A DNA stretch of 64,000 nucleotides from an uncultured Elusimicrobia bacterium (lineage in GTDB: Bacteria > Elusimicrobiota > Elusimicrobia > 2-01-FULL-59-12): positions 2,141-66,140 of the forward strand of contig CAZSAL010000010.1 in the NCBI GenBank assembly GCA_964604825.1. Reading direction: 5' to 3'. The translations under genes were made by a program, and so were the position numbers. Numbering within the stretch: the first letter of the stretch is position 1; every line of letters begins with the position of its first letter. The notes beneath the pieces are model-generated. The model searched no databases and was not told the DNA's origin. It saw only the letters and a list, made by a program, of their open reading frames with translations. Positions 1 to 64,000 of the stretch are shown piece by piece.

Positions 1-175
1 TCTCAAATTGAGCCAAGGATTTACATGATCCGGGGAAAGCAAGTAATGCTGAGTTCAACACTGGCTGAACTTTACAGAGTTCCTGTTGGAGTCCTTAATC
101 AGGCGGTAAAAAGAAACATATTCCGATTTCCACCGGAGCTTTTGGGTTCAGCTGAACCCCATTGAAGTTACAAAC

Positions 176-499
176 TTGAAATCACAAAATGTGATTTCAA
201 GTTGGGGCGGCGTTCGAAGGGGATTGCCTTATGCGTTTACGGAACATGGAATTGTGATGGTGTCGAGCGTTCTGCGAAGCAGGCATGCCATTGAAGTCAA
301 CATTGCTGTTGTGCGAGCTTTCGTTAAGCTGCGGCATGCACTCGAAGTTCGAAAGGATCTGAACATAAGAGTCGAGAGACTTGAAGGGAAGATCAACTTG
401 GTCGAAACCGATGTGCGCCAGATCCGAAATGCTGTCCAGCACATGAAAAGAATTCCGGAAAAGACCGGCCCAACAGTGAAAGGGTTTGAGAAGGAGTAG
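176..499 (+). CDS. ORF6N-domain protein, C-terminal segment. It is the downstream frame of a gene that starts before the window and shifts frame near 139-142.
   Basis: Frame-2 translation (TTG start) ...KSQNVISSWGGVRRGLPYAFTEHGIVMVSSVL... matches the conserved ORF6N/KilA-N-like core (SSWGG..LPYAFTEQG). Frame 1 of bases 1-165 encodes the N-terminal ORF6N part (IRGKQVMLSSTLAELYRVPVGVLNQAVKRNIFRFPPE) and ends at TGA 163-165. Confidence 0.55.
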   Translation: MKSQNVISSWGGVRRGLPYAFTEHGIVMVSSVLRSRHAIEVNIAVVRAFVKLRHALEVRKDLNIRVERLEGKINLVETDVRQIRNAVQHMKRIPEKTGPTVKGFEKE

Positions 500-529
500 C
501 CGCCGCCAACGAGGGCAGAACACTTATAT

Positions 530-1015
530 TTATCCAACCCGAATAATACCTAAATGTTTGCGGATAAATTTCAGGATGCACCAATTGAATCCATTATCAT
601 GAATAACTTTATGGAATGCTTCATAAACCGGGTGGGGATGATCCGCCGTCATTTCATCCATCCGGCGGCCTGGATCCACATCGTGGACCAGGATGAATCC
701 GCCCGGCTTAACCATCGGCAACCCACTTTGAATATCCTTAAGCGCCCCTTCATAAGTGTGATCCCCATCAACGAGATAAATATCAACCTCCCGAGGATAC
801 TCTTCTGCTAACCGCTGGACCAAAACCGCAGAGTTTCCGTTCAGCAATTGGACTATCTTATTGTGGCCGCCTATTCGCTGCAAGTTTTTCATTGTAACGA
901 TAGGATATGTGTTCGCTGAATAGGTGTCATTATCTATACAAATCAATCTCCCCTTCTCATTATCAACGATGGCTTTTGCCCAACCAATTGCCGTACCGCC
1001 GGCGTACGTTCCCAA
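530..1015 (-). CDS. class I SAM-dependent methyltransferase (Methyltransf_24/CmcI-like), TTG start, possibly N-terminally truncated
   Basis: Motif I-like GTYAGGTAIGWA, acidic LVDGDH and VKPGGFILVHDV fit the Rossmann SAM-methyltransferase fold. The ORF is bounded by a stop immediately upstream of the TTG, and it is about 40 aa shorter than typical family members. Confidence 0.55.
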   Translation of the reverse strand: MGTYAGGTAIGWAKAIVDNEKGRLICIDNDTYSANTYPIVTMKNLQRIGGHNKIVQLLNGNSAVLVQRLAEEYPREVDIYLVDGDHTYEGALKDIQSGLPMVKPGGFILVHDVDPGRRMDEMTADHPHPVYEAFHKVIHDNGFNWCILKFIRKHLGIIRVG

Positions 1016-1198
1016 TCAAGCGATCCAATCATCGGTGGGTGCGGAAGGATTCGGGCACATACATTTGTAGCGCTCTGCTTTGTCTGGGTGTTGTTACCCA
1101 AGATACTGGAGCCAACACTCTTGCTGATGTCCCACCCCAGTCCGGCTCCCGTCCTGAAACGGCCAGCAGGTGGGCATAAGCAGAGAACGGCTGACCTT

Positions 1199-2245
1199 TC
1201 AATTTCTTGCTTGCGTATATTTTTTTGAAAGATTAAGCAGGTGCGCTCCAGAGGCCTTGGCCATTTTGACGGCAACTGCATTTCCAATTTGCATCGCTAT
1301 TCGAGTAATAGATGAACCATAAAAAACGTAGTCGTCATCAAAACTCTGGAGCGCCGCCGCTTCCCTCAAAGATATTGCTCGATTTTGTTCCGGATGCCCA
1401 TACCTGCCATTAGAAATACTCCAACATTTGCACGTCAGCGCTGGCGCTGGTTTTCCCCAAGGGAGTCTCCCATACACATCCGTATGTCCGAGGTATTTTT
1501 TATGACACTCTAAACGCAACTCTGCAGGCCATGCAAACCGATTTCCGCCATCGGAAGGAGTGTTACGTAGTCTCCGAAAATTCGTTTTGGAAATTGATGC
1601 GGCCCGATGGTTTGGGATATTTAAATGTGACTCGCCCGCCTTAATGGGAGGATATTTTCTGATAGCGTCTTTAACAGTAACAAAGTCTCTGAGTTTAGGG
1701 CCATGCGTTGGTTCGGGCGGAGTAGGCTGGAATAATCTGGACGCGATTAAGATCAATCGTCGGCGAGTTTGCGGGACCCCGTAATGTTTTGCATCCAGAA
1801 TATTAATGGACACCTTATATCCTCTTGTCGTAAGCTCTTTTTCAAAACGACGAAATGCACTAAATCCTTTGACTTTCAAAATTCCCGGCACATTTTCGAC
1901 TAAGATATGTGCTGGTTTGAACGTGCGAACAAATTTTTGCACCTGCCCTAGCAGACTCTTTAAATGATGGTTGGAAAATTCGCGTCGCTGCTTAGTAAAC
2001 GGCTGGCAGGGTGCGCATGCGGCAAAGAGCAACTCGTCCTTATTTATCCCTTTCAAAAAAGGTCTCAGTTCTCTGGGCTTGAGCTTCCGAATGTCTTTGC
2101 AAAGGAATCGGGCTGGCGAGTTATTTTTCTCATATGTTTCCTGGCAACTTTCGTCCGAGTCTATCCCTAAGATAACATTAACGTTGGCATCCAAAAGGCC
2201 GCGAGTTAAGCCGCCGCCGCCGCAAAAGAAATCTACCGCTATCAT
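1199..2245 (-). CDS. DNA (cytosine-5)-methyltransferase
   Basis: Motif I IAVDFFCGGGG, PC motif IV APCQPFT, ENV motif VI ILVENVPG, and QTRRRLILIA. The ATG at 2245-2243 overlaps the stop of the upstream REC gene (ATGA), so the coupled start is preferred over the longer 2290 start. Confidence 0.85.
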   Translation of the reverse strand: MIAVDFFCGGGGLTRGLLDANVNVILGIDSDESCQETYEKNNSPARFLCKDIRKLKPRELRPFLKGINKDELLFAACAPCQPFTKQRREFSNHHLKSLLGQVQKFVRTFKPAHILVENVPGILKVKGFSAFRRFEKELTTRGYKVSINILDAKHYGVPQTRRRLILIASRLFQPTPPEPTHGPKLRDFVTVKDAIRKYPPIKAGESHLNIPNHRAASISKTNFRRLRNTPSDGGNRFAWPAELRLECHKKYLGHTDVYGRLPWGKPAPALTCKCWSISNGRYGHPEQNRAISLREAAALQSFDDDYVFYGSSITRIAMQIGNAVAVKMAKASGAHLLNLSKKYTQARN

Positions 2246-3396
2246 GATGTTCGGTTTGCCACCGTGTACGTCCAAATATCTGTTAACCATTGGTCAGTAT
2301 TGGTTTCTGGCAATCCGGGCCTTCCCACAATTTGCAGATAGGCCCAAACAATCTGTTCCCGAAATGGGCTGTCAATCGAAAGAAGGCGCTTAAATTTATT
2401 AGTAGGAACAGTGTCCTTGAATGAGATGTCCCCGATAGGAATCTGCAACAGTGACCGGACATTTACGGCTAGGGGTGGCATGATCGAAGGATATTCAGGC
2501 AATAATACATACCCGGCGAACTGAGTCTGCGTAATATGAGACGCCAATCTTTTGCGAAAATCACTTTCCGATGTTGTGGAAGTAACGCCACACTTTTTAG
2601 CGTACTCGTTTAAGTTCTCGCACCTCGCAACTAATATTTCGGCAGCACGACAAGAACCATCCTCACGAATAGCCATGTCGCAAGAGGGTGTAAGCACAAG
2701 AAAATATGCGGTTGCTGACTCCTTTGGCTGCCCCGCTTCAAAAAGAATATCGCCAGTTAATAGGCTCGCCTCAAGCGGTGGATATATGAATTGTTCCCAG
2801 GATATTAATTTCTCCGATGTGCGGGAAGTGTCCATATCCATCAGAGCCCCCATACGTCTTCGAGCAGTTCTGAGGAGCATCTTACTGCGCAAGGCTTCAT
2901 CGCTCTGCGCATCCCAAATGTTTTGACATGTTGTGCGCAAAATCTGTTGCGTCACCCCCGCAAATTCATCGCGAATATTGTTCAACGCCCCAATGTGTGG
3001 TAAGAATTCCTCCAAGGCTGCGACAACATTTTGATCGCTGGATTTACTTTTCGTGATAACTTTTACGAATGGATGATTTGGAGGGATACGAGGGCCAAGT
3101 TCCGCTTCCCCTGCCGTGTAAATTATTACAGGCGAAAAATGTTTCTCCCAAACGTCTTTCCATATTAATTCTCCATGCTTCTTACTATGTTGTGCAGGAT
3201 TACCTTGATACAGATCAAGCACAATAACATCAGGACGAGACGACGAAAGGTCAGATACACCTTTAGTAAAATCGCTTTCAATAGTAACGTCGGCCACAGA
3301 GGGTGGCCACTTCTCATTTATAGATTGTTTAACAACTTCGGCATGCTCTTTCTCGTCGTCGATTATGAGTATCCTAAAGGGGGTCTTTACAGGCAT
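2242..3396 (-). CDS. response-regulator receiver (REC) domain protein with a ~250-aa C-terminal domain that could not be assigned. Candidate effector of a defence two-component module.
   Basis: N-terminal CheY-like fold with acid pocket IIDDE (D13/D14), predicted phospho-acceptor D61 in VIVLDLYQG, T/S in IIYTAG, and K in VKVITKSK. The C-terminal 130-384 has no motif I could assign (contains LTPSCDMAIREDGSCRAAEILVARCENL). It lies 14 nt downstream of the kinase gene and is translationally coupled to the methyltransferase downstream. Confidence 0.75.
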   Translation of the reverse strand: MPVKTPFRILIIDDEKEHAEVVKQSINEKWPPSVADVTIESDFTKGVSDLSSSRPDVIVLDLYQGNPAQHSKKHGELIWKDVWEKHFSPVIIYTAGEAELGPRIPPNHPFVKVITKSKSSDQNVVAALEEFLPHIGALNNIRDEFAGVTQQILRTTCQNIWDAQSDEALRSKMLLRTARRRMGALMDMDTSRTSEKLISWEQFIYPPLEASLLTGDILFEAGQPKESATAYFLVLTPSCDMAIREDGSCRAAEILVARCENLNEYAKKCGVTSTTSESDFRKRLASHITQTQFAGYVLLPEYPSIMPPLAVNVRSLLQIPIGDISFKDTVPTNKFKRLLSIDSPFREQIVWAYLQIVGRPGLPETNTDQWLTDIWTYTVANRTS

Positions 3397-3409
3397 ATTA
3401 ATACCAGTC

Positions 3410-5533
3410 CTATCGTTTCAGAGGAATGTCAAAACCAAAGCTAGCGCCACCCAATTCGCCAGGCTGAATCAAATGCATTTTCCCGTCATATTGTGCGACT
3501 AATTCAGATGCGACGGTGAGACCCATGCCAATGCCATCCGGCTTCTTAGTGACCCCCGGCCAGAAAATCCGTTCTTCGTCTTCATGATCTATTCCAGGTC
3601 CTGAATCGTGAACTTTAATATAGAGTCGTTCTCCGTCAGATATTTTTTTAGCTCCCACTTTGATTTGGCGTTTATCTGGACCCACTTCTGATAACCAGTA
3701 AATTGCATTTGTTAGCAAATTCACGAGAATGGTTGATAGGTCGGCTGGATCAATTGCAACGATTTGAGCGGGGAATTCTTTCATACTAAGGCTGATTTTC
3801 AATTTATCTATATCCGGTTGATTCATAGCGACACATTCTTCCATGATGGTCTTTGCATCGCAATTCCGGAGTTGCTTACTTTGACTTCGATTGGCCAATG
3901 GCGCAAATGTGTTCGCTAAGTGTTCCAAAGTGTCAACTGCATGCTCAGCTAACCGAATATTTTTTTCATACGGCTTGAGAGCCTCGCTTTGATCTTCAAT
4001 GGCTTTTAGAAGCAATCGATTCAACTTGCTGATTGCGAGCAATTGATTCCTGACTTCATGAACGATAGTCGCAGCCATTATCCCAAGGCTTGCCAGACGA
4101 CTGTAATAAACAAGCCTCTTCTCAATTTGCTTGATTACTTGTTCCTGTTCGGCGGCAAACCGTTGAACAGCAGATACTAATTCTGCTGGCCCGTTCTTTT
4201 CTTTTGAAATTCGCTCAATTGTTTCCACCATTTCGCGAGGAGACAGATTCGAAAACAAATCTTTAAATGGCGGCTCCTTGTGCTTGGCTCCTTGACGGTC
4301 AGAATCTCGTTCTCGTTCAAGAACAGGGAATAATCGCGTTTTGAAAATTTCGCAGAATTGGCGAAATGCCTGATTATCTTCAAGTCTTTCTCGATCACTG
4401 GTGTCTTTAAGACGACGATTCTTATCCGCAGATATGGCGATATACCCAATAATCTGGTTTGTGCTCAGACGCACACCAACCCGACTAACTCGACGAAGAT
4501 CGATTCCCATCCAGTCGATCGCCGATCCAGATTTAGGAAGGACTAAAATTCCATCGCGGTAAAGAGAGATCCCTGACTGGGCTTTTATCGTGTCGCGAAC
4601 ATCCTTTCTGTCTAGATGGAGTTCTCCACTAAGATCTTCGAGCTCGCCAAGTGCGATATCCCAAACTCTTAATTCAAATTCAAATGGTCCACATATGAGA
4701 TCCTTTTTCCTGCGCTGAATTGGATCAGATGACGTAGTCAAGACATCCAAAGTGAATGGGACACTCCTTTTCTTCACTCGTCTACTGAAACAATATTCGG
4801 CGATTATCTTACCCGAATCATCAACCTTACCCTTTAACAAATAAGGTGGGTTCTCCAAGAATGCAGGAGGATTAATTTCAAGAGGGATGGAGCCTCCTTC
4901 GGGCAATGTTAGCCGTATTGAAAAGTTGTCCAATTGACGGAATGGTGGGATTAGCCTTGCTAGACACTCGCGCAAATTAGCAAATTCGTCTTGATCCCAT
5001 TCAGTCTTTAGATCAATAATGCGCAAAATTGTACCCGTGGAAGAAAATGGGCTCTCCTCAACCTCATCTACCCTTATCTTATACGAGTCGATATCTTCAG
5101 CGCTCTCCAGCGTGTCCCAGCTAACGTTAAATCTGAAGCAAGGACTGGCCTGTGCTTTCGTTATTACTTCAATTTCCTTTCCCAAACGAGCGGAGGACAA
5201 TCTGCCCAATCCCTTTTCTCCAGAGACACGTCTTTTCATCGCGCCTGACTTCATAAATGGCATCTTAAGGCGATACGGTGTGGCCACCACTGCCCAAACA
5301 TCCTGGATAATTTCTCGCGTCATCCCAGTTCCGTTATCTTCTATTTCGACCGCCATTGTCCCGGAGGTATTCCGAATGAACCGAACATCCACGCGTGTAG
5401 CTAAAGCATCGTAGGAATTCTTGACGAGTTCCATGATTGCGACGATATCACTGGTTACCAAATCCGCTCCTAGCGCCGCAAAGACACGAGGATGCATCCT
5501 GAATGTGACCTGGTTGTTAATTGGAGTGTTCAT
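3410..5533 (-). CDS. cytoplasmic sensor histidine kinase with an N-terminal MORC/HATPase_c_3-like GHKL ATPase domain (GHKL - linker - HisKA - HATPase_c)
   Basis: N-terminus: Bergerat N-box ELVKNSYDA, G1 EDNGTGM and G2 GEKGLGRLS, which is the HATPase_c_3/MORC type. C-terminus: H-box ATIVHEVRNQLLAI, N-box LLTNAIYW, HDSGPGID and GIGMGLTVA, a classic histidine kinase catalytic core. I found no hydrophobic TM stretch. Local GC is lower than in the core genes. Confidence 0.75.
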   Translation of the reverse strand: MNTPINNQVTFRMHPRVFAALGADLVTSDIVAIMELVKNSYDALATRVDVRFIRNTSGTMAVEIEDNGTGMTREIIQDVWAVVATPYRLKMPFMKSGAMKRRVSGEKGLGRLSSARLGKEIEVITKAQASPCFRFNVSWDTLESAEDIDSYKIRVDEVEESPFSSTGTILRIIDLKTEWDQDEFANLRECLARLIPPFRQLDNFSIRLTLPEGGSIPLEINPPAFLENPPYLLKGKVDDSGKIIAEYCFSRRVKKRSVPFTLDVLTTSSDPIQRRKKDLICGPFEFELRVWDIALGELEDLSGELHLDRKDVRDTIKAQSGISLYRDGILVLPKSGSAIDWMGIDLRRVSRVGVRLSTNQIIGYIAISADKNRRLKDTSDRERLEDNQAFRQFCEIFKTRLFPVLERERDSDRQGAKHKEPPFKDLFSNLSPREMVETIERISKEKNGPAELVSAVQRFAAEQEQVIKQIEKRLVYYSRLASLGIMAATIVHEVRNQLLAISKLNRLLLKAIEDQSEALKPYEKNIRLAEHAVDTLEHLANTFAPLANRSQSKQLRNCDAKTIMEECVAMNQPDIDKLKISLSMKEFPAQIVAIDPADLSTILVNLLTNAIYWLSEVGPDKRQIKVGAKKISDGERLYIKVHDSGPGIDHEDEERIFWPGVTKKPDGIGMGLTVASELVAQYDGKMHLIQPGELGGASFGFDIPLKR

Positions 5534-5633
5534 GCTTTTTGGTAAAGGACCTCATTTTGTAATTTTTCGAAGCTCCGAGTGCTCCATTTTTTGGAGGACG
5601 TCGCGCAGGTACGGTTTCCCCGCCCCAATCTTC

Positions 5634-6050
5634 TCAGACTAACCTTTTACGAATCCGACTCATAACCATTTCGGGATTTTTCTTTATATCATGTTCCCAT
5701 ATTCGAATCACATGCCATCCATTCCGCCTCAACTTGGCACTGACTCTTCGATCTCGTCTTCTATTTGTCCGTAATTTTTCAGCCCAGTAAACGCTATTGC
5801 TAGCTGGTTTTAGGTTCCTGCGACATTTCGTGCAGCCATGCCAAAAACATCCATCAATGAAAACCGCTAATTTTGCCCCCGGAAATGCAATATCTGGCCG
5901 ACCAGGCAATTTCGAAAGATGGCGCCGCCACCCCACGATTCTGTGACGTCTTAACATGCTGACAATCACGCGCTCAGTGGATTGGTTATTTCGGCCTTTT
6001 ATTAAAGCCATCACAGCAGAACGCTTGGCTCGGGTGAAAATATCCGCCAT
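5634..6050 (-). CDS. vsr: very short patch repair endonuclease (Vsr)
   Basis: DIAFPGAKLAVFIDGCFWHGC...WHVIRIWEHD is the Vsr signature (FxDGCFWH, catalytic D, C-terminal H). It sits next to C5-methyltransferase genes, as expected for a T/G mismatch repair partner. Confidence 0.85.
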   Translation of the reverse strand: MADIFTRAKRSAVMALIKGRNNQSTERVIVSMLRRHRIVGWRRHLSKLPGRPDIAFPGAKLAVFIDGCFWHGCTKCRRNLKPASNSVYWAEKLRTNRRRDRRVSAKLRRNGWHVIRIWEHDIKKNPEMVMSRIRKRLV

Positions 6051-6058
6051 GCTCTAAC

Positions 6059-7174
6059 CTACGGTACGACGATATAGCTTGCCGGTCGGCGACGCACCAA
6101 TAGATTGATCAGTTTTTTCAGTGGCGGGCAGACCGGGCTCCTTACCATATCTTCGAAACTAGGTTTCGTTTTGCCGTCCTTCGGAGCGGCGGAAATAGGC
6201 CCCGAATACAATTTCCCTTCAACTAAATCGATAACGTCTTTCGGCTTTCTAAAACTTTCGGCGTAGGAGAAACTGAGGAGATTTACTTCCGACGTTATCT
6301 CGGACAGGAATTTATAAACATCAAGAGCTGTTGTAGCGCTGATATATTTGACGAGCACGTCTTGAACTATCCAGATCGTTTTGCCGCCCCAAGCGATCCC
6401 CACCTCGGATTTCACAATAAGTTGGCTGACCATACGTGCCCAGACCTGCCGATAATTTATGCCCGGAGCGCTGTGCTCTCGGCCTAAAATCGCATCCTCA
6501 AAGGCCATAGGGATCGTCGTCCGTTTTGTCTTGTTGCCGCCAGAAGTACTGGACGTCATTATCTCTATAACGGCCGGTATCCCTACCGGCGCATCGTCGA
6601 CGAAATAGGCGTTACCTCGTTTAGCGATGGTGTAACCCTCTCTTTCAAAATGAGGTTTTAGAAATCCCCATTTCTCACCAGTTGAATTTTCGATCTCTTC
6701 CTGGCTGGAGACACCGAGAGGCATCAATATGTAGTCGAATGTATAATCAAAGGCTTTCTCAACACCATTGATCTTCTCGACATATTTAAGTTTAACTTCG
6801 GGCCAAATGCCCAGCCGTGTGCCGGATTCGTATCCGCATAAACTCAAGACCTTGTCCTCAACTTGGCGTTGATGGGCACGCCTTTCCGCGCTATCTCTCC
6901 CAAGAGCCAGGAGGCGACGTGGGCATACGATCCAAGGCGCATCGTCTTCGCGCATTTGAAGCGAACAAACGCCGGAGCAGACTTTCTCCTTACCAGTACC
7001 GAAAAATCGTTCAAGCGCTTTATTGCCTGATATGACTACATCGGAGAGGTATCTATTACCCCCACCGTCGCACTCTCGGTTCATGAAAGGACAGAGAGCC
7101 GATTGTCGATTACGAGTGGCTTCTTTGGAAGTATCTGCTACTGGATATCCGTAGAGTTCGAATATTTTTGCCAA
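6059..7174 (-). CDS. putative type II restriction endonuclease, NotI-family-like, with a Cys-rich N-terminal metal-binding cluster
   Basis: The N-terminus has ALCPFMNRECDGG...VCSGVC...IVCPRR. This Cys4-type cluster and the FELYGYPV lead-in are reminiscent of NotI-like enzymes. It lies between a C5-methyltransferase and vsr, in an operon with an ATGA-style overlap. The assignment is from memory of the family, not a search. Confidence 0.5.
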   Translation of the reverse strand: MAKIFELYGYPVADTSKEATRNRQSALCPFMNRECDGGGNRYLSDVVISGNKALERFFGTGKEKVCSGVCSLQMREDDAPWIVCPRRLLALGRDSAERRAHQRQVEDKVLSLCGYESGTRLGIWPEVKLKYVEKINGVEKAFDYTFDYILMPLGVSSQEEIENSTGEKWGFLKPHFEREGYTIAKRGNAYFVDDAPVGIPAVIEIMTSSTSGGNKTKRTTIPMAFEDAILGREHSAPGINYRQVWARMVSQLIVKSEVGIAWGGKTIWIVQDVLVKYISATTALDVYKFLSEITSEVNLLSFSYAESFRKPKDVIDLVEGKLYSGPISAAPKDGKTKPSFEDMVRSPVCPPLKKLINLLVRRRPASYIVVP

Positions 7175-8346
7175 TTAGGTGTTCCCAAGATCGCGAGGGC
7201 TATCGCCTTCGCAACAGGCGGCGGAACCGAGTTAGCAACTTGACGGTGCTGGTCAAGCTCGCGTACGCTGCCTGATCTTCCCCGGATAGGTCCTTTCAAA
7301 TGATAGTCATCTGGGTATCCATGCAATCTCATGTATTCCCGAGGAGTCAAATATCGATCTTCTGTTGGATGGAAGAAAATCTCACCACAACGAAGCGTCA
7401 AGGATGGTTGTTTCCTAGATAGCCGACGAAATTTCGTCGTATCTTTTTTGGATAGTCTTCCCCGCTGTTTTGCCGGAAGATGATGTTGGGCGGATAGATG
7501 ACCTCCTTCTGGTACTCCACGAATGCGCTTATAGTCCCCGTCAGGCGTGATATCGACGTGACTATCCGCAAATTGCGCCCCGTCAGATTTTCGTCTAGGC
7601 TTAGGCAATCCAGCCAGGACCCGCCCAGCCGTGACGAAGGGAGGAAGGGGAAATAGAGTCATCTCGGTTTCGGGGTCCGCATGGGTTGGGGAAGGAAAAA
7701 CGAAACCGTTCGGCTTAGGAATAGCGACGGTAATGACACGTTGACGTAGTTGAGGCACTCCGTACTCCGCGGCATTTACCACTTTCCATTTCGGGACATA
7801 TCCCAAGCTCGAGATTTCCCCCAAAAACATTTCGAATACTCCACCAGGCTTTCCGGTATGATCCGGCGCATTGAGCAATCCCTTAACTTGCTCTACGATG
7901 AGGGCTTTTGGTCTAAGGACCTTTGCGAATCTGGCAATCTGAAACAACAGCATGCCTCGTTCGTCGCTCAAGCTCTCACGTTTGCCAATCTGAGAAAAAG
8001 CCTGGCAGGGCGGACCTCCAAAAAGCAAATCAAGCTCCCCAATTTTTAAGCCCAACTCTTTCATGAGATTCTCAGGATCAATCGTTCGAATATCCGCTTG
8101 GATCACCTTCGTCTTTGGGCTCTTTTTTAAGAACGAGGACCTCAACGTTTCGCAACAGTTGGGGTCCATTTCTATGCAAGTCAATATCTCGAACCCGGCT
8201 TGATGAACACCGAGGTCCATGCCACCCGCTCCTGAAAATAGCGAGATTGCCGTATATGAGGTTTTGGGGTTCTTTCGAATTGTCTTTAAGATAGGGTCTG
8301 CTGTCGCGAAAGTCATATCATTCCTCCAAGGATTATATATAGGCAA
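7138..8346 (-). CDS. DNA (cytosine-5)-methyltransferase
   Basis: Motif I ISLFSGAGGMDLG, PCQ motif IV LLFGGPPCQAFSQIGKRE, motif VI ALIVEQVKGLL and motif VIII QLRQRVITVA, with a large variable target-recognition region. Confidence 0.85.
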   Translation of the reverse strand: MPIYNPWRNDMTFATADPILKTIRKNPKTSYTAISLFSGAGGMDLGVHQAGFEILTCIEMDPNCCETLRSSFLKKSPKTKVIQADIRTIDPENLMKELGLKIGELDLLFGGPPCQAFSQIGKRESLSDERGMLLFQIARFAKVLRPKALIVEQVKGLLNAPDHTGKPGGVFEMFLGEISSLGYVPKWKVVNAAEYGVPQLRQRVITVAIPKPNGFVFPSPTHADPETEMTLFPLPPFVTAGRVLAGLPKPRRKSDGAQFADSHVDITPDGDYKRIRGVPEGGHLSAQHHLPAKQRGRLSKKDTTKFRRLSRKQPSLTLRCGEIFFHPTEDRYLTPREYMRLHGYPDDYHLKGPIRGRSGSVRELDQHRQVANSVPPPVAKAIALAILGTPNWQKYSNSTDIQ

Positions 8347-8563
8347 GTAGCGTCCGTTAAGAGCTTTCTGCCCAGAGACACCAAAGACTTCTTATATATT
8401 AGAGTCGAAAAGCCGAAAAATATTCATTTACTGACGGAAAAGCACGGTTCAGGTGGGTCCTCAAGCAGACGGTCGGTTTCGAAATATAAAACGAGGGAAG
8501 AGGACTCAAAACCTCGGATGGGTTCGCCCTTTCCGTTTTCTGAACACGTTGGGGATGGGGAAC

Positions 8564-8758
8564 CTATAGCAGAATCGACGGTCGGTTCCGACTCTCTCCG
8601 GCTTCCAAGTCTTCCATGTTGTCGTAAAGAACAACCACTTCCTCACTGATCGCGATCACCTTCCCGCTCTTAAGCGTGACCAAGTCCAATATGGTCCCAC
8701 CACCCGAATCCCAAGAGGAAACATCTTCGACATACTCAGCCTTCAGTGCATCATTCAC
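8564..8758 (-). CDS. small hypothetical protein (64 aa)
   Basis: ORF only, in the gap between the island operon and tRNA-Ser. No recognisable motif. Confidence 0.2.
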   Translation of the reverse strand: MNDALKAEYVEDVSSWDSGGGTILDLVTLKSGKVIAISEEVVVLYDNMEDLEAGESRNRPSILL

Positions 8759-8808
8759 TGGATGACCTCCTACTAGATAGCATTACGACTATTTCAAGAA
8801 AAATAAAA

Positions 8809-8895
8809 CGGAGGGAGAGGGATTCGAACCCCCGGTACCCTTTCGGGTACAAACGATTTCAAGTCGTTCGCTTTCGACCACTCAGCCATCCCTCC
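8809..8895 (-). tRNA. tRNA-Ser (anticodon TGA)
   Basis: The reverse complement reads GGAGGGATGGCTGAGTGGTCGAAAGCGAACGACTTGAAATCGTTTGTACCCGAAAGGGTACCGGGGGTTCGAATCCCTCTCCCTCCG. It has a 7-bp acceptor stem, anticodon stem AACGA/TCGTT with loop CTTGAAA giving anticodon UGA, a long variable arm (Ser type), a GTTCGAATC T-loop and discriminator G. CCA is not encoded. Confidence 0.85.
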
Positions 8896-9020
8896 AAAAA
8901 TTTGTTTACAACTCCATGCAGCCGACTTTACAGCCACATCGTACAAAAGCGTAAAACTCGGTATCACTCCGTTTCACTTCTCTGAATGAACAGGTGCGGC
9001 AGCTTCGGCCTTTCATTTAC

Positions 9021-9060
9021 CTTCAAGTCGTCCGCTTTCAACCGTTCCCAACCTCCAAAA
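9021..9060. repeat. degenerate duplicate of the tRNA-Ser 5' half plus 5 nt of its flank (about 80% identical)
   Basis: ttcaagtcgtccgctttcaaccgttcccaacctccaaaa aligns with ttcaagtcgttcgctttcgaccactcagccatccctccaaaaa at 8862-8900. Confidence 0.4.
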
Positions 9061-9065
9061 TCATT

Positions 9066-10214
9066 TTATCCAAGGCGCAGACCTGGGATCTGTTTTAATC
9101 CGATGGCGGTGACGCGTTCCGACAATGGAAATGAATGATCCCCCGGATAGACGATCCACAAATGCGAGAGACGGAGGTCCTTTAAGACCACATGAATCGA
9201 TTTCGTGAGACGCGGGGTCTCGGACACTTTAAACTCGAATCCCCATCGGCGGCTTCCCCGCGGCACAAAAAGATCCAGTTCCGCGCCGGCATGCGTCGCC
9301 CAGAAATAGACATCGCGTTCGCCGACAATCTTGAGAATCTGCTCGATGGCGAATCCCTCCCATGATGCGCCCAGCTTCGGATGCGCCTGAAGGTCCCGCC
9401 AAAGAGAAAACCTCATCAGGCTGTGGAACAACCCCGAATCCCGGATATAAATCTTGGGCGCCTTGACGACCCTTTTCCCCATATTCTCGTGCCACGGCGC
9501 CAATTGCCGAACCATGAAGGCGCCGCTCAATAAATCCAGGTAATCCCGAGTCGTCGTATGGGCCAGGCCCAGAGAGGCCGCGATCTCCGACGCATTCCAA
9601 ACCTGTCCATGATAATGAGCCAACATGCTCCAGAATCGACGCAGTTTTCCCGCCGGAATCCGAATGCCCAGACGGGGAATGTCACGCTCAAGAAAAGTGC
9701 GGATAAAATCGTCCCGCCACTGGAGGCTTTGGGACTCCGCCCGCGCCAGGAAAGACCCTGGAAATCCTCCCCGCAACCAGAGCTTTTGTTGGGCGCCCGG
9801 CCCCACCTCGTCCAGCGTAAATCCTCCCATATCTACAAAATGGATCCGTCCGGCCAGAGATTCCGAGGCGCCGCGCACCAGGTCAGGAGAAGCGCTCCCC
9901 AAAAGTAAAAACCGAGAGCGTCTGGGTCTGCGGTCCGCCAGCCCGCGGAGGACGCCGAAGATGTCAGGGCGAAGCGGAACTTCATCGAGGATGACAAGCC
10001 CCCGGAGCCCTTCCAGCGCCGTTCGGGGGTTTTGCAGCCGAGCATCATCGGCCGGATTCTCAAGATCGAAATAATGGCTTGCTTGACCCCGGGCGGCCTG
10101 TCGGGAGAGGGTGGTCTTCCCGCTTTGACGCGGGCCCAGGAGCGCCGTCACTGGATAATGATGGAGTCCCTGAGAGAGCCGGCGTGACAGCCGGGAGCGT
10201 GGGATAAGCGGCAT
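9066..10214 (-). CDS. AAA+ ATPase of the AAA_14/DUF4143 family
   Basis: Walker A GPRQSGKTTL, Walker B-like VILDEV, and the characteristic C-terminal DUF4143-like region (FWATHAGAELDLFV...). Confidence 0.7.
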   Translation of the reverse strand: MPLIPRSRLSRRLSQGLHHYPVTALLGPRQSGKTTLSRQAARGQASHYFDLENPADDARLQNPRTALEGLRGLVILDEVPLRPDIFGVLRGLADRRPRRSRFLLLGSASPDLVRGASESLAGRIHFVDMGGFTLDEVGPGAQQKLWLRGGFPGSFLARAESQSLQWRDDFIRTFLERDIPRLGIRIPAGKLRRFWSMLAHYHGQVWNASEIAASLGLAHTTTRDYLDLLSGAFMVRQLAPWHENMGKRVVKAPKIYIRDSGLFHSLMRFSLWRDLQAHPKLGASWEGFAIEQILKIVGERDVYFWATHAGAELDLFVPRGSRRWGFEFKVSETPRLTKSIHVVLKDLRLSHLWIVYPGDHSFPLSERVTAIGLKQIPGLRLG

Positions 10215-10381
10215 GGGGAGATTCTAGAAAACTGAGCCCATGGTAATCAAATTTCAAGGAAGATGCCGGGGACATGAACCCCCTGTTTTTTTGGCGTTCC
10301 GGCTTCGGTGCAGCGATGGTTTTGGGCCCGCTAAAATTGAGCCCGGGGGCTCTCCGCAACGTCAGTTTAATTTTATTCCAT

Positions 10382-10663
10382 TCACTGCTGTTTATCGTAC
10401 TGCTCTTCGATAATCTTCAGAGACCCGGTGACAGAGGCATTTTCGCTAGGCAGACAAATGACGCGATCTTTTCCATACTCGCTGCGTAAAACAGTAAGCA
10501 CTTCATCCAGCCAGGAAGGACCCACGGCAAGAACACCGCTGAAGTCGAGCTCAATTCGGTCGCCCGGCTGCGGTTTGAAATAAGCTTTGATAGCCAGTCC
10601 GGCTTCCCGACCCGAAGGCCTGGACGTCAGGATTTCTCCAAACTTTCTCACTTCAACTTTCAC
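10382..10663 (-). CDS. STAS-like DUF4325 family protein
   Basis: A ~90-aa protein (ELDFSGVLAVGPSWLDEVL) of the type that follows HATPase-type ATP-binding proteins. It overlaps the upstream gene by 4 nt. Confidence 0.55.
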   Translation of the reverse strand: MKVEVRKFGEILTSRPSGREAGLAIKAYFKPQPGDRIELDFSGVLAVGPSWLDEVLTVLRSEYGKDRVICLPSENASVTGSLKIIEEQYDKQQ

Positions 10664-11436
10664 TGCAACCCCCAGACTAAAAGGGTGACGGTGCCTTCAA
10701 CGTTGCCAAAATGCTTATCTAAAACAGTTGCGCACTTCTCCCCTTGTTCACCATAAAATACACGGCCAGTTCCAGAAACACAGGCTAGGCCACAATTCGG
10801 ACTGGTCGAAACAGTTTCTCTGACAAACTTAAGTCCGTTGCCGCGCTGCTCCGGAGCACGGCCAGAAATATTGGTTTCAAATGCGGCTTTCACAGCTGCA
10901 TGTTCATCTGCCAGATCAGGAAGAACCTTGACCAGGGACCGGAATATTCCTTGTCCCCTGTCAGCGATGCAGATCCAGAACCTCCGTCCAGTGATCTGCG
11001 ACTCGAACCAGCAGCCGGGAACGTCCCTCCACTGCCCGATATTATGGTCGAACGAATTATTACCAACTTCGCCAGCCGTCGAAATAACCAGAGGCAAAAG
11101 GTTTTCCTGCAGTCCGTTTCTGACAAAAGATTTCAGATGAGGCAGTCTGGCAGTGAAAATATCACGCGTCTCGCATACCAGTGACTCCGGACTTTTGGGC
11201 GCAGCCTGCTCACTCATCCATCCGGAAGCCGCTCCGAAATCCGGTACCCCGGCTAATGCGTAATGCACCAAAGGAGCTGACCCTTTGGCCTCAATAATTC
11301 CTTGCTCTGTGAGATCCTTTAAATGACGGTGAATAGCCTGAGCAGAAATGTTCAAGGACTTCCGTAAATCAAAAGGCCTGATTTTTCCGCTTTTCTCAAT
11401 TATTTCAAGGATTTGAGCTCGTGTATTTGTTTTCAT
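10660..11436 (-). CDS. winged-HTH transcriptional regulator fused to an anti-sigma-factor-like HATPase domain
   Basis: N-terminal wHTH (LNISAQAIHRHLKDLTEQGIIEAKG). C-terminal Bergerat boxes GEVGNNSFDHN (N-box), ICIADRGQGI (G1) and RGNGLKFV (G2). Confidence 0.6.
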   Translation of the reverse strand: MKTNTRAQILEIIEKSGKIRPFDLRKSLNISAQAIHRHLKDLTEQGIIEAKGSAPLVHYALAGVPDFGAASGWMSEQAAPKSPESLVCETRDIFTARLPHLKSFVRNGLQENLLPLVISTAGEVGNNSFDHNIGQWRDVPGCWFESQITGRRFWICIADRGQGIFRSLVKVLPDLADEHAAVKAAFETNISGRAPEQRGNGLKFVRETVSTSPNCGLACVSGTGRVFYGEQGEKCATVLDKHFGNVEGTVTLLVWGLQ

Positions 11437-11440
11437 TATT

Positions 11441-11480
11441 GATAGTTTATAGTATACTATGAACTATAAACTATAGCAAT
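11441..11480. promoter_or_regulatory. AT-rich inverted repeat (tagtttatagt-N9-actataaacta) immediately upstream of the wHTH-HATPase gene. Candidate operator.
   Basis: A perfect 11-nt inverted repeat a few nt upstream of the start codon at 11436. Confidence 0.3.
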
Positions 11481-11497
11481 AGCTAATTATACAGGCC

Positions 11498-11776
11498 TTA
11501 TTTTCCTGAACGGCGTTTTCGCAGGACAAGACGTATCGCTATCCAGGGCGCCAAAAAGAACAGATAAGTGAATACTTTTGCCAGGCCGAGGCCGCAGTAG
11601 GCAACCAGGGCGCATTCGTGCGGCGAGAGGCCGAACCACTGCTGGCCCTGCCGGTAGACCAAACCCGTTCCCCACTTGAATACGCCGAACCAGATGCTGA
11701 TAAAAACAATACCGATCAAAAAACAGCGCCAGAGGATGCCGCTGACGGCATCCAGCAGTTCGTTCAGGTCGTTCAT
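11498..11776 (-). CDS. small membrane protein (2 TM), hypothetical
   Basis: Hydrophobic helices WRCFLIGIVFISIWFGVF and CALVAYCGLGLAKVFTYLFFLAPWIAI. Confidence 0.35.
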   Translation of the reverse strand: MNDLNELLDAVSGILWRCFLIGIVFISIWFGVFKWGTGLVYRQGQQWFGLSPHECALVAYCGLGLAKVFTYLFFLAPWIAIRLVLRKRRSGK

Positions 11777-11806
11777 GCTCCCCTCCTGTTAAGGGACTTC
11801 AGCTTA

Positions 11807-12103
11807 TCAGGGTTTTGTTGTCTTATCCGTAGTGGTCCCGCCGATTTGCGTGATACCCATGCCGAGAAGCCGGTTCAGGAATCCCGGCAGCGAGTGCCAG
11901 TCCTGCGCGGCGCTGTTGACGTTAGTCACCGTGGAGCCCGAGGGCACGCGCTCGGCCGCCAGGACTTTCGGATCTTTGGGAATCTGAAGAAAAAACAGAT
12001 TCATGGAATAACCGGTAGCCGTAAATCGCTTATTGTACTGCTGCACTTCGGAACAACCTGCCAACAGAACACCCGCTACAATCAGTAAGCCCAGGTAACG
12101 CAT
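11807..12103 (-). CDS. lipoprotein, hypothetical
   Basis: Signal peptide with lipobox LLAGC (MRYLGLLIVAGVLLAGCSE). Confidence 0.45.
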   Translation of the reverse strand: MRYLGLLIVAGVLLAGCSEVQQYNKRFTATGYSMNLFFLQIPKDPKVLAAERVPSGSTVTNVNSAAQDWHSLPGFLNRLLGMGITQIGGTTTDKTTKP

Positions 12104-12204
12104 GATGCCTCCCTTTTATTTAAGGATACGGCTGATTGACCGGCGTATTCTATATATTTTTTGTGTTATTGCCGGCCCAGGGAGCAAGGCGGAGAAGCAT
12201 GAAT

Positions 12205-12798
12205 TTATTGATCGAAAGCCTTAAGTACGATCTCTTCGGCGCGGCGAAGCCAGCCCGCGCGCTGTTCCGGCGTGCTTATGATCACCATGCTGAAGGTTTC
12301 GCGATAGACTTTTTTCACTCCGCAAAGGTCGAAGATGCACCGCTTCCAGAGCGTTTCCAGCGGATCGCCGAATGCCGCGAGCTCGCGGTCGGGCGGCGTG
12401 TTTGCGGTATTGAATACCACTGCTGACTTTGCGCGGAGCAGGCCTACAGGCACTCCTTCGCCCTTATCATTAGTATCAAAGCGATAGGCCAGGCCCATGC
12501 GCAACACGCGGTCCACCCAGCCTTTGAGGATCGCGGGGGGCTGCCCCCACCAGTTCGGATGGATAATAACAACGCCGTCCGCATTCACAATTTCGCGGCA
12601 TTGTGAATCGATGTCTTTCGGTACGGGCAGCGTCGTATCCAGTTCTCCTTTTGTGAAAAGAGGATCAAACTTCTCCGCATAAAGATCGTGGAGCTTCGGG
12701 TTATGGCCGTTTTTTCGGAGCGCTTCCGCGACCGTGCGGGCAATGGCATGGTTGAAGCTTTCCGGATTGGGATGGGCCAGAATAATGGAAATGTTCAC
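12205..12798 (-). CDS. NAD(P)H dehydrogenase (quinone) / flavodoxin-like fold (Flavodoxin_2) protein
   Basis: MNISIILAHPNPESFNHAIA...VVIIHPNWWGQPPAILKGWVDRV is typical of the NQO/azoreductase-like family. Confidence 0.75.
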   Translation of the reverse strand: MNISIILAHPNPESFNHAIARTVAEALRKNGHNPKLHDLYAEKFDPLFTKGELDTTLPVPKDIDSQCREIVNADGVVIIHPNWWGQPPAILKGWVDRVLRMGLAYRFDTNDKGEGVPVGLLRAKSAVVFNTANTPPDRELAAFGDPLETLWKRCIFDLCGVKKVYRETFSMVIISTPEQRAGWLRRAEEIVLKAFDQ

Positions 12799-13253
12799 CG
12801 GAACATTCTAGCTCTTGGTTGGCCCTGCTTACACCACTGCAGGAAAGTTGCGGGGCTGCTGGCGAAAAAGCTTCCGGCGGAAGCTTCTTCGCCATCCCAA
12901 AAACACTTGCCATTTCCAGCTTCCCTGCCGTTATTTCTTATCCCAAGTCTGGACATGCGGCGAGTGAGTTAATCGCCGCAAGTCCCGTCGAAGAGGAATA
13001 GCGAACGGGATTTCCTTAGGGGGAAAGGAAAACAAAAGGTTGGATCGAGTGCGGGGAGAGCTGGTGAGCGAGTCGCCGGTTTCAGCGAAGCAGGACAGCC
13101 GGTATCGCTGTGCCGACCGGCTGTTTTGGAGGCCGGTGAGGCTGGACTGCGGAGCGGCCCGCCAGACTCCTGGCGGGAGAAACCGCCGCTTGAGCGAACG
13201 GATCGCCCCGTACTCGATCAAGACTTTGAATAAACACCCAAAGGATTTCCTGC

Positions 13254-14072
13254 TTAGAAGTCTATGCCCATGCCTAATCCCATATAGCTTTCCTGCTGGG
13301 TATAGAACTGCCCGAAGATGGAATGCCCGGTGAAATAACTGCCGAACACGCGGAATTTGCGGGGATTGCCGGCAAATCCCACAGCCAGACCGATCTGCGT
13401 ATTGGAGTTGACGTTCCATTTGACTTCCTGTTTAGACTGGACGTCTTCGCCGAGATAGGCAAAAAATTCAGTAGTCCCTGCGCCGCGCCACAGCGGGCTG
13501 CGCAATTCGAATCCTGTCTGCAGCGTCACGGTTCCAACATTTGGATCAGTATGAACCAGCTGCGTTTCGCCCGCGTAAAAGCGGGTGAGCCTCCAGGGTT
13601 CTACCGCAAACATGCTCTGGAAACCTTCGCGGCTGTAGGGAATCCTCTGCATGCCGGTCTGCTCTATGAAAGTGTCTCCCAGATGGCTGCTTTTGTGAAA
13701 TCCCGTAAATCTGGCGGAATAAATCCCGTGGCGCACCTCGAACGGCACGTTGATGATCAAATCCAGCGCTTCCATGGCGGCGGGATTCGAAAGAATGAAA
13801 CGGGGAATTATAACTCCGGATACGTCCAGCTGCAGCGGCCAGTCGTTCTTTTCGCCGGCATCCCAGCGCCTGATTCCCCAGTTGTTGCCTACGGAAAAAT
13901 CAGTCGTGTCCTGGCCCTTGAGACGGAAATACTGTCCTGCGGTCTGGACTTCTTCCGGATCCGCTGAAATTTTCGGGAATATGCGCCCTCCTTCAGGAAA
14001 CCACTGGGCGGAAACAGGCATCGTGAGGAATAAAAAAATAAGTATTGACGCAGGGAAGACAGGAAAACGCAT
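13254..14072 (-). CDS. putative outer-membrane beta-barrel protein
   Basis: N-terminal signal peptide (..TMPVSAQW), alternating amphipathic strands, and C-terminal ..GMGIDF ending in an aromatic residue. Confidence 0.45.
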   Translation of the reverse strand: MRFPVFPASILIFLFLTMPVSAQWFPEGGRIFPKISADPEEVQTAGQYFRLKGQDTTDFSVGNNWGIRRWDAGEKNDWPLQLDVSGVIIPRFILSNPAAMEALDLIINVPFEVRHGIYSARFTGFHKSSHLGDTFIEQTGMQRIPYSREGFQSMFAVEPWRLTRFYAGETQLVHTDPNVGTVTLQTGFELRSPLWRGAGTTEFFAYLGEDVQSKQEVKWNVNSNTQIGLAVGFAGNPRKFRVFGSYFTGHSIFGQFYTQQESYMGLGMGIDF

Positions 14073-14126
14073 GCCCGTTAGACGCCGATATGCGGCGACA
14101 GGTTGCTGTTTGAAGCGGTTAGGATG

Positions 14127-14207
14127 CCATTCCCGAAATATGTTATCGGGAATCTAGAAGTTCCCATGAAAAAGGCTGGGGCCCCCGATAACAAAATTCG
14201 GGGGCGA
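14127..14207. repeat. two-hairpin repeat element, copy D (attcccga-N9-tcgggaat ... cccccga-N9-tcggggg), intergenic
   Basis: Read directly. It lies between two minus-strand secreted/outer-membrane protein genes. Confidence 0.45.
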
Positions 14208-14226
14208 CATCAACGGAAAACGTCAT

Positions 14227-14913
14227 CTAGTCTCTTATGCGGTTCTCCTGGTATGACTGCGCCGGCCCGCTGACTACGGCGTGCTTGTTGCCGGGCAATC
14301 CCGCCTGCGTGTAGGGCACCACGACTTTGAATCCCGGATCCAGATAATAGCGAACGCGGTTTGTCTGCTGAACGCCGCCGTCAAGCTTTGTCAGCCATTG
14401 TTCGACACAGGCCTGCGGCATACCTTCGGTAATGGCTGAGGCAAGATCTTTGATTTCTTTGGTCCGGGATTTCATGTCGCCCTGCCGCCAATCAACCGGA
14501 TTGAACCACTTCACGGTCGCCGCATAGGACTGGAAGCCGCCCAGTTTCAGGCTGAGGCGATGCTTCCCCGCAGCAATTGCGGGCGTGTAATCGTCCGCTG
14601 AAAAGCATCCTTCCCAGTCGCCCTTGGGCGCAAGCCCAGGCGGGCCGCTGAAAGCGCCTGTACGGTTAGACGGCTGCCCATCAATAATCAACTCCGAAGC
14701 GGAAACCCAGCCGGCAAGATCCGCGGGCGTGTAGGCGGGATTAAATACATGAACATAGATCAACTGATTGAAAGAGGATGGGTGGCTTGTCCCTACAATC
14801 CGGACCGTCAGATTTTTTTCATCGGCAAAAGCCCCGCCGGAAAGCGGCAACGAACAAAGAAGAAAACCCAGTGCAATTATTCTTGCAGCGCTGCGATACG
14901 AATTAATATCCAT
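14227..14913 (-). CDS. secreted hypothetical protein
   Basis: Signal peptide ...SGGAFADE. No recognisable domain. Confidence 0.45.
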   Translation of the reverse strand: MDINSYRSAARIIALGFLLCSLPLSGGAFADEKNLTVRIVGTSHPSSFNQLIYVHVFNPAYTPADLAGWVSASELIIDGQPSNRTGAFSGPPGLAPKGDWEGCFSADDYTPAIAAGKHRLSLKLGGFQSYAATVKWFNPVDWRQGDMKSRTKEIKDLASAITEGMPQACVEQWLTKLDGGVQQTNRVRYYLDPGFKVVVPYTQAGLPGNKHAVVSGPAQSYQENRIRD

Positions 14914-14925
14914 ACCATAATAATA

Positions 14926-15720
14926 CTACTCGGGGCGGCGGGGTTCGCCTATAGTCTCGCGGGGCAGGGTTCCCGGAGATTTGGGAAACGTAAATCCATA
15001 TGTTAACCCCGTAGTAAACTGCCAATCGTCTGCGCCGCTGGAAAGCCCCCTGCGGACCCCTGCGTCGAAGAAAAGATCCGGCCTGGGCGATTCCCAAATG
15101 AGGCCCAGGAGGCCGGAGTTATTGGGGAGAAACTCGTGCTGCCCCTGCCCGTCGATTTCGCCCACGATCCGCAGCTTTTGGGTTATGGGACGCTCGGCAA
15201 TCGTTCCCCAGGAAACGAACCCGTCCTGATCAAACTGGTCCACACCGCCGCCAAGGTTAATGTGAAAAGTCATTCCAAGCAGGCGGTGGCTCCAAATGCC
15301 GGTTTCCTGAAATCCCACGAAGTGTTCCCCCGGCTCGCCGGACGGAAGCAGGAGCGCGGTTTCAAAGGCGACGCTGTCTCCGGGCCGGTCCTGCAGGAAG
15401 CCTTCCTTCGCTACAACCTTAAGGTTCAGTTCGTTTTCCCCCACATGAGTCGACGCTCCATTGGTCCTGTTCACATTGAATTGGCCGACCGCTTCCATCC
15501 CATCCCAGATGCCGTAGTTGATCACTACCTGCGGAATGGTGTAGGTCGTGGCATCCCCGTTTCGGGCCGCATTGAAATACCCCAGCTCAGTTTCGACTTC
15601 GTGCAGGCCCGCGACTGCCGCGTCAGTTGCGATAAAAGGCCGGTAAGCATACGCCGCGCCCGCTCCGGCAAAAATAATCGCCGTTATTATTTTTAGTCGC
15701 CTCATAAGCATCGCGCACAT
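14926..15720 (-). CDS. outer-membrane transporter-like protein (MetA-pathway/phenol-degradation-like beta-barrel family)
   Basis: Signal peptide followed by the YRPFIATDAAVAG...ETELGY motif characteristic of that family. About 265 aa. Confidence 0.5.
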   Translation of the reverse strand: MCAMLMRRLKIITAIIFAGAGAAYAYRPFIATDAAVAGLHEVETELGYFNAARNGDATTYTIPQVVINYGIWDGMEAVGQFNVNRTNGASTHVGENELNLKVVAKEGFLQDRPGDSVAFETALLLPSGEPGEHFVGFQETGIWSHRLLGMTFHINLGGGVDQFDQDGFVSWGTIAERPITQKLRIVGEIDGQGQHEFLPNNSGLLGLIWESPRPDLFFDAGVRRGLSSGADDWQFTTGLTYGFTFPKSPGTLPRETIGEPRRPE

Positions 15721-15766
15721 TATACCGCGACGGGAACTTACCGCATGGGAACGTTATAATGAAGTT

Positions 15767-17161
15767 GTGACCTCCAGACACAAAGTCTTCATCGTTACGC
15801 TTGGGTGCGCCAAAAACACGGCGGACACCGATAACCTGACGCGCCTGCTCAAGGCGCGCGGCTGCCTTATCGCCGCAAACCCTGAAGAGGCGGATGCCAT
15901 CATTGTTCACACCTGTTCTTTCATCGAAGCGGCCAAGAAGCAGTCCATCGAAGCGATACTGCAGGCCGGCGGCATCAAGACTGGAAAACAGAAATTATTC
16001 GCAACCGGGTGTCTGATCCAGCAGCACGGCGCCGAACTTTTCAAGGAGATGCCCGAGGTTGACGCTTTCCTCGGTACCGGCCAGCTCGCGCAGATTCCCG
16101 GCCTGCTGGAGAAACCGCGCAATCGCTTTATCAACCGGGCCCGTCCCGGCGGCTTCATGGACGCCCCACGACAGTCAAAAAATGCGGATTTCGGAGTGTG
16201 GAGTTCGGAATTAGGAATTTCTAACAAAAACAACCTGCTTCCACATTCCGCATTCCACATTCCGCAATTCCCAAAAGCGAGTGCCTACCTGCGTCTTTCA
16301 GAGGGCTGCAGCCATCCGTGCTCGTTCTGCGTCATCCCCCGAATCCGCGGGGCGGTGCAGAGCCGCAGCGAAGATGCGATCCTGCGCGAAGCCCGCGAGC
16401 TTGCCGAGCATGGCGTCGAAGAATTCAGCGTGATTGCCCAGGATACGGGTGATTGGGGCAGGGATACCCGGTCCCGGAACCGTCTGCCGGAGCTGCTGCG
16501 CGCCATAGGGAAAATCCCGGGGGTACGCTGGGTGCGCCTGATGTACATGCACCCCGCTTCATTTTCAGATGATCTGCTCGAAGTTTTCGCGGAACAACCG
16601 GATAAATTCCCATATCTGGATATGCCGCTGCAGCATATAGACTCACAAATTCTCTCCAGGATGAGGCGCAAAATCGACGAGAAGAATACCCGGCTGCTGA
16701 TCGAACGGGTACGAAAACGCGCGCCCGATCTCAGCCTGCGGACAACTTTACTGGCGGGATTCCCCGGAGAAACAGCGGCCCAGTTCAGGCGTCTCGTTGA
16801 GTTTGTGAAGGAGGGGCACTTCGATTATCTGGGAGCTTTCGCTTATTCTAGGGAGGAAGGGACCGTCGCCGGCAGGATGCCCGGGCAGATTTCACAGAAG
16901 GTAAAGCAGGAGCGCCAGACCACTTTGACCGATGCCTATTATGATACGGCCCACACCAGGGCGCAGAAACGCATAGGCAAGGCGGAGATTATCCTGATTG
17001 AAGAAACCGAAGGGAACGAAGTGCTCGGGCGCACCCGCAGGGAAGCGCCGGAAATTGATGCGATTGTCAGGCTTCCTCAAAAAGCTGCGCGCCGCGGACG
17101 TTTTGTCACAGCAAAACTCACCGGCTACGATGCCTTTGAGTATACGGCCCAACCTCTTTAA
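15767..17161 (+). CDS. rimO: ribosomal protein S12 methylthiotransferase RimO (MiaB-like radical-SAM methylthiotransferase) with a ~30-aa in-frame insertion
   Basis: N-terminal MTTase domain LGCAKN, radical-SAM CSHPCSFC, and a C-terminal TRAM domain. The extra segment NADFGVWSSELGISNKNNLLPHSAFHIPQFPK is encoded by a heptamer-repeat inverted array at 16183-16272. Confidence 0.8.
   Translation: MTSRHKVFIVTLGCAKNTADTDNLTRLLKARGCLIAANPEEADAIIVHTCSFIEAAKKQSIEAILQAGGIKTGKQKLFATGCLIQQHGAELFKEMPEVDAFLGTGQLAQIPGLLEKPRNRFINRARPGGFMDAPRQSKNADFGVWSSELGISNKNNLLPHSAFHIPQFPKASAYLRLSEGCSHPCSFCVIPRIRGAVQSRSEDAILREARELAEHGVEEFSVIAQDTGDWGRDTRSRNRLPELLRAIGKIPGVRWVRLMYMHPASFSDDLLEVFAEQPDKFPYLDMPLQHIDSQILSRMRRKIDEKNTRLLIERVRKRAPDLSLRTTLLAGFPGETAAQFRRLVEFVKEGHFDYLGAFAYSREEGTVAGRMPGQISQKVKQERQTTLTDAYYDTAHTRAQKRIGKAEIILIEETEGNEVLGRTRREAPEIDAIVRLPQKAARRGRFVTAKLTGYDAFEYTAQPL
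16183..16272. repeat. inverted array of tKYggaR heptamers (tgcggat ttcggag tgtggag ttcggaa ... ccacattccgcatt ccacattccgcaatt), in-frame inside rimO
   Basis: Left and right arms are reverse complements of each other's heptamer units. The tandem ccacattccgca(a)tt x2 is read directly. Confidence 0.5.
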
Positions 17162-17172
17162 AGATTTGCGCT

Positions 17173-17262
17173 GTCATCCCCGAATACCGCTATCGGGGAT
17201 CCATAAAATTAAAAATCCTCTATAACGACAAGGATTCCCGATTACGACCTCGGGAATGACAT
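17173..17262. repeat. two-hairpin repeat element, copy A (tcatccccga-N9-tcggggatcc ... attcccga-N8-tcgggaatgaca), downstream of rimO
   Basis: Read directly. Homologous copies at 30216-30290, 54622-54692 and 14127-14207. Confidence 0.55.
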
Positions 17263-17274
17263 GGGGGGGGCTGG

Positions 17275-17703
17275 TTACTCACCACTATACGTAGCGGCAA
17301 CATGGTAGTACAGCTTCGTGCCGCAGGGCAGACGTGGATCCATGTAGGAAACTGCTTGGCACAACGCCATTCCGTCCAATTCTTCGCGGCCCTCTTTCAG
17401 CATGGCGTCAACCGCGTCAGTCAAAAGAAAAACGCCTTTTGAGCATGCTCCTTCGCAAGTAACATTCAGCAGAAAGGGCTCGTCCAGATCGATGTTGCGG
17501 CGGCTTTCGTTGAGCACAGCGTCCGAGGCCGTAACCAGGCGGAATTCCACCCGCAGTTCCTGGATACGCGGGAAGCGCGAGCGGAGAGTACCCGCGTGCA
17601 GAACGTCGCGCTCGGCCGCTTCGCTGCGCGAAACTTTGAGTTCATTTTTATTCTGGGGTTGGCCGGCACGGCGCCGCTTGCGTGCGGCATAGTTCGGCGG
17701 CAT
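17275..17703 (-). CDS. hypothetical protein
   Basis: ORF only. Cys residues CEGACSKG...C...C. It lies downstream of amtB-glnK on the same strand. Confidence 0.3.
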   Translation of the reverse strand: MPPNYAARKRRRAGQPQNKNELKVSRSEAAERDVLHAGTLRSRFPRIQELRVEFRLVTASDAVLNESRRNIDLDEPFLLNVTCEGACSKGVFLLTDAVDAMLKEGREELDGMALCQAVSYMDPRLPCGTKLYYHVAATYSGE

Positions 17704-17993
17704 CAGATATTCACCGCCGCAGCGCGGCGGCGCTCCTTCCAGGCGCGGTGCCAGGCGGAAAGAAACTGTTCCCTGACAAGCCGGTCCGTTGTGCGCAGAG
17801 GCGGAAGAGGTTCGTGCTTTTCGGCCTGTTCCTGCCCGAGAAGTAAACGTTTATATCTTTTTTTGTTCAAGATGGGCCTCCGTGCATTATTTGCCATGGG
17901 CCCGAGGTCGATAATCAGGGTAAACTTACGGAAGATTACATAGCTAAAGAACTCAGGTTAAGTATATTATCGCATATCCTTATGAGTTCTATG

Positions 17994-18335
17994 TCAGCCG
18001 ATAGCTACGTGCCCGGTTTCTCCTGTACGGATCCGCAGGCATTCCGTGAGATCCACGACGAAGATCTTTCCGTCGCCTACGTGACCGGTGCGGGCGCCCG
18101 CCATGATGGCGTCGACCGCAGGCTTGACGAATTCGTCGTTTACCGCGACCTCAAGCCGGACCTTCTTCAGGAGGCTTCCCGCTTCCTTGTGGCTGCGGTA
18201 CACTTCCGAGATTCCCTTCTGCCTGCCGCGGCCCATCACGTTGGTTACCGTAACAAGGTGAATTTCTTTTTCTTCCAGATGACGGAGAACCTCATCAAGT
18301 CGATCCGGCTGAATAACTGCAATGATATATTTCAT
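17994..18335 (-). CDS. glnK: nitrogen regulatory protein P-II
   Basis: MKYIIAVIQP...MGRGRQKG...GKIFVVDL..IRIRTGE matches the P-II family. The gene is 10 nt downstream of amtB. Confidence 0.9.
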   Translation of the reverse strand: MKYIIAVIQPDRLDEVLRHLEEKEIHLVTVTNVMGRGRQKGISEVYRSHKEAGSLLKKVRLEVAVNDEFVKPAVDAIMAGARTGHVGDGKIFVVDLTECLRIRTGETGHVAIG

Positions 18336-18345
18336 GGCATCCCTC

Positions 18346-19665
18346 TCAATCTAACAAGGTATAACCGGCTTCACGATGCTGCGTGAGATCGAGGCCGATA
18401 CGTTCATCCTGCGCGGAAACCCGCAAGCCAACCAGCGCATCGATAAGCTTCAGCAGCACGATGGTCATAACGAAGGAATAAACGATCGTGGCGAGCGTAG
18501 TCTTCACCTGGATCATCAATTGCGCCGGATTGCCGTAGAAGAAGCCGTTGCTGCCTCCGGGATTTACCAGCTTGGTGGCGAAAAGCCCTGTGGCTATGGC
18601 TCCCCACATCCCGCCGATACCGTGCACGCCGAAAGCGTCCAGCGAATCGTCGTAGCCGAACTTCGCTTTGACTACGGCAACCGCTAAGTAGCAGATCAGG
18701 GAGACTCCCACGCCGATGGCGATTGCCCCGTAAACATCGACGAAACCCGCGGCCGGCGTAATCGCGACAAGACCGCCGACAGCGCCGGTAATTATGCCGA
18801 GAACTGTCGGCCGTTTCGCGAAAACCCAGTCCAGAAGGGCCCAGGTCAGGCCGGCGGTCGCCGCCGCGATGTGCGTGGCTACAAAGGCCGTAGTCGCAAG
18901 CGCTCCGGATGACAGCGCGCTGCCGGCGTTAAATCCGAACCAGCCCACCCACAATAACCCCGCTCCCAGAACGGCGAATGGAAGGTTATGCGGCGGAGAA
19001 ATATGATCCGGATAACCCTGCCTGCGGCCAAGGACGAGCGCGGAGGCGAGCGCCGCAACACCCGCGTTGACGTGAACAACCGTACCTCCCGCGAAATCAA
19101 GCGCTCCCATGTTGTGGAATATACCGCCCACTCCCCAGACCCAGTGCGCCACCGGGTCATAGACCACAGTCGCCCAGAGGAACGTAAACAGGCAGAAAGC
19201 GCTGAACTTCATGCGTTCGGCGAAGGCGCCAAGAATCAGGGCCGGAGTAATGATGGCAAACATCGCCTGATAGATCATGAACGCCTGGTGCGGGATGGTC
19301 GGCGCATAATTGACATTGGGCGTAAGACCCACGCCTTTAAGACCGGCCCAGGCCAGACTGCCGATTAATCCTTTAACATCCGGACCGAATGACAGGCTGT
19401 ATCCGATCAAAACCCACTGCAGGCTGACGATTGCCATGGTCATGAAGCACTGCATCAGGATGGACAGGATGTTTTTCTTGCGCACGAGCCCCCCGTAAAA
19501 GAAGGCAAGCGCGGGCGTCATCATCAAGACCAGCGCGGCGCTGATAAGCACCCACGCCGTGTCGCCGCTATCGATGCGTGCGACCGCGATCGTATCTGCC
19601 GATGCGAAACTGGAAATAAACAACAGAGAAACAACTGGTGGGAACCACCGTTTGACAGCTTTCAT
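18346..19665 (-). CDS. amtB: ammonium transporter
   Basis: Signal peptide, then DSGDTAWVLISAALVLMMTPALAFFYGGLVRKKN, about 11 TM helices, and the conserved His pair region. Confidence 0.9.
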   Translation of the reverse strand: MKAVKRWFPPVVSLLFISSFASADTIAVARIDSGDTAWVLISAALVLMMTPALAFFYGGLVRKKNILSILMQCFMTMAIVSLQWVLIGYSLSFGPDVKGLIGSLAWAGLKGVGLTPNVNYAPTIPHQAFMIYQAMFAIITPALILGAFAERMKFSAFCLFTFLWATVVYDPVAHWVWGVGGIFHNMGALDFAGGTVVHVNAGVAALASALVLGRRQGYPDHISPPHNLPFAVLGAGLLWVGWFGFNAGSALSSGALATTAFVATHIAAATAGLTWALLDWVFAKRPTVLGIITGAVGGLVAITPAAGFVDVYGAIAIGVGVSLICYLAVAVVKAKFGYDDSLDAFGVHGIGGMWGAIATGLFATKLVNPGGSNGFFYGNPAQLMIQVKTTLATIVYSFVMTIVLLKLIDALVGLRVSAQDERIGLDLTQHREAGYTLLD

Positions 19666-19856
19666 ACCTAATCCCCTTTCATTAGGAAATCCCGCCTGTT
19701 ATACGGCGGGTATTCGCCATTTTTTTAGCGAAAAAAAGCGCAACTTCCATCAGGAAGTAGCGCCATTGGTAAGCTGCAAACGCATGGCAGCACGAAATCC
19801 GCACTGCTTTGTACGGACGCGCTTATTCTAGCAAACGAACGGGGTCTGGTGGCAAG

Positions 19857-20195
19857 TCAAGAAGCTACGGCCAGACGATGAATTTCCCTGGCGTTCATGG
19901 TTTTGTCAAAATGCACCCGGACCATGTCTTTAAGCGCCACGTCGTGAAGCGGGATCTTTTTGCCCTGCGCGTCAAATACAGGCACATCATTCTTGAACGA
20001 AAACGTCGTGAAGTTATCCTGAGGATCGCGAACTTTCAGCAATCCCAGACGCTCGTCAATGCCTGCCACGGTACCCGTTACGTTCCCGGACGCAGTCATC
20101 AAAGACCTATCTCCTTGAACCGCAGGCCCTGATTCCAGGCCCAACGCCGGCAGTGCCAGCGTCATCGCAATAACAATCAAACGAAGTCTGAGCAT
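19857..20195 (-). CDS. secreted hypothetical protein
   Basis: Signal peptide MLRLRLIVIAMTLALPALG. Confidence 0.35.
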   Translation of the reverse strand: MLRLRLIVIAMTLALPALGLESGPAVQGDRSLMTASGNVTGTVAGIDERLGLLKVRDPQDNFTTFSFKNDVPVFDAQGKKIPLHDVALKDMVRVHFDKTMNAREIHRLAVAS

Positions 20196-20241
20196 GCAAT
20201 TTAGACATACGTAGGGAAAATACAGTTACAAGGAAAGTGCG

Positions 20242-20664
20242 TTACTTCGATTGATTCAGGATGGCTTCGACTTTGGAAATCAATTGATGGGAAACTGCCG
20301 TTTTTTCGATAAATTCGTCTTCGTAATGCAGAAGGCCCCGGCTCGCAATTTCGCTTTCGGCGTGGCCGGACATAAACAGGCACTTCATCCGTGGGCGCAT
20401 ATTCTTCAAAAGATACACAAGCTGCCTGCCGTTCATCCCGGGCATAATCACGTCGGTCACCATAAGATCAATCGGGTTTTCATAGTCGGCACAGGCTTCG
20501 AAAGCCTCTTTGCCGCTTTTGGCTTCAAGAGTCTTATAACCTTCTTTTATAAGAGTTTGGCGGATAACCTGCCGCACAACGGGGTCGTCATCGACTACGA
20601 GGATCGTATAGTATCTGCGGGCCGAATGTGATTTAGAAGATGGCGTAACAGCTTCGGGACACAT
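20242..20664 (-). CDS. single-domain response regulator (CheY-like receiver)
   Basis: ILVVDDDPVV...LMVTDVIMPGMNG...KCLFMSGH. Confidence 0.8.
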   Translation of the reverse strand: MCPEAVTPSSKSHSARRYYTILVVDDDPVVRQVIRQTLIKEGYKTLEAKSGKEAFEACADYENPIDLMVTDVIMPGMNGRQLVYLLKNMRPRMKCLFMSGHAESEIASRGLLHYEDEFIEKTAVSHQLISKVEAILNQSK

Positions 20665-20757
20665 CAGGGACCTCTTTTACGGGGAAACAGAATTGTAACG
20701 CGTCTAATTTACCAAAATAGCGCCCGGACAAACAAACAATTTTTTGCGGGGAATTTG

Positions 20758-22938
20758 TTATGAGCTTCCATCAAGAATGCTCCTGATTTTCCTTGTCAAT
20801 TCCTGGGGCGTAAACGGCTTTTCGAGCAGCGATACTCCCGGCTTCAGGATTCCACCGTCAACGATCACGTTTTCGCTGTAGCCGGACATAAACAGAACTT
20901 TGATATCGGGTTGTCTCTCAGACAACAGGCGGGCAATTTCCGCGCCGTTCATGCCGGGGAGAACGACATCGGTCAACAATAAATCAATGTGCCCCGCATG
21001 CGGCAATATTTTTTCGGTCTCTTCGCCCGAAGCCGCAGAGACCACCCTGTAACCCTGGTGTTCCAATGTGCGCCTGGTTAAATCGCGGACAAGATCTTCA
21101 TCTTCAATTAACAATATTGATTCCCTTCCTTTGTAAACGTCCGTATCCAGCGACGCCTGCGGATGAATTTCCGCTTCACCGGTTCGTGGCAAATAAACCT
21201 TAAAAGTAGTCCCCATATTTAAGTGACTGTATACAAAAATGTCCCCTCCGTTTTGTTTGACAATTCCGTAAATAGTGGCCAGCCCCAGTCCCGAGCCCTT
21301 TCCCGTCTCTTTGGTAGTGAAATAGGGTTCGAAGATGCGCTCTCTGATCTCCGGGGTCATGCCGATTCCGGTATCAGAAACTGACAGTATCACATAACTA
21401 CCCGCTTTGAGCCCCTCCTGATGATCGGCCATTTCCTCAACCAGTTCGCAGTTGCGGGTTGTTACCGTCAATTTCCCGCCCCGGGCAATCGTCGCGTCCC
21501 GCGCATTCAGCGTCAGATTTATCAGCACCTGCTCGATTTGAGAGGGGTCCATTTTGATGTTCCCGGTATCCGGCGCCAGCTGCATATCCAGGGAAATGTT
21601 TTCAGGAATTAAAGGCCGCAGCAATTTTTCGGCGTCCCGCAGCATATCGTTGAGATTGATCACTTTTGGAGCGGCAACCTGCCTGCGGCCAAAGGCAAGC
21701 AACTGTCGGGTCAAAGAACTGGCCCTTTCTGCAGCTTTGATAATTTCGTCGATATCCGCCCGCAGTTCATTTTGTCCATCTAATGCCGATCTAAGATCGT
21801 TGGCGTAACCGAGAATGCCCGTAAGCAGATTGTTAAAATCGTGAGCGACCCCGCCGGCAAGCCTGCCGATCGCTTCGATTCTTTGAAGTTGCTGAATCTG
21901 CTCCTGCGCTTTTCTCAGCTTCTCCTCAGCCATGTGCTTTTCGGTGATATCCCGCACGAATTTGACATACCCGTTCAAACGGCCTTCTTCATCGTGGATA
22001 GCATTGATAACCACCTGCGCGAAATAGCGCGAACCGTCTTTGCGCAGCCGTTCCGCCTCTTCTTCATAGCGGCCTTCTTCAGCCGCCTGCCGCAGCATTT
22101 CCTGAGGATGCCCTTTGGCCACGACATCAGGGGGGAAGAATAATTCGTAAGGTTTGCCAACAACATCTTTATCCTGGTATCCGGTCATTTGCTGCGCGGC
22201 AGGCGGCCAGGACACCACTCTGCCGGTTAGATCAATCATATACACCGCGTAATCTTTTGCGTTAGCGAAGAGAGACCGGAAGTGATGCTCGCTTTCCCGG
22301 AGAGCCGCTTCGATCTTTTCCCGTCTCTTCACTTCACGAAGCAGCATATATGAGATTATCCCGATAAACAGCAGGCTTGTTCCCGAGATCGCCAGGAAAG
22401 CGGAAAGCCTGACCCTTGAAGCCTTTTCCAGCGAATTCTTGTGCAGCATGAGCAGCCAGTTTTCTTCGACTCTCATTCCACCCGCAATACTTTTAATTTC
22501 ATCCAGGATATTGTCTATTTCCTGCAAGTTGCCTTCATGGAACGCAGTTCCTTTTCCGATTGCTTCGTCCGATTTGGAAAAAAGCTCATCCAGGAGCGGT
22601 TTTATCTCAGCGCAGTATTCGACCTGCGCACGGTTGTCCCGTGTTAACCGTGATATTCTTTCGAAGTTAAGGTAGCTTGTTCTTTTTGCAGCCTGGTAGG
22701 ACGCAGCATAAACAGGCCCGCGAGTTAGCATGTAGGATCGCTGCGCGGTCTCTGCCGCGTTCAAGCTGGTCGTCAGTGACTCTATGTTTGCGAGCACTTC
22801 ATAGGTATGCGTTACCAGATGCGAATTTTGCTGAAAACTTCTGAAATGGATGTAACCGGCGCCAACTGCGGCAATTAAAATAAGAGAAAAGGCAGCAATC
22901 AGTCCACCTTGATATCGAAAATAGGAAGTTTTACCCAT
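20758..22938 (-). CDS. hybrid sensor histidine kinase (CHASE3 - TM - PAS - HisKA - HATPase_c - REC)
   Basis: Periplasmic CHASE3-like region, PAS (..VVSWPPAAQQMTGY..), H-box GGVAHDFNNLLT, HATPase_c (NLTLNARDAT..DTGIGM..GSGLGLA), and C-terminal REC (ILLIEDEDLV...LLLTDVVLPGMNG). The start is set at MGKTSYF, which has a GGAGA Shine-Dalgarno sequence 10 nt upstream. The longer ORF from 22998 is unlikely. Confidence 0.8.
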   Translation of the reverse strand: MGKTSYFRYQGGLIAAFSLILIAAVGAGYIHFRSFQQNSHLVTHTYEVLANIESLTTSLNAAETAQRSYMLTRGPVYAASYQAAKRTSYLNFERISRLTRDNRAQVEYCAEIKPLLDELFSKSDEAIGKGTAFHEGNLQEIDNILDEIKSIAGGMRVEENWLLMLHKNSLEKASRVRLSAFLAISGTSLLFIGIISYMLLREVKRREKIEAALRESEHHFRSLFANAKDYAVYMIDLTGRVVSWPPAAQQMTGYQDKDVVGKPYELFFPPDVVAKGHPQEMLRQAAEEGRYEEEAERLRKDGSRYFAQVVINAIHDEEGRLNGYVKFVRDITEKHMAEEKLRKAQEQIQQLQRIEAIGRLAGGVAHDFNNLLTGILGYANDLRSALDGQNELRADIDEIIKAAERASSLTRQLLAFGRRQVAAPKVINLNDMLRDAEKLLRPLIPENISLDMQLAPDTGNIKMDPSQIEQVLINLTLNARDATIARGGKLTVTTRNCELVEEMADHQEGLKAGSYVILSVSDTGIGMTPEIRERIFEPYFTTKETGKGSGLGLATIYGIVKQNGGDIFVYSHLNMGTTFKVYLPRTGEAEIHPQASLDTDVYKGRESILLIEDEDLVRDLTRRTLEHQGYRVVSAASGEETEKILPHAGHIDLLLTDVVLPGMNGAEIARLLSERQPDIKVLFMSGYSENVIVDGGILKPGVSLLEKPFTPQELTRKIRSILDGSS

Positions 22939-23082
22939 GCTAATTAATATCTCCTCATTATTTAGAAACCTGATTGCCAGCAACAGTGTCAAACACACGA
23001 ACTAAGCTATTAGCCAAAAGTCTCATTTTTTCCTATCCCCTTGACTACTACGTTAAACAGGGTTTAGACTTCTAATGCTGAT

Positions 23083-23424
23083 ATGAGACAGATCCTCCTC
23101 ATCGGGCTGATAACCTTTCTCGCGGGATCGCTTCATGCTGCGGCTCTCCTTCCTATTCAAATGAGCAGCCGCATACTCACTCCTAACAGTATTCACAACG
23201 CCGTGACCTTCAGTGTCCAGAACCCATCAGCAACTGTTCCGGACGCCCAGATTTTTGATATCCGTGGCCGGCGCATAGTTCATATTTCAGGAGAAACCTC
23301 CGCCCAGCTTACCTGGAATGGGCGCGACGATACTGGGAAAACCGTTGAGTCCGGCGTATATATCATCCAGATAACGCGCGAGGATGGCTCGCGCTGGAAC
23401 GGCGTAGTCCTCGTCGCCCGGTAA
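23083..23424 (+). CDS. small secreted protein with a FlgD Ig-like/sorting-type beta-sandwich C-terminal domain
   Basis: Signal peptide, then LTWNGRDDTGKTVESGVYIIQI. Confidence 0.45.
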   Translation: MRQILLIGLITFLAGSLHAAALLPIQMSSRILTPNSIHNAVTFSVQNPSATVPDAQIFDIRGRRIVHISGETSAQLTWNGRDDTGKTVESGVYIIQITREDGSRWNGVVLVAR

Positions 23425-23591
23425 ACCTTTCTAAAATCCCTTAAAATTCACCATGCGCAATTGCAGACTTCTGCTTGCGCATTCTTATTAATTTTTAACG
23501 TTAGACTTATTTGCTTGTTCCCTGAATTTATGGCAGCGTTTGCAGGAGAAAAGGGACGTGCAGCAGGTTTAAAACAGCAAGGTTGCAATTT

Positions 23592-25361
23592 TTAGCACTT
23601 TTCGAGATAAATGATGGGGGTCCCCAGCAGCGATTCCTGCCCCATAACTTTGTAGGACATTCCTTTCACGATCATCTGTGCTTGATTTGCAGGCAGTGTC
23701 CGGCCCAGGAGCACCACATGCGGCAAAGCTTGAACATAATCCAGAAATGCCCGGTGGCGGTCATTATTCCCTGCAGGTACAATAACCACTTTCTCACCGC
23801 TGGCTGCTGTGAATCGATAGGCGATCCAGTAGTCGGCGTACCCGCCCTGAATTCCCTTATTTAATAGCGCCTGCGCCAGGAGAACAGAGGTATCCGGTCC
23901 TGCACTCGCCTGCGCCGCTGAGCGGTTCGCGAGACTGTTGTTTGCCAATATTAGTCCCAGCAATCCGACGGCGGCAAGAACACTGCGTCTGGAAACCTTG
24001 CGCAGAACAAGCGCCGTGCCGAAGAAGACGCTTACGTACAAGCCTAAAAAATACCGCGAATTATACTGGTCCATCAGTTCGATGGTTAACATGCCTAAGA
24101 TGAAGTTCACTGCGGATAACAGGCATAACGGCCGCAGGGGATGAGAAGACGTTCTTCCTATTTCCCAGAGACCCCAAACGGCGCCAATACTGAACAACCC
24201 GATCGTCAGAGCATTGAGCAGAGGATTGCCTGCCGGAGTGAACCAATAAGGAATGATTTGAGTGAAAAATATTCGAAAGTTCTGATAAATGACAGGGAAT
24301 GAAACAAATTCCCCGTGCGATTTGGGAGAAACACCGGCGAGCATGCCCATCAGGGCGGGTGAATAGCCGATGATAAATCCCAGGATGACTCTCCGACAGC
24401 ATTTATTATCCCAGGCTTTTTTCAACTGATCCAGCAGTTCCCGCCAGAAAACAACAACGCCCACTCCCAAAGCCATCTGCACGCTGGCGGCAAAGGTTGG
24501 CGAAAAGAACAGCTTCATCGTATGGCGCTCAAATAAGTGAATGAAATCTCCGTGGAACCACAGAAAAACGGCCAATGCTGTGTTTACCACGTTCGCGAGA
24601 TTGACCAACACCAGAAGTTTTTTCAGCGGATTCGGAACGGTCACCGCATCGAGCCGGACAACGTGGCGCCAAAACCATCGCCACGAAAACCTTCCGCAGC
24701 AGGACTTCATTTTTACGAGATCCTGCGGGCCGCGGGTTCCCCACCAGATTGAAATCCCGTGCGACAACCAGAAAAAGGCTATGGCGTGGAAGTAATACCA
24801 TGAGAAACCCGCCAGAATTCCCAGGGCATACGCGTTTTTTTTGTCCTCAGGCTGCCGAAGGACGCGATCCGCCAGCAGAAAATGACCAATCCCAAAAAGG
24901 AACACGAAGATGTAGCAATAACTCGCCTGGATCGCGGCGATGAAGGCGACCCCCGGAACAGCCAGCAGCGCGGTAGCTATATGCGCAGTCCAGACGTCGC
25001 TGACCCTGCGAACGTAAAAGTGAAAAAAGGCCAGAAAAACAATCGCCACGCCGCAAGGAAGGCCCTGCGAAACCGTCAGGCTCATCCCGAAATATTTGAA
25101 GAACGGCATCAGCAGGACAGAATCCAGAACACCGTAATAGCGCTGGCCCCAGTAATAGAATGCCCAATGCCCTTTCAGAAAGTTGAGGGCCATCAGGTCA
25201 ATGATAGCCATGTCCGAGTTATAAAAAGGATGGCTATGGAGAATGTAGGGTAAACGGATGAGGAGGCCTGCTGTCAGGGTCAGGCACAGAATAAATCCAT
25301 GAACAAAACTGATTTTTCTAGTAAGGTTCACATTCTGCCTCGAAGATGAATTGAAGTATAG
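23592..25361 (-). CDS. integral-membrane GT-C-type glycosyltransferase-like protein
   Basis: About 12 predicted TM helices and an ArnT/PMT-like architecture. The start is set at MLYFNSS because the longer 25496 start would overlap the divergent gene by 86 nt. Confidence 0.55.
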   Translation of the reverse strand, partial: LYFNSSSRQNVNLTRKISFVHGFILCLTLTAGLLIRLPYILHSHPFYNSDMAIIDLMALNFLKGHWAFYYWGQRYYGVLDSVLLMPFFKYFGMSLTVSQGLPCGVAIVFLAFFHFYVRRVSDVWTAHIATALLAVPGVAFIAAIQASYCYIFVFLFGIGHFLLADRVLRQPEDKKNAYALGILAGFSWYYFHAIAFFWLSHGISIWWGTRGPQDLVKMKSCCGRFSWRWFWRHVVRLDAVTVPNPLKKLLVLVNLANVVNTALAVFLWFHGDFIHLFERHTMKLFFSPTFAASVQMALGVGVVVFWRELLDQLKKAWDNKCCRRVILGFIIGYSPALMGMLAGVSPKSHGEFVSFPVIYQNFRIFFTQIIPYWFTPAGNPLLNALTIGLFSIGAVWGLWEIGRTSSHPLRPLCLLSAVNFILGMLTIELMDQYNSRYFLGLYVSVFFGTALVLRKVSRRSVLAAVGLLGLILANNSLANRSAAQASAGPDTSVLLAQALLNKGIQGGYADYWIAYRFTAASGEKVVIVPAGNNDRHRAFLDYVQALPHVVLLGRTLPANQAQMIVKGMSYKVMGQESLLGTPIIYLEKC

Positions 25362-25410
25362 CATGATGGAATAAGTTGCTTCTCCGGGACTTTTCAATAT
25401 AATTTCACAT

Positions 25411-27492
25411 ATGCCTGAAAAGCGAACCTTGCTATGGAGTTTTCTGACGCTTGCCCTTTTTACCTCCTCTCTGGTGATATGGCACCGCTGCGACACGCGA
25501 CCCCCAGCCTGGGACGAGAGCGTTCATCTGCATCTGGCGCTCGATTATCGTGATTTCCTTCTTCATCGCACGCCAATTACTACCTCCTGGGCGGATGTAT
25601 ATCCTCCTGCTTATCATCTTTCATTGATTCCTTTTTTATCCATAGGTATTCCTTCAACACATCAGACGGCATGGCCGCACGCGATATATTTTGCTCTGAT
25701 GCTGGCCGCTTTCGTCGCGTTCGCAAAATCTTTCAGTCTGCCGGAGGAATCCGGCGTCTGGACTGCGCTTTTTATCGTGGGGTATGCTTTTGTGCATTGG
25801 GTGGCACGGTGGCCGCTGATGGATTTTGCGGTCATGAGCTGGGTCACCATCGGCATCCTGTTTCTGTGGCGCACGAATTATTTTCAGGATATCCGGCAGA
25901 CGGTTCTCTGGGGTGTTCTTTCCGGCCTGGGGCTTCTGATCAAGCCTTTTTACGGCTTTAATTTTGTTTTCCCTTGTATTTATCTGCTTGCCTGCAGGAC
26001 CGAGACATCGCGGGCCAGACGGTTCGCTAATTTTCTTATCGGTTGCGGCGCGGCAGCCCTGATCGCTCTTACCTGGTACGGCTGGGAAGGAGCCTGTTTC
26101 CTGCGGAATGTGGTTTATCTGGCTGGGGAAAGAGGGGCTGTTGAAGGCGACCCCTCGTTTACCACTCTCGCCGGCTGGTGGTATTACATCCGGTGCCTCT
26201 GGATTCAGATGGGGCCTTACGGCCTCACGCTGACGCTTGGCGGGATCATTGCCCTGATCATTAAGAGACCTCGCCTGCCCCGGGGGAGCGTGGGATTTCT
26301 CGCTGCCTGCGCATTGTCCAGCTACATCTGTCTGACCTTCGCGCGGAATAAAAACCCGCGCTACGATATGGGCATTCTTCCGCCACTGGCCCTGCTTGCT
26401 GCGGCAGGATGGTTCAGCACCTTTACCCGGCGCTGGGCCCGGGCCGGGCTGGGAGCCGCCGCACTTGTTTTATTCCTTTATTCAGCCGCGCGGACGGACC
26501 CGCCCCGGACGGAGAACTGGCAGCATCTTGCCATCGGCGAGGAAATGGAAAAAACGCGCGACCCGGCTCAATCGCTGCTGCTGGTCAGCGTGGCGTCGAA
26601 CCATCGCTACCTTTTTGCCCGCAACCTGCGCTGGTCCCTCCGCGCGCACGGTCAGGCTATTGCGCCGTGCAAAGAAGGCGACCCCACGGCAGACTTTTCG
26701 GAATTTATCGTCGTGAAAACCGGGGACCGGGGGCCGGACGCTGAGGACCTGAATAAAGATTGGGACCGGCTCCGCCTGAGCGGTCGCGCTTTTGACGAAC
26801 TGTTTCAGATGACGCGGCGTTTTTCTCTGCCTGACGGCAGCGAAGCGCTCCTGTACCGCCGCAATCCGGCGGTTGTCTTCCAGGGAGTGCCTGTGACTCA
26901 CCGCAGCCTGCACGCCCGGCTGGTGGATATTTTTCATGATCAAATCCGGGGGCCTCTTATCCTTTCATTCACAGGGACTCCGGAGGACTGGCGGAGAGGA
27001 CGTTTCCCCGGCATGGTCATTGAAGGGCAGTCCTGCAACATCAACGGTCTGCCTGTTTCCCGTCTCCGCGTGGAGGCCACAAGCCTCTGGCTGAACCTCT
27101 ACCGGGTCTGGGGCCAGAAGCGGTTGGGGCTGCTGGCTGTTTCTTCCCTGCAGCCTTCCGTTGAAGTCAGCGCGCGGGACGTCGAATCGCTTTTGAAACA
27201 GAAGGCCCGAGGCATCGATGATATTCGTGTCCATTTTGATCGTGGGTTTCTTGTACTGAAGGCCAGGTGGAAGCACCTGCCCCTGGCGGCCCGCGGCCAT
27301 GTTGAAGTGATTCCAGAACAAACCCTCACCGGCGTGATTGATTCCGTATCTATCGGCCCTGTGAAACTGCCTGGCTGGGTTTTGGGAAAAATTCACCGCT
27401 ATGCCGTGCCGCTTTATCCCATTCCGTCGTTTCCTACACGCCTCGTGATCCATCGAATTGATCTGGACGGGGACAGACTGCAGATTTCTTAG
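25411..27492 (+). CDS. ArnT/PMT-like (GT-C fold) phospholipid-carrier-dependent glycosyltransferase
   Basis: DE motif in the first loop (PPAWDESVH), multiple TM helices, and a large C-terminal soluble domain. Confidence 0.6.
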   Translation: MPEKRTLLWSFLTLALFTSSLVIWHRCDTRPPAWDESVHLHLALDYRDFLLHRTPITTSWADVYPPAYHLSLIPFLSIGIPSTHQTAWPHAIYFALMLAAFVAFAKSFSLPEESGVWTALFIVGYAFVHWVARWPLMDFAVMSWVTIGILFLWRTNYFQDIRQTVLWGVLSGLGLLIKPFYGFNFVFPCIYLLACRTETSRARRFANFLIGCGAAALIALTWYGWEGACFLRNVVYLAGERGAVEGDPSFTTLAGWWYYIRCLWIQMGPYGLTLTLGGIIALIIKRPRLPRGSVGFLAACALSSYICLTFARNKNPRYDMGILPPLALLAAAGWFSTFTRRWARAGLGAAALVLFLYSAARTDPPRTENWQHLAIGEEMEKTRDPAQSLLLVSVASNHRYLFARNLRWSLRAHGQAIAPCKEGDPTADFSEFIVVKTGDRGPDAEDLNKDWDRLRLSGRAFDELFQMTRRFSLPDGSEALLYRRNPAVVFQGVPVTHRSLHARLVDIFHDQIRGPLILSFTGTPEDWRRGRFPGMVIEGQSCNINGLPVSRLRVEATSLWLNLYRVWGQKRLGLLAVSSLQPSVEVSARDVESLLKQKARGIDDIRVHFDRGFLVLKARWKHLPLAARGHVEVIPEQTLTGVIDSVSIGPVKLPGWVLGKIHRYAVPLYPIPSFPTRLVIHRIDLDGDRLQIS

Positions 27493-28868
27493 TGGAACAA
27501 ACTCCAGATTAAATAAACAGGCGGGAAAGCTTTAAAATTCCATACGGAGTCCAAGAGCGCGATGTTCTCCCAGCTCCACGTGGCGTAGGCTCCGATAGCA
27601 TTCACGGCCACGGACCAGCCAACTGTAAGCCACCACAGCCGCCGCCAGCCGGATTTTGATTCCAGCAAAGGCACCACGGCGGGAAGAAAATAAAAGCCAA
27701 GCACGCACGGGCCCGTCAGATAACGCGGGCCAAACGAAAAACCCCCGTTCCAGGGGCCGTAACTGGCGATGAGCAGGAACATACTCATCACGTTTAGAGC
27801 CAGGGTAATTGTCACGGCACGGCAATGAAGACGGCGGTCCCGAATGGCAATCCATGCTCCGGCAACGCACCAGATCATCACAGGAGAGAAGAAAAGAATT
27901 CCCCGGCCCGGGCTCGCGATAAGCCCGGAAATGGCGTTCCATCTTGGATAGAGATGGAAATGCGTGCTCTGGTAACTGAATTCCGCAGGAAGGCCTGTTC
28001 CCACAACCTTATACCAGTACGTCCACAATATGGTGGCAGGGGCGGCGGCACCGACGATAAAACGCAACAGAGCGGATCCCCCGATTAACAACGCCGTGAA
28101 CCCAAAAAACAACGCAGAGACCGCATTCGCGCTCCGTGCGGCAACGGAGCAAACAGCAAAAAATCCCACCGCATACCACAGCGCGGCATTTTCTGTCACT
28201 TGATCGATGGCAAAAAGTTCCGCCGTAAGCATCAGGGTCGATGCCGGATGCTGCCATAGAGCCTGGCTTGACAGGCTCCAGGCGCTCGTTCCCATGGCGA
28301 AGACCAGGGCCAGAATAAATGCCCATTTCTCGGATACTTTCTTCCGGAAAATACGGAAAAACAGCCAGACGACGACGGCGCACATCAACGAGGCGCTGAT
28401 TTTCTCGAGCTGATGAAGCACGTGGCCGTCCGGAACAACACCCCGCAGGGCCGGGATCAAATAGACCGGAAGGGAGAGCAACGGCGAAAGCACCGGATAA
28501 AAGGACACCAGATGACCATGCACCCGGATAACATTGTCCTGGTTATGCGCAAACCAGCCGGCGAAGTTGTCGAGATGCGGATCGCCTTTCTGGATGATAT
28601 TGAAGGGCATAAGGCTCGCAGGCAGGTCGTCGGAGCCGTGCCAGCGGAAGTTGGATAGAAAAATAAACAGGCAAAGCAGGAATAAAATACGGCCATTCCA
28701 GAATGGGCGTCCGGCCTTTTTATCCTGTAGAAAACAAACTATTAAAGTAGCCAGGGCAAAAAGAGCAAGACCAGTCCACGGCGTTTGTGTCTTAACAAAC
28801 GCCAGCTGGAATATGAAGATGCTGCCTGTCAAAACAGATAAAAATAAATGGATCATTGACGGTATCAA
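27489..28868 (-). CDS. polytopic membrane protein, GT-C-like putative glycosyltransferase
   Basis: At least 12 TM helices. It is convergent with the previous gene and overlaps it by 4 nt. Confidence 0.5.
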   Translation of the reverse strand: MIPSMIHLFLSVLTGSIFIFQLAFVKTQTPWTGLALFALATLIVCFLQDKKAGRPFWNGRILFLLCLFIFLSNFRWHGSDDLPASLMPFNIIQKGDPHLDNFAGWFAHNQDNVIRVHGHLVSFYPVLSPLLSLPVYLIPALRGVVPDGHVLHQLEKISASLMCAVVVWLFFRIFRKKVSEKWAFILALVFAMGTSAWSLSSQALWQHPASTLMLTAELFAIDQVTENAALWYAVGFFAVCSVAARSANAVSALFFGFTALLIGGSALLRFIVGAAAPATILWTYWYKVVGTGLPAEFSYQSTHFHLYPRWNAISGLIASPGRGILFFSPVMIWCVAGAWIAIRDRRLHCRAVTITLALNVMSMFLLIASYGPWNGGFSFGPRYLTGPCVLGFYFLPAVVPLLESKSGWRRLWWLTVGWSVAVNAIGAYATWSWENIALLDSVWNFKAFPPVYLIWSLFH

Positions 28869-29048
28869 TATAACGATTTCAGGAGAAAAAAGGGTCGCTT
28901 TTAATTGCCCTAAGCGAGGAAGAATTTTCGCACAGCTATGCAGTCACCGAAGGCGTGCTTTTCATGCACCCAACGGTCCCGTTCCTTGTGAAATATTCAT
29001 AGTCGGGTCCGCCAGAGTCCCAGTGGCGGATAACCCAGCCCGTGATCT

Positions 29049-29068
29049 GTCGCCAGACGTCTGGCGAC
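29049..29068. terminator. perfect 20-nt palindrome gtcgccagacgtctggcgac just downstream of tRNA-Glu. Candidate tRNA terminator/processing hairpin.
   Basis: Read directly. A near-copy, tcgccggacgtctggag, occurs at 32719-32735. Confidence 0.3.
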
Positions 29069-29087
29069 CGTCCTAAGATTGCTGGTT

Positions 29088-29161
29088 TGGCCCGTACGGG
29101 ATTCGAACCCGTGGTCTTGTCCTTGAGAGGGACACGTCCTGGGCCACTAGACGAACGGGCC
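29088..29161 (-). tRNA. tRNA-Glu (anticodon CTC)
   Basis: The reverse complement reads GGCCCGTTCGTCTAGTGGCCCAGGACGTGTCCCTCTCAAGGACAAGACCACGGGTTCGAATCCCGTACGGGCCA. Anticodon stem TGTCC/GGACA with loop CTCTCAA, and T-loop GTTCGAATC. It is followed by the palindrome gtcgccagacgtctggcgac. Confidence 0.85.
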
Positions 29162-29176
29162 AAACCAGCCTCCCTA

Positions 29177-30205
29177 TCAGTTCTTGGGTATTTCCGGAGC
29201 GGCCAGGGCTTCAGGAACACCGCCTTCCAGGGCCTGATGGCCGCCCGCTGCCTGAAGTTTATCCTCAAACCTTCCCAGATGTTTTTCCGCTTCAATGTAG
29301 CGGGCCTGGGCGTTGTTTAAATGCTGGCCAACTTTCCTGAAATCCTCGCCGAACCGTTCCAGCTCGACACGCAAACGGTTCAGGTTGTTGATGATCTCCC
29401 TGGCCTGCTCTTCAATGCGCATGCCGCGGAAGCCCTGTGAAAGCGTCAGCAGGTACGCGTAAAAAGAATTCGGAGAAACCGGCATAACCTGCCGGGAAAT
29501 AGCGTACTGGTAAAGAGCGCGGTCCGAGTCATCTCCGTCGACTTTGATGATCGTCTCATAATAAACATTTTCCGCCGGTATGTACATCAACGCGAACGGG
29601 AATGTGCCTTCTTCCGGAAGGATGTAGCGCAAGCGGATATCGTCGATATGCTTCCGGACATCGCGCGCGAACTCCTTGCGGGCCGCCTGGCGCTCATCGT
29701 CCCCGGCGGCCTCCAGCATCCGCCGGAAGTTTTCCAGGGGGAATTTTGCGTCCACAGGCACAAGCCCTTCCTTCAGCCGGATCACGGCATCTACGATGTT
29801 CCCGGTTTTAAAACGATACTGGATGCTGTAATGTTCGCCCGGCAGGATTTCTCTGAGCAGATTCTCAAGAAGAATTTCCCCCATGCCTCCGCGCAGTTTC
29901 GGCGGCCGCAGGATATCCTGCAGGCTTGCAACGTCTTTCACCATGGATTGAATCTGTTGGTTGGCCTGGGAGAGCTGGCCAAGCCTGCTGCTCAGGTCGC
30001 CGTAAAGTTTTGCGGCGCTGTCGAGACGCTTATTGATTTCCCCTGTGCTCTGATTAAGGCTCTGCGCCACCTGCCCGCGCAAAGCTTCGAGCTGCTGCTG
30101 CATAAGGGACAAGGCCGGATCCCTGTCCGGACGTGCAGAACGGCTGGCCAACCACACAAGGGTACCGACTAGAACAACGATGAGAATGATTAACAAGATG
30201 ATCAT
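29177..30205 (-). CDS. rmuC: DNA recombination protein RmuC
   Basis: N-terminal TM segment, coiled-coil, and RmuC C-terminal core (ALMYIPAENVYYE...). Confidence 0.75.
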   Translation of the reverse strand: MIILLIILIVVLVGTLVWLASRSARPDRDPALSLMQQQLEALRGQVAQSLNQSTGEINKRLDSAAKLYGDLSSRLGQLSQANQQIQSMVKDVASLQDILRPPKLRGGMGEILLENLLREILPGEHYSIQYRFKTGNIVDAVIRLKEGLVPVDAKFPLENFRRMLEAAGDDERQAARKEFARDVRKHIDDIRLRYILPEEGTFPFALMYIPAENVYYETIIKVDGDDSDRALYQYAISRQVMPVSPNSFYAYLLTLSQGFRGMRIEEQAREIINNLNRLRVELERFGEDFRKVGQHLNNAQARYIEAEKHLGRFEDKLQAAGGHQALEGGVPEALAAPEIPKN

Positions 30206-30215
30206 CTATTTCTCC

Positions 30216-30290
30216 GTCATCCCCGAGGACTTAATCGGGGATCCAGCTATTCTACAACTGGATTCCCGCTAACGACATGCGGGAATGACA
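30216..30290. repeat. two-hairpin repeat element, copy B (tcatccccga-N8-tcggggatcc ... attcccgc-N9-gcgggaatgaca), between rmuC and the VanZ gene
   Basis: Stem 2 differs from copy A by a compensatory pair (a/t to c/g). Confidence 0.55.
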
Positions 30291-30295
30291 ACTGT

Positions 30296-30667
30296 TTAAG
30301 GGATTATACCAAGGGCCAGCCAGCCGCCGGTGGTGTCGATCATGACATCCGAAATACAGCCATGACGTCCCTGGGTGAAAGTCTGATGGTATTCATCAAG
30401 AGATGCGTAAAGAAACGTCAGGACAAGCGCCGCGGCAAAGATTTTTTTCCACGACAGATACGCGGTGTTTATGAATGCTCTTGCGATTAAACGCGCCAGA
30501 ATGCCAAACACGCCCATATGTCCGGCTTTGCGTATCCAGAAATCCCACGGCCCCTGCACAAACCGCAGATCAGGAATGCTGGAAAGATAAAAAATGAAAG
30601 CCGCCCACGCCAGAACCGGCAGCCAATACTTCACTAAGGGAAGAACTTTTGACGGTCTGCCTGTCAT
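30296..30667 (-). CDS. VanZ family protein
   Basis: 4-TM protein with the VanZ-like motifs DKAGHMGVFGILA and SLDEYHQ. Confidence 0.7.
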   Translation of the reverse strand: MTGRPSKVLPLVKYWLPVLAWAAFIFYLSSIPDLRFVQGPWDFWIRKAGHMGVFGILARLIARAFINTAYLSWKKIFAAALVLTFLYASLDEYHQTFTQGRHGCISDVMIDTTGGWLALGIIP

Positions 30668-30766
30668 TCCGAGGCCCTCTTCCCTTTGCCTCGCAAGAAG
30701 GAGGGCCGTGGGAATCTCGCCGTTTGGAATAAGATCGCCACGTCGGACAATTTTAGATTCATTCTT

Positions 30767-31501
30767 TTACCTCCGTCTCATCCAGTCCTGATAATAAGGA
30801 TACCAATGCTGAACTTTCCATGAAAGATTCCAGATGTTCGTTCCCGGAAAAATGACTACGCGCCGGATGCGAAAGAGATTTTCGTTGTGAGCACGCGGAG
30901 CGTTGTCCGTGGCGAAACCGGCTTCGAAACCGGCATCACTCACAAAATGATCCACCGTGTCGTTAGTTTCTCCATACGGATATGCGAAACTCCGGATAGA
31001 TCTGCCCAGAAGGTCTTCAAGCCCCTTTTTTGAATTAGCTATCTCCTGCCTGGCGGTTCTTTCGTCGACTCTGGTCAGATGCACATGGCTGCAGGTGTGT
31101 GCTCCGATTTCAAAACCCAGCCCATCGAGTTCCCGGTATTGCGGCGCAGACAGAAGCCGCATTCCGCCATTGTCCCAGGCGTTTGAGCCGCCCAATTGCC
31201 CGGATACGGCAAAAACTGTAGCTGAATACCCGTATTCCTTAAGAATCGGCGCGGCCAGAGTAAGCACTTCCTCGTAACCGTCATCGAAAGTTATGGCCAG
31301 GCATTTTCCTTTATACGGTTCGTTACCGCGCAGACGGCGGCCGTAATCGTCCAGGCTGACGGTCCGATAGCCCCTGTTTTTCAGCCAGCGCATATGCCCG
31401 CGGAAATCCGTGTCACTGATGGAAATGCGCGAAGGATCGGAAACCTTATCCGCAGGACCTTTCAGCACACGGTGATAAACAAGAATAGGCAGGTAGGACA
31501 C
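30767..31501 (-). CDS. polysaccharide deacetylase (NodB homology domain)
   Basis: LAITFDDGY, the HTCSH catalytic His motif, and FAYPYG. Confidence 0.8.
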   Translation of the reverse strand: MSYLPILVYHRVLKGPADKVSDPSRISISDTDFRGHMRWLKNRGYRTVSLDDYGRRLRGNEPYKGKCLAITFDDGYEEVLTLAAPILKEYGYSATVFAVSGQLGGSNAWDNGGMRLLSAPQYRELDGLGFEIGAHTCSHVHLTRVDERTARQEIANSKKGLEDLLGRSIRSFAYPYGETNDTVDHFVSDAGFEAGFATDNAPRAHNENLFRIRRVVIFPGTNIWNLSWKVQHWYPYYQDWMRRR

Positions 31502-31511
31502 GAAGGTTATT

Positions 31512-32615
31512 TTAATTTATAAGCGAACGGTAAACATCTTCCAAGGCAAGGGAAACAACTTCGACATCAAAATACTTTTTCATCTGCTCACGACACCAGG
31601 CAGGCTGAACAGGCATGCTGCCTGCAAGCAATTCCCGCAGCGCTTTCTCAAGCGCCACGGGATCGAAGTGTTTTGGAACCATGTGGTCGCCAAAATTGGA
31701 AGCAAGGCACGCCTTGAGCGTTTCGGGCATGACCAATCCCGCTATACCGCCTTCACCTAATGCTATGACCGGAATTCCAAAAGCAAGACTTTCCATGGCG
31801 GAACGCCCTGCGGCAATGACGCCCGCAGCGCCGTTGAGAAAAGCCGGCAGATCATTTTGAAATCCCGCCAATTCAACCGTGCTCGGCGCGATTGCGGCAT
31901 TAGTCTCCCGCAGCAGCCTGGTCCATTCCTGCCGGTGCTCTTCAGGAACGTGGCCGGCTATTTGAAAATGCACCTTAGGTAAAACCGCGGCGCAATGTTT
32001 CAGCGTCGTCAGCAAAAACCTGGCAGTCTCGCGACGCCCGCCAGAGAGCCGTCCCAAGAGAACGACACGATTCTCCTTCCCCCCTTGCGGGGGAAGGTTG
32101 GGATGGGGGGTACCCCCCACCTCTGTCCTCCCCCACAAGGGGGGAGGAGGTTCTATAAAAATCCCATTTCTAATCAGAACCAGCTTCCTGATTCCTTTTG
32201 CAAAATACCGCAACAGATGCGCCTCGACCATCTCGTCGATAGCAATGGTCGCATCGCCAAGGCAGGGCCATAGTTTTGAGAAAAAATGAACAGGCGGCGG
32301 CTGGTGTATGGTTGCAACGTGAGGGATACCGGTAATCCAGGCAGCCTGCGCCGCAGCCCAGTGAGCGCGCCTGGAGTGAGAATGGATAAGATCAATTTTG
32401 TTTTTTCTGATGAAGCCTGCAATCTTCAGAGCGTTTATGAAACCGTATGGTATGGCTTTCCTTGAAATGGGTAGAGACAAATACTTCTGGCCGTAATGCA
32501 GCCGGTCGGATATCCAGAAAATCCTGTGCTTTCCCTGCCAGGCCTTTGCAAGGGTTACGCAATAAGTTTCGGATCCCGCAGGCTCGAGGCAGGACAGGAG
32601 AAAGAGGATGTTCAC
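31512..32615 (-). CDS. glycosyltransferase family 4 (GT-B) with a repeat-derived in-frame insertion
   Basis: GT4 N- and C-terminal Rossmann halves. The segment IEPPPPLWGRTEVGGTPHPNLPPQGGKE is encoded by three GC-rich hairpins at 32073-32152. Confidence 0.75.
   Translation of the reverse strand: MNILFLLSCLEPAGSETYCVTLAKAWQGKHRIFWISDRLHYGQKYLSLPISRKAIPYGFINALKIAGFIRKNKIDLIHSHSRRAHWAAAQAAWITGIPHVATIHQPPPVHFFSKLWPCLGDATIAIDEMVEAHLLRYFAKGIRKLVLIRNGIFIEPPPPLWGRTEVGGTPHPNLPPQGGKENRVVLLGRLSGGRRETARFLLTTLKHCAAVLPKVHFQIAGHVPEEHRQEWTRLLRETNAAIAPSTVELAGFQNDLPAFLNGAAGVIAAGRSAMESLAFGIPVIALGEGGIAGLVMPETLKACLASNFGDHMVPKHFDPVALEKALRELLAGSMPVQPAWCREQMKKYFDVEVVSLALEDVYRSLIN
32073..32152. repeat. three tandem GC-rich hairpins (ccttcccccc-ttgc-gggggaagg, ggggggtacccccc, cctccccc-acaa-ggggggagg) inside the GT4 gene
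   Basis: Perfect short palindromes read directly. Same family as 32631-32765, 41563-41603 and 55314-55432. Confidence 0.6.
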
Positions 32616-32630
32616 CCCACCACCTCCAGA

Positions 32631-32765
32631 CTCCTTCTCCCCTCGGGGGAGAAGGCGGGGATGAGGGGCGGTTCATCGCGGGCGATCCCCTCACCCAAAC
32701 CTCGCCAATACTTCCGGCGAGTCGCCGGACGTCTGGAGCCCTCTCCCCAAAGGGGCGAGGGAGTG
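32631..32765. repeat. intergenic cluster of GC-rich palindromic repeats (ccttctcccc-tc-ggggagaagg, ggatgagggg...cccctcaccc, ccctctcccc-aaa-ggggcgaggg) that also contains tcgccggacgtctggag
   Basis: Read directly. It lies between the GT4 start and the amidase stop. ORFs 32392..32694, 32447..32803, 32496..32843 and 32612..32794 are translations of this repeat. Confidence 0.6.
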
Positions 32766-32790
32766 AACAACATAGAGATCATCAGAAAGC

Positions 32791-34581
32791 TCATCTTTCG
32801 TAATTATGCGCCGCGAAATTTCTTATGCCCTGAACTATGGTAAGGGCCAGTCTTTCCTGGAAGCTCGGATCAAAAAGAAGAATTTCCTGTTCCGGAACGA
32901 TTATGAACGCCTGTTCCGTTAGGATCGCGGGCATTTGCCTGATCCGGCATACGGCGAAATCCGCATAGTAAAGACCATGATCTGAAAGAGGAATGTTTTT
33001 CACGTAAGCGGAATGGACTGAATCAGCCAGATCCTGGCTGTGCTGATGATAAAAATATACGCTGAATCCATTATTTATAAGAGGATTTTCTCCTTCGCCG
33101 GAAGAATTGCAGTGCACGCTTACAAAAAGCCTGGCCTGACGTGCCCAGGCGATTATTCCCCGGTCATAAAGCGGGACCTGCCTGTCATCTTCCCTTGTTA
33201 AAAACGGCTGTGCCCCCATATCGCGCAGGTGCTCGAACACGCGCTTTGCTATCTGAAGGTTGGCATCCTTTTCCATTGTCCCGTGCGGCCCGATAGCTCC
33301 TTTTTCCGTGCCGCCATGCCCGGCGTCAACCGCGATGATCATCCCCTGGAGAGTCGGCCGGAGCCATGGTTTTCGAATTTCAATTACAAGAGTGGTCCCC
33401 TCGTAGCGGACATCGTAGCCCCACCAGTTCTGGAACTTGGCGTCAATCATCAACTGGCACACATCCGGCGCTGTCTGCCTCCAGCGGATGTGGCGGATGA
33501 GCGGATCTTTTGGATCAAAACGGATCAAATCGGTCTTAGCGACAGCGCCAAAAAGAGTCAGAGTCAACGATGCGGGGTTGGCAAATTCTTCTGTACGGTA
33601 AGCAAGCATGGACTGCAGGGGGACACGCACGATAGTCGAAGACCCGCTGTAGACGGTGGTAATATTTTCCAGATAACTTATGGGCGGCGCTGTTCCCCGC
33701 GGCAGTTCGGCAACTGCGCTTTCCCTGACCCAGCCGGTTTGATTTGAAGAAAGCCGTATGAACCTTTCCCGGCCCGTCTTCCCAAGAATTTGAACACGCA
33801 TGCCTTTGTACAGGAACAGATCATATCCGCCTTCAGAACCCGTCCTGACCGGGACATTATCTTCGGTGACCATGCCGACACGCACCTGAGATGGGTCAAG
33901 AATGGTGATATGCCCTGCCGCCTGCACGTCCACGCTTCGCGCCCCATGTTTTAAAAGAATTTCAATCGTCGCCCGGCTTGCCTTATCCGTCGGCTGTATA
34001 ACATAAGTTCCTTCGTAAATTCCCCGCGCTGCCGGCAGCGCCGTCGTTCCAGTTGAGAGTTGGGGAATGCCCGTTCCGATCTCAGTCATGGGAATGTGAT
34101 GCTTTAAGCCAAGAATGGCGAAAGTGGCTTTACCGTGCGGCGAACCTTGAAATACCACGCGCAGCGTTTCCCCGGGCATAAGCTCGACATCGTCCGGCGG
34201 GTTGACGGTATCTTTCAAGATCACAACAGGACGTTCAGGCAGAGGCTTGAAACCTTCTTCCACAACGAACCTGCGCTCAAGGCGGGTGACCTGGCCATTG
34301 GGAGCCTTTGCCTCGCAGGAAAGAACCATTGGCCCTTCATGAACAGGCGCCATCGCCAGATAACCTCCCCTGGGATGTACGGGAATCATCATCCCATTGA
34401 TGGTGAGAGTGGATCCCGGCGTCACTTCGCCATAGACAAAAGTTTCCGAAAGGTTTGGCAAATGCTGGCCTTCAGCGGGATGCAAAACCGTCAGCGCTGT
34501 GCCGGTGGACGGAACAGGCTGAGCATTTGCAGTAGCTGCACAAACAAATACGAACAAACTCGCTATAAAACCAACAACCAT
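32791..34581 (-). CDS. N-acetylmuramoyl-L-alanine amidase (Amidase_3 C-terminal domain)
   Basis: IIAVDAGHGG...FVSVHCNS...E motifs. The start is set at MVVGFIASLFVFVCAATANA (signal peptide) rather than the ORF maximum at 34761. Confidence 0.75.
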   Translation of the reverse strand: MVVGFIASLFVFVCAATANAQPVPSTGTALTVLHPAEGQHLPNLSETFVYGEVTPGSTLTINGMMIPVHPRGGYLAMAPVHEGPMVLSCEAKAPNGQVTRLERRFVVEEGFKPLPERPVVILKDTVNPPDDVELMPGETLRVVFQGSPHGKATFAILGLKHHIPMTEIGTGIPQLSTGTTALPAARGIYEGTYVIQPTDKASRATIEILLKHGARSVDVQAAGHITILDPSQVRVGMVTEDNVPVRTGSEGGYDLFLYKGMRVQILGKTGRERFIRLSSNQTGWVRESAVAELPRGTAPPISYLENITTVYSGSSTIVRVPLQSMLAYRTEEFANPASLTLTLFGAVAKTDLIRFDPKDPLIRHIRWRQTAPDVCQLMIDAKFQNWWGYDVRYEGTTLVIEIRKPWLRPTLQGMIIAVDAGHGGTEKGAIGPHGTMEKDANLQIAKRVFEHLRDMGAQPFLTREDDRQVPLYDRGIIAWARQARLFVSVHCNSSGEGENPLINNGFSVYFYHQHSQDLADSVHSAYVKNIPLSDHGLYYADFAVCRIRQMPAILTEQAFIIVPEQEILLFDPSFQERLALTIVQGIRNFAAHNYER

Positions 34582-34646
34582 ATTCCCTCGACCCCAATGG
34601 GGGCAAGGGAGTTTTGGAGCTATCTTAGCGGCAATTGTTTTAAGCT

Positions 34647-35558
34647 TCACTTCAATTTTCCTTCTCCAGCTTTTGCCAGGGATGTCCCGAGCAAGGCAAG
34701 AAATCCACCTAATTGTTTGGCCAAAACCGCGGAATCCGCGCCATCCGGTTGCAAAGGACAAAACTCCAGTTTCCAGTTCAATATTGCATCATAGTCCATA
34801 TTCCATTGCCACTTGTCCGACTCGTCCCCCATAACCAACCGGGCCTTGTCCCAGAATGTCTTCAAAGGATCTGTACTGCTTTTTTCAGCGGCCCCTTGTT
34901 TCCCCGATGCGCCGCTGCCACCATTTCCTTTGGCCAGTTTCCTGTCAATTGCAGTTCTTGTCTGTTTGACAGACCACCCACCTTTTATGATTTTATTGGC
35001 CATACCTTTTTGTGAATTCGCATTGTTAATTCGCATCAATTCGATTGAATGCTCACGCGTCAATGTGCGTTGACGCACATTATCCTTAATTGCCTCAGGC
35101 AAAGACAAAAGGGAGATTGATTTGGTCACATAGGTGCGGTCCTGACCCGCAATCTCCGCTATTCTATCATGCGTCCAATAAGCGCCATCAAGCTTGTTCA
35201 GGTTATTAAAACCTTCAGCTTCCTCTATAGGGTCAAGTTCTTCCCGCATCATGTTTTCAAGGAGCCCTTTGGCTGCAGCTTCCGCTTCGCTGACAGTTTT
35301 TATGACTTGCGCATCAAGAGCCTGCAAGCCGGCCAGAGCCGCAGCGCGCCATCGTCGTTCCCCAAAAATAATCTCAAAATAATCGCCTTTATCCCGCACA
35401 AGGATCGGCTCCAGTTGGCCTTCGTCCTGCATGGATTTGGCAAGAGCCTTCAGTCTGGGTTCTTCGAAATGCTTGCGAGCCTGATACGGCGACGGCTTAA
35501 TTTTATCCAGCGGTATCTTAACAATGGCTCTGGCATCAGTTGACGTAGTATCAGCCAT
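34647..35558 (-). CDS. ParB/Srx-superfamily N-terminal-domain protein, an orphan ParB-like
   Basis: IPLDKIKPSPYQARK and the GERRWRAA ParB box, an HTH region, and an atypical C-terminal ~110 aa. There is no parA neighbour. It sits immediately downstream of hsdR. Confidence 0.65.
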   Translation of the reverse strand: MADTTSTDARAIVKIPLDKIKPSPYQARKHFEEPRLKALAKSMQDEGQLEPILVRDKGDYFEIIFGERRWRAAALAGLQALDAQVIKTVSEAEAAAKGLLENMMREELDPIEEAEGFNNLNKLDGAYWTHDRIAEIAGQDRTYVTKSISLLSLPEAIKDNVRQRTLTREHSIELMRINNANSQKGMANKIIKGGWSVKQTRTAIDRKLAKGNGGSGASGKQGAAEKSSTDPLKTFWDKARLVMGDESDKWQWNMDYDAILNWKLEFCPLQPDGADSAVLAKQLGGFLALLGTSLAKAGEGKLK

Positions 35559-35579
35559 GACTATCCTCCTTGTATACTT

Positions 35580-38500
35580 TTATTCACCGTCTGCCGCCAT
35601 GGGCAAATCTTCAACAGGTCCCGTGGAAATAATGTCTGTATCGACACCTGCACTCACCAAATCTTCCTCCGGCCAGTTGCGGCAGAGGAGTTCCGTCTGC
35701 TTGAGCACGGTTTCGGTGGCTCTTTCCTGTTTGTCCGGCGGATACCCGTGCTCGCGGAGGAGGCGTTTGATGGTGACTCGCATTCTTGCGCGCACGGATT
35801 CTTTGAGTGACCAATCAACAGCAAGATTCTGACGAACAGACTTAACGAGGTCCCTGGCGATAGCGCCAAGAACCTTGTCCCCCAAAATTTTGACGGCGCT
35901 GTCGCTGGTTTCCAGAGCGTCGTAAAAAGCCAGTTCATCTTCGGTTAAACCAAGCTTTTCACCCCTCTTGTGCGCCTCGCGCATCTCCCTGGCAAGCTTG
36001 ATAAGTTCCTCAATGACCTGAGCCGCTTCAATGGCCCGGTTGTGGTAGCGCTGAATGGTTTCCTCAAGCATTTTGGCGAAAGACCGCGACTTCACCAGGA
36101 ACTTTCGTTCCCGAATTTTAATTTCATCTTCCAGAAGTTTCCGCAGCGCTTCCGCCGCCAGATTCTTCTGAGGCATGCGCCGCACTTCATCCAGAAACTT
36201 GTCCGAGAGAATCGATATATCCGGTTTTCCCTGACCGCTCGCCGCAAAAATATCGACCACTTTGTCTGAGTAAACCGCACCGGAAACAATCTGCCGGATG
36301 GCATTATCCAGGTCCGCCGGATCCGCGCCGCCGGCCTCGGTGTTCTTGATCAAAGAGGCCTTGATCGCCTGGAAATAGCTCACCTCATTACGAACAGCCA
36401 GGGCTTTATCATGAGGAACTGACAACGCAAATGCCTGGGACATCTCCGCGACTGCCTGAAGGAAGCGCTTCTTCCCATCCTCAACCTGCTGAAGAATATA
36501 ATCCATGCCGCCGCTCACGGCCGCTACGCGTTCCCCTGCCGTTCCTTTAAAGAACTTCCCATAGTCATATTTCCACCCGCCCGAGCCCTTAGCAGCGGGC
36601 GGGTGCGGCCGGAGAGGTTTCCCAGCCACAGGTTGGGACCCTGTCGGACCGGCGAAAATACCGCGCAGCACTTCAAGTTTCTCCAGGAGTTTCGCAACAG
36701 CTATTTCCTGATCAATACCCGCAGCCTTCCGGTCCCGCTCCGAGTACTCGGCCAGGGCGGCTTTCAGCTCGTGGGCAATGCCCAGATAATCCACGACCAG
36801 CCCGCCCGGTTTATCCTTAAAAACCCGGTTCACCCGTGCAATGGCCTGCATCAAACCATGCCCGCGCATGGGCTTGTCGATATACATCGTATGGAGAGAC
36901 GGCACATCAAACCCGGTCAGCCACATATCCCGCACAATCACCAGCCTGATGGGACACTCCGGCTTTTTGAATTCGTCCCCCAGCCGCTTGCGTCGCTCTT
37001 TATCGCGGATATGTGCCTGCCACTCCGGACCGTCCGCCGCTGATCCAGTCATCACTACCTTCAGAAATCCCTTTTTATCGTCCGGATCATGCCATAGAGG
37101 GCGAAGCTTGACGATTTCGTTATAAAGGTCAACGCAGATACGGCGGCTCATGCAGACGATCAGCCCTTTGCCTTCCATGGCTTCCCGCCGTTTCTCAAAA
37201 TGCTCCACGATATCCTTTGCGATAAGCCTGATTCGCCTCTCCGCTCCAACCAATGCTTCCATGCGCGCCCACTTGGTCTTAAGCTTTCGCTGGACGTTTT
37301 CCTCTTCGCCCTCCGTGACTTCTTCAAACTGAGGATCGATCTTCGGCATTTCTTCGGGTTTGAGGCCGAGCTTGGCCAGGCGGGCTTCGTAATAAATGGG
37401 AACTGTGGCCTTATCTTCGATTGATTGATGGATATCGTAAATATCGATGTAATCACCGAAAACCGCCCGCGTGTTGCGGTCGCCTGCCTCAATCGGCGTA
37501 GCGGTGAACCCGATGAACGAGGCTTGCGGCAGGCAGTCCCGCATATGCTTAGCCAGGCCTTTAATGAAATCGTATTGGGACCGGTGCGCCTCATCCGCGA
37601 TCACAACAATATTGCGCCGATCAGAAAGCAAAGGATTCGTGTCCCGTTCGCTATTCCTTTTCGACGGGACCTGCAGCGATGAACTCATCCGCTGCAGATC
37701 ACCTTTCTGGTCTGGCAGGAACTTCTGAATCGTCGTAAATATGACACCGCCTGAGGCGCGCTTGAGAAGCTCCCGGAGATGTACCCTGCTGGTCGATTGG
37801 ATGGGCGCCTGAGCAAGAAGATCCGAACAAGGCACAAAGGTCCTGTCAAAAAGCTGGTCATCCAGATCGTTGCGATCAGTGAGAAGGACCAGGGTAGGAT
37901 TTTTCATCTCCGGATGCTGGATTATTTTCCCTGCATAAAAAACCATGGTCAGGCTTTTACCCGAGCCCTGAGTGTGCCAGACAACTCCCGCCCGCCTGTC
38001 TCCCTTGACGGCCTTGACCGTAGCTTCAATTGCCTTTTGCACCGCATGGAACTGATGATAGCTGGTCATCTTTTTGATGGTGGTTTTCTCGCCATGCTCG
38101 AAGACCGTGAAATAACGGATCAAATCCAGGAAGCGTTTCTTTTCGAACATACCCTTGATGAGCACTTCAAGCTGCGGCCGGCTTGAAGGGGCCAACTCGC
38201 GCCCGTCCACAGTCCGCCAGGGCATGAAGCGTTCCCAATCCGATGAAACAGTTCCCGCTCTTGCGGCGAGACCGTCGGAGATAATCAGCGGCCCGGCGAA
38301 CTGAAACAAAGAAGGAATTTCCTCCTTGTATGTCTCGAATTGTTTGAAGGCTTCCCGGACGGACGTTTGCTCCTTGGCAGGATTCTTCAATTCAAAGACA
38401 GCGAGCGGCAGGCCGTTCACAAAAATCACAACATCCGGCCTCCGGTTATGCTGATTTTCAATAACCGTGAACTGATTCACAACCAGCCAGTCATTAGCTT

Positions 38501-38921
38501 CAGCATCGTCAAAATCGATCAGCCGCGCATGATCAGATACCGTTCGCCCGTCGCCCTGATAATCTACCGGAACGCTTTCGATCAGATATTTATGAAACTG
38601 TTCGTTATTCTGCAGCAGGCTGGGATGTTCACTTCGCAGGACTTTACGGAAGGCATCGTCTAAAGCATCAGCAGGAATTTTCGGATTCAGCTTCGCCAGC
38701 GCCGATTTCAACCGCCCCGGCAGGACAACTTCTTCGTAGCTAGACCGCTCTGCGGGCCCATCAATCGCAACGGTGAAACCTCTTTGCGATGGTGCCGCTT
38801 CCGCTGCCGCAACAGGGAGCGGCGCAGGGGCAATGTCCGGGCCATGAGCGATAGAGTAGCCTAGGCTTTCCAGCCATTCAAGCGCGGCGTCTTCAGCGGT
38901 GGATTCGGTGATCGGGTTCAC
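35580..38921 (-). CDS. hsdR: type I restriction enzyme R subunit HsdR
   Basis: HSDR_N, the ResIII/DEAD helicase motifs ([12 protein letters not shown]-like [11 protein letters not shown]) and the C-terminal domain. 1113 aa. Confidence 0.9.
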
Positions 38922-38923
38922 AA

Positions 38924-39970
38924 CTATTTCTTTTTCCTCTTCCCGTGGGGTGGCGTAAGTTTTTTGATTTTTTCCACCACTTTATCGAAGTCGGACACCG
39001 GCTGGTTAGCTTCGATCCGCCGCCGGGTCTCCTCGTATTTCCCAAACTCGTCCTCAGCATGAGCGGCCGCGAGCTCATGCGATACCCTGCCAGCATGCGA
39101 CAGAATATTGCGTTCGTTGAACTGGAGAAAACCATCCAGTTTTTTCACCCAGTCCGCCATCTTCATCGGCGTGCGCCTGCGCGCCTGATCCTCGGCGTAA
39201 TCGAGATACATGGCGACCACGCGGTTCAACTCGCGCAGTTCTTCCTCATTCAGGTAGTTCTTGGCTACGGTAACGTCGGACCGGCGGATATGGCCTCTGG
39301 GTGCGTTCTTCCACGTAGTCAGTCCCATATTCGGCTTGCCGGCGTCCGCCCGGCCATAAATAATCTCTGCCGCCGTGTGCCCGTGAATCGCCCAATGCAG
39401 TTTGTTTTGCACTGTGGAGTAGAACGTCTGCGTGATCTCCGCCTGGGCATCATAATCGATGCTGCACTGCGCATAGATGTCGGTGATCTTCTGGTAGAAC
39501 CGCCGCTCCGAAGCCCGGATATCACGGATGCGTTCCAGCAACTCATCAAAATAATCTGCGCCCAGGTTGGCTCCGGACTTGAGGCGTTCGTCATCCATCG
39601 TAAACCCTTTGACAATGTACTCCCGCAGACGCTGTGTCGCCCAGATGCGGAATTGCGTGCCTCGTTGGGACTTCACGCGGTATCCCACAGAGATAATGAC
39701 GTCCAGGTTGTAGAACTGTGTCCGATAATTTTTCCCATCAGGGGCAGTCGTCAAGGAATCCTTGACAACTGAATCTTCAGACAATTCTTTCTCGGAAAAG
39801 ATATTTTTGATATGCAGACTGACATTTTGCTTCGTTGTTTGAAGCAACTCCGCGATCTGATTTTGAGTGAGCCAGACCGTTTCGTTTTCCAAACGTACAT
39901 CCAGCCGGGTCTGCTTATCTTCCGTCTGGTAGATTAGAATTTGAGATTGTTCAGAAGGTTCTTTCTTCAT
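38924..39970 (-). CDS. RhuM family virulence/Fic-associated protein
   Basis: The conserved RhuM core (..[17 protein letters not shown]..). It is inserted between hsdS and hsdR, and its GC is lower than the flanking genes. Confidence 0.8.
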
Positions 39971-40165
39971 TTAAATACTTCCCTCCATCAAATCTTGGCT
40001 ACACGTCCACTCAGGTAAAGATTCCTCATGCGCGATCTCTGGCCCGTGAGCGATGCGGTAGCCAAGACTTCCCATCCATTCAAGAGCGGCGGCGGCGGTG
40101 GATTCGGAGAACTTTGTAATTCTACTCATCTCTTGGGAGAAAGTTTGGGGTTTCTCCAGACCCAA
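39971..40165 (-). pseudogene. duplicated fragment of the hsdR 5' end (HSDR_N N-terminal ~45 aa)
   Basis: ESTAAAALEWMGSLGYRIAHGPEIA aligns with the HsdR N-terminus [26 protein letters not shown]. Nucleotide identity is roughly three quarters by eye. Confidence 0.5.
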
Positions 40166-40902
40166 GGTAGCGGTTTAGGTGTGTATCCGGTTAATCCCAA
40201 CTTGATTTGATTTTCGATAGCTGGACGGAGTAAGTCCAAGTTTTGACGTAGTGCATCAATATCATCCTGGAGCAATTCAAAGTCAAACGATTTCTCGCTT
40301 AAATTTACTTTAAAGGGTGACCGGATCTGAAAATGGATGGAATATTTTCCGGCTTTCCACCAAAAGTGTTTCTTGTATTCCTCTACAAGCTTATGTACTT
40401 GCTCGCTCGCCATTAATTTATCGTGATAGTTGGGTTCCGCCTTCATCAGATATGACTGATGGGCAGTCGCCTCATTCATGGGAGAAGCTACCTCCTGATG
40501 AAATTCAGTATCTTGAAATCGAACAAATTTCTGGGTCAGCATTAGTGTGCTGAGTTTGAGGGCAATTGCATCATCACTCCGCTCGACCACCTGTTTTTTA
40601 CCCATTTCATCGCTGATCTCGCTGAATTTCTCAGACATGCCCATCCAAGTTAAAACGTGTGTGTCATGGTCGGAATGACGGACGGTGACATAAATCTCGT
40701 TCAAAATCACATCTTTGCGTTCGACAGCAAGGCCCAGCCGTATATTAAGAATTGGGCCGAACGTCGTATATCCTAATTCGATCTGCTTGTTCGGAATTAT
40801 CGTCACGATCGGCTTCGCGTATGCTTTATAACCCCATCGGAATATTTGGGGAATCCAGGCAGCAGCTCCAATATATGCAGCAACATCGGCTGGGTTAGTC
40901 AT
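40126..40902 (-). CDS. hypothetical protein (258 aa) embedded in the type I R-M operon
   Basis: No recognisable motif. Low local GC. It sits in the hsdS-hsdR slot, which typically hosts abortive-infection/anticodon-nuclease-type cargo. Confidence 0.5.
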   Translation of the reverse strand: MTNPADVAAYIGAAAWIPQIFRWGYKAYAKPIVTIIPNKQIELGYTTFGPILNIRLGLAVERKDVILNEIYVTVRHSDHDTHVLTWMGMSEKFSEISDEMGKKQVVERSDDAIALKLSTLMLTQKFVRFQDTEFHQEVASPMNEATAHQSYLMKAEPNYHDKLMASEQVHKLVEEYKKHFWWKAGKYSIHFQIRSPFKVNLSEKSFDFELLQDDIDALRQNLDLLRPAIENQIKLGLTGYTPKPLPWVWRNPKLSPKR

Positions 40903-42152
40903 ATTGTTCTCCTCTGGGTTGTATTAACATGGACATGACAAAGCAAATGAATTTTCCCCGACATCAGCTTCGGCAGCAGGGCGTCGCGTATGGCGGCGAG
41001 TTTTTTGGACTGCTCTTCGTTGTTCTCGATCATTTGATCCAAAGGGTATGCGAATTGTTCAAAGGCATCTATTAACTCTTTAGGCGGTGATGCATGTTTA
41101 ATGTTGCAGAAATCATTTTTCCCAATTGATCCGAAGACAGTGCCTTCAGCTTCGAAAGATGCAAAGGATTCGTTCAGAAAATGCATCGAGTAGTAAGTGT
41201 ACGAACGGCTGCCGCTTTTATGCCGAATTGCGGCAACCCCGCGTCCAATGCAACATTCCCTCAGCGTTAAATTTATATCTCCAACTGGAGCGCGAACGCT
41301 GACAAGCGTATCACCTGCCTGCGCTCGTCTAGTAGGTGCAGTGCAATAAACGCGAGATGTTGGGTAGCGGAATCCAAAATCTGTTCGCCCTTGGTAGAAT
41401 TCCATTCCCCCTCCAACCTCATTATATGTATCGCCTGGAGGTGATTGGCCCATAGTGAGGTTAAATTCCTCACCTATCGTGCTAAGCTGCCAACCCTTCG
41501 GAATTTCGCCGAGCGGAGAGTCCTGGAAGGAATCTGGAAAGAGATCGAGGATGTCCTTATTCCACCCCTCACCCACACCCTCTCCCCCTTGGGGGCGAGG
41601 GAATTTATAAGGGCGGCCTTGCATCTTTGCGCGGACGGGATCGAAATCTACAAACCAAGACTTAAAAATCGCCCGCGCCATGGCCTCCAGCGTCGTGTTC
41701 ATCTTCCGATTCAGCTCGATCTTGTCGTCAAGCGTGCTAAGGATGGCAGCAAGTCCTACCTGTTCCTCAACCGGAGGGATTTCGACTGGCAAGCTGTAAA
41801 ACGAATCCCGGCTTGTCGAAGGAATGGCTGAACCACTATCCATTCTATTGATATCGTAAGTGAGCAGCTTGTAATACGCCCACTTCAAATCAAGTTCAAT
41901 TTTTGGCTTGAGATAAAAGGCAGTATCTATCACAAAAAAGGGCTTGGCTGAATAATGGATTCCTCGATACGCCCCTTTGCGACCGACAATGACCCCCGGA
42001 TGCGGGCACAAAGGCTCCGAGTGCATCCCGATTGGCCCATTTGTTCCATAAACCGGATATGGGCCAGTACCGTCCTCGTATCCACGAAGACTTTGGCCAT
42101 ATTCCAAAGTTACTGCATCACCCCAACGCATTTCTCTCCACTCACCCGCCAT
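40899..42152 (-). CDS. hsdS: type I restriction enzyme specificity subunit HsdS
   Basis: Two target-recognition domains, a conserved central region (FKSWFVDFDPV...LFPDSF..LGEIPKGW) and the C-terminal LPK..M motif. The central spacer carries a ~12-aa repeat-encoded insertion (PRPQGGEGVGEGW). Confidence 0.85.
   Translation of the reverse strand: MAGEWREMRWGDAVTLEYGQSLRGYEDGTGPYPVYGTNGPIGMHSEPLCPHPGVIVGRKGAYRGIHYSAKPFFVIDTAFYLKPKIELDLKWAYYKLLTYDINRMDSGSAIPSTSRDSFYSLPVEIPPVEEQVGLAAILSTLDDKIELNRKMNTTLEAMARAIFKSWFVDFDPVRAKMQGRPYKFPRPQGGEGVGEGWNKDILDLFPDSFQDSPLGEIPKGWQLSTIGEEFNLTMGQSPPGDTYNEVGGGMEFYQGRTDFGFRYPTSRVYCTAPTRRAQAGDTLVSVRAPVGDINLTLRECCIGRGVAAIRHKSGSRSYTYYSMHFLNESFASFEAEGTVFGSIGKNDFCNIKHASPPKELIDAFEQFAYPLDQMIENNEEQSKKLAAIRDALLPKLMSGKIHLLCHVHVNTTQRRTI
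41563..41603. repeat. GC-rich palindromic repeat (cccctcaccc / ccctctccccc-ttg-ggggcgaggg) inserted in-frame in the hsdS central region
   Basis: Same motif family. It encodes RPQGGEGVGEGW between the FDPV and LFPD conserved blocks. Confidence 0.55.
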
Positions 42153-42187
42153 ACCCGAGCTCCTTCAAGCGGTTGTAGTGCATTGTC

Positions 42188-43360
42188 TCACGCAGAGCGT
42201 TCCGTTCCTTCGGCTAGAATCTTGATATAAGGATCGTAAATGAAAATGCGGCCGCGAAGCTTCCCGGTAAACTCTCGGGCAATTGCAAATTTTTGTAGAT
42301 ACATCATCGCTTTGTTCACGGCAGGAAAAGAAAGTTTGAGCTCTCTTTCTGCGTCGGCCAGGGAAATAACTCCATGCTTTCTCAATAAGGTATGCACGCG
42401 CAATGCTGTCATGCCAGCCTTGCCAAGTTTTTGGATTTGATGACTATGATCTTCAAACATAGTTAAAAGTCTTTTGACGGTATCAGCCGCCTGGTTGGAA
42501 ACCTCCTCCACCCCTCGTAAATAAAAGGCCATCCACCCTTCCCAATCTCCGTGCGTACGGATTCTTTGCAGAACCTCGTTATACTCTTCCCGATGTTGCT
42601 TGAAGTGGAGACTCAAATAAAGAAGGGGCTGGGACAGCGCACCTTCTGCACAGAGAATAAAGGTGATCAATAAACGGCCCAGGCGGCCATTGCCATCGAG
42701 AAAAGGGTGAATGGTCTCAAACTGAGCATGGGCCAAGCCAGCCTTAACCAGGGTGGCAGTCTGTATTGGATCTCCATGAAGAAACTTTTCCAAGGCCCCC
42801 ATGGCAGGCATCACTTCATGCGGCGGTGGCGGCACATAGCGTGCGGTGCCGGGCCGCGTTCCACCGAACCAGTTTTGGGAACGGCGAAACTCCCCGGGTT
42901 CTTTGTCGCTACCGCGAGTATCCTTGAGCAACAGGGCGTGTATTTCTTTAAGAAGTCGAAGGCTTAGAGGGAATCCCTCTTTCAATCGCGCAAGCCCATG
43001 ACTCATAGCGGCCACATAATTCGAAACCTCCTTTACGTCGGCCAGGGGAACACCAGGAGTTTGCTTATTTTCGTAAAGCAACAAATCAGAAAGAGATGAT
43101 TGCGTCCCCTCAATTTGGGAAGAGAGGATGGCCTCCTTTCGGATGTACATGTAGAGGAATAGGGTGGGATCTGGCAAAAGGGTCGTAATTCCTTCGAGGC
43201 GACCTAATGCACGGTTGGCTCGTTCATGAGCAGCAGTATCCAACGTGACCGGTGGCGTTGGCGGCAACGGCGATGGGATGAACAAAACAAAAGGCTCAGG
43301 TCCTGACTGTTTCTCCCAGCGGCCTGATCTTATGCTTTTTATGGGGTCAAAATCTATCAT
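42188..43360 (-). CDS. Fic family protein (AMPylation/Doc-like)
   Basis: Fic motif HPFLDGNGRLGR and a C-terminal winged HTH. Confidence 0.85.
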   Translation of the reverse strand: MIDFDPIKSIRSGRWEKQSGPEPFVLFIPSPLPPTPPVTLDTAAHERANRALGRLEGITTLLPDPTLFLYMYIRKEAILSSQIEGTQSSLSDLLLYENKQTPGVPLADVKEVSNYVAAMSHGLARLKEGFPLSLRLLKEIHALLLKDTRGSDKEPGEFRRSQNWFGGTRPGTARYVPPPPHEVMPAMGALEKFLHGDPIQTATLVKAGLAHAQFETIHPFLDGNGRLGRLLITFILCAEGALSQPLLYLSLHFKQHREEYNEVLQRIRTHGDWEGWMAFYLRGVEEVSNQAADTVKRLLTMFEDHSHQIQKLGKAGMTALRVHTLLRKHGVISLADAERELKLSFPAVNKAMMYLQKFAIAREFTGKLRGRIFIYDPYIKILAEGTERSA

Positions 43361-43459
43361 ATATTTGCTATTAAATTATACACGCTTATAGTTTAATAAT
43401 CTATAGTGTTATTAAGCTTTAGGTTAATAGATAAAACACATCTACAATACATGCAGTTT

Positions 43460-45007
43460 TTAAACACGTTTCAGATTATCTCGAATAACAGCCTCCAAAC
43501 AGGCACTTTTGGCAAATTGTTCCTCTAGTTGCTTGGTGAGCCGTTTCATCTTTTCTTCAAAGGGTTCGCCGTCATCCTCCACAGCTTCCGCGCCGACATA
43601 GCGGCCGGGTGTAAGCACATGACCGTGAGAGGAAATCTCTTCCAGCCTGGCGCTTTTACAAAAACCGGGGATATCTTCGTACTTGCCAGCTTCTTTCTCT
43701 CCCCGCCAGGCATGGTAGGTTTTCGCAACGCGGGCGATTTCCTCATCCGTGAGTTCACGGTGCGTGCGATCAATCAGGTGGCTGAGCTTGCGGGCGTCAA
43801 TGAAAAGGGTCTGGCCGCGTCTATCACGAAACTTTCCATTCTTCTTGTCCCGAGCGATGAACCACAGACAGGCGGGAATCATTGCTCCATAGAAAAGTTG
43901 ACCTGGCAGGGCAATCATGCAGTCCACCAGATCGGCTTCGATGATTTTCTTGCGAATTTCGCCTTCCCCGCTGGTATTGGAAGACATCGATCCATTAGCC
44001 AATACGAAACCTGTAATGCCTGTCGGGGCCAGATGGTGAATCATGTGCTGGATCCAGGCGTAATTGGCGTTACCCGCAGGCGGCGCTCCATACTTCCAGC
44101 GCACGTCATCCCGCAAACGCTCTCCTCCCCAGTCTTTGAGGTTGAATGGGGGATTGGCAAGGATAAAGTCAGCTTTTAAATCTTTGTGCAGGTCATTGTG
44201 GAAGGTGTCCGCATTTTGAGGCCCGAGGTTGGCTTCGATCCCGCGAATGGCAAGGTTCATTTTGGCCAGACGCCAGGTTGTTGGGTTGGATTCCTGGCCG
44301 AAGATCGCGATATCGTCCCGTCTGCCGCCATGAGCTTTGATAAATTCCTCGCTCTGCACAAACATGCCGCTCGAACCGCAGCAGGGATCATACACACGCC
44401 CTTTATAAGGCTCGATCATTTCGACAAGGAGCTTTACGACGCAGCGCGGTGTATAAAATTCTCCGCCCTTTTTCCCTTCCGCGCTCGCAAATTTGCTCAG
44501 GAAGTATTCGTAGACCCGGCCAAGAATATCTTTTGAACGGCTTTCCTTGTCACCCAGGCCGATGGTGCCAATTAAATCGATAAGCTCGCCTAGCCGGTGT
44601 TTATCTAGATCAGGTCGAGCATAAATTTTCGGAAGAACCCCTTTGAGCGAAGGGTTATCCTTCTCAATGGCGACCATAGCGTCGTCAATCAGTTTGCCAA
44701 TCGTCGGCTTCTTCGCATTATCTTGAAGGCGAGTCCAGCGCGCTTCTTTTGGCACCCAGAACACATTGGCCGCAGTGTATTCATCACGGTCTTCCGGGTC
44801 AGCGCCTTTTTCCTTTGCCAGCTTCGCGCGATGTTCCTCAAAAGCGTCTGAAATGTACTTGAGAAATATGAGCCCCAACGCAACGTGTTTATACTCGCCC
44901 GGGTCCATGTGCCCGCGCATCTTGTCCGCAGCGGACCAGAGCTTTTCCTCAAACCCAAGGTTCGCGCCGTTGCCGTTTTGCTTAACAGATTTCATTTCAC
45001 GCGCCAT
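43460..45007 (-). CDS. hsdM: type I restriction-modification N6-adenine methyltransferase subunit HsdM
   Basis: HsdM N-terminal domain, SAM motif, and the catalytic LANPPFN. Confidence 0.9.
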
Positions 45008-45121
45008 AGAATGTTCTCCGAAGGAATGTATGTCTAAAAGGATGAATCTATTTTCGCTCTTTTAAGGTTGCATTTCTAGCAAACGGGGGAAGTTGGGAGA
45101 GAACCCCTGACAGGATGACAC

Positions 45122-45748
45122 TTACTTGGCGGCGGGTTTCCAGAATGGGGTTTCGTAGCGTGAACGTTCCTGAGGGATGTTCAGATTCATCCCGGTCTCA
45201 ATGCGATCAAAATCAGGGATAGCATCGTGGTTGGCTTTCCAGATGGCAACCCATCCGGCGCCGCGATGAACAGGGGAATGTCTTGCCGCTATATCCCATA
45301 ACGTATCGCCGCGGCGTACGGCGTAATACCCGGGAGGAAGACCGGCAATTTTTGTTCTAAATTCCTTTACCGACTGCCATGCCGTGTGCGCTTCCGCCAT
45401 GGCAACATCATACTGCTCCCTGCTGATAAGCTCCTTGGCGTTGCGCAAAGGCGTAGAAATAGTTGGGACATCGCCGAAATGCTCCCTCAAGGGCTTATAA
45501 GCCTCACCAATTACGGCGACGCTTGCAACCACGGTTCTTCTGAGACGTTCCATCGCCGTGTTTTCCTCGCGACGGGCTTCCACGGCAGAGGCAACGCGCG
45601 TTTGCTGTTCATCACAAACGGCTCGCGCATGGCGCAAAGCTAAAATCCCTTCCTCTTCCACGCTGTTGATTCGAGCAACCAGAAAACCATAGCCAGCGGC
45701 AATAGAGCCGAAAAAAATCATTAACAATTGAAAACGAGTGAATCGCAT
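45122..45748 (-). CDS. LysM domain membrane protein
   Basis: N-terminal TM segment, coiled region, and C-terminal LysM (YYAVRRGDTLWDIAARH...). Confidence 0.65.
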   Translation of the reverse strand: MRFTRFQLLMIFFGSIAAGYGFLVARINSVEEEGILALRHARAVCDEQQTRVASAVEARREENTAMERLRRTVVASVAVIGEAYKPLREHFGDVPTISTPLRNAKELISREQYDVAMAEAHTAWQSVKEFRTKIAGLPPGYYAVRRGDTLWDIAARHSPVHRGAGWVAIWKANHDAIPDFDRIETGMNLNIPQERSRYETPFWKPAAK

Positions 45749-45799
45749 TAGTGAAAATAATGCAATTCATTTGAGCGACCGTCAAGAAAAACACCAGGA

Positions 45800-45957
45800 A
45801 CGACAGTAACAACAGTAACTAAAGGGCCGAGTAACTACAGGGCCGAGCAAAGGCGGGAACTAAAAACGGAAGGGTCGAAAAACATCGGTAACTACAGTTC
45901 CGAGCTCGGCCTTTTTGTTACTGTCGTTGCTCGGCCCTTTTGTTACTGTTGTTAGAA
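45800..45957. repeat. complex inverted/tandem repeat (units gacagtaacaacagtaac and agggccgag(c)) forming a long imperfect hairpin upstream of the DUF360 gene
   Basis: cgacagtaacaacagtaactaaagggccgag...gggccgagcaa is mirrored by ttgctcggccc..ttgttactgtcgttgctcggcccttttgttactgttgtta. Confidence 0.5.
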
Positions 45958-46353
45958 TCTCCAGAGGCGGAAGCGGACTTTTATTTCGCGGCGTTCGTGG
46001 AAGATCCAGCTGAGGGCCGTACTGAACAGGGAAAAAAGAAGCGATCCGACGATTGCCCAGCCGTAGTTTCGGATCATCAGTCCCCGGATAATATAGCCCG
46101 CGCTGAAAAATATGGCGGCGTTCAAAAGAATAGTGAAAAATCCTAATGTGATAATGTTCAAGGGCAGAGTCAGGAAAAGAAGCACGGGACGGACAAAAGC
46201 ATTTAGCAAACCAAGAACCAGAGCGCCGAATATGCAGGATTCCCATCCCCGGAACCACACTCCCCCGCGAAGGCAGAGCGCCGTAAGCATCAGCGCAATC
46301 GTATTAACAAACCAGCGAAGAAAGAAAACTTTCATTCCGTCTTTCCTTACCAA
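45952..46353 (-). CDS. DUF360/YvlD-type 4-TM membrane protein ('phage holin 4' superfamily)
   Basis: Four hydrophobic helices, about 130 aa. Confidence 0.5.
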   Translation of the reverse strand: MVRKDGMKVFFLRWFVNTIALMLTALCLRGGVWFRGWESCIFGALVLGLLNAFVRPVLLFLTLPLNIITLGFFTILLNAAIFFSAGYIIRGLMIRNYGWAIVGSLLFSLFSTALSWIFHERREIKVRFRLWRF

Positions 46354-46817
46354 AATTCTCCCTGCCGAGAAGGCATGGATCGCAGATTTTCCTGTTTTAT
46401 TTTAGCTGATCCGGCTTTGTTTAATTCCTTGTTAAGCAGTTTATCCGCCCGGCTGATCAAGGGATGCTCACGCGGCACCTGTTCAAACGTCACGGTTTCA
46501 AACTGGGCTGCCAAAGATTTTACTTTTTCCGCGAGCTTTTTCAGCTCGGAATCCTTGATTCGGTACCTTCCCTGAAGCTGAAAGACTATCAATTCGCTGT
46601 CCGCGCGGCACAACACCTGCCGGGCCTTTCTCTTTTTGGCCATTTCGAGCGCCATTATCATCGCGTTATATTCGGCTTTATTATTAGTGGTTTCACCGAT
46701 GTACCGGGCCGTCTCTTCCAGCACCTTCCCCCCGGCGTCGCAGACAACAACGCCCACGGCCGCAGGGCCGGGATTGCCGCGCGCTCCACCGTCGGAAAAT
46801 GTCTGGAGAAAAACCAT
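46347..46817 (-). CDS. rnhA: ribonuclease HI family protein
   Basis: DGGARGNPGPAA...TNNKAEYNAMI...D..S.L fits the RNase H fold, with catalytic D/E/D. Confidence 0.75.
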   Translation of the reverse strand: MVFLQTFSDGGARGNPGPAAVGVVVCDAGGKVLEETARYIGETTNNKAEYNAMIMALEMAKKRKARQVLCRADSELIVFQLQGRYRIKDSELKKLAEKVKSLAAQFETVTFEQVPREHPLISRADKLLNKELNKAGSAKIKQENLRSMPSRQGEFW

Positions 46818-46865
46818 TGATTATTCCTCTGTCCCCCGGCTTACGGATCTCCGGGGCGACGGCTC

Positions 46866-47363
46866 TTACCGGTAATTAACGAACTGCAGCGGCAGGCCGA
46901 AATCCCGGCCGCGCAGGAATTGAATCACTGCCTGCAGATCATCTTTCGACCTGCCGGTAATGCGGAGCTGATCTCCCTGGATGCTTGCCTGAACCTTTAA
47001 TTTCGTTTCTTTGATGGCCTTAACCATTTCTTTTGCCTTATCAGAGACTATTCCCTGCTTCAGTGCGACGGGCTGGCGAACCGTGCCGCCTTCTCCTGGC
47101 TCGACGGCTTTAAAATCCAGGCTTTTCAGCGAAATACCCCTTCTGGTCAGCTTGCTTTCCAAAACATCTACGACGCTCTTCAATTTTTGTTCATCATCCG
47201 AAAAAAGCGTCAGCTTCGCTTCCTTTTTGTCAAAGTCAACGCGGGAAACGCTTCCCTTGAAGTCGAATCGAGTAGAAATTTCCTTATTCGCCTGATTGAA
47301 AGCGTTTTCCACTTCCTGCAGGTCGATTTTAGAGACAACGTCAAAAGAGAATTCAGAAGCCAT
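46866..47363 (-). CDS. yajQ: YajQ family cyclic-di-GMP-binding protein (UPF0234)
   Basis: SFDVVSKIDLQEVENAFNQANKEISTRFDFKG. Confidence 0.85.
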   Translation of the reverse strand: MASEFSFDVVSKIDLQEVENAFNQANKEISTRFDFKGSVSRVDFDKKEAKLTLFSDDEQKLKSVVDVLESKLTRRGISLKSLDFKAVEPGEGGTVRQPVALKQGIVSDKAKEMVKAIKETKLKVQASIQGDQLRITGRSKDDLQAVIQFLRGRDFGLPLQFVNYR

Positions 47364-47380
47364 GGTTCACTCCTTCCATA

Positions 47381-48553
47381 TCACTGTTTATGAGCGGCGG
47401 GAAAGCGATCTCCCTCAAATTCTTCAGGCGGCTTTTTAGAAACTCCGGAATGATACTTAAGCGCATCTAATATGCGGGCCGAAGCGCCGCCGTCGCCGTA
47501 CGGATTAACCGCATTGGCCATATGTTCGTATTCCGGCTGATCGACGAGCAGCCTGTCTATTTCTTCAAAGACTTTTTGCTCTTCAACGCCTGCAACCCTG
47601 GCCGTACCAGCCGACACCGCTTCGGGACGTTCCGTCACTTTCCGCAGAACAAGAACCGGTTTCCCCAGAGCGGGCGCTTCTTCCTGTATGCCGCCGGAAT
47701 CAGTCACGACCAGATAACTGAGCTTCATCAGATTTATCAGATCCAGATAATCAACGGGCGGGATCAGATGGATGCGGGGGTGGTTCCCCAGGACTTCCTT
47801 TGCCACATTCTGGACTCTGGGGTTCAAATGCACCGGATAAACGATTTTTACGTCCGGATGCTTTTCCGCGACGCGGCGGAGCGCACGGAAAATGCCGGCC
47901 ATGACTTCGCCCAGGTTTTCCCGGCGATGCGCCGTAACCAGAATAACGCGGGAATCGGCCAAAGATAATTCCTTCAAGCTATTGTGCGTCCATGCATGAT
48001 TCCGTTTAACGGCGAATTTCAATGCATCTATTACCGTGTTGCCGGTAACAAAAATTCCCCCTGCAGGAATGTTCTCTTTTAAGAGATTTTCCCCGGCCCT
48101 GTGGGTCGGCGCAAAATGCAGCGTACAGAGATGATCCGCCAGAACGCGGTTTGATTCTTCGGGAAAGGGATTTGCTTTATCGTAAGACCGGAGTCCGGCC
48201 TCAACATGGCCGACCGGGATCCGGTGATAAAAGGCGGAAAGGCTGGCGGCAAAAGTGGTGGTCGTGTCCCCGTGGACAAGCACCATATCCGGCTTTTCGC
48301 TGTCGAGAATCGGCCCGAGCCTGCCGAGAACGCTGTTGACTATATGCTCGAGCGTCTGGTTCGACTGCATGATATTCAGATCGTAGTCGGAAGTGATTTC
48401 AAATAACCGCATCACCTGATCGAGCATATGGCGATGCTGTGCGGAGACCACAACGCGGCTGACAAAATCTCCGGAGTGTTCGCGGAGGGAGCGCACCAGC
48501 GGCGCCATCTTGATGGCTTCCGGCCGGGTGCCGAAAACGCTCAAAACTTTCAT
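47381..48553 (-). CDS. wecB: UDP-N-acetylglucosamine 2-epimerase (non-hydrolysing)
   Basis: MKVLSVFGTRPEAIKMAP, HVEAGLRS, and the DSGGIQEEAP motif. The start is set at MKVL, because the longer ORF start would overlap wecA. Confidence 0.85.
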   Translation of the reverse strand: MKVLSVFGTRPEAIKMAPLVRSLREHSGDFVSRVVVSAQHRHMLDQVMRLFEITSDYDLNIMQSNQTLEHIVNSVLGRLGPILDSEKPDMVLVHGDTTTTFAASLSAFYHRIPVGHVEAGLRSYDKANPFPEESNRVLADHLCTLHFAPTHRAGENLLKENIPAGGIFVTGNTVIDALKFAVKRNHAWTHNSLKELSLADSRVILVTAHRRENLGEVMAGIFRALRRVAEKHPDVKIVYPVHLNPRVQNVAKEVLGNHPRIHLIPPVDYLDLINLMKLSYLVVTDSGGIQEEAPALGKPVLVLRKVTERPEAVSAGTARVAGVEEQKVFEEIDRLLVDQPEYEHMANAVNPYGDGGASARILDALKYHSGVSKKPPEEFEGDRFPAAHKQ

Positions 48554-48582
48554 TAGTACCGCGCTCCCATGGAAGTCAGCAC

Positions 48583-49635
48583 CTACGCCTCCTTCACGAT
48601 GGCCAGAAAAATTGCCGAAACCGAGAGCATAAGAGTCAAAACATAAACCAGCAGCACCACTTCCCTGCCGGTCCATCCAAGCTTCAATAACTGGTGGTGC
48701 AGGTGTTCCCGGTCAGGCTCCATGATCTTCGATTTTTTCTGGAAACGGCGGATGATCGCCAGGCTGACATCGAGCACCGGCAAAGCTACGACTATGACCG
48801 GGATCATTATGGAAAGTACCGCCGTTGTCTTCAGCGTGCCTATCACAGTGATCGCCCCGAGAAGAAATCCAATACCCAGCGCCCCGCCGTCGCCCATGAA
48901 TACTTTGGCCGGCGAAAAGTTATAGGGCAGAAACCCCATGCAGCTGCCGCACAGTATGGCGGACAATACGCCGGCAAGTTTCAGCTGTTTGGAGATGAAA
49001 ACCGTTTCCGTATTGCCCTGGATCACGGCTACGGCAAGAAAAGTTGCCGATGCGATCGCCGCCAGGCCGGCGGCCAGTCCATCCAGCCCGTCGGCCAGAT
49101 TGAGGGCGTTCATGAACCCGATCATCCAGAAAACTGTGATCACCTGCGACAGGAGGATGGGAAACTGCGCGTAGCCGCTGCCGATCAGAGGGAGACGGAG
49201 ACCTGAGATCTGAACGCCGTAATTAAGCACAACGAGCGAGGCAATGATCTGAATGGGCAATTTAAGGGCGGCGGGAACGCGCCTTTTATCGTCGATCATC
49301 CCAAGTATCACGACAAAGGTAAGGCCCACCAGTATGCCGGCCAGCTGGTTTTCCAGACTGACCACGCCCAGAAGTTTGCCCTGCTGATAAAGGGAATGAC
49401 GGTACTCAAGGAGAGTGCGGAAACGGGGAAATCCCGCATAAATACCCGCTACCGCGGTCACAATGCCCAGATATATCGCCACTCCGCCCCAACGCGGGGT
49501 CGGGATGTTATGCACCTTGCGCGCGTCCGGCTGATCAAGAACGCCGAAGCGTTTGGAAAGCCAGATTGAAAAGGGGGCGGCTGCAAAGCTTGCAACACAT
49601 GCAGCCAGGAATGCAGCGAGGTAGATTACGCCCAT
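48583..49635 (-). CDS. wecA: MraY/WecA-family UDP-GlcNAc:undecaprenyl-phosphate GlcNAc-1-phosphate transferase
   Basis: 10-11 TM helices, the D-D motifs (IDDKRRV, NALNLADGLDGLA) and VFMGDGGALG. Confidence 0.8.
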   Translation of the reverse strand: MGVIYLAAFLAACVASFAAAPFSIWLSKRFGVLDQPDARKVHNIPTPRWGGVAIYLGIVTAVAGIYAGFPRFRTLLEYRHSLYQQGKLLGVVSLENQLAGILVGLTFVVILGMIDDKRRVPAALKLPIQIIASLVVLNYGVQISGLRLPLIGSGYAQFPILLSQVITVFWMIGFMNALNLADGLDGLAAGLAAIASATFLAVAVIQGNTETVFISKQLKLAGVLSAILCGSCMGFLPYNFSPAKVFMGDGGALGIGFLLGAITVIGTLKTTAVLSIMIPVIVVALPVLDVSLAIIRRFQKKSKIMEPDREHLHHQLLKLGWTGREVVLLVYVLTLMLSVSAIFLAIVKEA

Positions 49636-50891
49636 CAGTCCTTGAGGCGTCCCGTGTACATGGGATGTTTCAGACAGAGTTTTTTAACTTCTTCGCGCAC
49701 CTTATCCAGCGCAATGTCATCCTGAGCGCTGGCGATCGCCTGGTCTATCCACCCGGCTAAGGTAGCCATATCCCGTTCTTTCAGGCCGCGCGTGGTGATC
49801 GCAGGCGTGCCGATGCGTATGCCGCTGGCGACAAACGGCTTTTCAGGATCAAATGGAATGGTATTTTTGTTAACGGTGATGCCGGCTTTGTCCAGCGCCT
49901 TTTCGGCTGCGGCGCCGGTAATTTTCTTGGGGCGCAGATCCAGCAGAAACATATGGCAGTCCGTTCCCCCGGATACGATGCGGAACCCGCGATCCGACAG
50001 CTGTTTTGCCAGTTCCCGGCTGTTTGCGAGAATCTGCTGCTGATATTCTTTGAACGATGGTTTTAGCGCTTCCCCGAATGCCGCAGCCTTTGCCGCTATG
50101 ACATGCATCAGCGGGCCGCCCTGGGCTCCCGGGAAAACGAGCTTATCCAGCGCGGGCGCGTAGGAAGCACGGCACATAATCATGCCGCCGCGCGGGCCGC
50201 GAAGGGTCTTGTGGGTAGTAGTAGTCACGAAATCCGCGAAGGGCACGGGAGAAGGATAAATCCCTGCGGCTATCAGCCCGGCGTAATGGGCGATATCAGC
50301 CATAAAGACCGCTCCCACCTTGTCGCATATCGCCCGGAAGCGCTGCCAGTCGAACACGCGCGAGTAGGCGGAGGCTCCGACGCATATCAACCTGGGGCGA
50401 TGCTCGACAGCGAGGCGTTCCGCCTCATCGTAATCCACCAGCTCGGTATCCTGCCGGACGTTAAAACCGATAACCTTGAAATACTTCCCGGAAAAATTCA
50501 GCGGATGCCCGTGCGAGAGATGCCCCCCGTGCGCCAGGTTCAGCCCCATGATCGTATCGCCGATATTAAGAACTGAAAGGTACACGGAAAGATTTGCGGA
50601 AGTGCCGGAATGCGGCTGGACATTGACGTGCTCCGCGCCAAACAGCTGCTTCGCGCGGTCGATCGCAAGGCGTTCGGCGACATCAACCATCTCGCAGCCG
50701 CCGTAATAGCGTTTGCCCGGATATCCTTCGGCGTATTTGTTCGTAAGCACGCTGCCCTGCGCCTCGAGCACGGCTTCCGACACCATATTTTCCGAAGCAA
50801 TCAGCTCCAGCGTCCAGGCCTGACGCTGCGTTTCCCCAAGAATGGCCTCATATAGAACGGGATCCTGCTTTTTAAGAATGCTTTTGACCAC
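49635..50891 (-). CDS. glyA: serine hydroxymethyltransferase
   Basis: [10 protein letters not shown], the PLP site [14 protein letters not shown]. 418 aa. Confidence 0.9.
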
Positions 50892-50903
50892 GTGCGGCTC
50901 CTC

Positions 50904-51566
50904 TCATGCGAATATGACTTTTTCCAATATTTTCCTGCCGATAGCGCCTTCCCGGCGAACGGTGAACGGAAAACGGGTGAAATCTATAACGGAAGACGCC
51001 CTGCTCAATCTGCAGGCTCCTCCATCAATAAGCCAGTCTACTTTTTTTTCAAAAAGCTGTCGCGCCTGTGCGCCGGTTGTTGCCGGCTGCCTGCCGGACA
51101 GGTTCGCGCTTGTTGCGGCGACAGGAACTCCAACGGCCTTAAGAAGCGACAGGACCAGGCTGTGGTCAGGCACGCGGATTCCAATCGCATTCAATCCGCC
51201 TGTCACCATTCGCCCGAGCGGCGAAGCGGGTAATATAAATGTGATCGGGCCCGGGCAGAACTTTTTCGCCAGACGAAACGCCTCGTCAGGGATCGCTTCA
51301 ACCAGCGGCAGAGCCGCGTTAAGCGACGGCACCAGAAGCTGAAGAGGCTTGTTCCAGCGGCGTCCCTTCAACCGGTAAATATTTTTTATCCCCCTCCGCG
51401 AAAACGCCGAAGTCCCCATGCCGTATACGGTTTCCGTGGGGAAAATCGCCACGGCGCCGCCACGAATATCCCCGGCGATTTCCTTTAAAAGAGCTTTCTG
51501 GATATGCTTCCGCCTGATCCGGACAGTTTTCGTCTTAAGTCCGGTAGCGCGCGTTGATGTCGACAT
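50904..51566 (-). CDS. tsaC: L-threonylcarbamoyladenylate synthase (YrdC/Sua5 family)
   Basis: GAVAIFPTETVYGMG...NRIKGR-like KGRRWNKPLQLLV and SANLSG. Confidence 0.75.
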   Translation of the reverse strand: MSTSTRATGLKTKTVRIRRKHIQKALLKEIAGDIRGGAVAIFPTETVYGMGTSAFSRRGIKNIYRLKGRRWNKPLQLLVPSLNAALPLVEAIPDEAFRLAKKFCPGPITFILPASPLGRMVTGGLNAIGIRVPDHSLVLSLLKAVGVPVAATSANLSGRQPATTGAQARQLFEKKVDWLIDGGACRLSRASSVIDFTRFPFTVRREGAIGRKILEKVIFA

Positions 51567-52776
51567 AGCGGCCGGTAAAATCGCAGGTCCAGTAATGGCC
51601 TTTAGCCCGCCCCTGATTGAGTCGGATAGTTATAACCACCTCCTTGGCCTTAAGGGGTTCCCGCGCTTTTTCCGCCGGTACGGAAGTAGGCGCGCCCCTG
51701 CGGAAAACGCAGAGATTGCCGAATAAAATATCCACCTTCCAGGGATCGAGAGAAACGCCCGCCCGTCCCAGCGCGGCAAGTATCCGGCCCCAATTGGAAT
51801 CTTCGCCATAAGCCGCGGTCTTTACCAGCGGCGAGGTGGCCACGGTCATTGCAAACTGCAGAGCATCGGCTTCGCTGCGGGCTCCTTCCACGCGGATTTC
51901 CAGGAATTTGCTCGCGCCTTCGCCGTCTTTGGCGATCTTTTTTGCCAGATCAACGCAGATCGCCTCCAGCGCTTCCGCAAACAGCTTTTTTTCCGCCTGC
52001 GTTCGCAGCCTCGCTCCGGAAGCTCCGTTGGCCAGAAGGAACACGCTGTCATTGGTTGACGTATCGCCGTCAACTGTGACCCGGTTGAAACTGGTGTCTG
52101 TGGCCCGGAAAAGAATTTTTTCGAGATCCGCAGCTTCCGCTTCCGCGTCAGTCAGAATAAAGGAAAGCATTGTGGCGTGCTTGCCCTTCAAGGAAGCAGG
52201 AACGTTGCCGGTCGGCGTCATCCAGGGATGAACCATGCCTGCGCCTTTTGCGCATCCCCAGAGGCGCACTTCTTTACCTTGAATCCTGATCAGCTGATGC
52301 GATATTTTAACCGTCGTGTCCGTAGTAAGAATTGCTTCCGCAGCCTTATGAAAAGAATGCGCCTGTATTCCTTCGTCCTTCAACAGCCGCTTCGAAAGCA
52401 TGGGGATTTCTTCGGACATCAGTTCCATGGGCATGAAGTCGCCGATGACACCGGTTGAGGCGACCAGAATCTGCTCATTGGGAACAGAAAGGGCATTCTG
52501 CGCCCAGACAATCGTCTGTTCCGCATCACGCACGCCGCGCTTTCCAGTGCAGCAGTTGGCGCAACCGGAATTGACCAGAATCACTCGCGCACTGCCTTTA
52601 TGCAGTCGTTTGATATCAACCGGGATGTGCACGCACTTTACGCGGTTGGTCGTAAAACAGGCGGCAGCGGAAGCCGTTTTCTCCGAATAAAAAATCACCG
52701 TACCGTGCCTGCTGGGCCTGGGCCGGTCATGCCGTGGCAGACCGGCGGCTCGAAATCCTTTAGGTATGGAACTCAT
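51535..52776 (-). CDS. argJ: bifunctional ornithine acetyltransferase/N-acetylglutamate synthase
   Basis: Autoproteolytic ATML site (KHATMLSFILTDA), and the GFRAAG N-terminus. Confidence 0.85.
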   Translation of the reverse strand: MSSIPKGFRAAGLPRHDRPRPSRHGTVIFYSEKTASAAACFTTNRVKCVHIPVDIKRLHKGSARVILVNSGCANCCTGKRGVRDAEQTIVWAQNALSVPNEQILVASTGVIGDFMPMELMSEEIPMLSKRLLKDEGIQAHSFHKAAEAILTTDTTVKISHQLIRIQGKEVRLWGCAKGAGMVHPWMTPTGNVPASLKGKHATMLSFILTDAEAEAADLEKILFRATDTSFNRVTVDGDTSTNDSVFLLANGASGARLRTQAEKKLFAEALEAICVDLAKKIAKDGEGASKFLEIRVEGARSEADALQFAMTVATSPLVKTAAYGEDSNWGRILAALGRAGVSLDPWKVDILFGNLCVFRRGAPTSVPAEKAREPLKAKEVVITIRLNQGRAKGHYWTCDFTGRYVDINARYRT

Positions 52777-53837
52777 AATAATCCTTCCGATTCTTTTATA
52801 CCGAACATGAGGTTCATGTTCTGAATGGCCTGGCCGCTGGCTCCCTTGATGAGATTATCCAGAGCAGCCATGACAATAGCCGTTTTCCCTGATTCATCGG
52901 TCGCGACGCCTATATGGCACATATTCGTATTAGCCACGGCGCGCACTTCAGGGGATTCCATCGGCTTTAATACCTGAACGAATGGTTCGTCGGCATAATA
53001 GACCTGATAAATCTTCATCAGTTCTTCGCTGGTTACGCGTCTGGTCAGGGGCGCATAAAGCGTGGCGAAAATTCCCCTGCTCATAGGCGCAAGATGAGGC
53101 ACAAAAATCAGCTCAAGGCTCTTGGCTCTAGGTGACGCCTTCCCTTTGAGCCCGGAGCCTGGAGCGGTTTTCATTGCGCGCCGCCATTCCTGCAGAATTT
53201 CCGGATGATGCCTGTGGCCTTTTAAGCCGTAAGCCTGCATGCTTTCGTTCGCTTCGGAATAAAGGAAAGTCGGATCAAGCTTTCTTCCCGCCCCGGATAC
53301 TCCGCTTTTTGCGTCGACTATCACCGGGCCTTCGCCAAGAATGCCGTCGGCCATAATAGGCAGACCGGCCAGGATCGCCGTTGTCGCATAGCAGCCCGGG
53401 TTGGCAATAAGCCGCGCCTTCCGGATTTTCTCCCGGTAGCGTTCCGGCAGGCCGAATACCGCCTCCGGCAAAAGCTTCGGAGCCTCGTGCCGGCCATACC
53501 ATTTTTCGTAGGTAGGCAGGTCTTCCAGGCGGAAATCAGCGGAAAGGTCTATAACCCGGATGCCCTTTTCGATAAGTTCGGCGGCGGTTTTTGAAGACGT
53601 GCCGTGAGGAAGGCCGAGAAAAGCGACATCCGTGTCCCTGGCGATCAACGCGGGATTATATTTTTCACAAATAAGATCAATGCGGCCCTTCGAAAATTTA
53701 TGCACCGCGGAAATAGGCTGTCCCACGAAGTTTTCCGATGTCACGTGTTTTATTTCCGCCTCAGGATGGCGCAGAAGATGCCGGAGCAACTCTCCCCCAG
53801 TGTACCCAGTGGCTCCGACAATGCTGATCCGTATCAT
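52773..53837 (-). CDS. argC: N-acetyl-gamma-glutamyl-phosphate reductase
   Basis: IVGATGYTGGELLR, and the catalytic Cys motif PGCYAT. Confidence 0.9.
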   Translation of the reverse strand: MIRISIVGATGYTGGELLRHLLRHPEAEIKHVTSENFVGQPISAVHKFSKGRIDLICEKYNPALIARDTDVAFLGLPHGTSSKTAAELIEKGIRVIDLSADFRLEDLPTYEKWYGRHEAPKLLPEAVFGLPERYREKIRKARLIANPGCYATTAILAGLPIMADGILGEGPVIVDAKSGVSGAGRKLDPTFLYSEANESMQAYGLKGHRHHPEILQEWRRAMKTAPGSGLKGKASPRAKSLELIFVPHLAPMSRGIFATLYAPLTRRVTSEELMKIYQVYYADEPFVQVLKPMESPEVRAVANTNMCHIGVATDESGKTAIVMAALDNLIKGASGQAIQNMNLMFGIKESEGLL

Positions 53838-54556
53838 TGTTCGCTCTCCCGTTCGCTGTGATTATTTCCGTGGCACATGATCACAATTTCACCTTTTAGT
53901 TCCCGCCCCTGAAGCTGTTTAAGCACGTTGCCTAACGTTCCCCGGATATATTCCTCAAAAATTTTGGTCATTTCCCTTGCTACAACAATAGCAGCATCCG
54001 GACCAGCTATTTCCTCCAGAAGCTGAAGCGTATCCATGGTTCGGTACGGTGACTCGTATATAACCAGGGTGCTCTCCAGCGCTACAGCCCGCGATAAAAT
54101 CCGTCGGGCACGCGCTGTGCGCCGTGGCAGAAACCCTATAAAAAAGAACCGGTCCGTGGGTAACCCGCTGGCAACAAGCGCGGTAATGGCCGCGCAGGGA
54201 CCCGGCAGGGATATAACAGGTATTCCTGCCCCGATTGCAGCCTGAATCAGCTCCGTCCCCGGATCGGACAGGCCGGGAGTGCCCGCGTCACAAACCAGGG
54301 CGACAGATTTTCCCGAATCCAAAGCTTCCAACAGTCGTCGCGTCTTCATCACGCTGCTGTGAGCGTGATAGCTCCACATCGGTTTCGAAATCCCTAGATG
54401 GGTGAGCAGGCCGCCTGTGCGCCGGGTGTCTTCGCAGGCAACCAGGTCTACCCCCTGCAGGATCTGCACGGCGCGCGCCGTTATATCAGAAAGATTGCCA
54501 AGGGGCGTTGGAACGATGTAAAGAGTGCGGCCTGTTGTTTTCTGCTCAATTTGCAT
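53834..54556 (-). CDS. rsmI: 16S rRNA (cytidine1402-2'-O)-methyltransferase
   Basis: TLYIVPTPLGNLSDIT..VACEDTRRTG, a tetrapyrrole-methylase-fold protein. Confidence 0.85.
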   Translation of the reverse strand: MQIEQKTTGRTLYIVPTPLGNLSDITARAVQILQGVDLVACEDTRRTGGLLTHLGISKPMWSYHAHSSVMKTRRLLEALDSGKSVALVCDAGTPGLSDPGTELIQAAIGAGIPVISLPGPCAAITALVASGLPTDRFFFIGFLPRRTARARRILSRAVALESTLVIYESPYRTMDTLQLLEEIAGPDAAIVVAREMTKIFEEYIRGTLGNVLKQLQGRELKGEIVIMCHGNNHSERESEQ

Positions 54557-54621
54557 TGAAAAATCGCAACTTCTTGAGCTATTTTAACTTTCCATTCCTG
54601 CCATTGCAAAAGCGCCCTCGT

Positions 54622-54692
54622 GTCATTCCCGAAGCCTCAATCGGGAATCCAATTTCTTTTTCAATTGGATCCCCGCATACGCGGGGATGAGA
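54622..54692. repeat. two-hairpin repeat element, copy C (tcattcccga-N8-tcgggaatcc ... atccccgc-atac-gcggggatga), upstream of ndk
   Basis: Same stem sequences in swapped order. Confidence 0.5.
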
Positions 54693-54786
54693 GCGTTTCC
54701 CTGTGAAGTATTATTGGTCGCTCTCATTTTGACAGTCCAGGGAAGTTTGGTGTATAGTGGATGAAATTCCAAAAGGACAAATAAAC

Positions 54787-55296
54787 ATGCTGCAAAATAC
54801 CCTCATTTTAATTAAACCGGATGGACTGAAGAAATCGCTGACCGGCAATATTCTTACCAAACTTTCTGAAACCCATCTGATCATCGTAGGCGCTAAAGTT
54901 GTTCATGTTTCCCGCGAACTCGCCGAAAACCATTACCGGCATCTGAAAGACAAACCGTTCTTTGAGGATCTTCTCAAATACATCCAGGGGAAAATATACG
55001 GAGAAGAGTATCAACGCGTGATGGCCATGGTTTACCGCGGAGAAGGAGCGATCCAGAAAGTCCGCGACATCTCCGGAGCCACAAACCCGGAAGAAGCAGA
55101 CCCCACATCCATCCGCGGCGCCTACGGCCGCATCACGACCAAGGGCGTTTTCGAAAATGTGATTCACGCCTCGTCCAGCGACGAAGATTCTGAAAGAGAA
55201 ATAAAGCTCTGGTTCAAGCCGGAAGAACTGATTTCCAAAATTTATCCCACCAAAGTCATTACCCGCGAAAAAATCCAGGAAACCGTCTGGGCCTAA
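54787..55296 (+). CDS. ndk: nucleoside-diphosphate kinase
   Basis: LILIKPDG, and the active-site histidine context NVIHASSS. The start is set at MLQNTL. Confidence 0.8.
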   Translation: MLQNTLILIKPDGLKKSLTGNILTKLSETHLIIVGAKVVHVSRELAENHYRHLKDKPFFEDLLKYIQGKIYGEEYQRVMAMVYRGEGAIQKVRDISGATNPEEADPTSIRGAYGRITTKGVFENVIHASSSDEDSEREIKLWFKPEELISKIYPTKVITREKIQETVWA

Positions 55297-55313
55297 ACAA
55301 AGTCTGTCTTCGA

Positions 55314-55432
55314 CACCCTCGCCCCTTGCGGGAGAGGGTAGGGTGAGGGGTAAGGCCTCTAAGAATTTGCACTAAGGACCCCTCACCCGCGCTTTGCGCG
55401 GCCTCTCCCCAAAAGGGAGAGGCGATTAAATG
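55314..55432. repeat. intergenic GC-rich palindromic repeat cluster between the convergent ndk and tkt genes. Probably a bidirectional terminator.
   Basis: ccctcgcccc-ttgc-gggagaggg, gggtgagggg-N28-cccctcaccc, ccgcgc-tttg-cgcgg, and cctctcccc-aaaa-gggagagg. Confidence 0.55.
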
Positions 55433-55435
55433 TTT

Positions 55436-57562
55436 TTATTTCTTGAGGATTTGTCTTGCCGTTTCGGCGATACCTGCGGCGTCGAGGTGATTGCGCCGGT
55501 AGTTTTCCTCTGTTGAACCGGAACCGATGTGGCTGGCAAGCGGGTTGGCATCCGCGCCCAGGCTGCGCAGGACAACTCCCGGCTGGCGGCCGAGCTGCCG
55601 TGCCGTATTAACCGCATCTTTTACGCGGTCTCCGAGAGCGTTCGGTTCGGCGTCGTGGACGGTAAGAATGGGAACCGCGTCTTCCAGATACTCCGTGACA
55701 AAAGGATTGTCGCTTTTCTGAATTTTATTGATGCTGATTACGTTGACAACTCTCGCTTTTATACCTGTGCCGGCGAGTTGTTGGCCGGCGTTGAGCGCCT
55801 CGTGAACAGTCGCGCCGCTGGCAATGATCAACAGGTCTGCCTTACCGCTGAATCCTGCGGGAAAAACATAGCTGCCTTCCATCAATTTCCCGGCGTAATT
55901 ATCTATGCCGGACTTATCCAGGTGAGGAATATTATGCCGGGTGCAGCGCATGTAGATCGGCTGGCGGGGCGGATTTTGCAGAACCTTTTCCACAATCAGT
56001 CTGGTGATTTCAGCCGCTTCCTGAGCATCCGCCGGCTCAAACATCTCGAAAAGTTCCCCTTCCCTGCCGGACAGATGATCGATAACCCCGGGCGTGGAAA
56101 GTCCCATCTGGCTTTTTCCATCCGGCCCGACGCCGCAGCCGGAATGCGTACCCACCGCTACAAAAAATGATCCGAACATGGCCGCATTATTCAACTCGTC
56201 AGCAGCTTCCAGCAGAAAATTATCGAAAGTCCCGACAAAGGGAATCAGCCCTTCGAAACCAAGACCGGCGCATTTCCCGCAGGCGTTTGATTCTGCTATG
56301 CCTTCCGGAAAATAGGCGCCCGCCGGATTATCCCTGGTATGCCGGCCTGTTACTTTCTGAAAATCAAACATATGAACGGAATCCTGCAGGTCAGGGGAAG
56401 TCGCCACTATTTCCGGATGAACCGCAGCCAGGTTGGCCAGAGCGCCTCCGAAACCTACGCGCGTTCCTACCGGTTTGTCGCCCGGTTTAAAAGAGGGGAA
56501 TGCCGGGGACGTATTTTTGCGGATCTCCATGAGTTTTTGCCGCCGGGCAGATGTGGCCTGCGCGTTTGCCGCATCAACCTGCTTTCTGCCCTCCGCTGTG
56601 ACTCCCCAGGAACGCATAAAATTGCCCAAAACCGCCGGATCTGCATTTTGCATTCGGGATTCGATGATCGGCAGAGCTCTGGCAAGCTCTTCATTGGTGG
56701 GCGCAACACCGTGAAATTTATATTCGCCGGGCTTCTGGCCGTGGTATTCCATAAAATCTACGCCTTTGCCCTTGATCGTATTGGCAATGATTATTGTTGG
56801 CCGGCCGGATTTTCCCGAGTCTTCTTTGGCTCTCAAAAGCGCGGCGCGAAGCTGCGAAATATAAAGCCGGTTTCTGTCCGGTTCTACGGACTCGCCGTTT
56901 ATGACCACGACATTCCAGTTCAGCGCCTGGAACATTTTCTCGTACTGGACTTGCGTCAGATCGTGAGTGCCCGCGGTTTGCTGCGCCTTGTTCCGATTCA
57001 TTATCCAGGTAAGATTGTCTGCTCCAACCAGAGCGGCATTTGCTGCAGCCTCATAAATCTGGCCTTCTTCCGACTCACCGTCTCCGACAATGGCGAAGGT
57101 ATGATAATCCTGGCCCTTATAGCGCGCGGCCAGCGCCATGCCCAGCGCCTTAGAGCCGCCCATGCCAAGAGCTCCTGTTGATACATCGATTCCAGGGGTA
57201 CCGCGTGTGGCATGACCTTGAGCGGGCACATCCGGATTTTTTCTTAAATCCATCAGCATCGCTTCATCCCAGCCGAAAAGGCCTCCCTCGGCAAAAGCGG
57301 AGTAGAGAATTGGGACGCAGTGTCCTTCGCTTAGAACCAGGCGGTCGCGGTTTTCCCAACCGGGGTCGCGGGGGTCGTAGCGTAAAACGCCTCCAAAATA
57401 CAGCACACTTATAATCTCCGCCAGAGAAAGAGTTCCTCCGGGATGACCGGAGCCGGCCTTATTCAAAGCCTTCAGATCAAGCAGGCGCAGACGCTCGGCC
57501 GCCAGGCGAAGCGATTCAACGACATTCACGGTTTCTTTATTTACCATTAAGGGAAGCACCAT
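55436..57562 (-). CDS. tkt: transketolase
   Basis: TPP-binding N-terminus SGHPGGTLSLAEI, GDGESEEG, plus the pyrimidine-binding and C-terminal domains. 708 aa. Confidence 0.8.
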   Translation of the reverse strand: MVLPLMVNKETVNVVESLRLAAERLRLLDLKALNKAGSGHPGGTLSLAEIISVLYFGGVLRYDPRDPGWENRDRLVLSEGHCVPILYSAFAEGGLFGWDEAMLMDLRKNPDVPAQGHATRGTPGIDVSTGALGMGGSKALGMALAARYKGQDYHTFAIVGDGESEEGQIYEAAANAALVGADNLTWIMNRNKAQQTAGTHDLTQVQYEKMFQALNWNVVVINGESVEPDRNRLYISQLRAALLRAKEDSGKSGRPTIIIANTIKGKGVDFMEYHGQKPGEYKFHGVAPTNEELARALPIIESRMQNADPAVLGNFMRSWGVTAEGRKQVDAANAQATSARRQKLMEIRKNTSPAFPSFKPGDKPVGTRVGFGGALANLAAVHPEIVATSPDLQDSVHMFDFQKVTGRHTRDNPAGAYFPEGIAESNACGKCAGLGFEGLIPFVGTFDNFLLEAADELNNAAMFGSFFVAVGTHSGCGVGPDGKSQMGLSTPGVIDHLSGREGELFEMFEPADAQEAAEITRLIVEKVLQNPPRQPIYMRCTRHNIPHLDKSGIDNYAGKLMEGSYVFPAGFSGKADLLIIASGATVHEALNAGQQLAGTGIKARVVNVISINKIQKSDNPFVTEYLEDAVPILTVHDAEPNALGDRVKDAVNTARQLGRQPGVVLRSLGADANPLASHIGSGSTEENYRRNHLDAAGIAETARQILKK

Positions 57563-57631
57563 AAGAGTCCAGGATAGTATCGATATAAATAAATTTTATC
57601 AAACACCGCTGGAAGCGGCAAATGACATGTG

Positions 57632-58480
57632 TCAGTGCTCTGTTTTTGGAGCGAAGGGATTTTCCAGCTGGAGAGTTATTGTGTATTCATCGCTGGTTAC
57701 CGGGCCGGCTTCGTCTTCCGCCGTGGCGGTAATTTTAAAAGCCACATCTCCGGAGGGCGGTTCATCTTCCGTACCGATCGCGTTCACGAATTCCTGGAAA
57801 TGACCGTTCGCATCAGGCACCAGAGGCCCGGAATGCTTGATGCCCGTGCCGGTATCCACATGCCACCCGGCTTGCACAAGCGTGCATCCCGCGGGGACGT
57901 GGATGTCGCCTGTCAGACGGAAACGGACTGCCGAAGGAGTCCCGACTTCTCTGCGCACAGGGCTTACATTCAGATGGACGGCAGGTGCGGAAGCGCAGGT
58001 CATGGTAATCGTTATGGTCTGCGGCTCCGTCCAGGCGCTGATGTGCGAAACCCGCTTTCCTCCTTCCTTAGCGTCTCCGCGCGCCCGAACCTGGTAAACA
58101 TAGGTGCCGGTTGATAGATCGACATCGCCGAAAGCCGTTACCGGTACCGACTTCAATGTCTGGGTCCCGCGCATTACTTCGTAGCCGAAGGTATTAAAAA
58201 CTGGAAGCAATTCAGGCTTGGTCCAGTTCCAGGAGAGGGAAACGGATTTATGATAAACCTCCGCATGAAAATCGTACGGCGGGGGCAGGTCTTCGATTAC
58301 TTCCTTCTCCAATCCGGGCGGCGGGACTTTCGGAGTGGCAGCGTGGACGGGAATTGCCAATAGAATAATAAGCGCCACGGCGCATCGAAGCCTCGGGGCA
58401 TCGGTTAAAATTCTCCGACGCACCGTTTCTCCGATGCGCTGGTGCGATTGTTTACGGCACAAGAGCGGATACATCGCCAT
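57632..58480 (-). CDS. secreted fibronectin-type-III domain protein
   Basis: Signal peptide plus FN3-like SLSWNWTKPE...YVYQVRA. Confidence 0.45.
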   Translation of the reverse strand: MAMYPLLCRKQSHQRIGETVRRRILTDAPRLRCAVALIILLAIPVHAATPKVPPPGLEKEVIEDLPPPYDFHAEVYHKSVSLSWNWTKPELLPVFNTFGYEVMRGTQTLKSVPVTAFGDVDLSTGTYVYQVRARGDAKEGGKRVSHISAWTEPQTITITMTCASAPAVHLNVSPVRREVGTPSAVRFRLTGDIHVPAGCTLVQAGWHVDTGTGIKHSGPLVPDANGHFQEFVNAIGTEDEPPSGDVAFKITATAEDEAGPVTSDEYTITLQLENPFAPKTEH

Positions 58481-61400
58481 ACTTTTCCTTTAATGCCGGC
58501 TCAACAGTTATCGCCTTATTGTAAGCAGTTGCAGCCTGGTCAGTAAGATTTTTCTTAAGGTCAGCCCGGGCGATATTCAGCCAGATCTGGCCGTCAGCGG
58601 GATCTGCGCCGGCCGCCTCCTGATAATACTTCACGGCAGCATCAATATTGCCTTCTGTGAATTCCAGGTTCCCCAGATTGTTATAGCCTGCGGCAAGAGT
58701 TGACGGGTCTTTGAGGGCCTGCTGAAAGCTGTTCTTTGCCTCATCATAATGTTTGAACTGCGCGGCCAGCATTCCGTAATCCAGAGCCGCCTGCGCCGCG
58801 TCCTGAGGAGTTTTTGACCTTTTGTAATTTTCCTGTGCCGTCTGCCAGCGCATATCCGCCAGAGCATCCCAATCCTTCCGGAATTTTTGTTCCACAACAT
58901 CCGCACCCAGCGCTTTGTATCCGGAAACCATTTCCGGAAGCGCGGCAGGCTCGAAAACCGTCCATGCCTGGTGAATATCCGTAACGTTTACTTTGCCGGA
59001 TGCCGCCCATTCGTGATATTCTTCCGCGCCTCTTTTCCACGCATCTATAAAGGATGATCCTGTTGATGCCGCTTCCAATGGAATCCAATAGGTTCCGGCG
59101 TACGGTATCAGCCAGTTGTCCGGGAAAGACAGGGATTCTCTGCGGGTCTCGCCGGTGTCCATCATAAGGAGGAGATGTCCGGGTGCGTCCAGCACAGCGG
59201 TAGCCAGGCCCAGGCTTTCCAGGCTGGACGCGAGCAGCACAACCAGATCAGCGTGATCCCCGGATTTGCGCCCGAGCGTTTCCCGCGCGAATTGGATGGA
59301 ATCTGCGGTTGAAGTATCCGGAGACACCTGATCGTAAGGGCTGTCCGGGCGGGGCGCATAGCCCACGCCGTATGCGCCCAGGGCTTCAAAAACACCGCAA
59401 GCCGCTGCTATCGATTCCGGGACAGGCGCACCTTTGTGCTCTTTTAAAAACGGCACGGCGGCTTCGCGGGTGAAATCGCTCAAAGGCAGGTCCTTCGGAG
59501 TCACAAAAGAGGCGATGCTGTCTTTTTCTGCCCAGTCCATGCTGTTGCGGGAATACAGCTTGAAAGGCACGTCGCGGGCGGCATTAATTTCCTGGCCCCC
59601 CTGATAAAACGTTAGTTTGACATTGGCCTGCCGGGCGCTGGTTTCCGCCGCCTCCAGGATGTGATTGTTAAATACCGCAAAAAGCGGGATCTCCTTTTCC
59701 TCGCGGGAACGGATGTCTCCGATGACGGTCTCACTGGGGTTATCCATGTATCCCTGGACGGCAAAACTGACCTTGACCTTATGCACGGGAGCGCCGCCGT
59801 TATGTTTGATCAGCATTTTGCCCAACGGATAACGCTGATAATATTTGAAATGCGCAGGAAAGACGTTATCCAGTTGCGCGGACGCTATTTTCAACCTGGG
59901 ACCGCCGCGCGCAGCATTCATACTGACGGACACCGGCGCTGAAGGCACGCTCATGGCGCCCTGATCTGACTGCGCGCGGACCGTATAGGTATAAGTGGTA
60001 TTCTCCAGCTGGGCCTCATCCGTCATCGCGGTATCTACGGTATCGCTGATCTTTTCCGGCGCTCCCAGCTGCGTGCCGCGATAAACGACGTATTTGACCG
60101 GGAATCTTGTTTTCACCGCGTCCCATTTCAAGTCCACAAAACCTTCACCGGTTTTAGCCTGAAGATTCAAGGGACTGGGCGGCAGGAGCGCAACGCGAAA
60201 GCCCTGGATCCGGTCCGCATCGGCAACGAACAACCGCCCGTCGTCGCTTAGCGCCAATGCCTGGGGATGATCTAGAAACCCTGCTCCTTTTCCCGCGCCG
60301 GCAAAACCGCAAACGAAAGTTCCCTCTGCATCATATACGAGTATCCGCGATTTCCCGGCGTCAAGCACAAAGACGTCACCGTCCCGGTCCATCGCCACCT
60401 GGCGCGGGATGCCCAGAGGCTCAGGTCCTGAAAGTCCGATTTCATGCAGGAACTTGCCCGCAGAATCAAACACTCCTATCTTGTGCAGCGTTGCATCTGC
60501 GACAAAAATCCGGTCTGCATTCCAGACTATGCTACAGGGGTTTTTGAACTGGCCCTGCCCCGCACCTTTGCCGCCGCCCATGAAAAGGTAGAGCCCCTGG
60601 TCACTGAAGGCCTGAAACCTGCCATTACCTGTATCTGCGACAAGGATGTTGCCCTGTCCCGTCAGAGCGAGGCCGCGCGGTTTAGACAATCCTCCCGGAC
60701 CGCCTCGAGAAAGGCCCGGTTTCCCGCCAAGTTCCGCAAGTAACTCCCCCTTCGGATTAATTTTTATGGCCCGGTCGTTTCCCGTATCTGCGATCCAGAG
60801 ATCATTGGCGCTGTCCGCAGCCATTGCCGAGGGATTGCGCACATGCAGTTTCTGCTTCAGATCAAGCTCCGCTCCTATCGTTCCGTCCGTACCGAAATCC
60901 GTTACCATCCCGCGGGTCGAAGAAAGAGCCAGAAGCCTGCCGTCAGACGTGAATGCCAGAGCGTCCGCGCTTTCATGCAGCTTCATAAGACGGCTTATCT
61001 GAATGCGTGAAATCGATACAGGCGTAAGCGGCGCGAGCACCTCCTTCCATGAAAAAAGAAAATGCTGTACGCGATGATTCTTCCCGTCGCATACAAAAAG
61101 ATGTTCATTGCGCACAGCAAGGCCTTCAATTCCGTTGAATTGCCCGGGTTTTCGTCCGAACCCTCCAAAACTCCCAAGCGTACGCCCTGTAGCAGAGTCC
61201 ATTTCCCGGAAAACGTTCGCGCCGCGGTCCGCGACAAAGACATTCCCATAGGCATCCACAACCGCGTTGCGCGGGTCGTCAAATCCTTTGACAACCGGCT
61301 CTCTCCCGGAAAAACTCTTGATAAGCTGTCCTTCGGAGGACCACTGCTCAATCTGCCTCAGCCTGGGATTAGCCGTATAAATCCGACCGGCGACATCCAC

Positions 61401-61943
61401 AGTCATGCCGTCAATTTCCGAGCCCACTTCAATCATTTTCAAATAAATCCCGTCGTGGGAAAAAAACTCAAGCCTCTGTCCACCGCGCTCTGAAACCACA
61501 ACCACTCCGTCCGCGCTTACGGCAACCGACCATGGATCATGAAACTGGCCGGGCTGCGCACCTTCCTCTCCGAAAGAATAAAGAAATTTCCCTTCCGGGG
61601 AGAACACCTGTATGCGCTGGTTCCCGGTATCTGCCACGAAAACATTGCCCTGGGCATCTATCGCCAGACCGTGGGGATTGCTGAATTCCCCTTCACCTGC
61701 GCCCGGTTTGCCGAAACTGGCTGTCCATGCGCCTTCTGCGGAAAAAAGCACCAGGCACTGATTCGATGCATCAATAACCCAGGCACGTCCTGCCGGGTCA
61801 ACGCCAATCTGTACCGGATAAAACGGCCTGCGCGCAGGCGGAGGGACAAGGATTTTGGCAAGTTCCATATGATCAAAGGCAGAAAGAATACTTCCGCTGG
61901 AAAGAAGGAAAACGGAGAGACAAAGGATTTTGAAGGCTTTCAT
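58452..61943 (-). CDS. large secreted NHL-repeat beta-propeller / FN3 / TPR protein
   Basis: Signal peptide MKAFKILCLSVFLLSSGSILSA. Two or more NHL propeller sets (GEFSNPHGLAID..GNVFVADTGNQRIQVF). An FN3 domain. C-terminal TPR repeats. The start is set at MKAF, not the ORF maximum. Confidence 0.7.
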   Translation of the reverse strand: MKAFKILCLSVFLLSSGSILSAFDHMELAKILVPPPARRPFYPVQIGVDPAGRAWVIDASNQCLVLFSAEGAWTASFGKPGAGEGEFSNPHGLAIDAQGNVFVADTGNQRIQVFSPEGKFLYSFGEEGAQPGQFHDPWSVAVSADGVVVVSERGGQRLEFFSHDGIYLKMIEVGSEIDGMTVDVAGRIYTANPRLRQIEQWSSEGQLIKSFSGREPVVKGFDDPRNAVVDAYGNVFVADRGANVFREMDSATGRTLGSFGGFGRKPGQFNGIEGLAVRNEHLFVCDGKNHRVQHFLFSWKEVLAPLTPVSISRIQISRLMKLHESADALAFTSDGRLLALSSTRGMVTDFGTDGTIGAELDLKQKLHVRNPSAMAADSANDLWIADTGNDRAIKINPKGELLAELGGKPGLSRGGPGGLSKPRGLALTGQGNILVADTGNGRFQAFSDQGLYLFMGGGKGAGQGQFKNPCSIVWNADRIFVADATLHKIGVFDSAGKFLHEIGLSGPEPLGIPRQVAMDRDGDVFVLDAGKSRILVYDAEGTFVCGFAGAGKGAGFLDHPQALALSDDGRLFVADADRIQGFRVALLPPSPLNLQAKTGEGFVDLKWDAVKTRFPVKYVVYRGTQLGAPEKISDTVDTAMTDEAQLENTTYTYTVRAQSDQGAMSVPSAPVSVSMNAARGGPRLKIASAQLDNVFPAHFKYYQRYPLGKMLIKHNGGAPVHKVKVSFAVQGYMDNPSETVIGDIRSREEKEIPLFAVFNNHILEAAETSARQANVKLTFYQGGQEINAARDVPFKLYSRNSMDWAEKDSIASFVTPKDLPLSDFTREAAVPFLKEHKGAPVPESIAAACGVFEALGAYGVGYAPRPDSPYDQVSPDTSTADSIQFARETLGRKSGDHADLVVLLASSLESLGLATAVLDAPGHLLLMMDTGETRRESLSFPDNWLIPYAGTYWIPLEAASTGSSFIDAWKRGAEEYHEWAASGKVNVTDIHQAWTVFEPAALPEMVSGYKALGADVVEQKFRKDWDALADMRWQTAQENYKRSKTPQDAAQAALDYGMLAAQFKHYDEAKNSFQQALKDPSTLAAGYNNLGNLEFTEGNIDAAVKYYQEAAGADPADGQIWLNIARADLKKNLTDQAATAYNKAITVEPALKEKYGDVSALVP

Positions 61944-62020
61944 AGAAAGGTCGTTCTTGACGTCGTCCCGGCAGGCTGCAGGCCGGGATCCATTATAAAG
62001 ACGTGCGGCTGGGCCCCGGC

Positions 62021-62926
62021 CTACGAATTGCCGGGGCGACAGCTTGCTGAATTGACGCTTTTCCTTGCCAGCTGCAGCGTGTTGAACAGCAGCATCGCTA
62101 TGGTCATGGGCCCGATCCCACCGGGAACCGGGGTAATGGCTGAACATTTTGCCCTGACGCGCTCAAAATCCACATCGCCGCAGAGACTACCTGAGGGAGA
62201 ACGGTTTATCCCCACATCAATTACAACCGCCCCTTCTTTAACCATTGATTCCGTGACAAGGCGCGGTTTGCCAATGGCGGAGACAAGAATATCCGCCTCC
62301 CGGCACACGGCTGCCAGATCCTTTGTTCGCGAATGACACATGGTGACAGTCGCGTCCTGCGCCTGCAGCATCATGGCAACAGGTTTCCCGACAAGCTTGG
62401 AACGGCCGAGAACCACCGCATGCTTCCCGGCAACCGTTATTCCCGACCGCATTAATACCTGCATGATCCCGTGCGGGGTGCATGGCAGGGGATAACGGCC
62501 GGAAGCCATTTCTTCCCAGTTCTTATACTCAAAAAGCTGCCCGAGATTGCAGGGATGAAGCCCGTCCGCATCCTTATTTGGATCAAGCGCCTCCAGAACA
62601 GGGGTGGAATCCATATTTTCCGGGAGGGGAAGCTGGAGGAGAATGCCGTGGACTTTCCCGTCGGCATTCAATTTTTTCATCAATGCAATAAGCTGTTCCC
62701 GGGTTGCCGAGGCAGGCATGGGAAAATGCAGAGAATTCATGCCGGCTTCGTTGCAGGCCTTGATCTTATTGGCGACATATGTCTGCGATGCGGGATTTTC
62801 ACCGACAAGAATTGTCGCCAGGCCAGGCACAGTCCCAGTTTTCTTCTTGAATTCCTCTACTCCGCGCCTGACTTCCGCGCGGATTTCCGCGGCCAGCGCT
62901 TTTCCATCTAATATTTTCGCGGTCAT
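62021..62926 (-). CDS. folD: bifunctional methylenetetrahydrofolate dehydrogenase/cyclohydrolase
   Basis: ILDGKALA..., VGENPASQTYV, and PGGIGPMTIAML. Confidence 0.9.
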   Translation of the reverse strand: MTAKILDGKALAAEIRAEVRRGVEEFKKKTGTVPGLATILVGENPASQTYVANKIKACNEAGMNSLHFPMPASATREQLIALMKKLNADGKVHGILLQLPLPENMDSTPVLEALDPNKDADGLHPCNLGQLFEYKNWEEMASGRYPLPCTPHGIMQVLMRSGITVAGKHAVVLGRSKLVGKPVAMMLQAQDATVTMCHSRTKDLAAVCREADILVSAIGKPRLVTESMVKEGAVVIDVGINRSPSGSLCGDVDFERVRAKCSAITPVPGGIGPMTIAMLLFNTLQLARKSVNSASCRPGNS

Positions 62927-63822
62927 ATATCCCTCAGAATATCAGTATTTGGTTTGCGCATGCCGCGGAGATGCTCCAGAATCTCCTGAGTGGCGCGCGA
63001 TTTATTCAGCGTATAAAAATGAATTCCCGGCGCTCCCCGGCGCAGGAGCCCCTCGCATTGCCGGGCCGCATAGTTGATTCCTATGCGCGCCACAGCTTCC
63101 GCATCGGACTGAACCGGTTCCAGCTCATTGATCAGAGAATCCGGCAGATTGGCGCCGCAGAGACCGGCAAAGCGCTGAATCTGCGTGAAATTTGTGACCG
63201 GCATAATGCCTGGGATTATAGGGCAGCGAATGCCGAACGACCGGGCGCGCGCGACAAAATCGAAATACACATCATTATTGAAAAATAGCTGGGTCACAAT
63301 ATAGGAAGCGCCTGCATCCACCTTGAGCTTCAGATGCCGCAGGTCTTCGTCGAAACTTTTCGCCTCGATATGCTTTTCCGGGTAGCCGGCTACTCCTATG
63401 CAGAACCGATCCAGAAGAGCGATCTCCTGCGTCAACTCGTTTGCATATTGAAAACCGTCAGGATGGGGGCGGAATGTGGTTTCCCCCTTGGGAGGATCAC
63501 CGCGCAGAGCCAGAATATTATCGATTCCGCGGTCGGCAAGTTCTTTTAAGATTGCGCGAATTTCCGCACGGGAGTGGCCTACGCAGGTCAAATGAGCCAC
63601 TGCTTCGAGACCAACTTCGTTCTTGATGCGCGCCACCAAGTCCAGCGTTTTGGCGCGGGTACTGCCTCCTGCGCCATAGGTAACGGAAACGAAGTCGGGA
63701 TGCAGGTCCCTGAGACGCCGCACCACCTTCATTAATTCAACCGCAGCCTCCTCGTTTTTAGGCGGGAAAAACTCAAACGAAAACAGCGGTTCTCCAGATG
63801 CAAACATCTCCGATACGCGCAT
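62923..63822 (-). CDS. metF: methylenetetrahydrofolate reductase
   Basis: FSFEFFPPK..VSVTYGAGG..LTCVG, in the FAD-binding TIM barrel. Confidence 0.85.
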   Translation of the reverse strand: MRVSEMFASGEPLFSFEFFPPKNEEAAVELMKVVRRLRDLHPDFVSVTYGAGGSTRAKTLDLVARIKNEVGLEAVAHLTCVGHSRAEIRAILKELADRGIDNILALRGDPPKGETTFRPHPDGFQYANELTQEIALLDRFCIGVAGYPEKHIEAKSFDEDLRHLKLKVDAGASYIVTQLFFNNDVYFDFVARARSFGIRCPIIPGIMPVTNFTQIQRFAGLCGANLPDSLINELEPVQSDAEAVARIGINYAARQCEGLLRRGAPGIHFYTLNKSRATQEILEHLRGMRKPNTDILRDI

Positions 63823-64000
63823 GAAAGAATTCTAGCTATTTAAGAGGATATTCGTCTATGAAAGGCGGGGCGCGCAGGCAGGATCTATTGGGCATCAGGG
63901 ATGCGGTACACTCCGGTTTTGTAGCCGCCTTCGCGCCGTACGAGCCCGGCCCGGAGCAAGGGTTTCAGCAGGAAATGCAGGCCTCCTTTGGTTAATTCCA

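Follow-up and report, generated by a model that had tools for sequence, protein, structure and literature searches.

The first 8807 nt of the window (the whole 64,000-nt stretch of DNA analyzed here, from an uncultured Elusimicrobiota genome) carry two separate units of cytosine-methylation genes, located downstream of a tRNA-Ser(UGA) gene. The first unit (module 1, positions 6059–8346) consists of the methyltransferase M1 and a 371-aa nuclease candidate, and the second (module 2, 1199–6050) consists of a Vsr endonuclease, a 707-aa kinase, a 384-aa regulator, and the methyltransferase M2. It is very likely that the region is divided in this way, with the second module being a conserved four-gene unit. 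The best explanation for the region as a whole, favored with moderate confidence, is an acquired, immobile, tRNA-linked defence island comprising two cytosine-5 methylation systems and a proposed phosphorelay-gated effector.

All six genes, M1, the 371-aa protein, Vsr, the 707-aa kinase, the 384-aa REC protein, and M2, are present on the minus strand in the order given in an earlier note on this DNA (C5-methyltransferase, nuclease, Vsr, kinase, REC, C5-methyltransferase). The spacing described there, with overlaps and gaps of 8–100 nt and the largest gap of about 100 nt before the kinase gene, also agrees with the measured one. The genes of M1 and the 371-aa protein overlap by 37 nt; the gaps are 8 nt between the 371-aa protein and Vsr, 100 nt between Vsr and the kinase, and 13 nt between the kinase and the REC protein, and direct reading shows a true ATGA overlap of the REC gene stop and the M2 start at 2245–2242. 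The restriction-type, composite content that had been noted is supported. What the note missed is the grouping, as four of the six genes form one conserved operon and the other two an independent cassette.

M1 and the 371-aa nuclease candidate are a self-contained cassette, independent of module 2. M1 (7138–8346, minus strand) is a C5 cytosine DNA methyltransferase (PF00145, E = 3.7e-60; TIGR00675) with a PCQ motif; its true start is probably the ATG at 8316 (392 aa in gene calls), and a promoter-like site is found at 8360–8332. The 371-aa protein (6059–7174, minus strand) has no Pfam match and belongs to a family of 1189 homologs with 50–65% identity, distributed across phyla. In three loci representing two independent contexts, its homologs directly follow and overlap a C5 methyltransferase gene, forming two-gene inserts among unrelated housekeeping genes, with neither Vsr nor a kinase.

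The earlier description of the 371-aa protein as NotI-like holds for the N-terminal cysteine-rich region only. Alignment with NotI (3BVQ) by hhalign yielded a probability of 79% and an E-value of 1.6e-5 over 68 columns, all at the N-terminus, and the pairwise BLASTP value for the two proteins was 4e-4. The cysteine-rich regions share the CPF, GVC, and VCP motifs, and the cysteines C28, C35, C70, and C84 are invariant in the 371-aa family. Past about residue 90, however, similarity to NotI is not detectable, and searches of Pfam, NCBIfam, and PDB sequences produced no NotI match for this protein. The cysteine-rich N-terminal region of NotI is said to bind iron. Module 1 would be a conventional type II pair, in which M1 methylates the target site and its partner cuts unmethylated copies. 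The partner is a putative type II restriction endonuclease, a role suggested by the strict methylase–partner pairing and by the NotI-like four-cysteine N-terminus.

Rather than being four separate items, the genes of module 2 (Vsr, kinase, REC protein, and M2) make up one conserved operon. In each of the eight further loci examined, the kinase gene lies immediately before the regulator gene; an M2-like methyltransferase is encoded at most two genes away in all of them, and Vsr is present in six. Vsr (5634–6050, minus strand; PF03852; TIGR00632, 109 bits with a cut-off of 97.9) is a very-short-patch (T:G mismatch) endonuclease and the first gene of the module. In four of these loci (L003, L004, L183, and L184) its gene lies immediately upstream of that of the kinase, and in two others (L005 and L006) it is found inside the module. 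M2 (1199–2290, minus strand; PF00145, E = 1.3e-49) is a C5 cytosine DNA methyltransferase that probably starts at the ATG at 2245, which overlaps the regulator stop. Its orthologs (51–79% identity) follow the regulator gene in the same four loci and co-vary with the kinase and the regulator. The gene order of the module is kept in distant phyla, on plasmids, including conjugative ones, and in two contigs from viral collections, and its neighbors elsewhere include GmrSD, SIR2, nSTAND, and HNH genes and a relaxase.

The kinase (3410–5533, minus strand) is a soluble sensor protein with an N-terminal MutL/MORC-like GHKL ATPase (HATPase_c_3, residues 31–159), a conserved middle region, a DHp His-box, and a catalytic ATPase domain (HATPase_c, residues 595–706). 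Its residues 13–206 are homologous to the BbrUII/HgiDII family of restriction enzymes (E = 3e-23), and its PDB matches are histidine kinases over residues 456–705 and MutL over residues 23–81. The invariant residues are E35, N39, D42, and D66xGxG in the N-terminal ATPase, and further on H492-E493, N496, N605, N609, D643xGxG, and G667xG.

The regulator (2242–3396, minus strand) has a weak REC match; its REC domain is followed by a helical hairpin and by a C-terminal domain for which a MazF/PemK-like fold is predicted. In 99 sequences, D14 and D61 of the REC pocket are invariant and K116 nearly so; the TM-score of the REC fold is 0.8. The REC pocket, the His box of the kinase, and its two ATPase domains all retain intact catalytic motifs. 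The AlphaFold pLDDT of the regulator reaches 94.3 over the full protein and 91.0 in the C-terminal domain (residues 190–384). The top PDB matches of this domain are MazF proteins without exception, with E-values from 2.5e-4 and target-normalized TM-scores of 0.6–0.73. Among the best 150 of 934 representative hits, this domain stands behind REC in nearly every full-length protein (about 350–470 aa), and its PSCD and GD motifs are invariant, plasmid copies included.

The likeness to the MazF/PemK/Kid toxins lies in the predicted fold and in the GD motif that opens the first strand. In contrast to these toxins, the regulator domain is about 80 residues longer and fused to REC, no antitoxin gene is present, and similarity is absent at the sequence level, with no Pfam PemK match and an hhalign probability of 0.4% to E. 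coli MazF. The positions of the MazF catalytic Arg and Thr, judged by eye, are not conserved in the regulator family, which has its own invariants, S238-C239-D240, D216, D342, and R346-E347. As modeled, the SH3-like barrel might serve for binding and not for catalysis.

PADLOC has no model matching the kinase core or the regulator, and the literature found contains no experimental study of this gene set. The set fits a computational prediction of two-component-like elements linked to restriction–modification (R-M) systems and paraMORC ATPases (Bellieny-Rabelo, Pretorius and Moleleki, 2021; PMC8011034). [quoted passage not shown] The similarities extend to a soluble kinase-like protein with HATPase_c_3, DHp, and HATPase_c, an adjacent REC-like protein in which Asp, Asp, and Lys are conserved and an output domain is not recognized, a tightly linked C5 methylase, a frequent Vsr, and a patchy distribution across phyla. 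Differences are also seen. The Pfam models of the family, PF19191 and PF19192, gave no match to the proteins of the window or to six relatives. The His box of module 2 is H-E-x-x-N with an invariant Asn, whereas at this position a conserved T/N is reported to be missing from PF19191. [quoted passage not shown]

Two other groups of systems are partly similar. The paraMORC or prokaryotic MORC proteins of R-M systems (Iyer, Abhiman and Aravind, 2008; PMC2292703) and the restriction enzymes of the BbrUII/HgiDII type (NF050001) share with the module 2 kinase an N-terminal MutL-like ATPase, in which the ExxxNxxD, DxGxG, and Gly-rich motifs are intact, and are likewise encoded beside cytosine methylases and Vsr-family nucleases. 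The C-terminal part of the module 2 protein, however, is a histidine kinase core in place of a nuclease, a TIR domain, or another extension; its NF050001 match is limited to profile positions 5–196 of 659, and the module has no SF-II helicase gene. [quoted passage not shown] It resembles module 2 in combining a histidine kinase with a REC-effector protein that has a cell-arresting domain in place of the usual DNA-binding output. The window, however, has no TPR sensor, separate buffer REC protein (DtcB), or PNP effector, Detocs itself has no methylase or Vsr, and PADLOC detected no sequence relationship between the two.

For module 2 we tentatively propose a phosphorelay-gated effector mechanism, which we regard as possible but still doubtful. 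M2 would mark host DNA, and the 707-aa protein would monitor DNA through its MutL/MORC-like ATPase head, which is also found in restriction enzymes of the BbrUII/HgiDII type. Unmarked or foreign DNA would cause the head to turn on the attached histidine kinase, leading to autophosphorylation at H492 and transfer of the phosphoryl group to D61 of the regulator. The MazF-fold domain would then be released or activated as an effector, resulting in nucleic-acid cleavage or growth arrest, while Vsr would repair T:G mismatches arising from deamination of 5-methylcytosine. DNA sensing by the head, kinase-to-regulator phosphotransfer, effector activity, and the defence role are inferred.

Another scenario is that the kinase and the regulator form a regulatory two-component system controlling the expression or activity of neighboring R-M genes and are not a restriction arm. 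A signaling cascade of this kind was proposed, as speculation, in the 2021 description (PMC8011034), and a separate nuclease gene is found nearby in some loci (HNH_2 in L005, NOV_C in L003, and module 1 here). However, Pfam recognizes no helix-turn-helix or other DNA-binding output in the regulator, and its output domain is toxin-like in fold. In addition, the trio of methyltransferase, kinase, and regulator occurs by itself on plasmids of Campylobacter and Acaryochloris, where there is no further nuclease for it to control, and retention of a methylase across phyla without a restriction partner would be unusual. We consider this scenario improbable.

The toxin-like fold and the occurrence on conjugative plasmids could also be explained if module 2 were mainly an addiction (post-segregational killing) element stabilizing itself or its carrier, with the methylase as antidote and the MazF-fold regulator as poison; R-M systems are known to act as addiction elements, as discussed in PMC8011034. 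Such a role is compatible with defence and does not exclude it, but no antitoxin-like partner is present, and simple addiction needs no elaborate ATPase and phosphorelay. Addiction as the main function is given a low probability. Least likely is a repair or genome-maintenance unit, in which the MutL-like ATPase and Vsr handle methylase-caused damage and the phosphorelay reports it. In the window, as in the four loci above, the Vsr gene comes immediately before that of the MutL-like kinase, and a functional interaction is established, E. coli MutL stimulating Vsr (cited in PMC2292703). However, Vsr is accessory, because the Campylobacter and Acaryochloris copies lack it, and it accompanies C5 methyltransferases in general. 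The patchy, plasmid-borne, defence-island distribution is more in keeping with a selfish or defence element than with housekeeping repair.

The composition of the region is shifted, as had been suggested by its AT-richness relative to the glyA–arg cluster. The GC content is 0.468 in positions 1–8807 compared to 0.532 in positions 8897–64000, and 0.53–0.57 in glyA (49635–50891), argJ, and argC. Every gene from 530 to 8346 stands out both by GC3 (0.42–0.50 compared to 0.55–0.69 in most other genes) and by codon-usage divergence (KL of 0.22–0.27 compared to 0.05–0.12 in core genes of similar length). The shift is real but not unique, as a type I R-M block at 40–45 kb is likewise GC-poor. The low-GC block begins exactly at the 3′ end of tRNA-Ser and runs to about −2.75 kb beyond the window start, after which the GC content climbs to 0.54–0.58. 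GC3 also differs between the two modules (0.48–0.50 and 0.42–0.44), which suggests that they were acquired separately.

The block also holds gene debris, present as described earlier. A truncated class I SAM-dependent methyltransferase (530–1015, minus strand; Methyltransf_24, PF13578, E = 9e-19) opens at the domain start, with stop codons upstream in every frame. An ORF6N (phage anti-repressor-type) gene at 1–499 on the plus strand runs off the window start and is frameshifted near nt 140–175; PF10543 and PADLOC PDC-S05 match its 3′ part, the N-terminal half lies in another frame, and the gene has a PHROG anti-repressor match. Together with the Fic, ParB-HTH, and HipBA genes beyond the window, the broken ORF6N is typical of mobile DNA.

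The array lies, as claimed, at the 3′ end of tRNA-Ser (anticodon UGA; minus strand, ARAGORN 8808–8896). The mature ends fall at 8895 and 8809 according to the pairing of the acceptor stem (GGAGGGA/TCCCTCC) and the discriminator G, and the 3′ end points toward the island. Local alignment revealed a decayed direct copy at 8477–8517 (minus strand) that covers the T-arm, the 3′ end of the acceptor, and the bases immediately downstream; it was also recovered as repeat family D9. This 41-nt copy scores 33, compared to a mean of 22.9 and a maximum of 30 in 100 shuffles of positions 1–8769, and lies within the island edge, 290 nt from the tRNA on its downstream side; it is a candidate remnant of an old attachment site. 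Between it and the tRNA lies a 64-aa ORF (8564–8758, minus strand), called as a gene in three assemblies and without a match in Pfam, PADLOC, NCBIfam, or PHROGs.

Because of the decayed copy and the codon-usage shift, acquisition as a tRNA-linked island is plausible and rather probable. Positions 1–8807 would then belong to a defence island of about 11 kb that was gained by horizontal transfer and is no longer mobile, extending about 2–2.8 kb past the window start and carrying two independent cytosine-5 methylation systems together with the debris (the Methyltransf_24 fragment and the broken ORF6N). The classic genomic island of the earlier note is not established. No integrase was found between the tRNA and a point 7.7 kb outside the window start, no intact direct repeat of the tRNA 3′ end was found flanking the island, and the second repeat candidate, at about −2004 (18/21 match, score 27), is within chance given the shuffle maximum. 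The nearest genomes are Elusimicrobia MAGs with 57–65% identity in one flanking protein, no shared synteny, and no tRNA nearby, and they are too distant to reveal an empty tRNA-Ser site.

The lack of an integrase and of an intact att repeat is also expected if the modules came piecemeal by recombination into a variable defence hotspot, with no tRNA-targeted integration and incidental tRNA adjacency. The unlike GC3 of the modules points in the same direction, and the R-M block at 40–45 kb is not beside a tRNA. Accessory genes, among them PADLOC PDC-S01 and a DUF4325 pair, flank the tRNA on both sides, those on the side away from the island being AAA_14/DUF4143 and DUF4325, so the tRNA may simply sit inside a variable region. 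However, the tRNA 3′-end copy, which outscores every shuffle, and the exact start of the low-GC block at the tRNA 3′ end, argue against piecemeal arrival, which we consider unlikely, though less so than the alternatives for module 2.

Overall, the region is an ordinary defence island with one uncharacterized system. [quoted passage not shown]

The minus-strand array downstream of tRNA-Ser(UGA) consists of two modules, not one. Module 1 includes the first gene of the array, encoding the C5 methyltransferase M1 (7138-8346), and the gene for a 371-aa protein in which Pfam recognizes no domain (6059-7174). Module 2 begins with the gene for Vsr (5634-6050), followed by those for a protein of 707 aa that has two GHKL ATPase domains (3410-5533), a protein of 384 aa that matches REC weakly (2242-3396), and a second C5 methyltransferase, M2 (1199-2290). 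Past M2 are two damaged genes, Methyltransf_24 (530-1015, truncated) and ORF6N (1-499, frameshifted). The six genes of the array are present in the order proposed in the earlier note, and the overlaps and 8-100-nt gaps that it described are also observed. Thus, M1 and the 371-aa gene share 37 nt, the stop codon of the REC gene and the ATG of M2 form a true ATGA (2245-2242), and the other neighbors are separated by 8, 100 (ahead of the kinase gene), and 13 nt. The TTG start of the 371-aa gene at 7174 is backed by conserved N-termini in its homologs. The longest open reading frame of M1 begins at TTG 8346; a GGAGGA ribosome-binding site preceding ATG 8316 and a promoter-like site (10/12) ahead of M1 at 8360-8332 favor the 392-aa form, as in public gene calls. 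Genuine promoters and terminators did not stand out in the scans, their counts being not above those in shuffled sequences, and the plasmid collection contained no DNA nearly identical to the region. The module-specific gene contexts and the difference in GC3 between the two modules place the boundary between 6059 and 6050, and Vsr goes with the kinase rather than with the gene previously described as NotI-like.

The block that contains the array is indeed AT-rich, with a GC content of 0.468 in 1-8807 versus 0.532 in the rest of the window and GC3 of 0.42-0.50 versus 0.55-0.69. The codon-usage divergence of the island genes (KL 0.22-0.27 versus 0.05-0.12) exceeds that of core genes of comparable length by a factor of two to four. 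The glyA, argJ, and argC genes, with which the block had been compared, were found where the earlier note placed them. In the 7.7 kb available beyond the window start (locus L001), low GC persists to about -2.75 kb, a stretch with a Fic gene (-757 to -1932) and two small ORFs. Farther on, where HipBA and a beta-CASP protein of 2167 aa are encoded, GC climbs to 0.54-0.58. Hence, the AT-rich block is approximately 11 kb long. The same arrangement is present in a second assembly besides Ga0455670_0002290, the 88-kb metagenome contig to which the window belongs. The window also contains a second GC-poor block (about 35580-45007, minus strand), which is a type I restriction-modification system consisting of HsdM (43460-45007), HsdS (40899-42152), a 1113-aa ORF that may be HsdR (35580-38921), and a Fic/DOC gene between M and S (42188-43360), all on the minus strand.

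The placement of the island at the tRNA-Ser 3' end (8809, minus strand) agrees with the earlier note: the AT-rich block begins exactly there, with its genes on the same strand as the tRNA, from 8758 down. The island contains decayed mobile-element genes. The T-arm and acceptor end of the tRNA also recur in it as a degenerate copy at 8477-8517, 290 nt away, which scores 33 compared to a mean of 22.9 and a maximum of 30 in shuffles. Older attachment sites take such a degenerate form when elements stack at a tRNA. The description of the region as a classic genomic island holds for its adjacency to the tRNA 3' end and its foreign composition, but not for an integrase, none being found from -7758 to 8807 (16.5 kb). 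No intact distal repeat was seen; the best candidate, located at about -2004 between the Fic and ParB-HTH genes, matches the tRNA 3' end at 18/21 and is within chance. An integrase and a copy of GGTTCGAATCCCTCTCCCTCCG farther along Ga0455670_0002290 would support an integrative origin.

Genes of accessory type also occupy the opposite flank of the tRNA, at 9066-11436 (minus strand). They include an AAA_14/DUF4143 ATPase matching the PADLOC candidate system PDC-S01 (E 6e-79) and a pair formed by an HTH protein with low GC3 (0.47) and a DUF4325 STAS-like protein. Directly past the stop codon of the AAA_14/DUF4143 gene and 125 nt ahead of the intact tRNA, we observed a partial copy of the tRNA-Ser 5' part from the D-arm to the anticodon loop (9022-9043, minus strand, 20/22), and its gapped extension to 9061 scores 41 compared to a shuffle maximum of 30. 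The tRNA-Ser is therefore bracketed by its own fragments, this copy and the 3'-end copy at 8477-8517. Accessory genes on both sides of the tRNA and 16.5 kb with neither an integrase nor an intact distal repeat speak for a generic variable hotspot; the exact coincidence of the block's edge with the tRNA 3' end and the degenerate tRNA copy inside the block speak against it. A tRNA-linked island is the probable explanation, and a hotspot is rather unlikely.

The related genomes retrieved are too distant to show whether the site can be empty. The closest genomes by the flanking MiaB-like protein in a scan of species genomes are Elusimicrobia MAGs with 57-65% identity, which have no tRNA within 10 kb, no neighbors shared with the window, and no synteny. 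As a metagenome probe, the 3' half of the tRNA (42 nt) retrieved at least 120 contigs from other taxa, and none of those listed has flanks similar to the window. The best tRNA matches among them are about 84-88% identical, with the exception of one metagenome contig at 97% (L102), which was rejected as unrelated: away from the tRNA, it is not similar to the window at the protein level. Apart from the source contig, exact look-up of the flanking proteins yielded one ENA copy, two Logan contigs, and no others, and every assembly with these proteins either carries the island or breaks inside the tRNA. The two Logan contigs (L007 and L185, from SRR6946416) end inside tRNA-Ser at about 8850 and 8838. 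Because this half of the tRNA is common to many taxa, such a break is no evidence of an alternative junction; it likely stems from tRNA sequence common to many organisms in SRR6946416, and a strain without the island may also be present in that sample. As an observation the earlier account of the region was right, and as an interpretation it was partly right; as a genomic island, the region is ordinary.

Module 1 is a methyltransferase paired with a candidate nuclease. M1 belongs to PF00145 (E 3.7e-60) and has the GPPCQ motif and the other standard motifs in place. The 371-aa protein has 1189 homologs with 50-65% identity in many phyla, all of them unnamed, and the family has invariant cysteines C28, C35, C70, and C84. 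In three loci representing two independent contexts (L178, L179, and L180), the homolog directly follows and overlaps a C5 methyltransferase gene, and the pair is a two-gene insert among unrelated genes, with neither Vsr nor the kinase. The protein has a weak match to PADLOC REase_II (E 2.9e-4). The proposed similarity to NotI stood for the N-terminal region: residues 4-89 align with NotI 15-87 (hhalign, 79% probability, E 1.6e-5; NotI reference sequence checked against PDB 3BVQ), and BLASTP for the single pair gives 4e-4 over about residues 4-90 only. Nothing aligns beyond this region. A PDB profile search with the 371-aa protein did not retrieve NotI, no NotI-family model in Pfam matches it up to E = 10, and no other library model for NotI does. 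Membership in the NotI family was rejected, as the likeness stops at the N-terminal motif. The protein is a candidate type II nuclease with a putative NotI-like metal-binding N-terminus.

In module 2, Vsr is assigned with confidence by TIGR00632 (109.4 bits, cut-off 97.85) and PF03852 (67 bits, cut-off 27). The 707-aa protein has the architecture HATPase_c_3, DHp, and HATPase_c. Over residues 13-206, it matches BbrUII/HgiDII-family restriction enzymes at their N-terminus (E 3e-23) and also the MutL N-terminal domains in PDB, and the Bergerat motifs of this head (E35, N39, D42, D66xGxG, and the Gly-rich loop) are invariant in five diverse homologs. Residues from about 456 to 705 match histidine kinases (best E 5.7e-16), with H492-E493-x-x-N496, N605/N609, D643xGxG, and G667xGxG invariant. 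The middle region is also strongly conserved (YRDGILVLPKS, DTSDRERL), and no hydrophobic (membrane) segment is evident in the sequence. One homolog, encoded on a 3.1-Mb ENA/NCBI contig (L005:4581-6995), carries at its N-terminus about 17 PLESV pentapeptides in tandem, which are absent in other homologs. The occurrence of Vsr beside a MutL-like head also allows for a Vsr/MutL-type repair role of the module, which is unlikely.

The 384-aa regulator consists of a receiver and a distinct output domain. D14 and D61 are invariant and K116 is conserved at 90% or more among 99 homologs, and the motifs in the kinase and the regulator are those of a canonical two-component phosphorelay. The AlphaFold model of the whole regulator has pLDDT 94.3. 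In it, the N-terminal domain superposes on OmpR-type receivers (TM about 0.8), and residues 120-189 are predicted to form a helical hairpin leading into the C-terminal domain. Modelled alone, the C-terminal domain has pLDDT 91.0, and its 50 best Foldseek matches in PDB are all MazF-family toxins (E from 2.5e-4, target-normalized TM 0.58-0.73). Thus, the C-terminal domain is predicted to have the SH3-like barrel fold of MazF, a likeness in fold only. A tie to MazF at the level of sequence was rejected, with no match of the regulator to Pfam PemK and a probability of 0.4% in hhalign with the verified E. coli MazF. The catalytic Arg and Thr of MazF/PemK are, judged by eye, not conserved in the regulator family, which has invariants of its own: G215-D216, P-S-C-D at 237-240, D342, R346-E347, and R359. 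The GD and PSCD motifs are kept even in plasmid copies with 23% identity. A profile of the C-terminal domain retrieved 934 cluster representatives, 512 of them at E up to 1e-10. Among the best 150 of the 934, the domain is found at residues from about 180 to 370 of proteins of approximately 350-470 aa, and the remaining ones are shorter, at about 180-300 aa, and resemble fragments. This placement points to a dedicated output linked to REC. The fold of the output domain also brings to mind an addiction role for module 2, for which one would look for a small upstream antitoxin-like gene; none was found at any locus examined.

Vsr, the kinase, the regulator, and M2 form one four-gene unit. Their order is colinear in L003, L004, L183, and L184, and variants of it are found in L005 and L006, these six being other module 2 loci. 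The methyltransferase is linked in all nine loci, the window included, and Vsr in seven of the nine. M2 orthologs (51-79% identity) co-vary with the kinase and the regulator, and the methylase-kinase-regulator trio stands alone on conjugative plasmids of Acaryochloris and Campylobacter. In the viral collection, only two of 2.9 million contigs contain relatives of the regulator (L183 and L184, from IMG/VR); both have the full order, and they may be phage or prophage-adjacent host DNA. At L003:5680-9276, the closest relative of module 2 (62-79% identity) has as neighbors another C5 methylase, a second Vsr, and a 282-aa protein, and the locus also encodes a relaxase and a NOV_C protein. Module 2 therefore recurs next to a second, unrelated C5 restriction-modification unit, apparently on a mobilizable element.

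Similar gene sets have been described before. MutL-like ATPases of the paraMORC group are encoded in restriction-modification operons alongside cytosine methylases and nucleases of the Vsr type (Iyer et al., 2008, PMC2292703). A purely computational study described an HATPase_c_3-DHp-HATPase_c protein beside a REC-like protein (91.6% linkage), with C5 methylases nearby and Vsr often adjacent; its authors saw no known output domain and suggested that the pair regulates restriction-modification systems (Bellieny-Rabelo et al., 2021, PMC8011034). Module 2 has all the architectural and contextual features given there for this Response_reg_2/HEF_HK family. However, the family models PF19191 (kinase DHp) and PF19192 (regulator) match neither module 2 (E up to 10 for the window proteins) nor six relatives (E up to 0.01), and PF19192 may be absent from the copy of the profile library searched. 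PF19191 is said to lack the Asn at H+4, whereas the His box of module 2 carries it. Module 2 is therefore placed as a member of this kind from a lineage outside the models. In later literature we found no paper testing this two-component-like system.

Control of other restriction-modification genes by the kinase and the regulator is accordingly one published reading. A role of the pair as the restriction arm is suggested by the stand-alone plasmid trios, the homology of the kinase head to restriction enzymes, and an output that is toxin-like and non-DNA-binding. That a kinase and a REC-effector can themselves constitute an anti-phage system was shown experimentally for Detocs (10.1101/2023.01.24.525353). 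Detocs shares with module 2 only the phosphorelay logic and no components: it consists of the TPR kinase DtcA, the stand-alone REC protein DtcB, and the REC-effector DtcC, whereas module 2 has neither a second REC gene nor TPR. PADLOC has no match for the kinase core or the regulator. MADS was rejected as the identity of the methylation and kinase set, since its methylase is of the N6 type and its eight genes are different.

With the kinase and the regulator as the restriction arm, the following scenario can be tentatively proposed. M2 would mark self DNA. The MutL-like head would engage DNA, perhaps aided by the conserved middle region, and the ATP-driven dimer state of the head would shift on unmarked DNA. 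This change would switch on autophosphorylation at H492, D61 of the regulator would then be phosphorylated, and the MazF-fold domain would be freed to act. Vsr would curb the mutational cost of 5-methylcytosine. Such a phosphorelay-gated effector chain is plausible, with somewhat less than even chances; beyond gene content, motifs, and folds, we infer all of it. The broader reading is more doubtful: a new class of methylation-dependent immunity, in which a GHKL ATPase senses unmethylated DNA and signals through a His-Asp relay to a toxin-fold effector with an abortive-infection-type output. If true, this would be a restriction-modification system with a signalling cascade, not a site-specific DNA cutter, as its "R" arm.

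In summary, module 2 is a clean, intact, and compact copy of a gene set found in hundreds of genomes and hitherto known from one computational paper only, without an assigned function. New here are the assignment of the output-domain fold and the evidence for the four-gene unit. The intact ATPase sites, His box, and REC pocket, the methylase co-evolving with the kinase and the regulator, and the toxin-type fold make the proposed function testable by a few point mutants. If the phosphorelay-gated model is true, the module would join epigenetic self-marking to two-component signalling and would be the second phosphorelay immune switch, after Detocs.

Follow-up and report, generated by a model that had tools for sequence, protein, structure and literature searches.

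A MutL/MORC-type histidine kinase and a receiver protein with a predicted MazF/CcdB-type toxin fold, linked to a C5-methyltransferase and Vsr

The window considered here, a 64,000-nt stretch of DNA from an uncultured Elusimicrobia bacterium, includes by its ORF list six tightly packed genes running in the same direction, among them an upstream methylase and a 371-aa ORF:

1199..2245, minus strand: cognate C5 cytosine DNA methyltransferase, 348 aa (Pfam DNA_methylase, E 1.3e-49)
2242..3396, minus strand: REC-effector (response regulator), 384 aa (AF2 model and Foldseek, conserved residues)
3410..5533, minus strand: soluble hybrid sensor kinase, 707 aa (Pfam, NCBIfam, and PDB domain matches)
5634..6050, minus strand: Vsr very-short-patch repair endonuclease (Pfam Vsr, E 1.2e-18; NCBIfam vsr, E 1.2e-31)
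6059..7174, co-directional: 371-aa ORF (weak PADLOC REase_II match only)
7138..8346, co-directional: upstream methylase, apparently paired with the 371-aa ORF

As a preliminary description of this DNA had it, the ORFs for the kinase, the REC protein, and the C5-methyltransferase are contiguous on the minus strand. The ATGA overlap it reported can be read in the sequence, with the methylase ATG lying over the REC-effector stop codon, an arrangement compatible with translational coupling; the gap between the kinase and REC genes is 13 nt rather than the 14 nt given. The GC content is, as also noted there, below that of core genes (0.43-0.48 over 2-6 kb vs. 0.50-0.58 for most of the window), and a tRNA-Ser gene adjoins the low-GC island that holds the module. 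The 21 kb examined contain no repeat of the 3′ end of this tRNA, and a promoter and terminator scan gave matches no better than chance. The pair had further been placed within a restriction-modification (R-M) operon. This is accurate in that six co-directional genes are packed together, but the upstream methylase (7138-8346) and the 371-aa ORF (6059-8346 together) look like a separate R-M pair. For the 371-aa ORF (6059-7174), Pfam, NCBIfam, the PDB, and plasmid sequences gave no match, and PADLOC only a weak one to REase_II. The genes that belong with the kinase and the REC protein are the downstream methylase and Vsr (5634-6050). Vsr, which repairs T:G mismatches arising from deamination of 5-methylcytosine (5mC), counts as an accessory gene of the module.

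The kinase has GHKL domains at both ends. Pfam matches HATPase_c_3 at residues 31-159 (E 2.4e-19), within a MutL/Hsp90/MORC-type GHKL ATPase of approximately residues 13-206, and HATPase_c at residues 595-706 (E 3.9e-22), the catalytic domain of a histidine kinase. The Pfam HisKA match is weak (12 bits); NCBIfam histidine kinase models span residues 468-690 (AtoS, E 1e-31), solved histidine kinases in the PDB align over residues 456-705, and the DHp domain (residues ~468-545) carries H492-E493-x-x-N496. H492 is invariant across 48 homologues. Also invariant in the kinase alignment are E35, N39, D42, D66, G68, G70, G105, K107, G108, and G110 of the N-terminal GHKL domain, and N605, N609, D643, G645, G647, G667, G669, and G671 of the C-terminal one; judged by these residues, the ATPase motifs of both are intact. 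A profile of the N-terminal half matches only MutL and Hsp90 ATPase domains in the PDB, while in NCBIfam the N-terminal part of the BbrUII/HgiDII model NF050001 aligns with residues 13-206 (E 3e-23), and the same domain also matches a PADLOC REase_II model. The earlier proposal that the N-terminal module of this cytosolic kinase is a MORC/MutL-type GHKL ATPase is supported. A strongly conserved middle region (residues ~280-382) is possibly S5-like. Neither a transmembrane (TM) helix, the absence of which had been noted before (maximum Kyte-Doolittle 19-residue mean 1.56), nor a PAS domain was found as sensory input.

In the partner protein, the receiver (REC) domain occupies residues ~7-120, with D61 as phospho-acceptor. 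Its Pfam Response_reg match is below threshold (19.4 bits); the receiver fold is confirmed by an AF2 model and Foldseek (TM 0.8 to the VicR, MicA, and YycF receivers). D14 and D61 are invariant in the homologue alignment and K116 is nearly so; the phospho-acceptor residues are all retained. Related receivers are near canonical, with a PF00072 match in 38 of 56 family members. Residues 121-186 form a long helical hairpin. Foldseek returned only receiver domains for the full-length model, and the C-terminal domain was then modelled alone.

This C-terminal domain (residues 195-384; model pLDDT 92.5) is predicted with high confidence to have a MazF/CcdB/Kid-type toxin fold, which was recovered by two independent methods; the preliminary description had considered it unassignable, a view that the prediction overturns. 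The strong fold matches are mostly RNases (MazF, Kid, CptN), the others being CcdB and a Klebsiella toxin-antitoxin protein. At the sequence level there is no detectable similarity to the MazF/Kid/PemK, CcdB, or ToxN/AbiQ/CptN families: hhalign gave a probability of 0.2% against a hand-made alignment of MazF and Kid, a profile search of PDB sequences returned no match for the domain, and Pfam found neither PF02452 nor PF01845 in the REC protein. MazF-type toxins are ~90 residues smaller, the domain here having inserted helices, and type II toxins have an antitoxin gene, whereas no conserved antitoxin-like neighbor was found here; it is presumably the fused receiver that exerts control. The conserved residues differ as well. 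The invariant motifs are W200-E201, G-D216, P-S-C239-D240, D342-S-P-F-R346-E347, and R359-P-G-x-P, so that C239, D240, D342, R346, E347, and R359 set the domain apart from the toxin families. The position matching the MazF catalytic Arg is not invariant, and is F in the window protein (in an alignment made by hand, not computed). C239-D240 and D342/R346/E347 are invariant, and no counterpart could be mapped for them, so that the chemistry may differ. Among 964 representatives (E<=1e-3) the domain is confined to the REC-effector architecture; one ~190-aa match examined as a possible stand-alone copy was a gene truncated where its contig stops. A toxin-like output has no report in the literature searched.

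The predicted fold favors abortive infection or addiction as the output over gated restriction, in which the pair would be a true phosphorelay-gated restriction enzyme, with the C-terminal domain or the kinase middle region cleaving or poisoning DNA, so that unmethylated foreign DNA is destroyed while the cell survives. The predominance of RNases among the fold matches speaks against this, as does the absence of PD-(D/E)xK, HNH, GIY-YIG, or PLD nuclease signatures from both kinase and REC protein in Pfam, NCBIfam, and PADLOC. A small single-strand-binding toxin fold is not known to act as a site-specific double-stranded DNA endonuclease. Classical type II R-M systems have a cognate endonuclease that cleaves unmethylated sites, whereas neither protein here belongs to a known nuclease family and the module has no conserved nuclease gene. 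Gated restriction seems rather improbable.

The cassette was surveyed at 80 related loci in species-representative genomes, all labelled metagenome-assembled or uncultured. The kinase gene is directly upstream of the REC gene in every one, a C5-methylase adjoins the pair in 76, and 49 have a Vsr homologue no more than 2.5 kb away, most commonly directly upstream of the kinase (gene order VKRM). Downstream methylase homologues are 47-59% identical to that of the window, except at five loci (35-37%); REC-effector identity among the related loci is lower, at 29-40%. Two of the 80 have no methylase within 7 kb, one of these (L020) on a contig that ends inside the kinase gene, with the upstream side unseen. 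At four loci (L006, L031, L051, L086) the methylase ORF is split, with kinase and effector intact; these splits may be long-read indels, and if real would argue against methylase-dependent immunity.

One could suppose that this is an ordinary housekeeping two-component pair, lying beside R-M genes by chance and having only generic histidine kinase and REC domains. The survey already contradicts this: the linkage of kinase to REC (80/80) and to methylase (76/80) holds across many phyla with unrelated flanks, and homologues were seen among defense and mobile genes, not in the housekeeping contexts that the preliminary description had set against its own reading. Given in addition a kinase without sensory TM or PAS input, and the position of the window copy in a low-GC island, a chance association is very hard to credit.

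Among the 140 flanking ORFs, no nuclease, stand-alone REC, or antitoxin recurs; genes of type I R-M, AbiEii-like, integrase, and transposase kinds occur only sporadically. An Acidobacteriota homologue sits amid a helicase/MZB gene pair and GmrSD and SIR2-STAND genes. The kinase-REC-methylase triad is also found on Campylobacter conjugative plasmids, Acaryochloris pREB1, and a Bacillus plasmid; 33 Campylobacter plasmids carry the module, and 34 of 36 matching plasmid records are typed conjugative. The gene pair occurs in ~1,000 protein clusters from many phyla. It is not among the systems of PADLOC 2.0, which matches generic domains only. There was no match to the module in a phage collection and there were just two loci in IMG/VR, a near-absence that says nothing either way about defense. 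The cassette is best explained as a self-contained, horizontally mobile conflict module of 3-4 genes.

Mobility of this kind would also suit a primarily selfish addiction module that stabilizes an island or plasmid and has no dedicated role against phage, the dilution of methylation after cassette loss triggering kinase and toxin. The Campylobacter and other plasmids, mostly conjugative, the integrases and transposases flanking related loci, the tRNA-adjacent low-GC island of the window copy, and the predicted fold, which is typical for plasmid addiction toxins such as CcdB, Kid, and MazF, are all in keeping with this. Such a role does not exclude defense, R-M systems serving both, and some relatives are in clear defense islands; moreover, no long-lived component of the kind needed for post-segregational killing was recognized. 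That addiction is the primary role seems unlikely.

A different role, tuning of the neighboring R-M genes by a regulatory two-component system, follows from the speculation that signaling controls R-M systems (Bellieny-Rabelo et al., 2021; PMC8011034), and the pair is indeed consistently beside methylase genes. The output domain, however, matches neither HTH nor any further DNA-binding family in Pfam (a known DNA-binding output would, according to the preliminary description, have refuted its reading), and instead has a predicted toxin fold; most loci, furthermore, have no restriction gene to regulate. The probability of a regulatory role of this type seems low indeed.

The explanation that we consider best, and to which we would give about an even chance, is that the DNA methylase marks self, the paraMORC-kinase senses DNA state, and phosphotransfer gates the toxin-fold effector. 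The kinase-REC linkage, the conserved catalytic residues, and the predicted toxin fold support reading the cassette as a conflict module. In such a scheme, the methylase would mark host DNA as self, with Vsr limiting the mutagenic cost of 5mC, and the GHKL half of the kinase would monitor DNA state, most simply as unmethylated target sites on incoming DNA or after cassette loss. The signal might turn the kinase from phosphatase (the H-E-x-x-N motif) to kinase mode, H492 handing phosphate to D61, and phosphorylation could free or dimerize the MazF-like domain by way of the long helical linker. The effector would then act as a toxin, most likely an endoribonuclease and less likely a CcdB-type poison, arresting the cell; the outcome would be abortive infection, post-segregational killing, or both, and foreign DNA would not be cut. 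A more specific proposal, which we put forward tentatively, is that a system descended from R-M, and still telling self from non-self by methylation, has given up cutting DNA: its MORC/MutL-like ATPase would read the DNA state and, through a His-Asp phosphorelay, switch on the fused MazF-fold toxin. This would be "restriction by abortive infection," an epigenetically guided two-component immune module in which the phosphatase activity of the kinase serves as safety buffer.

If this mechanism is correct, it would join R-M epigenetic self-marking, two-component phosphotransfer, and toxin-mediated abortive infection, which are usually separate. It would also give prokaryotic paraMORC/MutL-like ATPases a biochemical role as sensors of DNA state that signal rather than cut, with a bearing on how eukaryotic MORCs read chromatin marks.

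The preliminary description had compared the pair to Detocs, which consists of three genes, the DtcA kinase, the DtcB buffer receiver, and the DtcC receiver-effector, all required by its detection rule (Rousset et al., 2023). The comparison stands only as an analogy, since Detocs is defined with DtcB and DtcB is absent here: as had been observed, there is no separate buffer REC, with no lone receiver in the window cluster and none recurrent among the flanking ORFs. What the two have in common is a histidine kinase whose signal goes to a receiver joined to a toxic effector, not to a DNA-binding domain, and, by analogy, an expected abortive-infection outcome. Defense by Detocs requires His-to-Asp phosphotransfer; the residues that would carry this out in the window pair, H492 and D61, are both invariant. 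The Detocs effector is PNP (an ATP nucleosidase) or one of a minority of others, while the REC-effector has no PNP match in Pfam and a predicted MazF/CcdB fold. The kinase input differs as well, being here a MutL/MORC-type GHKL ATPase, and so does the module's obligatory linkage to C5-methylase and Vsr. The window pair is therefore not Detocs, and the role of the DtcB buffer might be filled by the kinase's own phosphatase activity.

A second relationship is with the BbrUII/HgiDII-family type II enzymes, described together with paraMORC-nuclease fusions by Iyer et al. (2008; PMC2292703). These have a homologous N-terminal GHKL ATPase (NF050001 positions 5-196), and likewise partner a cytosine methylase and Vsr. 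The NF050001 score of the window kinase is 82 bits against a cut-off of 550, only the N-terminal 196 of 659 profile positions being aligned. The C-terminal part of these enzymes is replaced in the kinase by a DHp-CA transmitter, with the output on the separate REC protein. A paper on WonAB and VcSduA that cites paraMORC proved to be unrelated to the pair.

The closest precedent is a set of two-component-like pairs, HK-like and RR-like, linked to R-M systems at 644 loci (Bellieny-Rabelo, Pretorius and Moleleki, 2021; PMC8011034). The kinase-like protein of that study has HATPase_c_3, DHp, and HATPase_c, with an RR-like protein adjacent and C5-MTase and Vsr neighbors; paraMORC ancestry was proposed, and no output domain or function was assigned. 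The preliminary description could recall no described system with this combination, but the architecture was in fact published in that paper, and the window cassette is a new lineage of a known, uncharacterized kind. The toxin-fold assignment makes a gene pair reported in 2021 as of unknown function directly testable.

The models for the 2021 pairs are HEF_HK (PF19191) and Response_reg_2 (PF19192). Shared with the window are a soluble kinase with HATPase_c_3, a DHp His followed by an acidic residue, and HATPase_c; an adjacent REC-like protein of ~350-400 aa without other annotated domains, with the same acidic pair, phospho-acceptor Asp, Thr/Ser, and Lys; the C5-methylase and Vsr neighbors; and a sporadic distribution consistent with lateral transfer. 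There are also differences: PF19191 is reported to be without the conserved T/N, while the H-box of the window lineage is of the classical HisKA type (H-E-x-x-N); the receiver of the window lineage is canonical enough for the PF00072 matches given above; and the HEF_HK hosts are Proteobacteria or Bacteroidota, while those of the window lineage belong mostly to uncultured members of Acidobacteriota, Planctomycetota, Chloroflexota, and similar phyla. Neither model matched the window proteins, 56 family members, or 6 + 7 plasmid relatives at E<=10; either the models are perhaps absent from the Pfam copy used, or these lineages are outside them. One of the plasmid relatives without a match belongs to a Burkholderia locus that fits the 2021 description. 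Comparing the family profile with the single Burkholderia RR-like sequence by hhalign gave nothing, and with an Allorhizobium sequence a weak match (19.8%), shared motifs being visible only by eye. Inspected in this way, the Burkholderia plasmid protein has the C-terminal motifs CD ... REQ ... ARPG, as in the window protein.

The kinase and receiver genes lie in a low-GC stretch of the minus strand among six tightly packed co-directional genes, bordered by a tRNA gene:

1199-2245, minus strand: second C5-methylase (downstream, the module's own)
2242-3396, minus strand: 384-aa receiver protein
3410-5533, minus strand: 707-aa GHKL-histidine kinase
5634-6050, minus strand: Vsr
6059-7174, minus strand: 371-aa ORF, whose sole match is a weak one to a PADLOC REase_II model (E 2.9e-4)
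7138-8346, minus strand: C5-methylase (upstream)
8808-8896, minus strand: tRNA-Ser(TGA), at the border of the low-GC stretch

Gene calls and the junctions in the sequence agree with the layout in the preliminary description, including the ATGA overlap of the receiver gene stop and methylase start; that account is accurate except that the contiguous kinase and receiver genes are separated by 13 nt, not 14. The Vsr and kinase genes are 100 nt apart. GC content is 0.43-0.50 over 1-9 kb and 0.50-0.58 over most of the window; since the tRNA-Ser gene falls exactly on the step (~0.47 below 9 kb, ~0.57 above), the R-M/kinase cluster looks like a tRNA-adjacent genomic island; a search of 21 kb of contig (L001) found no second copy of the tRNA 3′ end. 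Just past the tRNA gene, an AAA_14 + DUF4143 ATPase (9066-10214, minus strand) matches PDC-S01, a candidate defence family in PADLOC (E 6e-79). The gene immediately after the module's C5-methylase encodes a class I SAM methyltransferase, Methyltransf_24 (530-1015, minus strand).

The upstream methylase gene overlaps the 371-aa ORF, which had no match in Pfam, NCBIfam, PDB or plasmid searches. Because these two recur together in one related locus only (L086; 34% and 47% identity), they appear to form an R-M pair of their own, probably a type II system independent of the module, with an unclassified endonuclease.

In the kinase, Pfam places HATPase_c_3 at residues 31-159 and HATPase_c at 595-706, with a faint DHp (HisKA, 12 bits); the DHp is evident with NCBIfam histidine kinase models (AtoS, E 1e-31, residues 468-690), and solved kinases align over residues 456-705. 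The protein has no predicted TM segment. Across 48 aligned homologues, including three plasmid proteins at 26-32% identity, the N-terminal Bergerat motifs (E35, N39, D42; D66, G68, G70; G105, K107, G108, G110), the H-box H492, and the N, G1, and G2 boxes of the C-terminal domain are invariant. E493 and N496 are nearly so, giving an H-E-x-x-N motif, which has been linked to combined kinase and phosphatase activity. When the first 460 residues were searched as a profile against the PDB, every match was to a MutL or Hsp90/GRP94/HtpG ATPase domain and none to a kinase. The N-terminal part of the NCBIfam BbrUII/HgiDII restriction enzyme model aligns with residues 13-206 (E 3e-23, far under its full-length cut-off), as does a PADLOC REase_II model; this half of the kinase shares ancestry with the ATPase of such enzymes. 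The very conserved middle block (~280-382, e.g., G321-x-x-x-Y-R-D-x-x-L-V-x-P-K) possibly resembles the MutL/MORC S5/transducer motif.

Response_reg is below the Pfam threshold in the receiver protein (19.4 bits), and is detected in 38 of 56 members of its family; an AF2 model (pLDDT 93.1) superposes on solved receivers with TM ~0.8. D14 and D61 are invariant, K116 nearly so, and position 94 stays Thr/Ser. As judged from aligned sequences, then, catalytic residues are intact for both kinase ATPase sites, the His and the Asp. After the receiver come a long helical hairpin (121-186) and a 190-residue domain with invariant W200, E201, D216, C239, D240, D342, R346, E347, R359, and several prolines. 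The preliminary description considered this effector unassignable, but the modeled domain is predicted to have a MazF/CcdB toxin fold. In a fold comparison the listed values were 10.4 for MazF-mt3 (MazF6), 10.1 for Staphylococcus aureus MazF, 9.5 for CcdB, 8.1-9.1 for other MazFs and Kid, 7.1 for CptN, and 4.5-4.8 for ToxN and AbiQ. Among the 50 Foldseek matches listed from the PDB (target TM mostly 0.6-0.7, best E 4.6e-4), 48 are MazF-type toxins or CcdB, the others being CptN and a chain of a Klebsiella toxin-antitoxin complex. Pfam gave no PemK or CcdB match in the protein, a profile of the output domain found nothing among PDB sequences, and hhalign gave 0.2% probability against MazF/Kid. 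With fold matches and no sequence signal, what had been called an unknown ~250-aa domain is best read as the linker plus a predicted toxin-fold domain too divergent for sequence methods. An output directed at DNA or gyrase, i.e., true restriction, seems unlikely.

One search found 294 clusters of the receiver-effector family at 90% identity; among 1.84 billion, the C-terminal domain profile matched 964 representatives at E ≤ 1e-3, of which 275 remain at E ≤ 1e-30. The putative toxin domain is always C-terminal, in proteins of ~360-390 aa; one ~190-aa match inspected proved to be a gene call cut short where its contig stops. Many members (P0001, P0002, P0003, and others) are labeled "CTP synthase" by JGI, apparently a spurious automated name; no CTP synthase domain was detected.

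The positions of window-protein homologues were compared in 80 loci (one-genome-per-species contigs, all labeled metagenome-assembled or uncultured isolates), including Acidobacteriota, Planctomycetota, Chloroflexota, Nitrospirota, Desulfobacterota, Verrucomicrobiota, and Bacteroidota. The kinase gene is directly upstream of the receiver-effector gene on the same strand in all 80. The architecture first proposed is right. A downstream-type C5-methylase adjoins the pair in 76 (61 downstream, 15 upstream), and Vsr is within 2.5 kb in 49. The commonest orders are kinase-receiver-methylase (25), the same preceded by Vsr (21, plus 4 with Vsr inverted), and the same followed by Vsr (9). No conserved nuclease, lone receiver or antitoxin was found in the 80 loci. 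The module is a conserved, mobile (Vsr)-kinase-receiver/effector-methylase cassette without a nuclease. The observation is real and well above chance; that the pair is a chance neighbor of R-M genes is extremely improbable. Two loci lack a methylase within 7 kb, and in one of them (L020) the contig stops inside the kinase gene. The methylase ORF is split in four loci (L006, L031, L051, L086) and the kinase in four (L021, L039, L046, L056), into two or three pieces each and with partners intact; these splits may be real decay or possibly indel errors in long-read MAG assemblies. If real, the methylase splits bear on whether immunity needs the methylase. An Acidobacteriota relative is flanked by a helicase/MZB gene pair, GmrSD, and a SIR2 gene beside a STAND NTPase gene.

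Downstream methylases are 47-59% identical across phyla (five loci at 35-37% excepted), and the kinase (38-48%) and receiver-effector (29-40%) are both less conserved (L010-L089); upstream-placed methylases form a second class (34-48%). Methylase conservation may point to a small number of fixed target specificities that co-evolve with the sensor.

Systems of this kind have been described, contrary to the novelty first claimed: Bellieny-Rabelo, Pretorius and Moleleki (2021; PMC8011034) reported HK-like proteins with HATPase_c_3, a new DHp (HEF_HK, PF19191), and HATPase_c, derived from paraMORCs (Iyer et al., 2008; PMC2292703), with C5-methylases, Vsr, and HNH_2 enriched nearby. No protein searched matched PF19191 or PF19192 (Response_reg_2), and the window lineage differs from the HEF_HK pairs in its classical H-E-x-x-N box; the module belongs to a published, functionally uncharacterised system, of which it forms a new and divergent lineage. 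A full-text literature search turned up neither an assignment of the output domain nor any experiments. The one functional proposal in the 2021 paper, that the pair may regulate R-M systems, fits the methylase linkage; the toxin fold predicted for the output speaks against it, and we consider it quite improbable. What is added here is the predicted toxin-fold effector, the self-contained nuclease-free cassette, and a testable model. The likeness to Detocs suggested initially holds in logic only: a Detocs system needs three genes, the DtcB buffer among them, and its effectors are mostly PNP, whereas the window module has neither.

The conflict role first suggested is probably right. The methylase would mark self DNA, and the MutL/MORC-like half of the kinase would report DNA state, most simply unmethylated target sites; the kinase would then phosphorylate D61, and the receiver and helical linker would free the MazF-like domain or bring it together as a dimer. 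Toxins of the MazF family are active as dimers. This domain would arrest the cell, most likely via RNA cleavage, and the H-E-x-x-N phosphatase motif could hold the effector off without a signal, in place of DtcB. To this picture as a whole (methylation-marked self, DNA-state-sensing kinase, phospho-gated MazF-like arrest) we would give about an even chance. Counting against it are the fold evidence, which comes from a model and finds no echo in the sequence searches, the split methylases, possible indels apart, the two methylase-less loci, and the position equivalent to the MazF catalytic Arg, which is variable and is F in the window protein (hand alignment).

Distant kinase-receiver-dcm triads (23-24% identity, full length) occur on 33 Campylobacter plasmids, Acaryochloris pREB1, and a Bacillus plasmid; of the 36 plasmid records matched, 34 were typed as conjugative. 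The C. jejuni, C. coli, C. lari, and C. armoricus plasmids are ~50 kb (L008 and 32 others, e.g., NZ_CP092021.1 1-4454), with the triad adjoining HicAB and an AAA ATPase, and make Campylobacter a clinically relevant, culturable carrier. A role mainly in addiction would suit plasmid carriage, and is compatible with defence too; we consider it unlikely. Still remoter kinase relatives are partnered in Burkholderia by an RR-like protein, Vsr, and a C5-MTase; on an Allorhizobium plasmid (L092 3796-8482) by a class I SAM methyltransferase and a 409-aa RR-like protein; and on a Bacteroides finegoldii plasmid (L090 5004-10106) by a short 209-aa REC-like protein, an HNH endonuclease, and an N6-methylase. 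Such pairings suggest a constant sensor kinase around which effectors and methylases are exchanged. By eye, the Campylobacter and Allorhizobium proteins share the motifs GD ... CD ... R-x-x-S ... PF ... RPG-x-P, part of which is also seen in the Burkholderia RR-like protein.

Follow-up and report, generated by a model that had tools for sequence, protein, structure and literature searches.

A predicted MazF/CcdB-like barrel fused to a receiver domain in a cassette with a paraMORC histidine kinase and a C5 DNA methyltransferase

Related systems and the REC-X operon

Detocs is composed of three proteins, all of which are required: DtcA, a kinase with a TPR sensor; DtcB, a stand-alone receiver; and DtcC, in which a receiver is joined to an effector (bioRxiv 10.1101/2023.01.24.525353). 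It provides the precedent that an effector fused to a receiver can be a phospho-activated toxin (bioRxiv 10.1101/2023.01.24.525353). The HEF_HK/Response_reg_2 two-component-like cassettes are linked to C5 methylases and paraMORCs in the portion of the 2021 survey drawn on here, and that portion assigns no C-terminal region to their response-regulator-like proteins (Bellieny-Rabelo et al. 2021, PMC8011034). Among the enzymes in which a GHKL ATPase is fused to a nuclease, the paraMORC3 GHKL-nuclease fusion VcSduA (Shedu) is a proven anti-phage system (PMC2292703, PMC12137116).

The window analyzed here is a stretch of 64,000 nucleotides from an uncultured Elusimicrobia bacterium. It contains an operon with the order (Vsr) - paraMORC histidine kinase - REC-MazF-like protein - C5 DNA methyltransferase, all features of which lie on the minus strand. 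The REC-X gene (2242..3396, stop codon 2242-2244) encodes a 384-residue response regulator with a fused output region of predicted MazF/CcdB fold. Its cognate histidine kinase (3410..5533), assigned by Pfam, NCBIfam, and synteny, is a cytoplasmic protein of 707 residues that starts with a paraMORC-type GHKL ATPase (residues 13-206, 4916-5497; Pfam HATPase_c_3, E 2e-19), continues through a conserved middle region to a DHp domain with H492-E493 (H492 at 4058-4060), and ends with a CA domain (residues 595-706, 3416-3751; HATPase_c, E 4e-22). The kinase core matched the AtoS-like model of NCBIfam (E 1e-31), and the N-terminus matched the NCBIfam model for the BbrUII/HgiDII restriction enzymes with an E of 3e-23 that lies under the family cut-off (82 versus 550 bits). 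In 75 kinase orthologues, H492-E493, the N, G1, and G2 boxes, the GHKL motifs, and both ATP-binding sites are conserved. The methyltransferase gene (1199..2245; PF00145, E 1e-49) likely starts at the ATG at 2243-2245, which on reading the sequence forms an ATGA overlap with the stop codon of REC-X; the longest open reading frame reaches 2290, and the public gene call is 348 residues long. The gene for the Vsr very-short-patch repair endonuclease (5634..6050; PF03852, E 1e-18) lies next to the kinase gene on its upstream side. Pfam and PADLOC revealed no nuclease domain in either the kinase or REC-X; of the two parts of a Type II restriction-modification pair, the cassette contains the methylase, and a recognizable matching endonuclease was not found in it.

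The cassette shares with Detocs a histidine kinase and a response regulator in which the receiver is followed by a cell-killing effector (a predicted one in REC-X) in place of a DNA-binding output, and also an effector domain that is interchangeable between systems. It differs from Detocs in that a paraMORC GHKL ATPase (HATPase_c_3) takes the place of the TPR repeats as kinase sensor, the effector has a predicted MazF fold instead of a PNP domain, a stand-alone receiver of the DtcB type was not found recurring among 83 loci, and a C5 methylase is obligatory and Vsr frequent. No defence-system model of PADLOC matched the cassette. The HEF_HK cassettes, in the cited portion of the survey, have the same kinase layout (N-terminal HATPase_c_3, DHp, and C-terminal HATPase_c) and a response-regulator-like gene adjoining the kinase, and they are strongly linked to C5 methylase and Vsr (PMC8011034). 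However, the DHp domain of the REC-X kinase is weakly HisKA-like and the REC-X receiver is nearer to canonical PF00072. PF19192 (regulator) and PF19191 (kinase) gave no match in the window proteins, with the kinase searched to E ≤ 10; PF19192 was not among the 25 families listed for 109 REC-X relatives at E ≤ 1, and the plasmid-borne distant homologues likewise had no PF19191/PF19192 match. We therefore rejected the possibility that the REC-X family is simply PF19192/PF19191. The cassette resembles both Detocs and the HEF_HK/Response_reg_2 cassettes and is a member of neither.

Like BbrUII/HgiDII and VcSduA, the cassette has a MORC-like GHKL ATPase, whose presumed roles are to read or handle DNA and to govern a destructive effector; BbrUII/HgiDII are also associated with methylase and Vsr genes and provide the model that the kinase N-terminus matches (PMC2292703, PMC12137116). 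In the GHKL-nuclease enzymes the nuclease is directly fused to the ATPase, whereas in the REC-X cassette a DHp-CA kinase module and a separate receiver protein are placed between sensor and effector, and the effector is not a PD-(D/E)xK nuclease. The PrrC anticodon nuclease with the EcoprrI type I restriction-modification system is alike in concept, as an RNA-cutting suicide effector is tied genetically to methylation and restriction, but the proteins are unrelated, there is no phosphorelay, and PrrC is restrained by binding the restriction-modification enzyme.

Homologue searches returned 294 REC-X homologues, and synteny was determined for 83 REC-X loci from more than 10 phyla. A homologous kinase was directly upstream of REC-X in 82 of the 83 loci, and a C5 methylase was present in 82; it immediately follows REC-X in 67 loci, and in another 12 it lies on the upstream side of the kinase. 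Vsr was found no farther than 4.5 kb away in 49 loci, frequently as the gene just before the kinase (53 loci by ORF clustering over a slightly wider range). ORF clustering around REC-X in these 83 loci revealed no other gene family in more than seven of them, and no MazE/PemI/CcdA antitoxin gene was found recurring. Since no other gene recurs, the cassette has no antitoxin, separate nuclease, or DtcB-like buffer, and because the recurrent genes are restricted to the kinase, the C5 methylase, and Vsr, REC-X is the only candidate effector. The loci lie amid defence and mobile genes (GmrSD, SIR2, and STAND; HicAB and DUF4435; AbiJ, at various loci). In the window, a second, conventional restriction-modification pair is located upstream of the cassette (6059-8346), and a tRNA-Ser stands at the island border; the island also holds gene fragments, namely an ORF6N remnant and a short Methyltransf_24 ORF. 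In plasmid-borne sister cassettes with a paraMORC kinase, a methylase and a small response regulator are accompanied by a separate MBL-fold hydrolase or HNH gene that replaces the fused domain. The literature search yielded no paper that describes a receiver-MazF fusion.

The receiver and the fold of the output region

The CheY-like receiver of REC-X comprises residues 1 to 120 (3037..3396), as determined by PF00072, the family profile, and the AF2 model, whose secondary structure fits the (βα)5 pattern. It had been described as canonical in a prior reading made from the sequence only; the pocket is indeed complete (D13, D14, D61, T94, and K116, with the phospho-acceptor D61 at 3214-3216), but the domain is divergent, with an E of 0.0013 for REC-X alone against PF00072, under the Pfam cut-off. 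PF00072 matched 93 of the 109 relatives, and the 109-member profile matched solved receiver domains with an E of 2e-10 (YycF). Within the family, D61 never varies, and conservation is at least 90% for D14 and K116 and at least 70% for T94, while position 13 is Asp in the window REC-X and Glu in most relatives. These data show that the REC-X receiver is real but divergent and, from the conserved receiver and kinase residues, the phosphorelay looks intact. The JGI label "CTP synthase" was unsupported by any search made.

The segment that the sequence-only reading had singled out (2242-3015) corresponds to REC-X residues 128 to 384 plus the stop codon, and its statement that this part shows no recognizable HTH, GGDEF, PNP, or PD-(D/E)xK motif was borne out. 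The ~265 residues behind the receiver (~120 to 384) had no match in Pfam, NCBIfam, PADLOC, or the PDB sequences (phmmer/hmmsearch), no Pfam match covered the region in any of the 109 relatives, and neither an HTH nor another DNA-binding domain was found by Pfam in REC-X or these relatives. A profile of the region, searched against 1.84 billion representatives, matched 1096 cluster representatives at E ≤ 1e-3 and 296 at E ≤ 1e-30, and the best 150 of the 1096 matches all had the REC-X architecture or were fragments thereof. The AF2 model was confident both for full-length REC-X (mean pLDDT 94.0, pTM 0.84) and for the C-terminal region folded alone (mean pLDDT 90.8). From the profile matches and the confident fold, we conclude that the C-terminal region is a genuine domain.

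In the AF2 model, the output region starts with a long helical hairpin (residues 121-186, 2839..3036; helices 121-163 and 167-186), which ends with R179-R180-R181 and D187, where R180 is invariant and the others are at least 90% conserved. The hairpin is followed by a β-barrel of the MazF/Kid/CcdB fold (residues 187-357, 2326..2838, with the barrel itself at ~199-357) with the order S1-S2-H1-S3-[insert]-S4-S5/6-S7-H2, that is, an SH3-like barrel with the strand and helix topology of MazF. A family-specific helical insertion lies between S3 and S4 (residues 262-292, 2521..2613; helices 262-268 and 277-288); by mapping of secondary-structure elements it has no counterpart in MazF, because the MazF toxins total only ~105 to 120 residues. 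The C-terminal tail (residues 358-384, 2245..2325) combines an R359-P-G-x-P363 motif, in which R359, P360, and P363 do not vary, with a terminal helix (367-383).

When the barrel was compared with the PDB by Foldseek, the best 50 matches were all MazF/CcdB with a probability of 0.99 to 1.00, and the best 10 BFVD matches were all PemK-like or endoribonuclease. In three independent structure libraries, the top matches were solely MazF/PemK/CcdB with strong scores. No transcription factor was found among the structural relatives of the barrel, nor was there a structural match to a benign DNA-binding output domain. Sequence comparison gave a different picture. PF02452 (PemK_toxin) and PF01845 (CcdB) had no match in the window REC-X or in any of the 109 relatives, and phmmer with MazF seeds found nothing in all fetched REC-X loci. 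By hhalign, the barrel core was not significantly similar to four MazF/Kid seeds, whether the insertion was kept or removed, and the barrel was not significantly similar to 124 MazF sequences (probability below 1% in both comparisons); the 124-sequence profile is shallow because the homologue search returned almost only Bacillaceae NdoA. The predicted likeness of REC-X to MazF and CcdB is thus at the fold level only.

Besides the topology, the barrel shares with MazF, PemK (Kid), and CcdB a GD motif where strand 1 begins. It differs from MazF and CcdB in having no detectable sequence-profile similarity to them and no antitoxin gene in its cassette, and from MazF, a stand-alone protein of ~110 residues, in being fused to a receiver and a hairpin and in having a helical insertion of 30 residues and one more helix at the C-terminus. 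The C-terminal region had been put forward earlier as a candidate new effector fold, an idea that gives way to a helical hairpin followed by a MazF/Kid/CcdB barrel by AF2 together with Foldseek and BFVD. Its comparison to the position that carries the toxic effector in Detocs-like systems fared better, as the structural relatives are solely classical toxins and REC-X is the sole candidate effector of the operon, both of which point to such a role.

A proposed phospho-activated toxin

We hypothesize, giving the idea about an even chance of being right, that REC-X residues 121 to 384 are a fused effector module, made of the helical hairpin and a MazF/CcdB-fold toxin barrel with family-specific insertions, which, once phosphorylated, acts as the toxic effector of a two-component cassette linked to methylation. 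The cassette looks like an uncharacterized module for immunity or addiction, in which DNA methylation is coupled to a toxin under phosphorelay control.

Going beyond domain content, fold, conserved residues, and synteny, we infer what the kinase senses, phospho-activation, toxicity, and a molecular target as follows. The soluble kinase would monitor DNA via its MORC-like GHKL ATPase and middle region, which together resemble a BbrUII/HgiDII-type N-terminus, and would most plausibly detect sites left unmodified by the partner methylase, either on invading DNA or after methylase loss. It would then autophosphorylate at H492 and pass the phosphate to D61 of REC-X, and phosphorylation might reorganize or dimerize the receiver and hairpin so that the MazF-like module is released or assembled. 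The module may be a growth-arresting toxin whose likeliest activity would be the binding and cutting of single-stranded RNA, as in characterized MazF/Kid. Host DNA methylation would keep the system silent, and Vsr would presumably repair the T:G mismatches that arise from 5-methylcytosine.

Conserved residues, the putative active site, and alternative readings

The most conserved motif in the whole superfamily is T236-P237-S238-C239-D240, at the end of S2 and the start of H1 (2677..2691), with C239 and D240 invariant in 109 sequences; it is TPSCD in the distant homologues from Campylobacter and NPACD in those from Enterobacter. The motif belongs to a patch, LTPSCDMAIREDGSCRAAEILVARCENL (residues 235-262), that had been noted for conserved-looking Cys and acidic residues: T236 to D240 and C259 vary little or not at all, but E245, D246, and C249 in its middle are not conserved. 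A Zn site was thought unlikely because no His and no more than two Cys are conserved. Residues E201, Y203, D216, C239-D240, and R359 are conserved superfamily-wide and have no known counterpart in MazF catalysis.

MazF toxins use a catalytic Arg/Thr pair (R29/T52 in EcMazF and R25/T48 in BsMazF). By strand order and the best local profile alignment, which was non-significant, R232 (87% Arg in the REC-X family) aligns with the catalytic Arg of the MazF 'RP' and D240 with the conserved MazF Asp (D33 of BsMazF/MazF6), with an Arg-to-Asp spacing of eight residues in both. C259, present in 99% of the family, falls on the catalytic Thr by spacing, so that the family has a Cys in place of the Thr. 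This active-site correspondence is suggestive only. The window REC-X has no Arg at position 232, which is Phe (Ser in its nearest relative), and the Campylobacter and Enterobacter branches have neither an Arg at 232 nor C259. A classical MazF RNase mechanism is doubtful for the window copy because the putative catalytic Arg is absent from it and from the distant branches.

These differences bring in a toxin that is not an RNase, which could poison a protein such as DNA gyrase, like CcdB, or have a new catalytic center around C239-D240, D216, and E201, and could in the latter case cut DNA and serve as the true restriction component of a system that depends on methylation. We consider this unlikely, although superfamily-wide conservation covers the C-D dyad and a number of acidic residues but not the equivalents of the MazF Arg/Thr, the operon resembles a restriction-modification system with no recognizable nuclease, HNH or MBL nucleases occupy the same position in sister cassettes, and crystal entries of MazF with bound single-stranded DNA are among the PDB matches. 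CcdB contacts GyrA via its C-terminal residues, and it is the C-terminus that is different in REC-X, with the RPGxP motif and the extra terminal helix. Moreover, we know of no MazF-fold protein that hydrolyzes DNA, and D240 aligns with a MazF Asp that is taken as structural. A related and broader idea, possible in our view though we would lean against it, is a new immune or addiction system in which the MORC-like ATPase-kinase reads the epigenetic self-marks placed by the C5 methylase and, instead of cutting unmarked DNA, signals through the His-Asp relay to a new family of MazF-fold toxins with a conserved center of its own (E201, D216, and C239-D240), whose chemistry or target may be unlike those of MazF and CcdB.

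The output might instead be non-toxic and regulatory, the barrel being a nucleic-acid or protein binding module that tunes the methylase, Vsr repair, or the expression of a neighboring restriction-modification system in the manner of a controller protein. The translational coupling of REC-X to the methylase (ATGA) would fit such a role, as would the absence of the family-conserved R232, R365, and E317 from the window REC-X, and a regulatory role for the two-component pair is proposed in the cited portion of the 2021 description of related cassettes (PMC8011034). We nevertheless regard regulation as quite unlikely, as the structural relatives found are all toxins with no transcription factor among them, no HTH or other DNA-binding domain was found, sister cassettes carry nucleases rather than regulators at the equivalent position, and the loci are in defence islands and on plasmids.

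There is a small chance that the window copy is decaying or inactivated, with the fold kept and the activity lost. It deviates from the family at conserved charged positions (R219F, R232F, E317L, and R365T), and gene fragments (the ORF6N remnant and the short Methyltransf_24 ORF) occur in the same island. However, the REC-X reading frame is full length and retains all 17 invariant residues, the kinase, methylase, and Vsr genes and the ATGA coupling are intact, and a 62%-identical relative has the same substitutions in an intact operon; the substitutions shared with this relative therefore indicate a viable sub-lineage rather than decay. That the ~250 C-terminal residues form a fold with no known relative is very improbable, since three structure libraries give MazF/PemK/CcdB alone as top matches, even though there is no sequence match in Pfam, NCBIfam, PADLOC, or the PDB and MazF has no equivalent of the hairpin, the 262-292 insertion, or the terminal helix.

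If REC-X is the phospho-activated toxin that we propose, it would represent a MazF-fold toxin that is controlled by a receiver and whose operon lacks an antitoxin gene, and the cassette would join restriction-modification, two-component signaling, and toxin-antitoxin-type effectors, which are usually studied apart. The output half of a protein class left unassigned in the cited portion of the 2021 survey (PMC8011034) would gain a concrete and testable role, in cassettes that adjoin C5 methylases in many phyla. Experiments are feasible in cultured hosts because distant homologues are carried on plasmids of Campylobacter, Acaryochloris (pREB1), Bacillus, and Enterobacter; a blastn search with the Enterobacter cassette found no match in complete E. 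coli genomes. In the food-borne pathogen Campylobacter, the cassette may affect plasmid maintenance or phage resistance, and the distant homologues of Campylobacter jejuni/coli are located on conjugative plasmids of ~50 kb.

The receiver and C-terminal domains of REC-X

REC-X, the 384-residue response regulator of the cassette (window 2242-3396, minus strand), begins with a receiver domain (residues 1-120) that is divergent yet complete. PF00072 matched the REC-X sequence alone at an E-value of only 0.0013; 93 of 109 relatives matched the same model, and the family profile matched solved receivers, YycF among them, at 2e-10. D61 is invariant, D14 and K116 are conserved in at least 90% of members and T94 in at least 70%. 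Residues 120-384 gave no match in Pfam, NCBIfam, PADLOC or PDB sequence searches with the window protein and 108 relatives, and the family has no Pfam entry. A word-indexed search recovered 294 full-length REC-X homologues, and the profile of residues 120-384 detected 1096 cluster representatives at E<=1e-3 (296 at E<=1e-30). The C-terminal region is genuinely a domain and is conserved; the original observation of a receiver followed by an uncharacterised C-terminal region (2242-3015, residues 128-384 of 384) was confirmed.

Invariant across the 109 aligned sequences are R180, W200, P206, D216, C239, D240, P300, D342, P344, R346, E347, W351, R359, P360 and P363. The sequence-only reading had also described conserved-looking Cys/acidic patches; the TPSCD motif (236-240) and C259 are indeed conserved, and the intervening acidic and Cys residues are not. 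When the distant Campylobacter and Enterobacter branches are included, the residues conserved across this superfamily are E201, Y203, P206, G215-D216, (T)P(S)C-D, R337, S340, P344-F345 and R359-x-G-x-P. The JGI/IMG name for REC-X (P0001), for its closest relative (P0002, 62% identity) and for many other relatives is "CTP synthase"; none of the searches made supports this name, which looks like a propagated mis-annotation.

AlphaFold2, run with the family alignment, produced a model of high confidence, with a pLDDT of 94.0 and a pTM of 0.84 for the full protein and a pLDDT of 90.8 for residues 120-384 alone. Past the receiver, the model has a hairpin of two long helices (121-163 and 167-186), a β-rich core (about 199-357) and a terminal helix (367-383). 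To keep receiver matches from dominating, the C-terminal model alone served as the Foldseek query. The best 50 matches among all PDB chains were without exception MazF or CcdB (probability 0.99-1.00), and each of the best 10 among viral predicted structures was labelled "PemK-like protein" or "Endoribonuclease". The elements follow the MazF order (S1-S2-H1-S3-S4-S5/6-S7-H2), although an extra helical insertion (262-292) between S3 and S4 has no MazF counterpart. Because of these matches and the shared element order, the region is not a new fold, and its earlier listing as a candidate new effector fold is refuted; as modelled, it is very probably a MazF/CcdB-type toxin barrel preceded by a helical hairpin.

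Depth of the MazF relationship and the putative active site

The resemblance to MazF is at the level of the fold only. Neither MazF/Kid seeds nor a set of 124 MazF sequences gave a significant profile-profile match to the barrel; the MazF profile was shallow, since the MazF search yielded mostly near-identical Bacillaceae NdoA. The best single local alignment between the barrel and MazF was not significant either (E 0.15), and it is concordant with the register obtained from strand order. In that non-significant register, G215-D216 falls on the MazF GD/GE motif, R232 on the catalytic Arg of the 'RP' motif (BsMazF R25) and D240 on the conserved MazF Asp eight residues past the Arg, while spacing puts C259 at the catalytic Thr (BsMazF T48).

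Position 232 is Arg in 95 of the 109 members and position 259 is Cys in 108, and the distant Campylobacter and Enterobacter homologues have neither R232 nor C259. Since these residues are common in the family, many members may retain a MazF-like site. Judged by sequence, the site is not universal and is absent from the window copy, where position 232 is Phe (Ser in P0002). Charged residues kept by most of the family are replaced in the window copy (R219F, R232F, E317L, R365T) and in P0002; both proteins keep all invariant residues. The four substitutions mark either a sub-lineage that is viable but changed in activity or an early loss of function.

MazF-like RNA cleavage would be the default expectation from the predicted fold, and we regard this activity as possible but rather doubtful. 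Because the catalytic Arg is missing in the window copy and the superfamily-wide set of conserved residues differs, the barrel may instead be a gyrase-type poison, carry a new catalytic centre whose substrate might be DNA, or have a purely regulatory binding role.

The cassette in the window and across loci

The cassette genes form a compact row on the minus strand of the window, in which Vsr (5634-6050) is followed by the 707-residue histidine kinase (3410-5533), REC-X and a C5 methyltransferase (1199-2290). The REC-X stop and methylase start codons overlap as ATGA in the window sequence, with which the public gene call is concordant, and P0002 has the same arrangement. The first ~200 residues of the kinase are a MORC-type GHKL ATPase (HATPase_c_3, E 2e-19), and residues 13-206 resemble the N-terminus of BbrUII/HgiDII-family restriction enzymes in NCBIfam (E 3e-23, below the cut-off at 82 vs 550 bits). 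Its C-terminal 240 residues are an ordinary, AtoS-like DHp and CA core (E 1e-31) with a weak Pfam HisKA signal (E 0.02-0.2). Across 75 orthologues, conservation extends to H492-E493, to the motifs of the two ATP-binding domains and to a long block in the middle of the protein (about 320-385).

Immediately upstream of Vsr and the cassette lie a 371-residue ORF (6059-7174, minus strand), which has no Pfam family and a weak PADLOC REase_II match (E 3e-4), and an overlapping second C5 methyltransferase (7138-8346, minus strand); together they are probably a conventional type II restriction-modification pair. A homologous pair likewise lies near the cassette at locus L074. Just past the row is a tRNA-Ser(TGA) gene (8808-8896, minus strand). 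GC content is 0.43-0.50 over window 1-8500, except for 0.52 at 7501-8000, rises to 0.54-0.59 over 9001-10500 and varies from 0.45 to 0.56 beyond. The cassette seems to sit in a genomic island inserted beside the tRNA gene. Downstream are a 161-residue Methyltransf_24 ORF (530-1015, minus strand) and an ORF6N domain remnant (176-499, plus strand), after which the public contig has a Fic-domain gene; the set resembles an island in which defence genes and mobile genes are mixed.

Scanning one genome per species with a motif seed turned up 155 relatives; the 80 best, together with three earlier contigs, gave 83 loci, which were annotated by matching to the window's own proteins. The scan loci alone cover Planctomycetota, Acidobacteriota, Chloroflexota, Nitrospirota, Verrucomicrobiota, Desulfobacterota, Bacteroidota and others. 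A kinase homologue lies directly upstream of REC-X in 82 of the 83 loci; a C5 methyltransferase immediately follows REC-X in 67 and lies upstream of the kinase in another 12, with some copy in 82. Vsr was found within 4.5 kb in 49 loci. When every ORF of at least 100 residues around REC-X was clustered all-against-all, just four families recurred, namely REC-X (83 loci), the kinase (82), the C5 methylase (82) and Vsr (53), and the next real family reached at most 7 loci. The remaining large clusters are short ORFs that we read as shadow ORFs, since those listed as examples fall within the kinase and REC-X genes and are mostly encoded on the other strand. As only four families recur, there is no conserved antitoxin, separate nuclease or stand-alone receiver among the recurring ORF families of these loci. 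Viral contigs almost never carry the cassette (2 of 2.9 million). At one Acidobacteriota locus (L001, 1-14620) the cassette has as neighbours a helicase, an MZB gene, a GmrSD gene and a SIR2_2 and STAND-NTPase pair, a typical defence island.

Distant full-length homologues (22-24% identity) occur beside the same kind of kinase and dcm on plasmids of cultured bacteria, with hhalign probabilities of 97.7% for Enterobacter and 98.6% for Campylobacter. They were found in Acaryochloris marina pREB1, Bacillus sp. H8-1, 39 conjugative Campylobacter jejuni/coli/armoricus plasmids of about 50-75 kb (p14991B and 38 similar) and an Enterobacter mori plasmid, whose incomplete gene table does not include dcm. 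On C. jejuni p14991B (L085, 1-4454), the kinase and REC-MazF-like pair has a convergent dcm adjoining HicAB and a DUF4435/AAA pair. Other plasmid paraMORC-kinase cassettes keep the methylase and a small receiver protein and have a separate effector gene. The Burkholderia sp. IDO3 and Klebsiella variicola plasmid cassettes both run N6 methylase, paraMORC kinase and small receiver-like protein, followed by an MBL-fold hydrolase in the former and a weak HNH match in the latter; a Pseudanabaena cassette has genes for the kinase, the small protein and an MBL-fold hydrolase, and the part inspected contains no methylase (L088 4607-9776, L090 4995-9771 and L087 4685-9554 for this set). These sister cassettes suggest that methylase-linked two-component systems form a broader, modular class, and this modularity is the main comparative argument for placing the fused MazF-like domain in the effector slot.

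Proposed mode of action and known systems

In the cassette, the receiver and the adjacent kinase, which has a restriction-enzyme-like MORC ATPase head, are both intact; the C5 methylase is translationally coupled, the output has a toxin fold, and no further partner is conserved. We propose that the kinase would monitor DNA, probably at sites that the partner methylase has left unmethylated, and would phosphorylate D61. This would shift the receiver-hairpin arrangement, probably through dimerisation, because MazF-family active sites and grooves form at the dimer interface, and the barrel thus freed would cause growth arrest. We lean slightly towards the domain being the toxin effector, activated by phosphorylation, of a methylation-linked module. 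The toxic effector that the sequence-only reading had placed here by analogy to Detocs gains inferential support from the toxin fold and from the effector slot seen by comparison with the sister cassettes.

Iyer et al. 2008 (PMC2292703) tied MORC/paraMORC ATPases to restriction-modification systems, methylases and Vsr, and a term search found no mention of receivers in the text it covered. Bellieny-Rabelo et al. 2021 (PMC8011034), in the relevant sections, describe HATPase_c_3 kinases (HEF_HK, PF19191) and Response_reg_2 proteins (PF19192) beside C5 methylases and Vsr and propose a regulatory two-component-like system; those sections predict no transmembrane segment for the paper's own kinases and leave the C-terminal half of the response-regulator-like proteins without assignment. 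The window proteins and all relatives examined fail both Pfam models, which rules out membership in that family and indicates a sister lineage. Detocs, in which a kinase and a receiver-fused effector were shown by experiment to form an abortive-infection system (10.1101/2023.01.24.525353), requires DtcB and has a TPR-sensor kinase, whereas the REC-X cassette has no stand-alone receiver and its kinase head is a MORC ATPase. By inference, the cassette would be a two-component-controlled toxin, with a layout related to that of the 2021 paraMORC cassettes and a logic related to that of Detocs. Our literature search found no paper on a receiver-MazF fusion. A paraMORC3 GHKL-nuclease fusion protects Vibrio cholerae from phage (PMC12137116).
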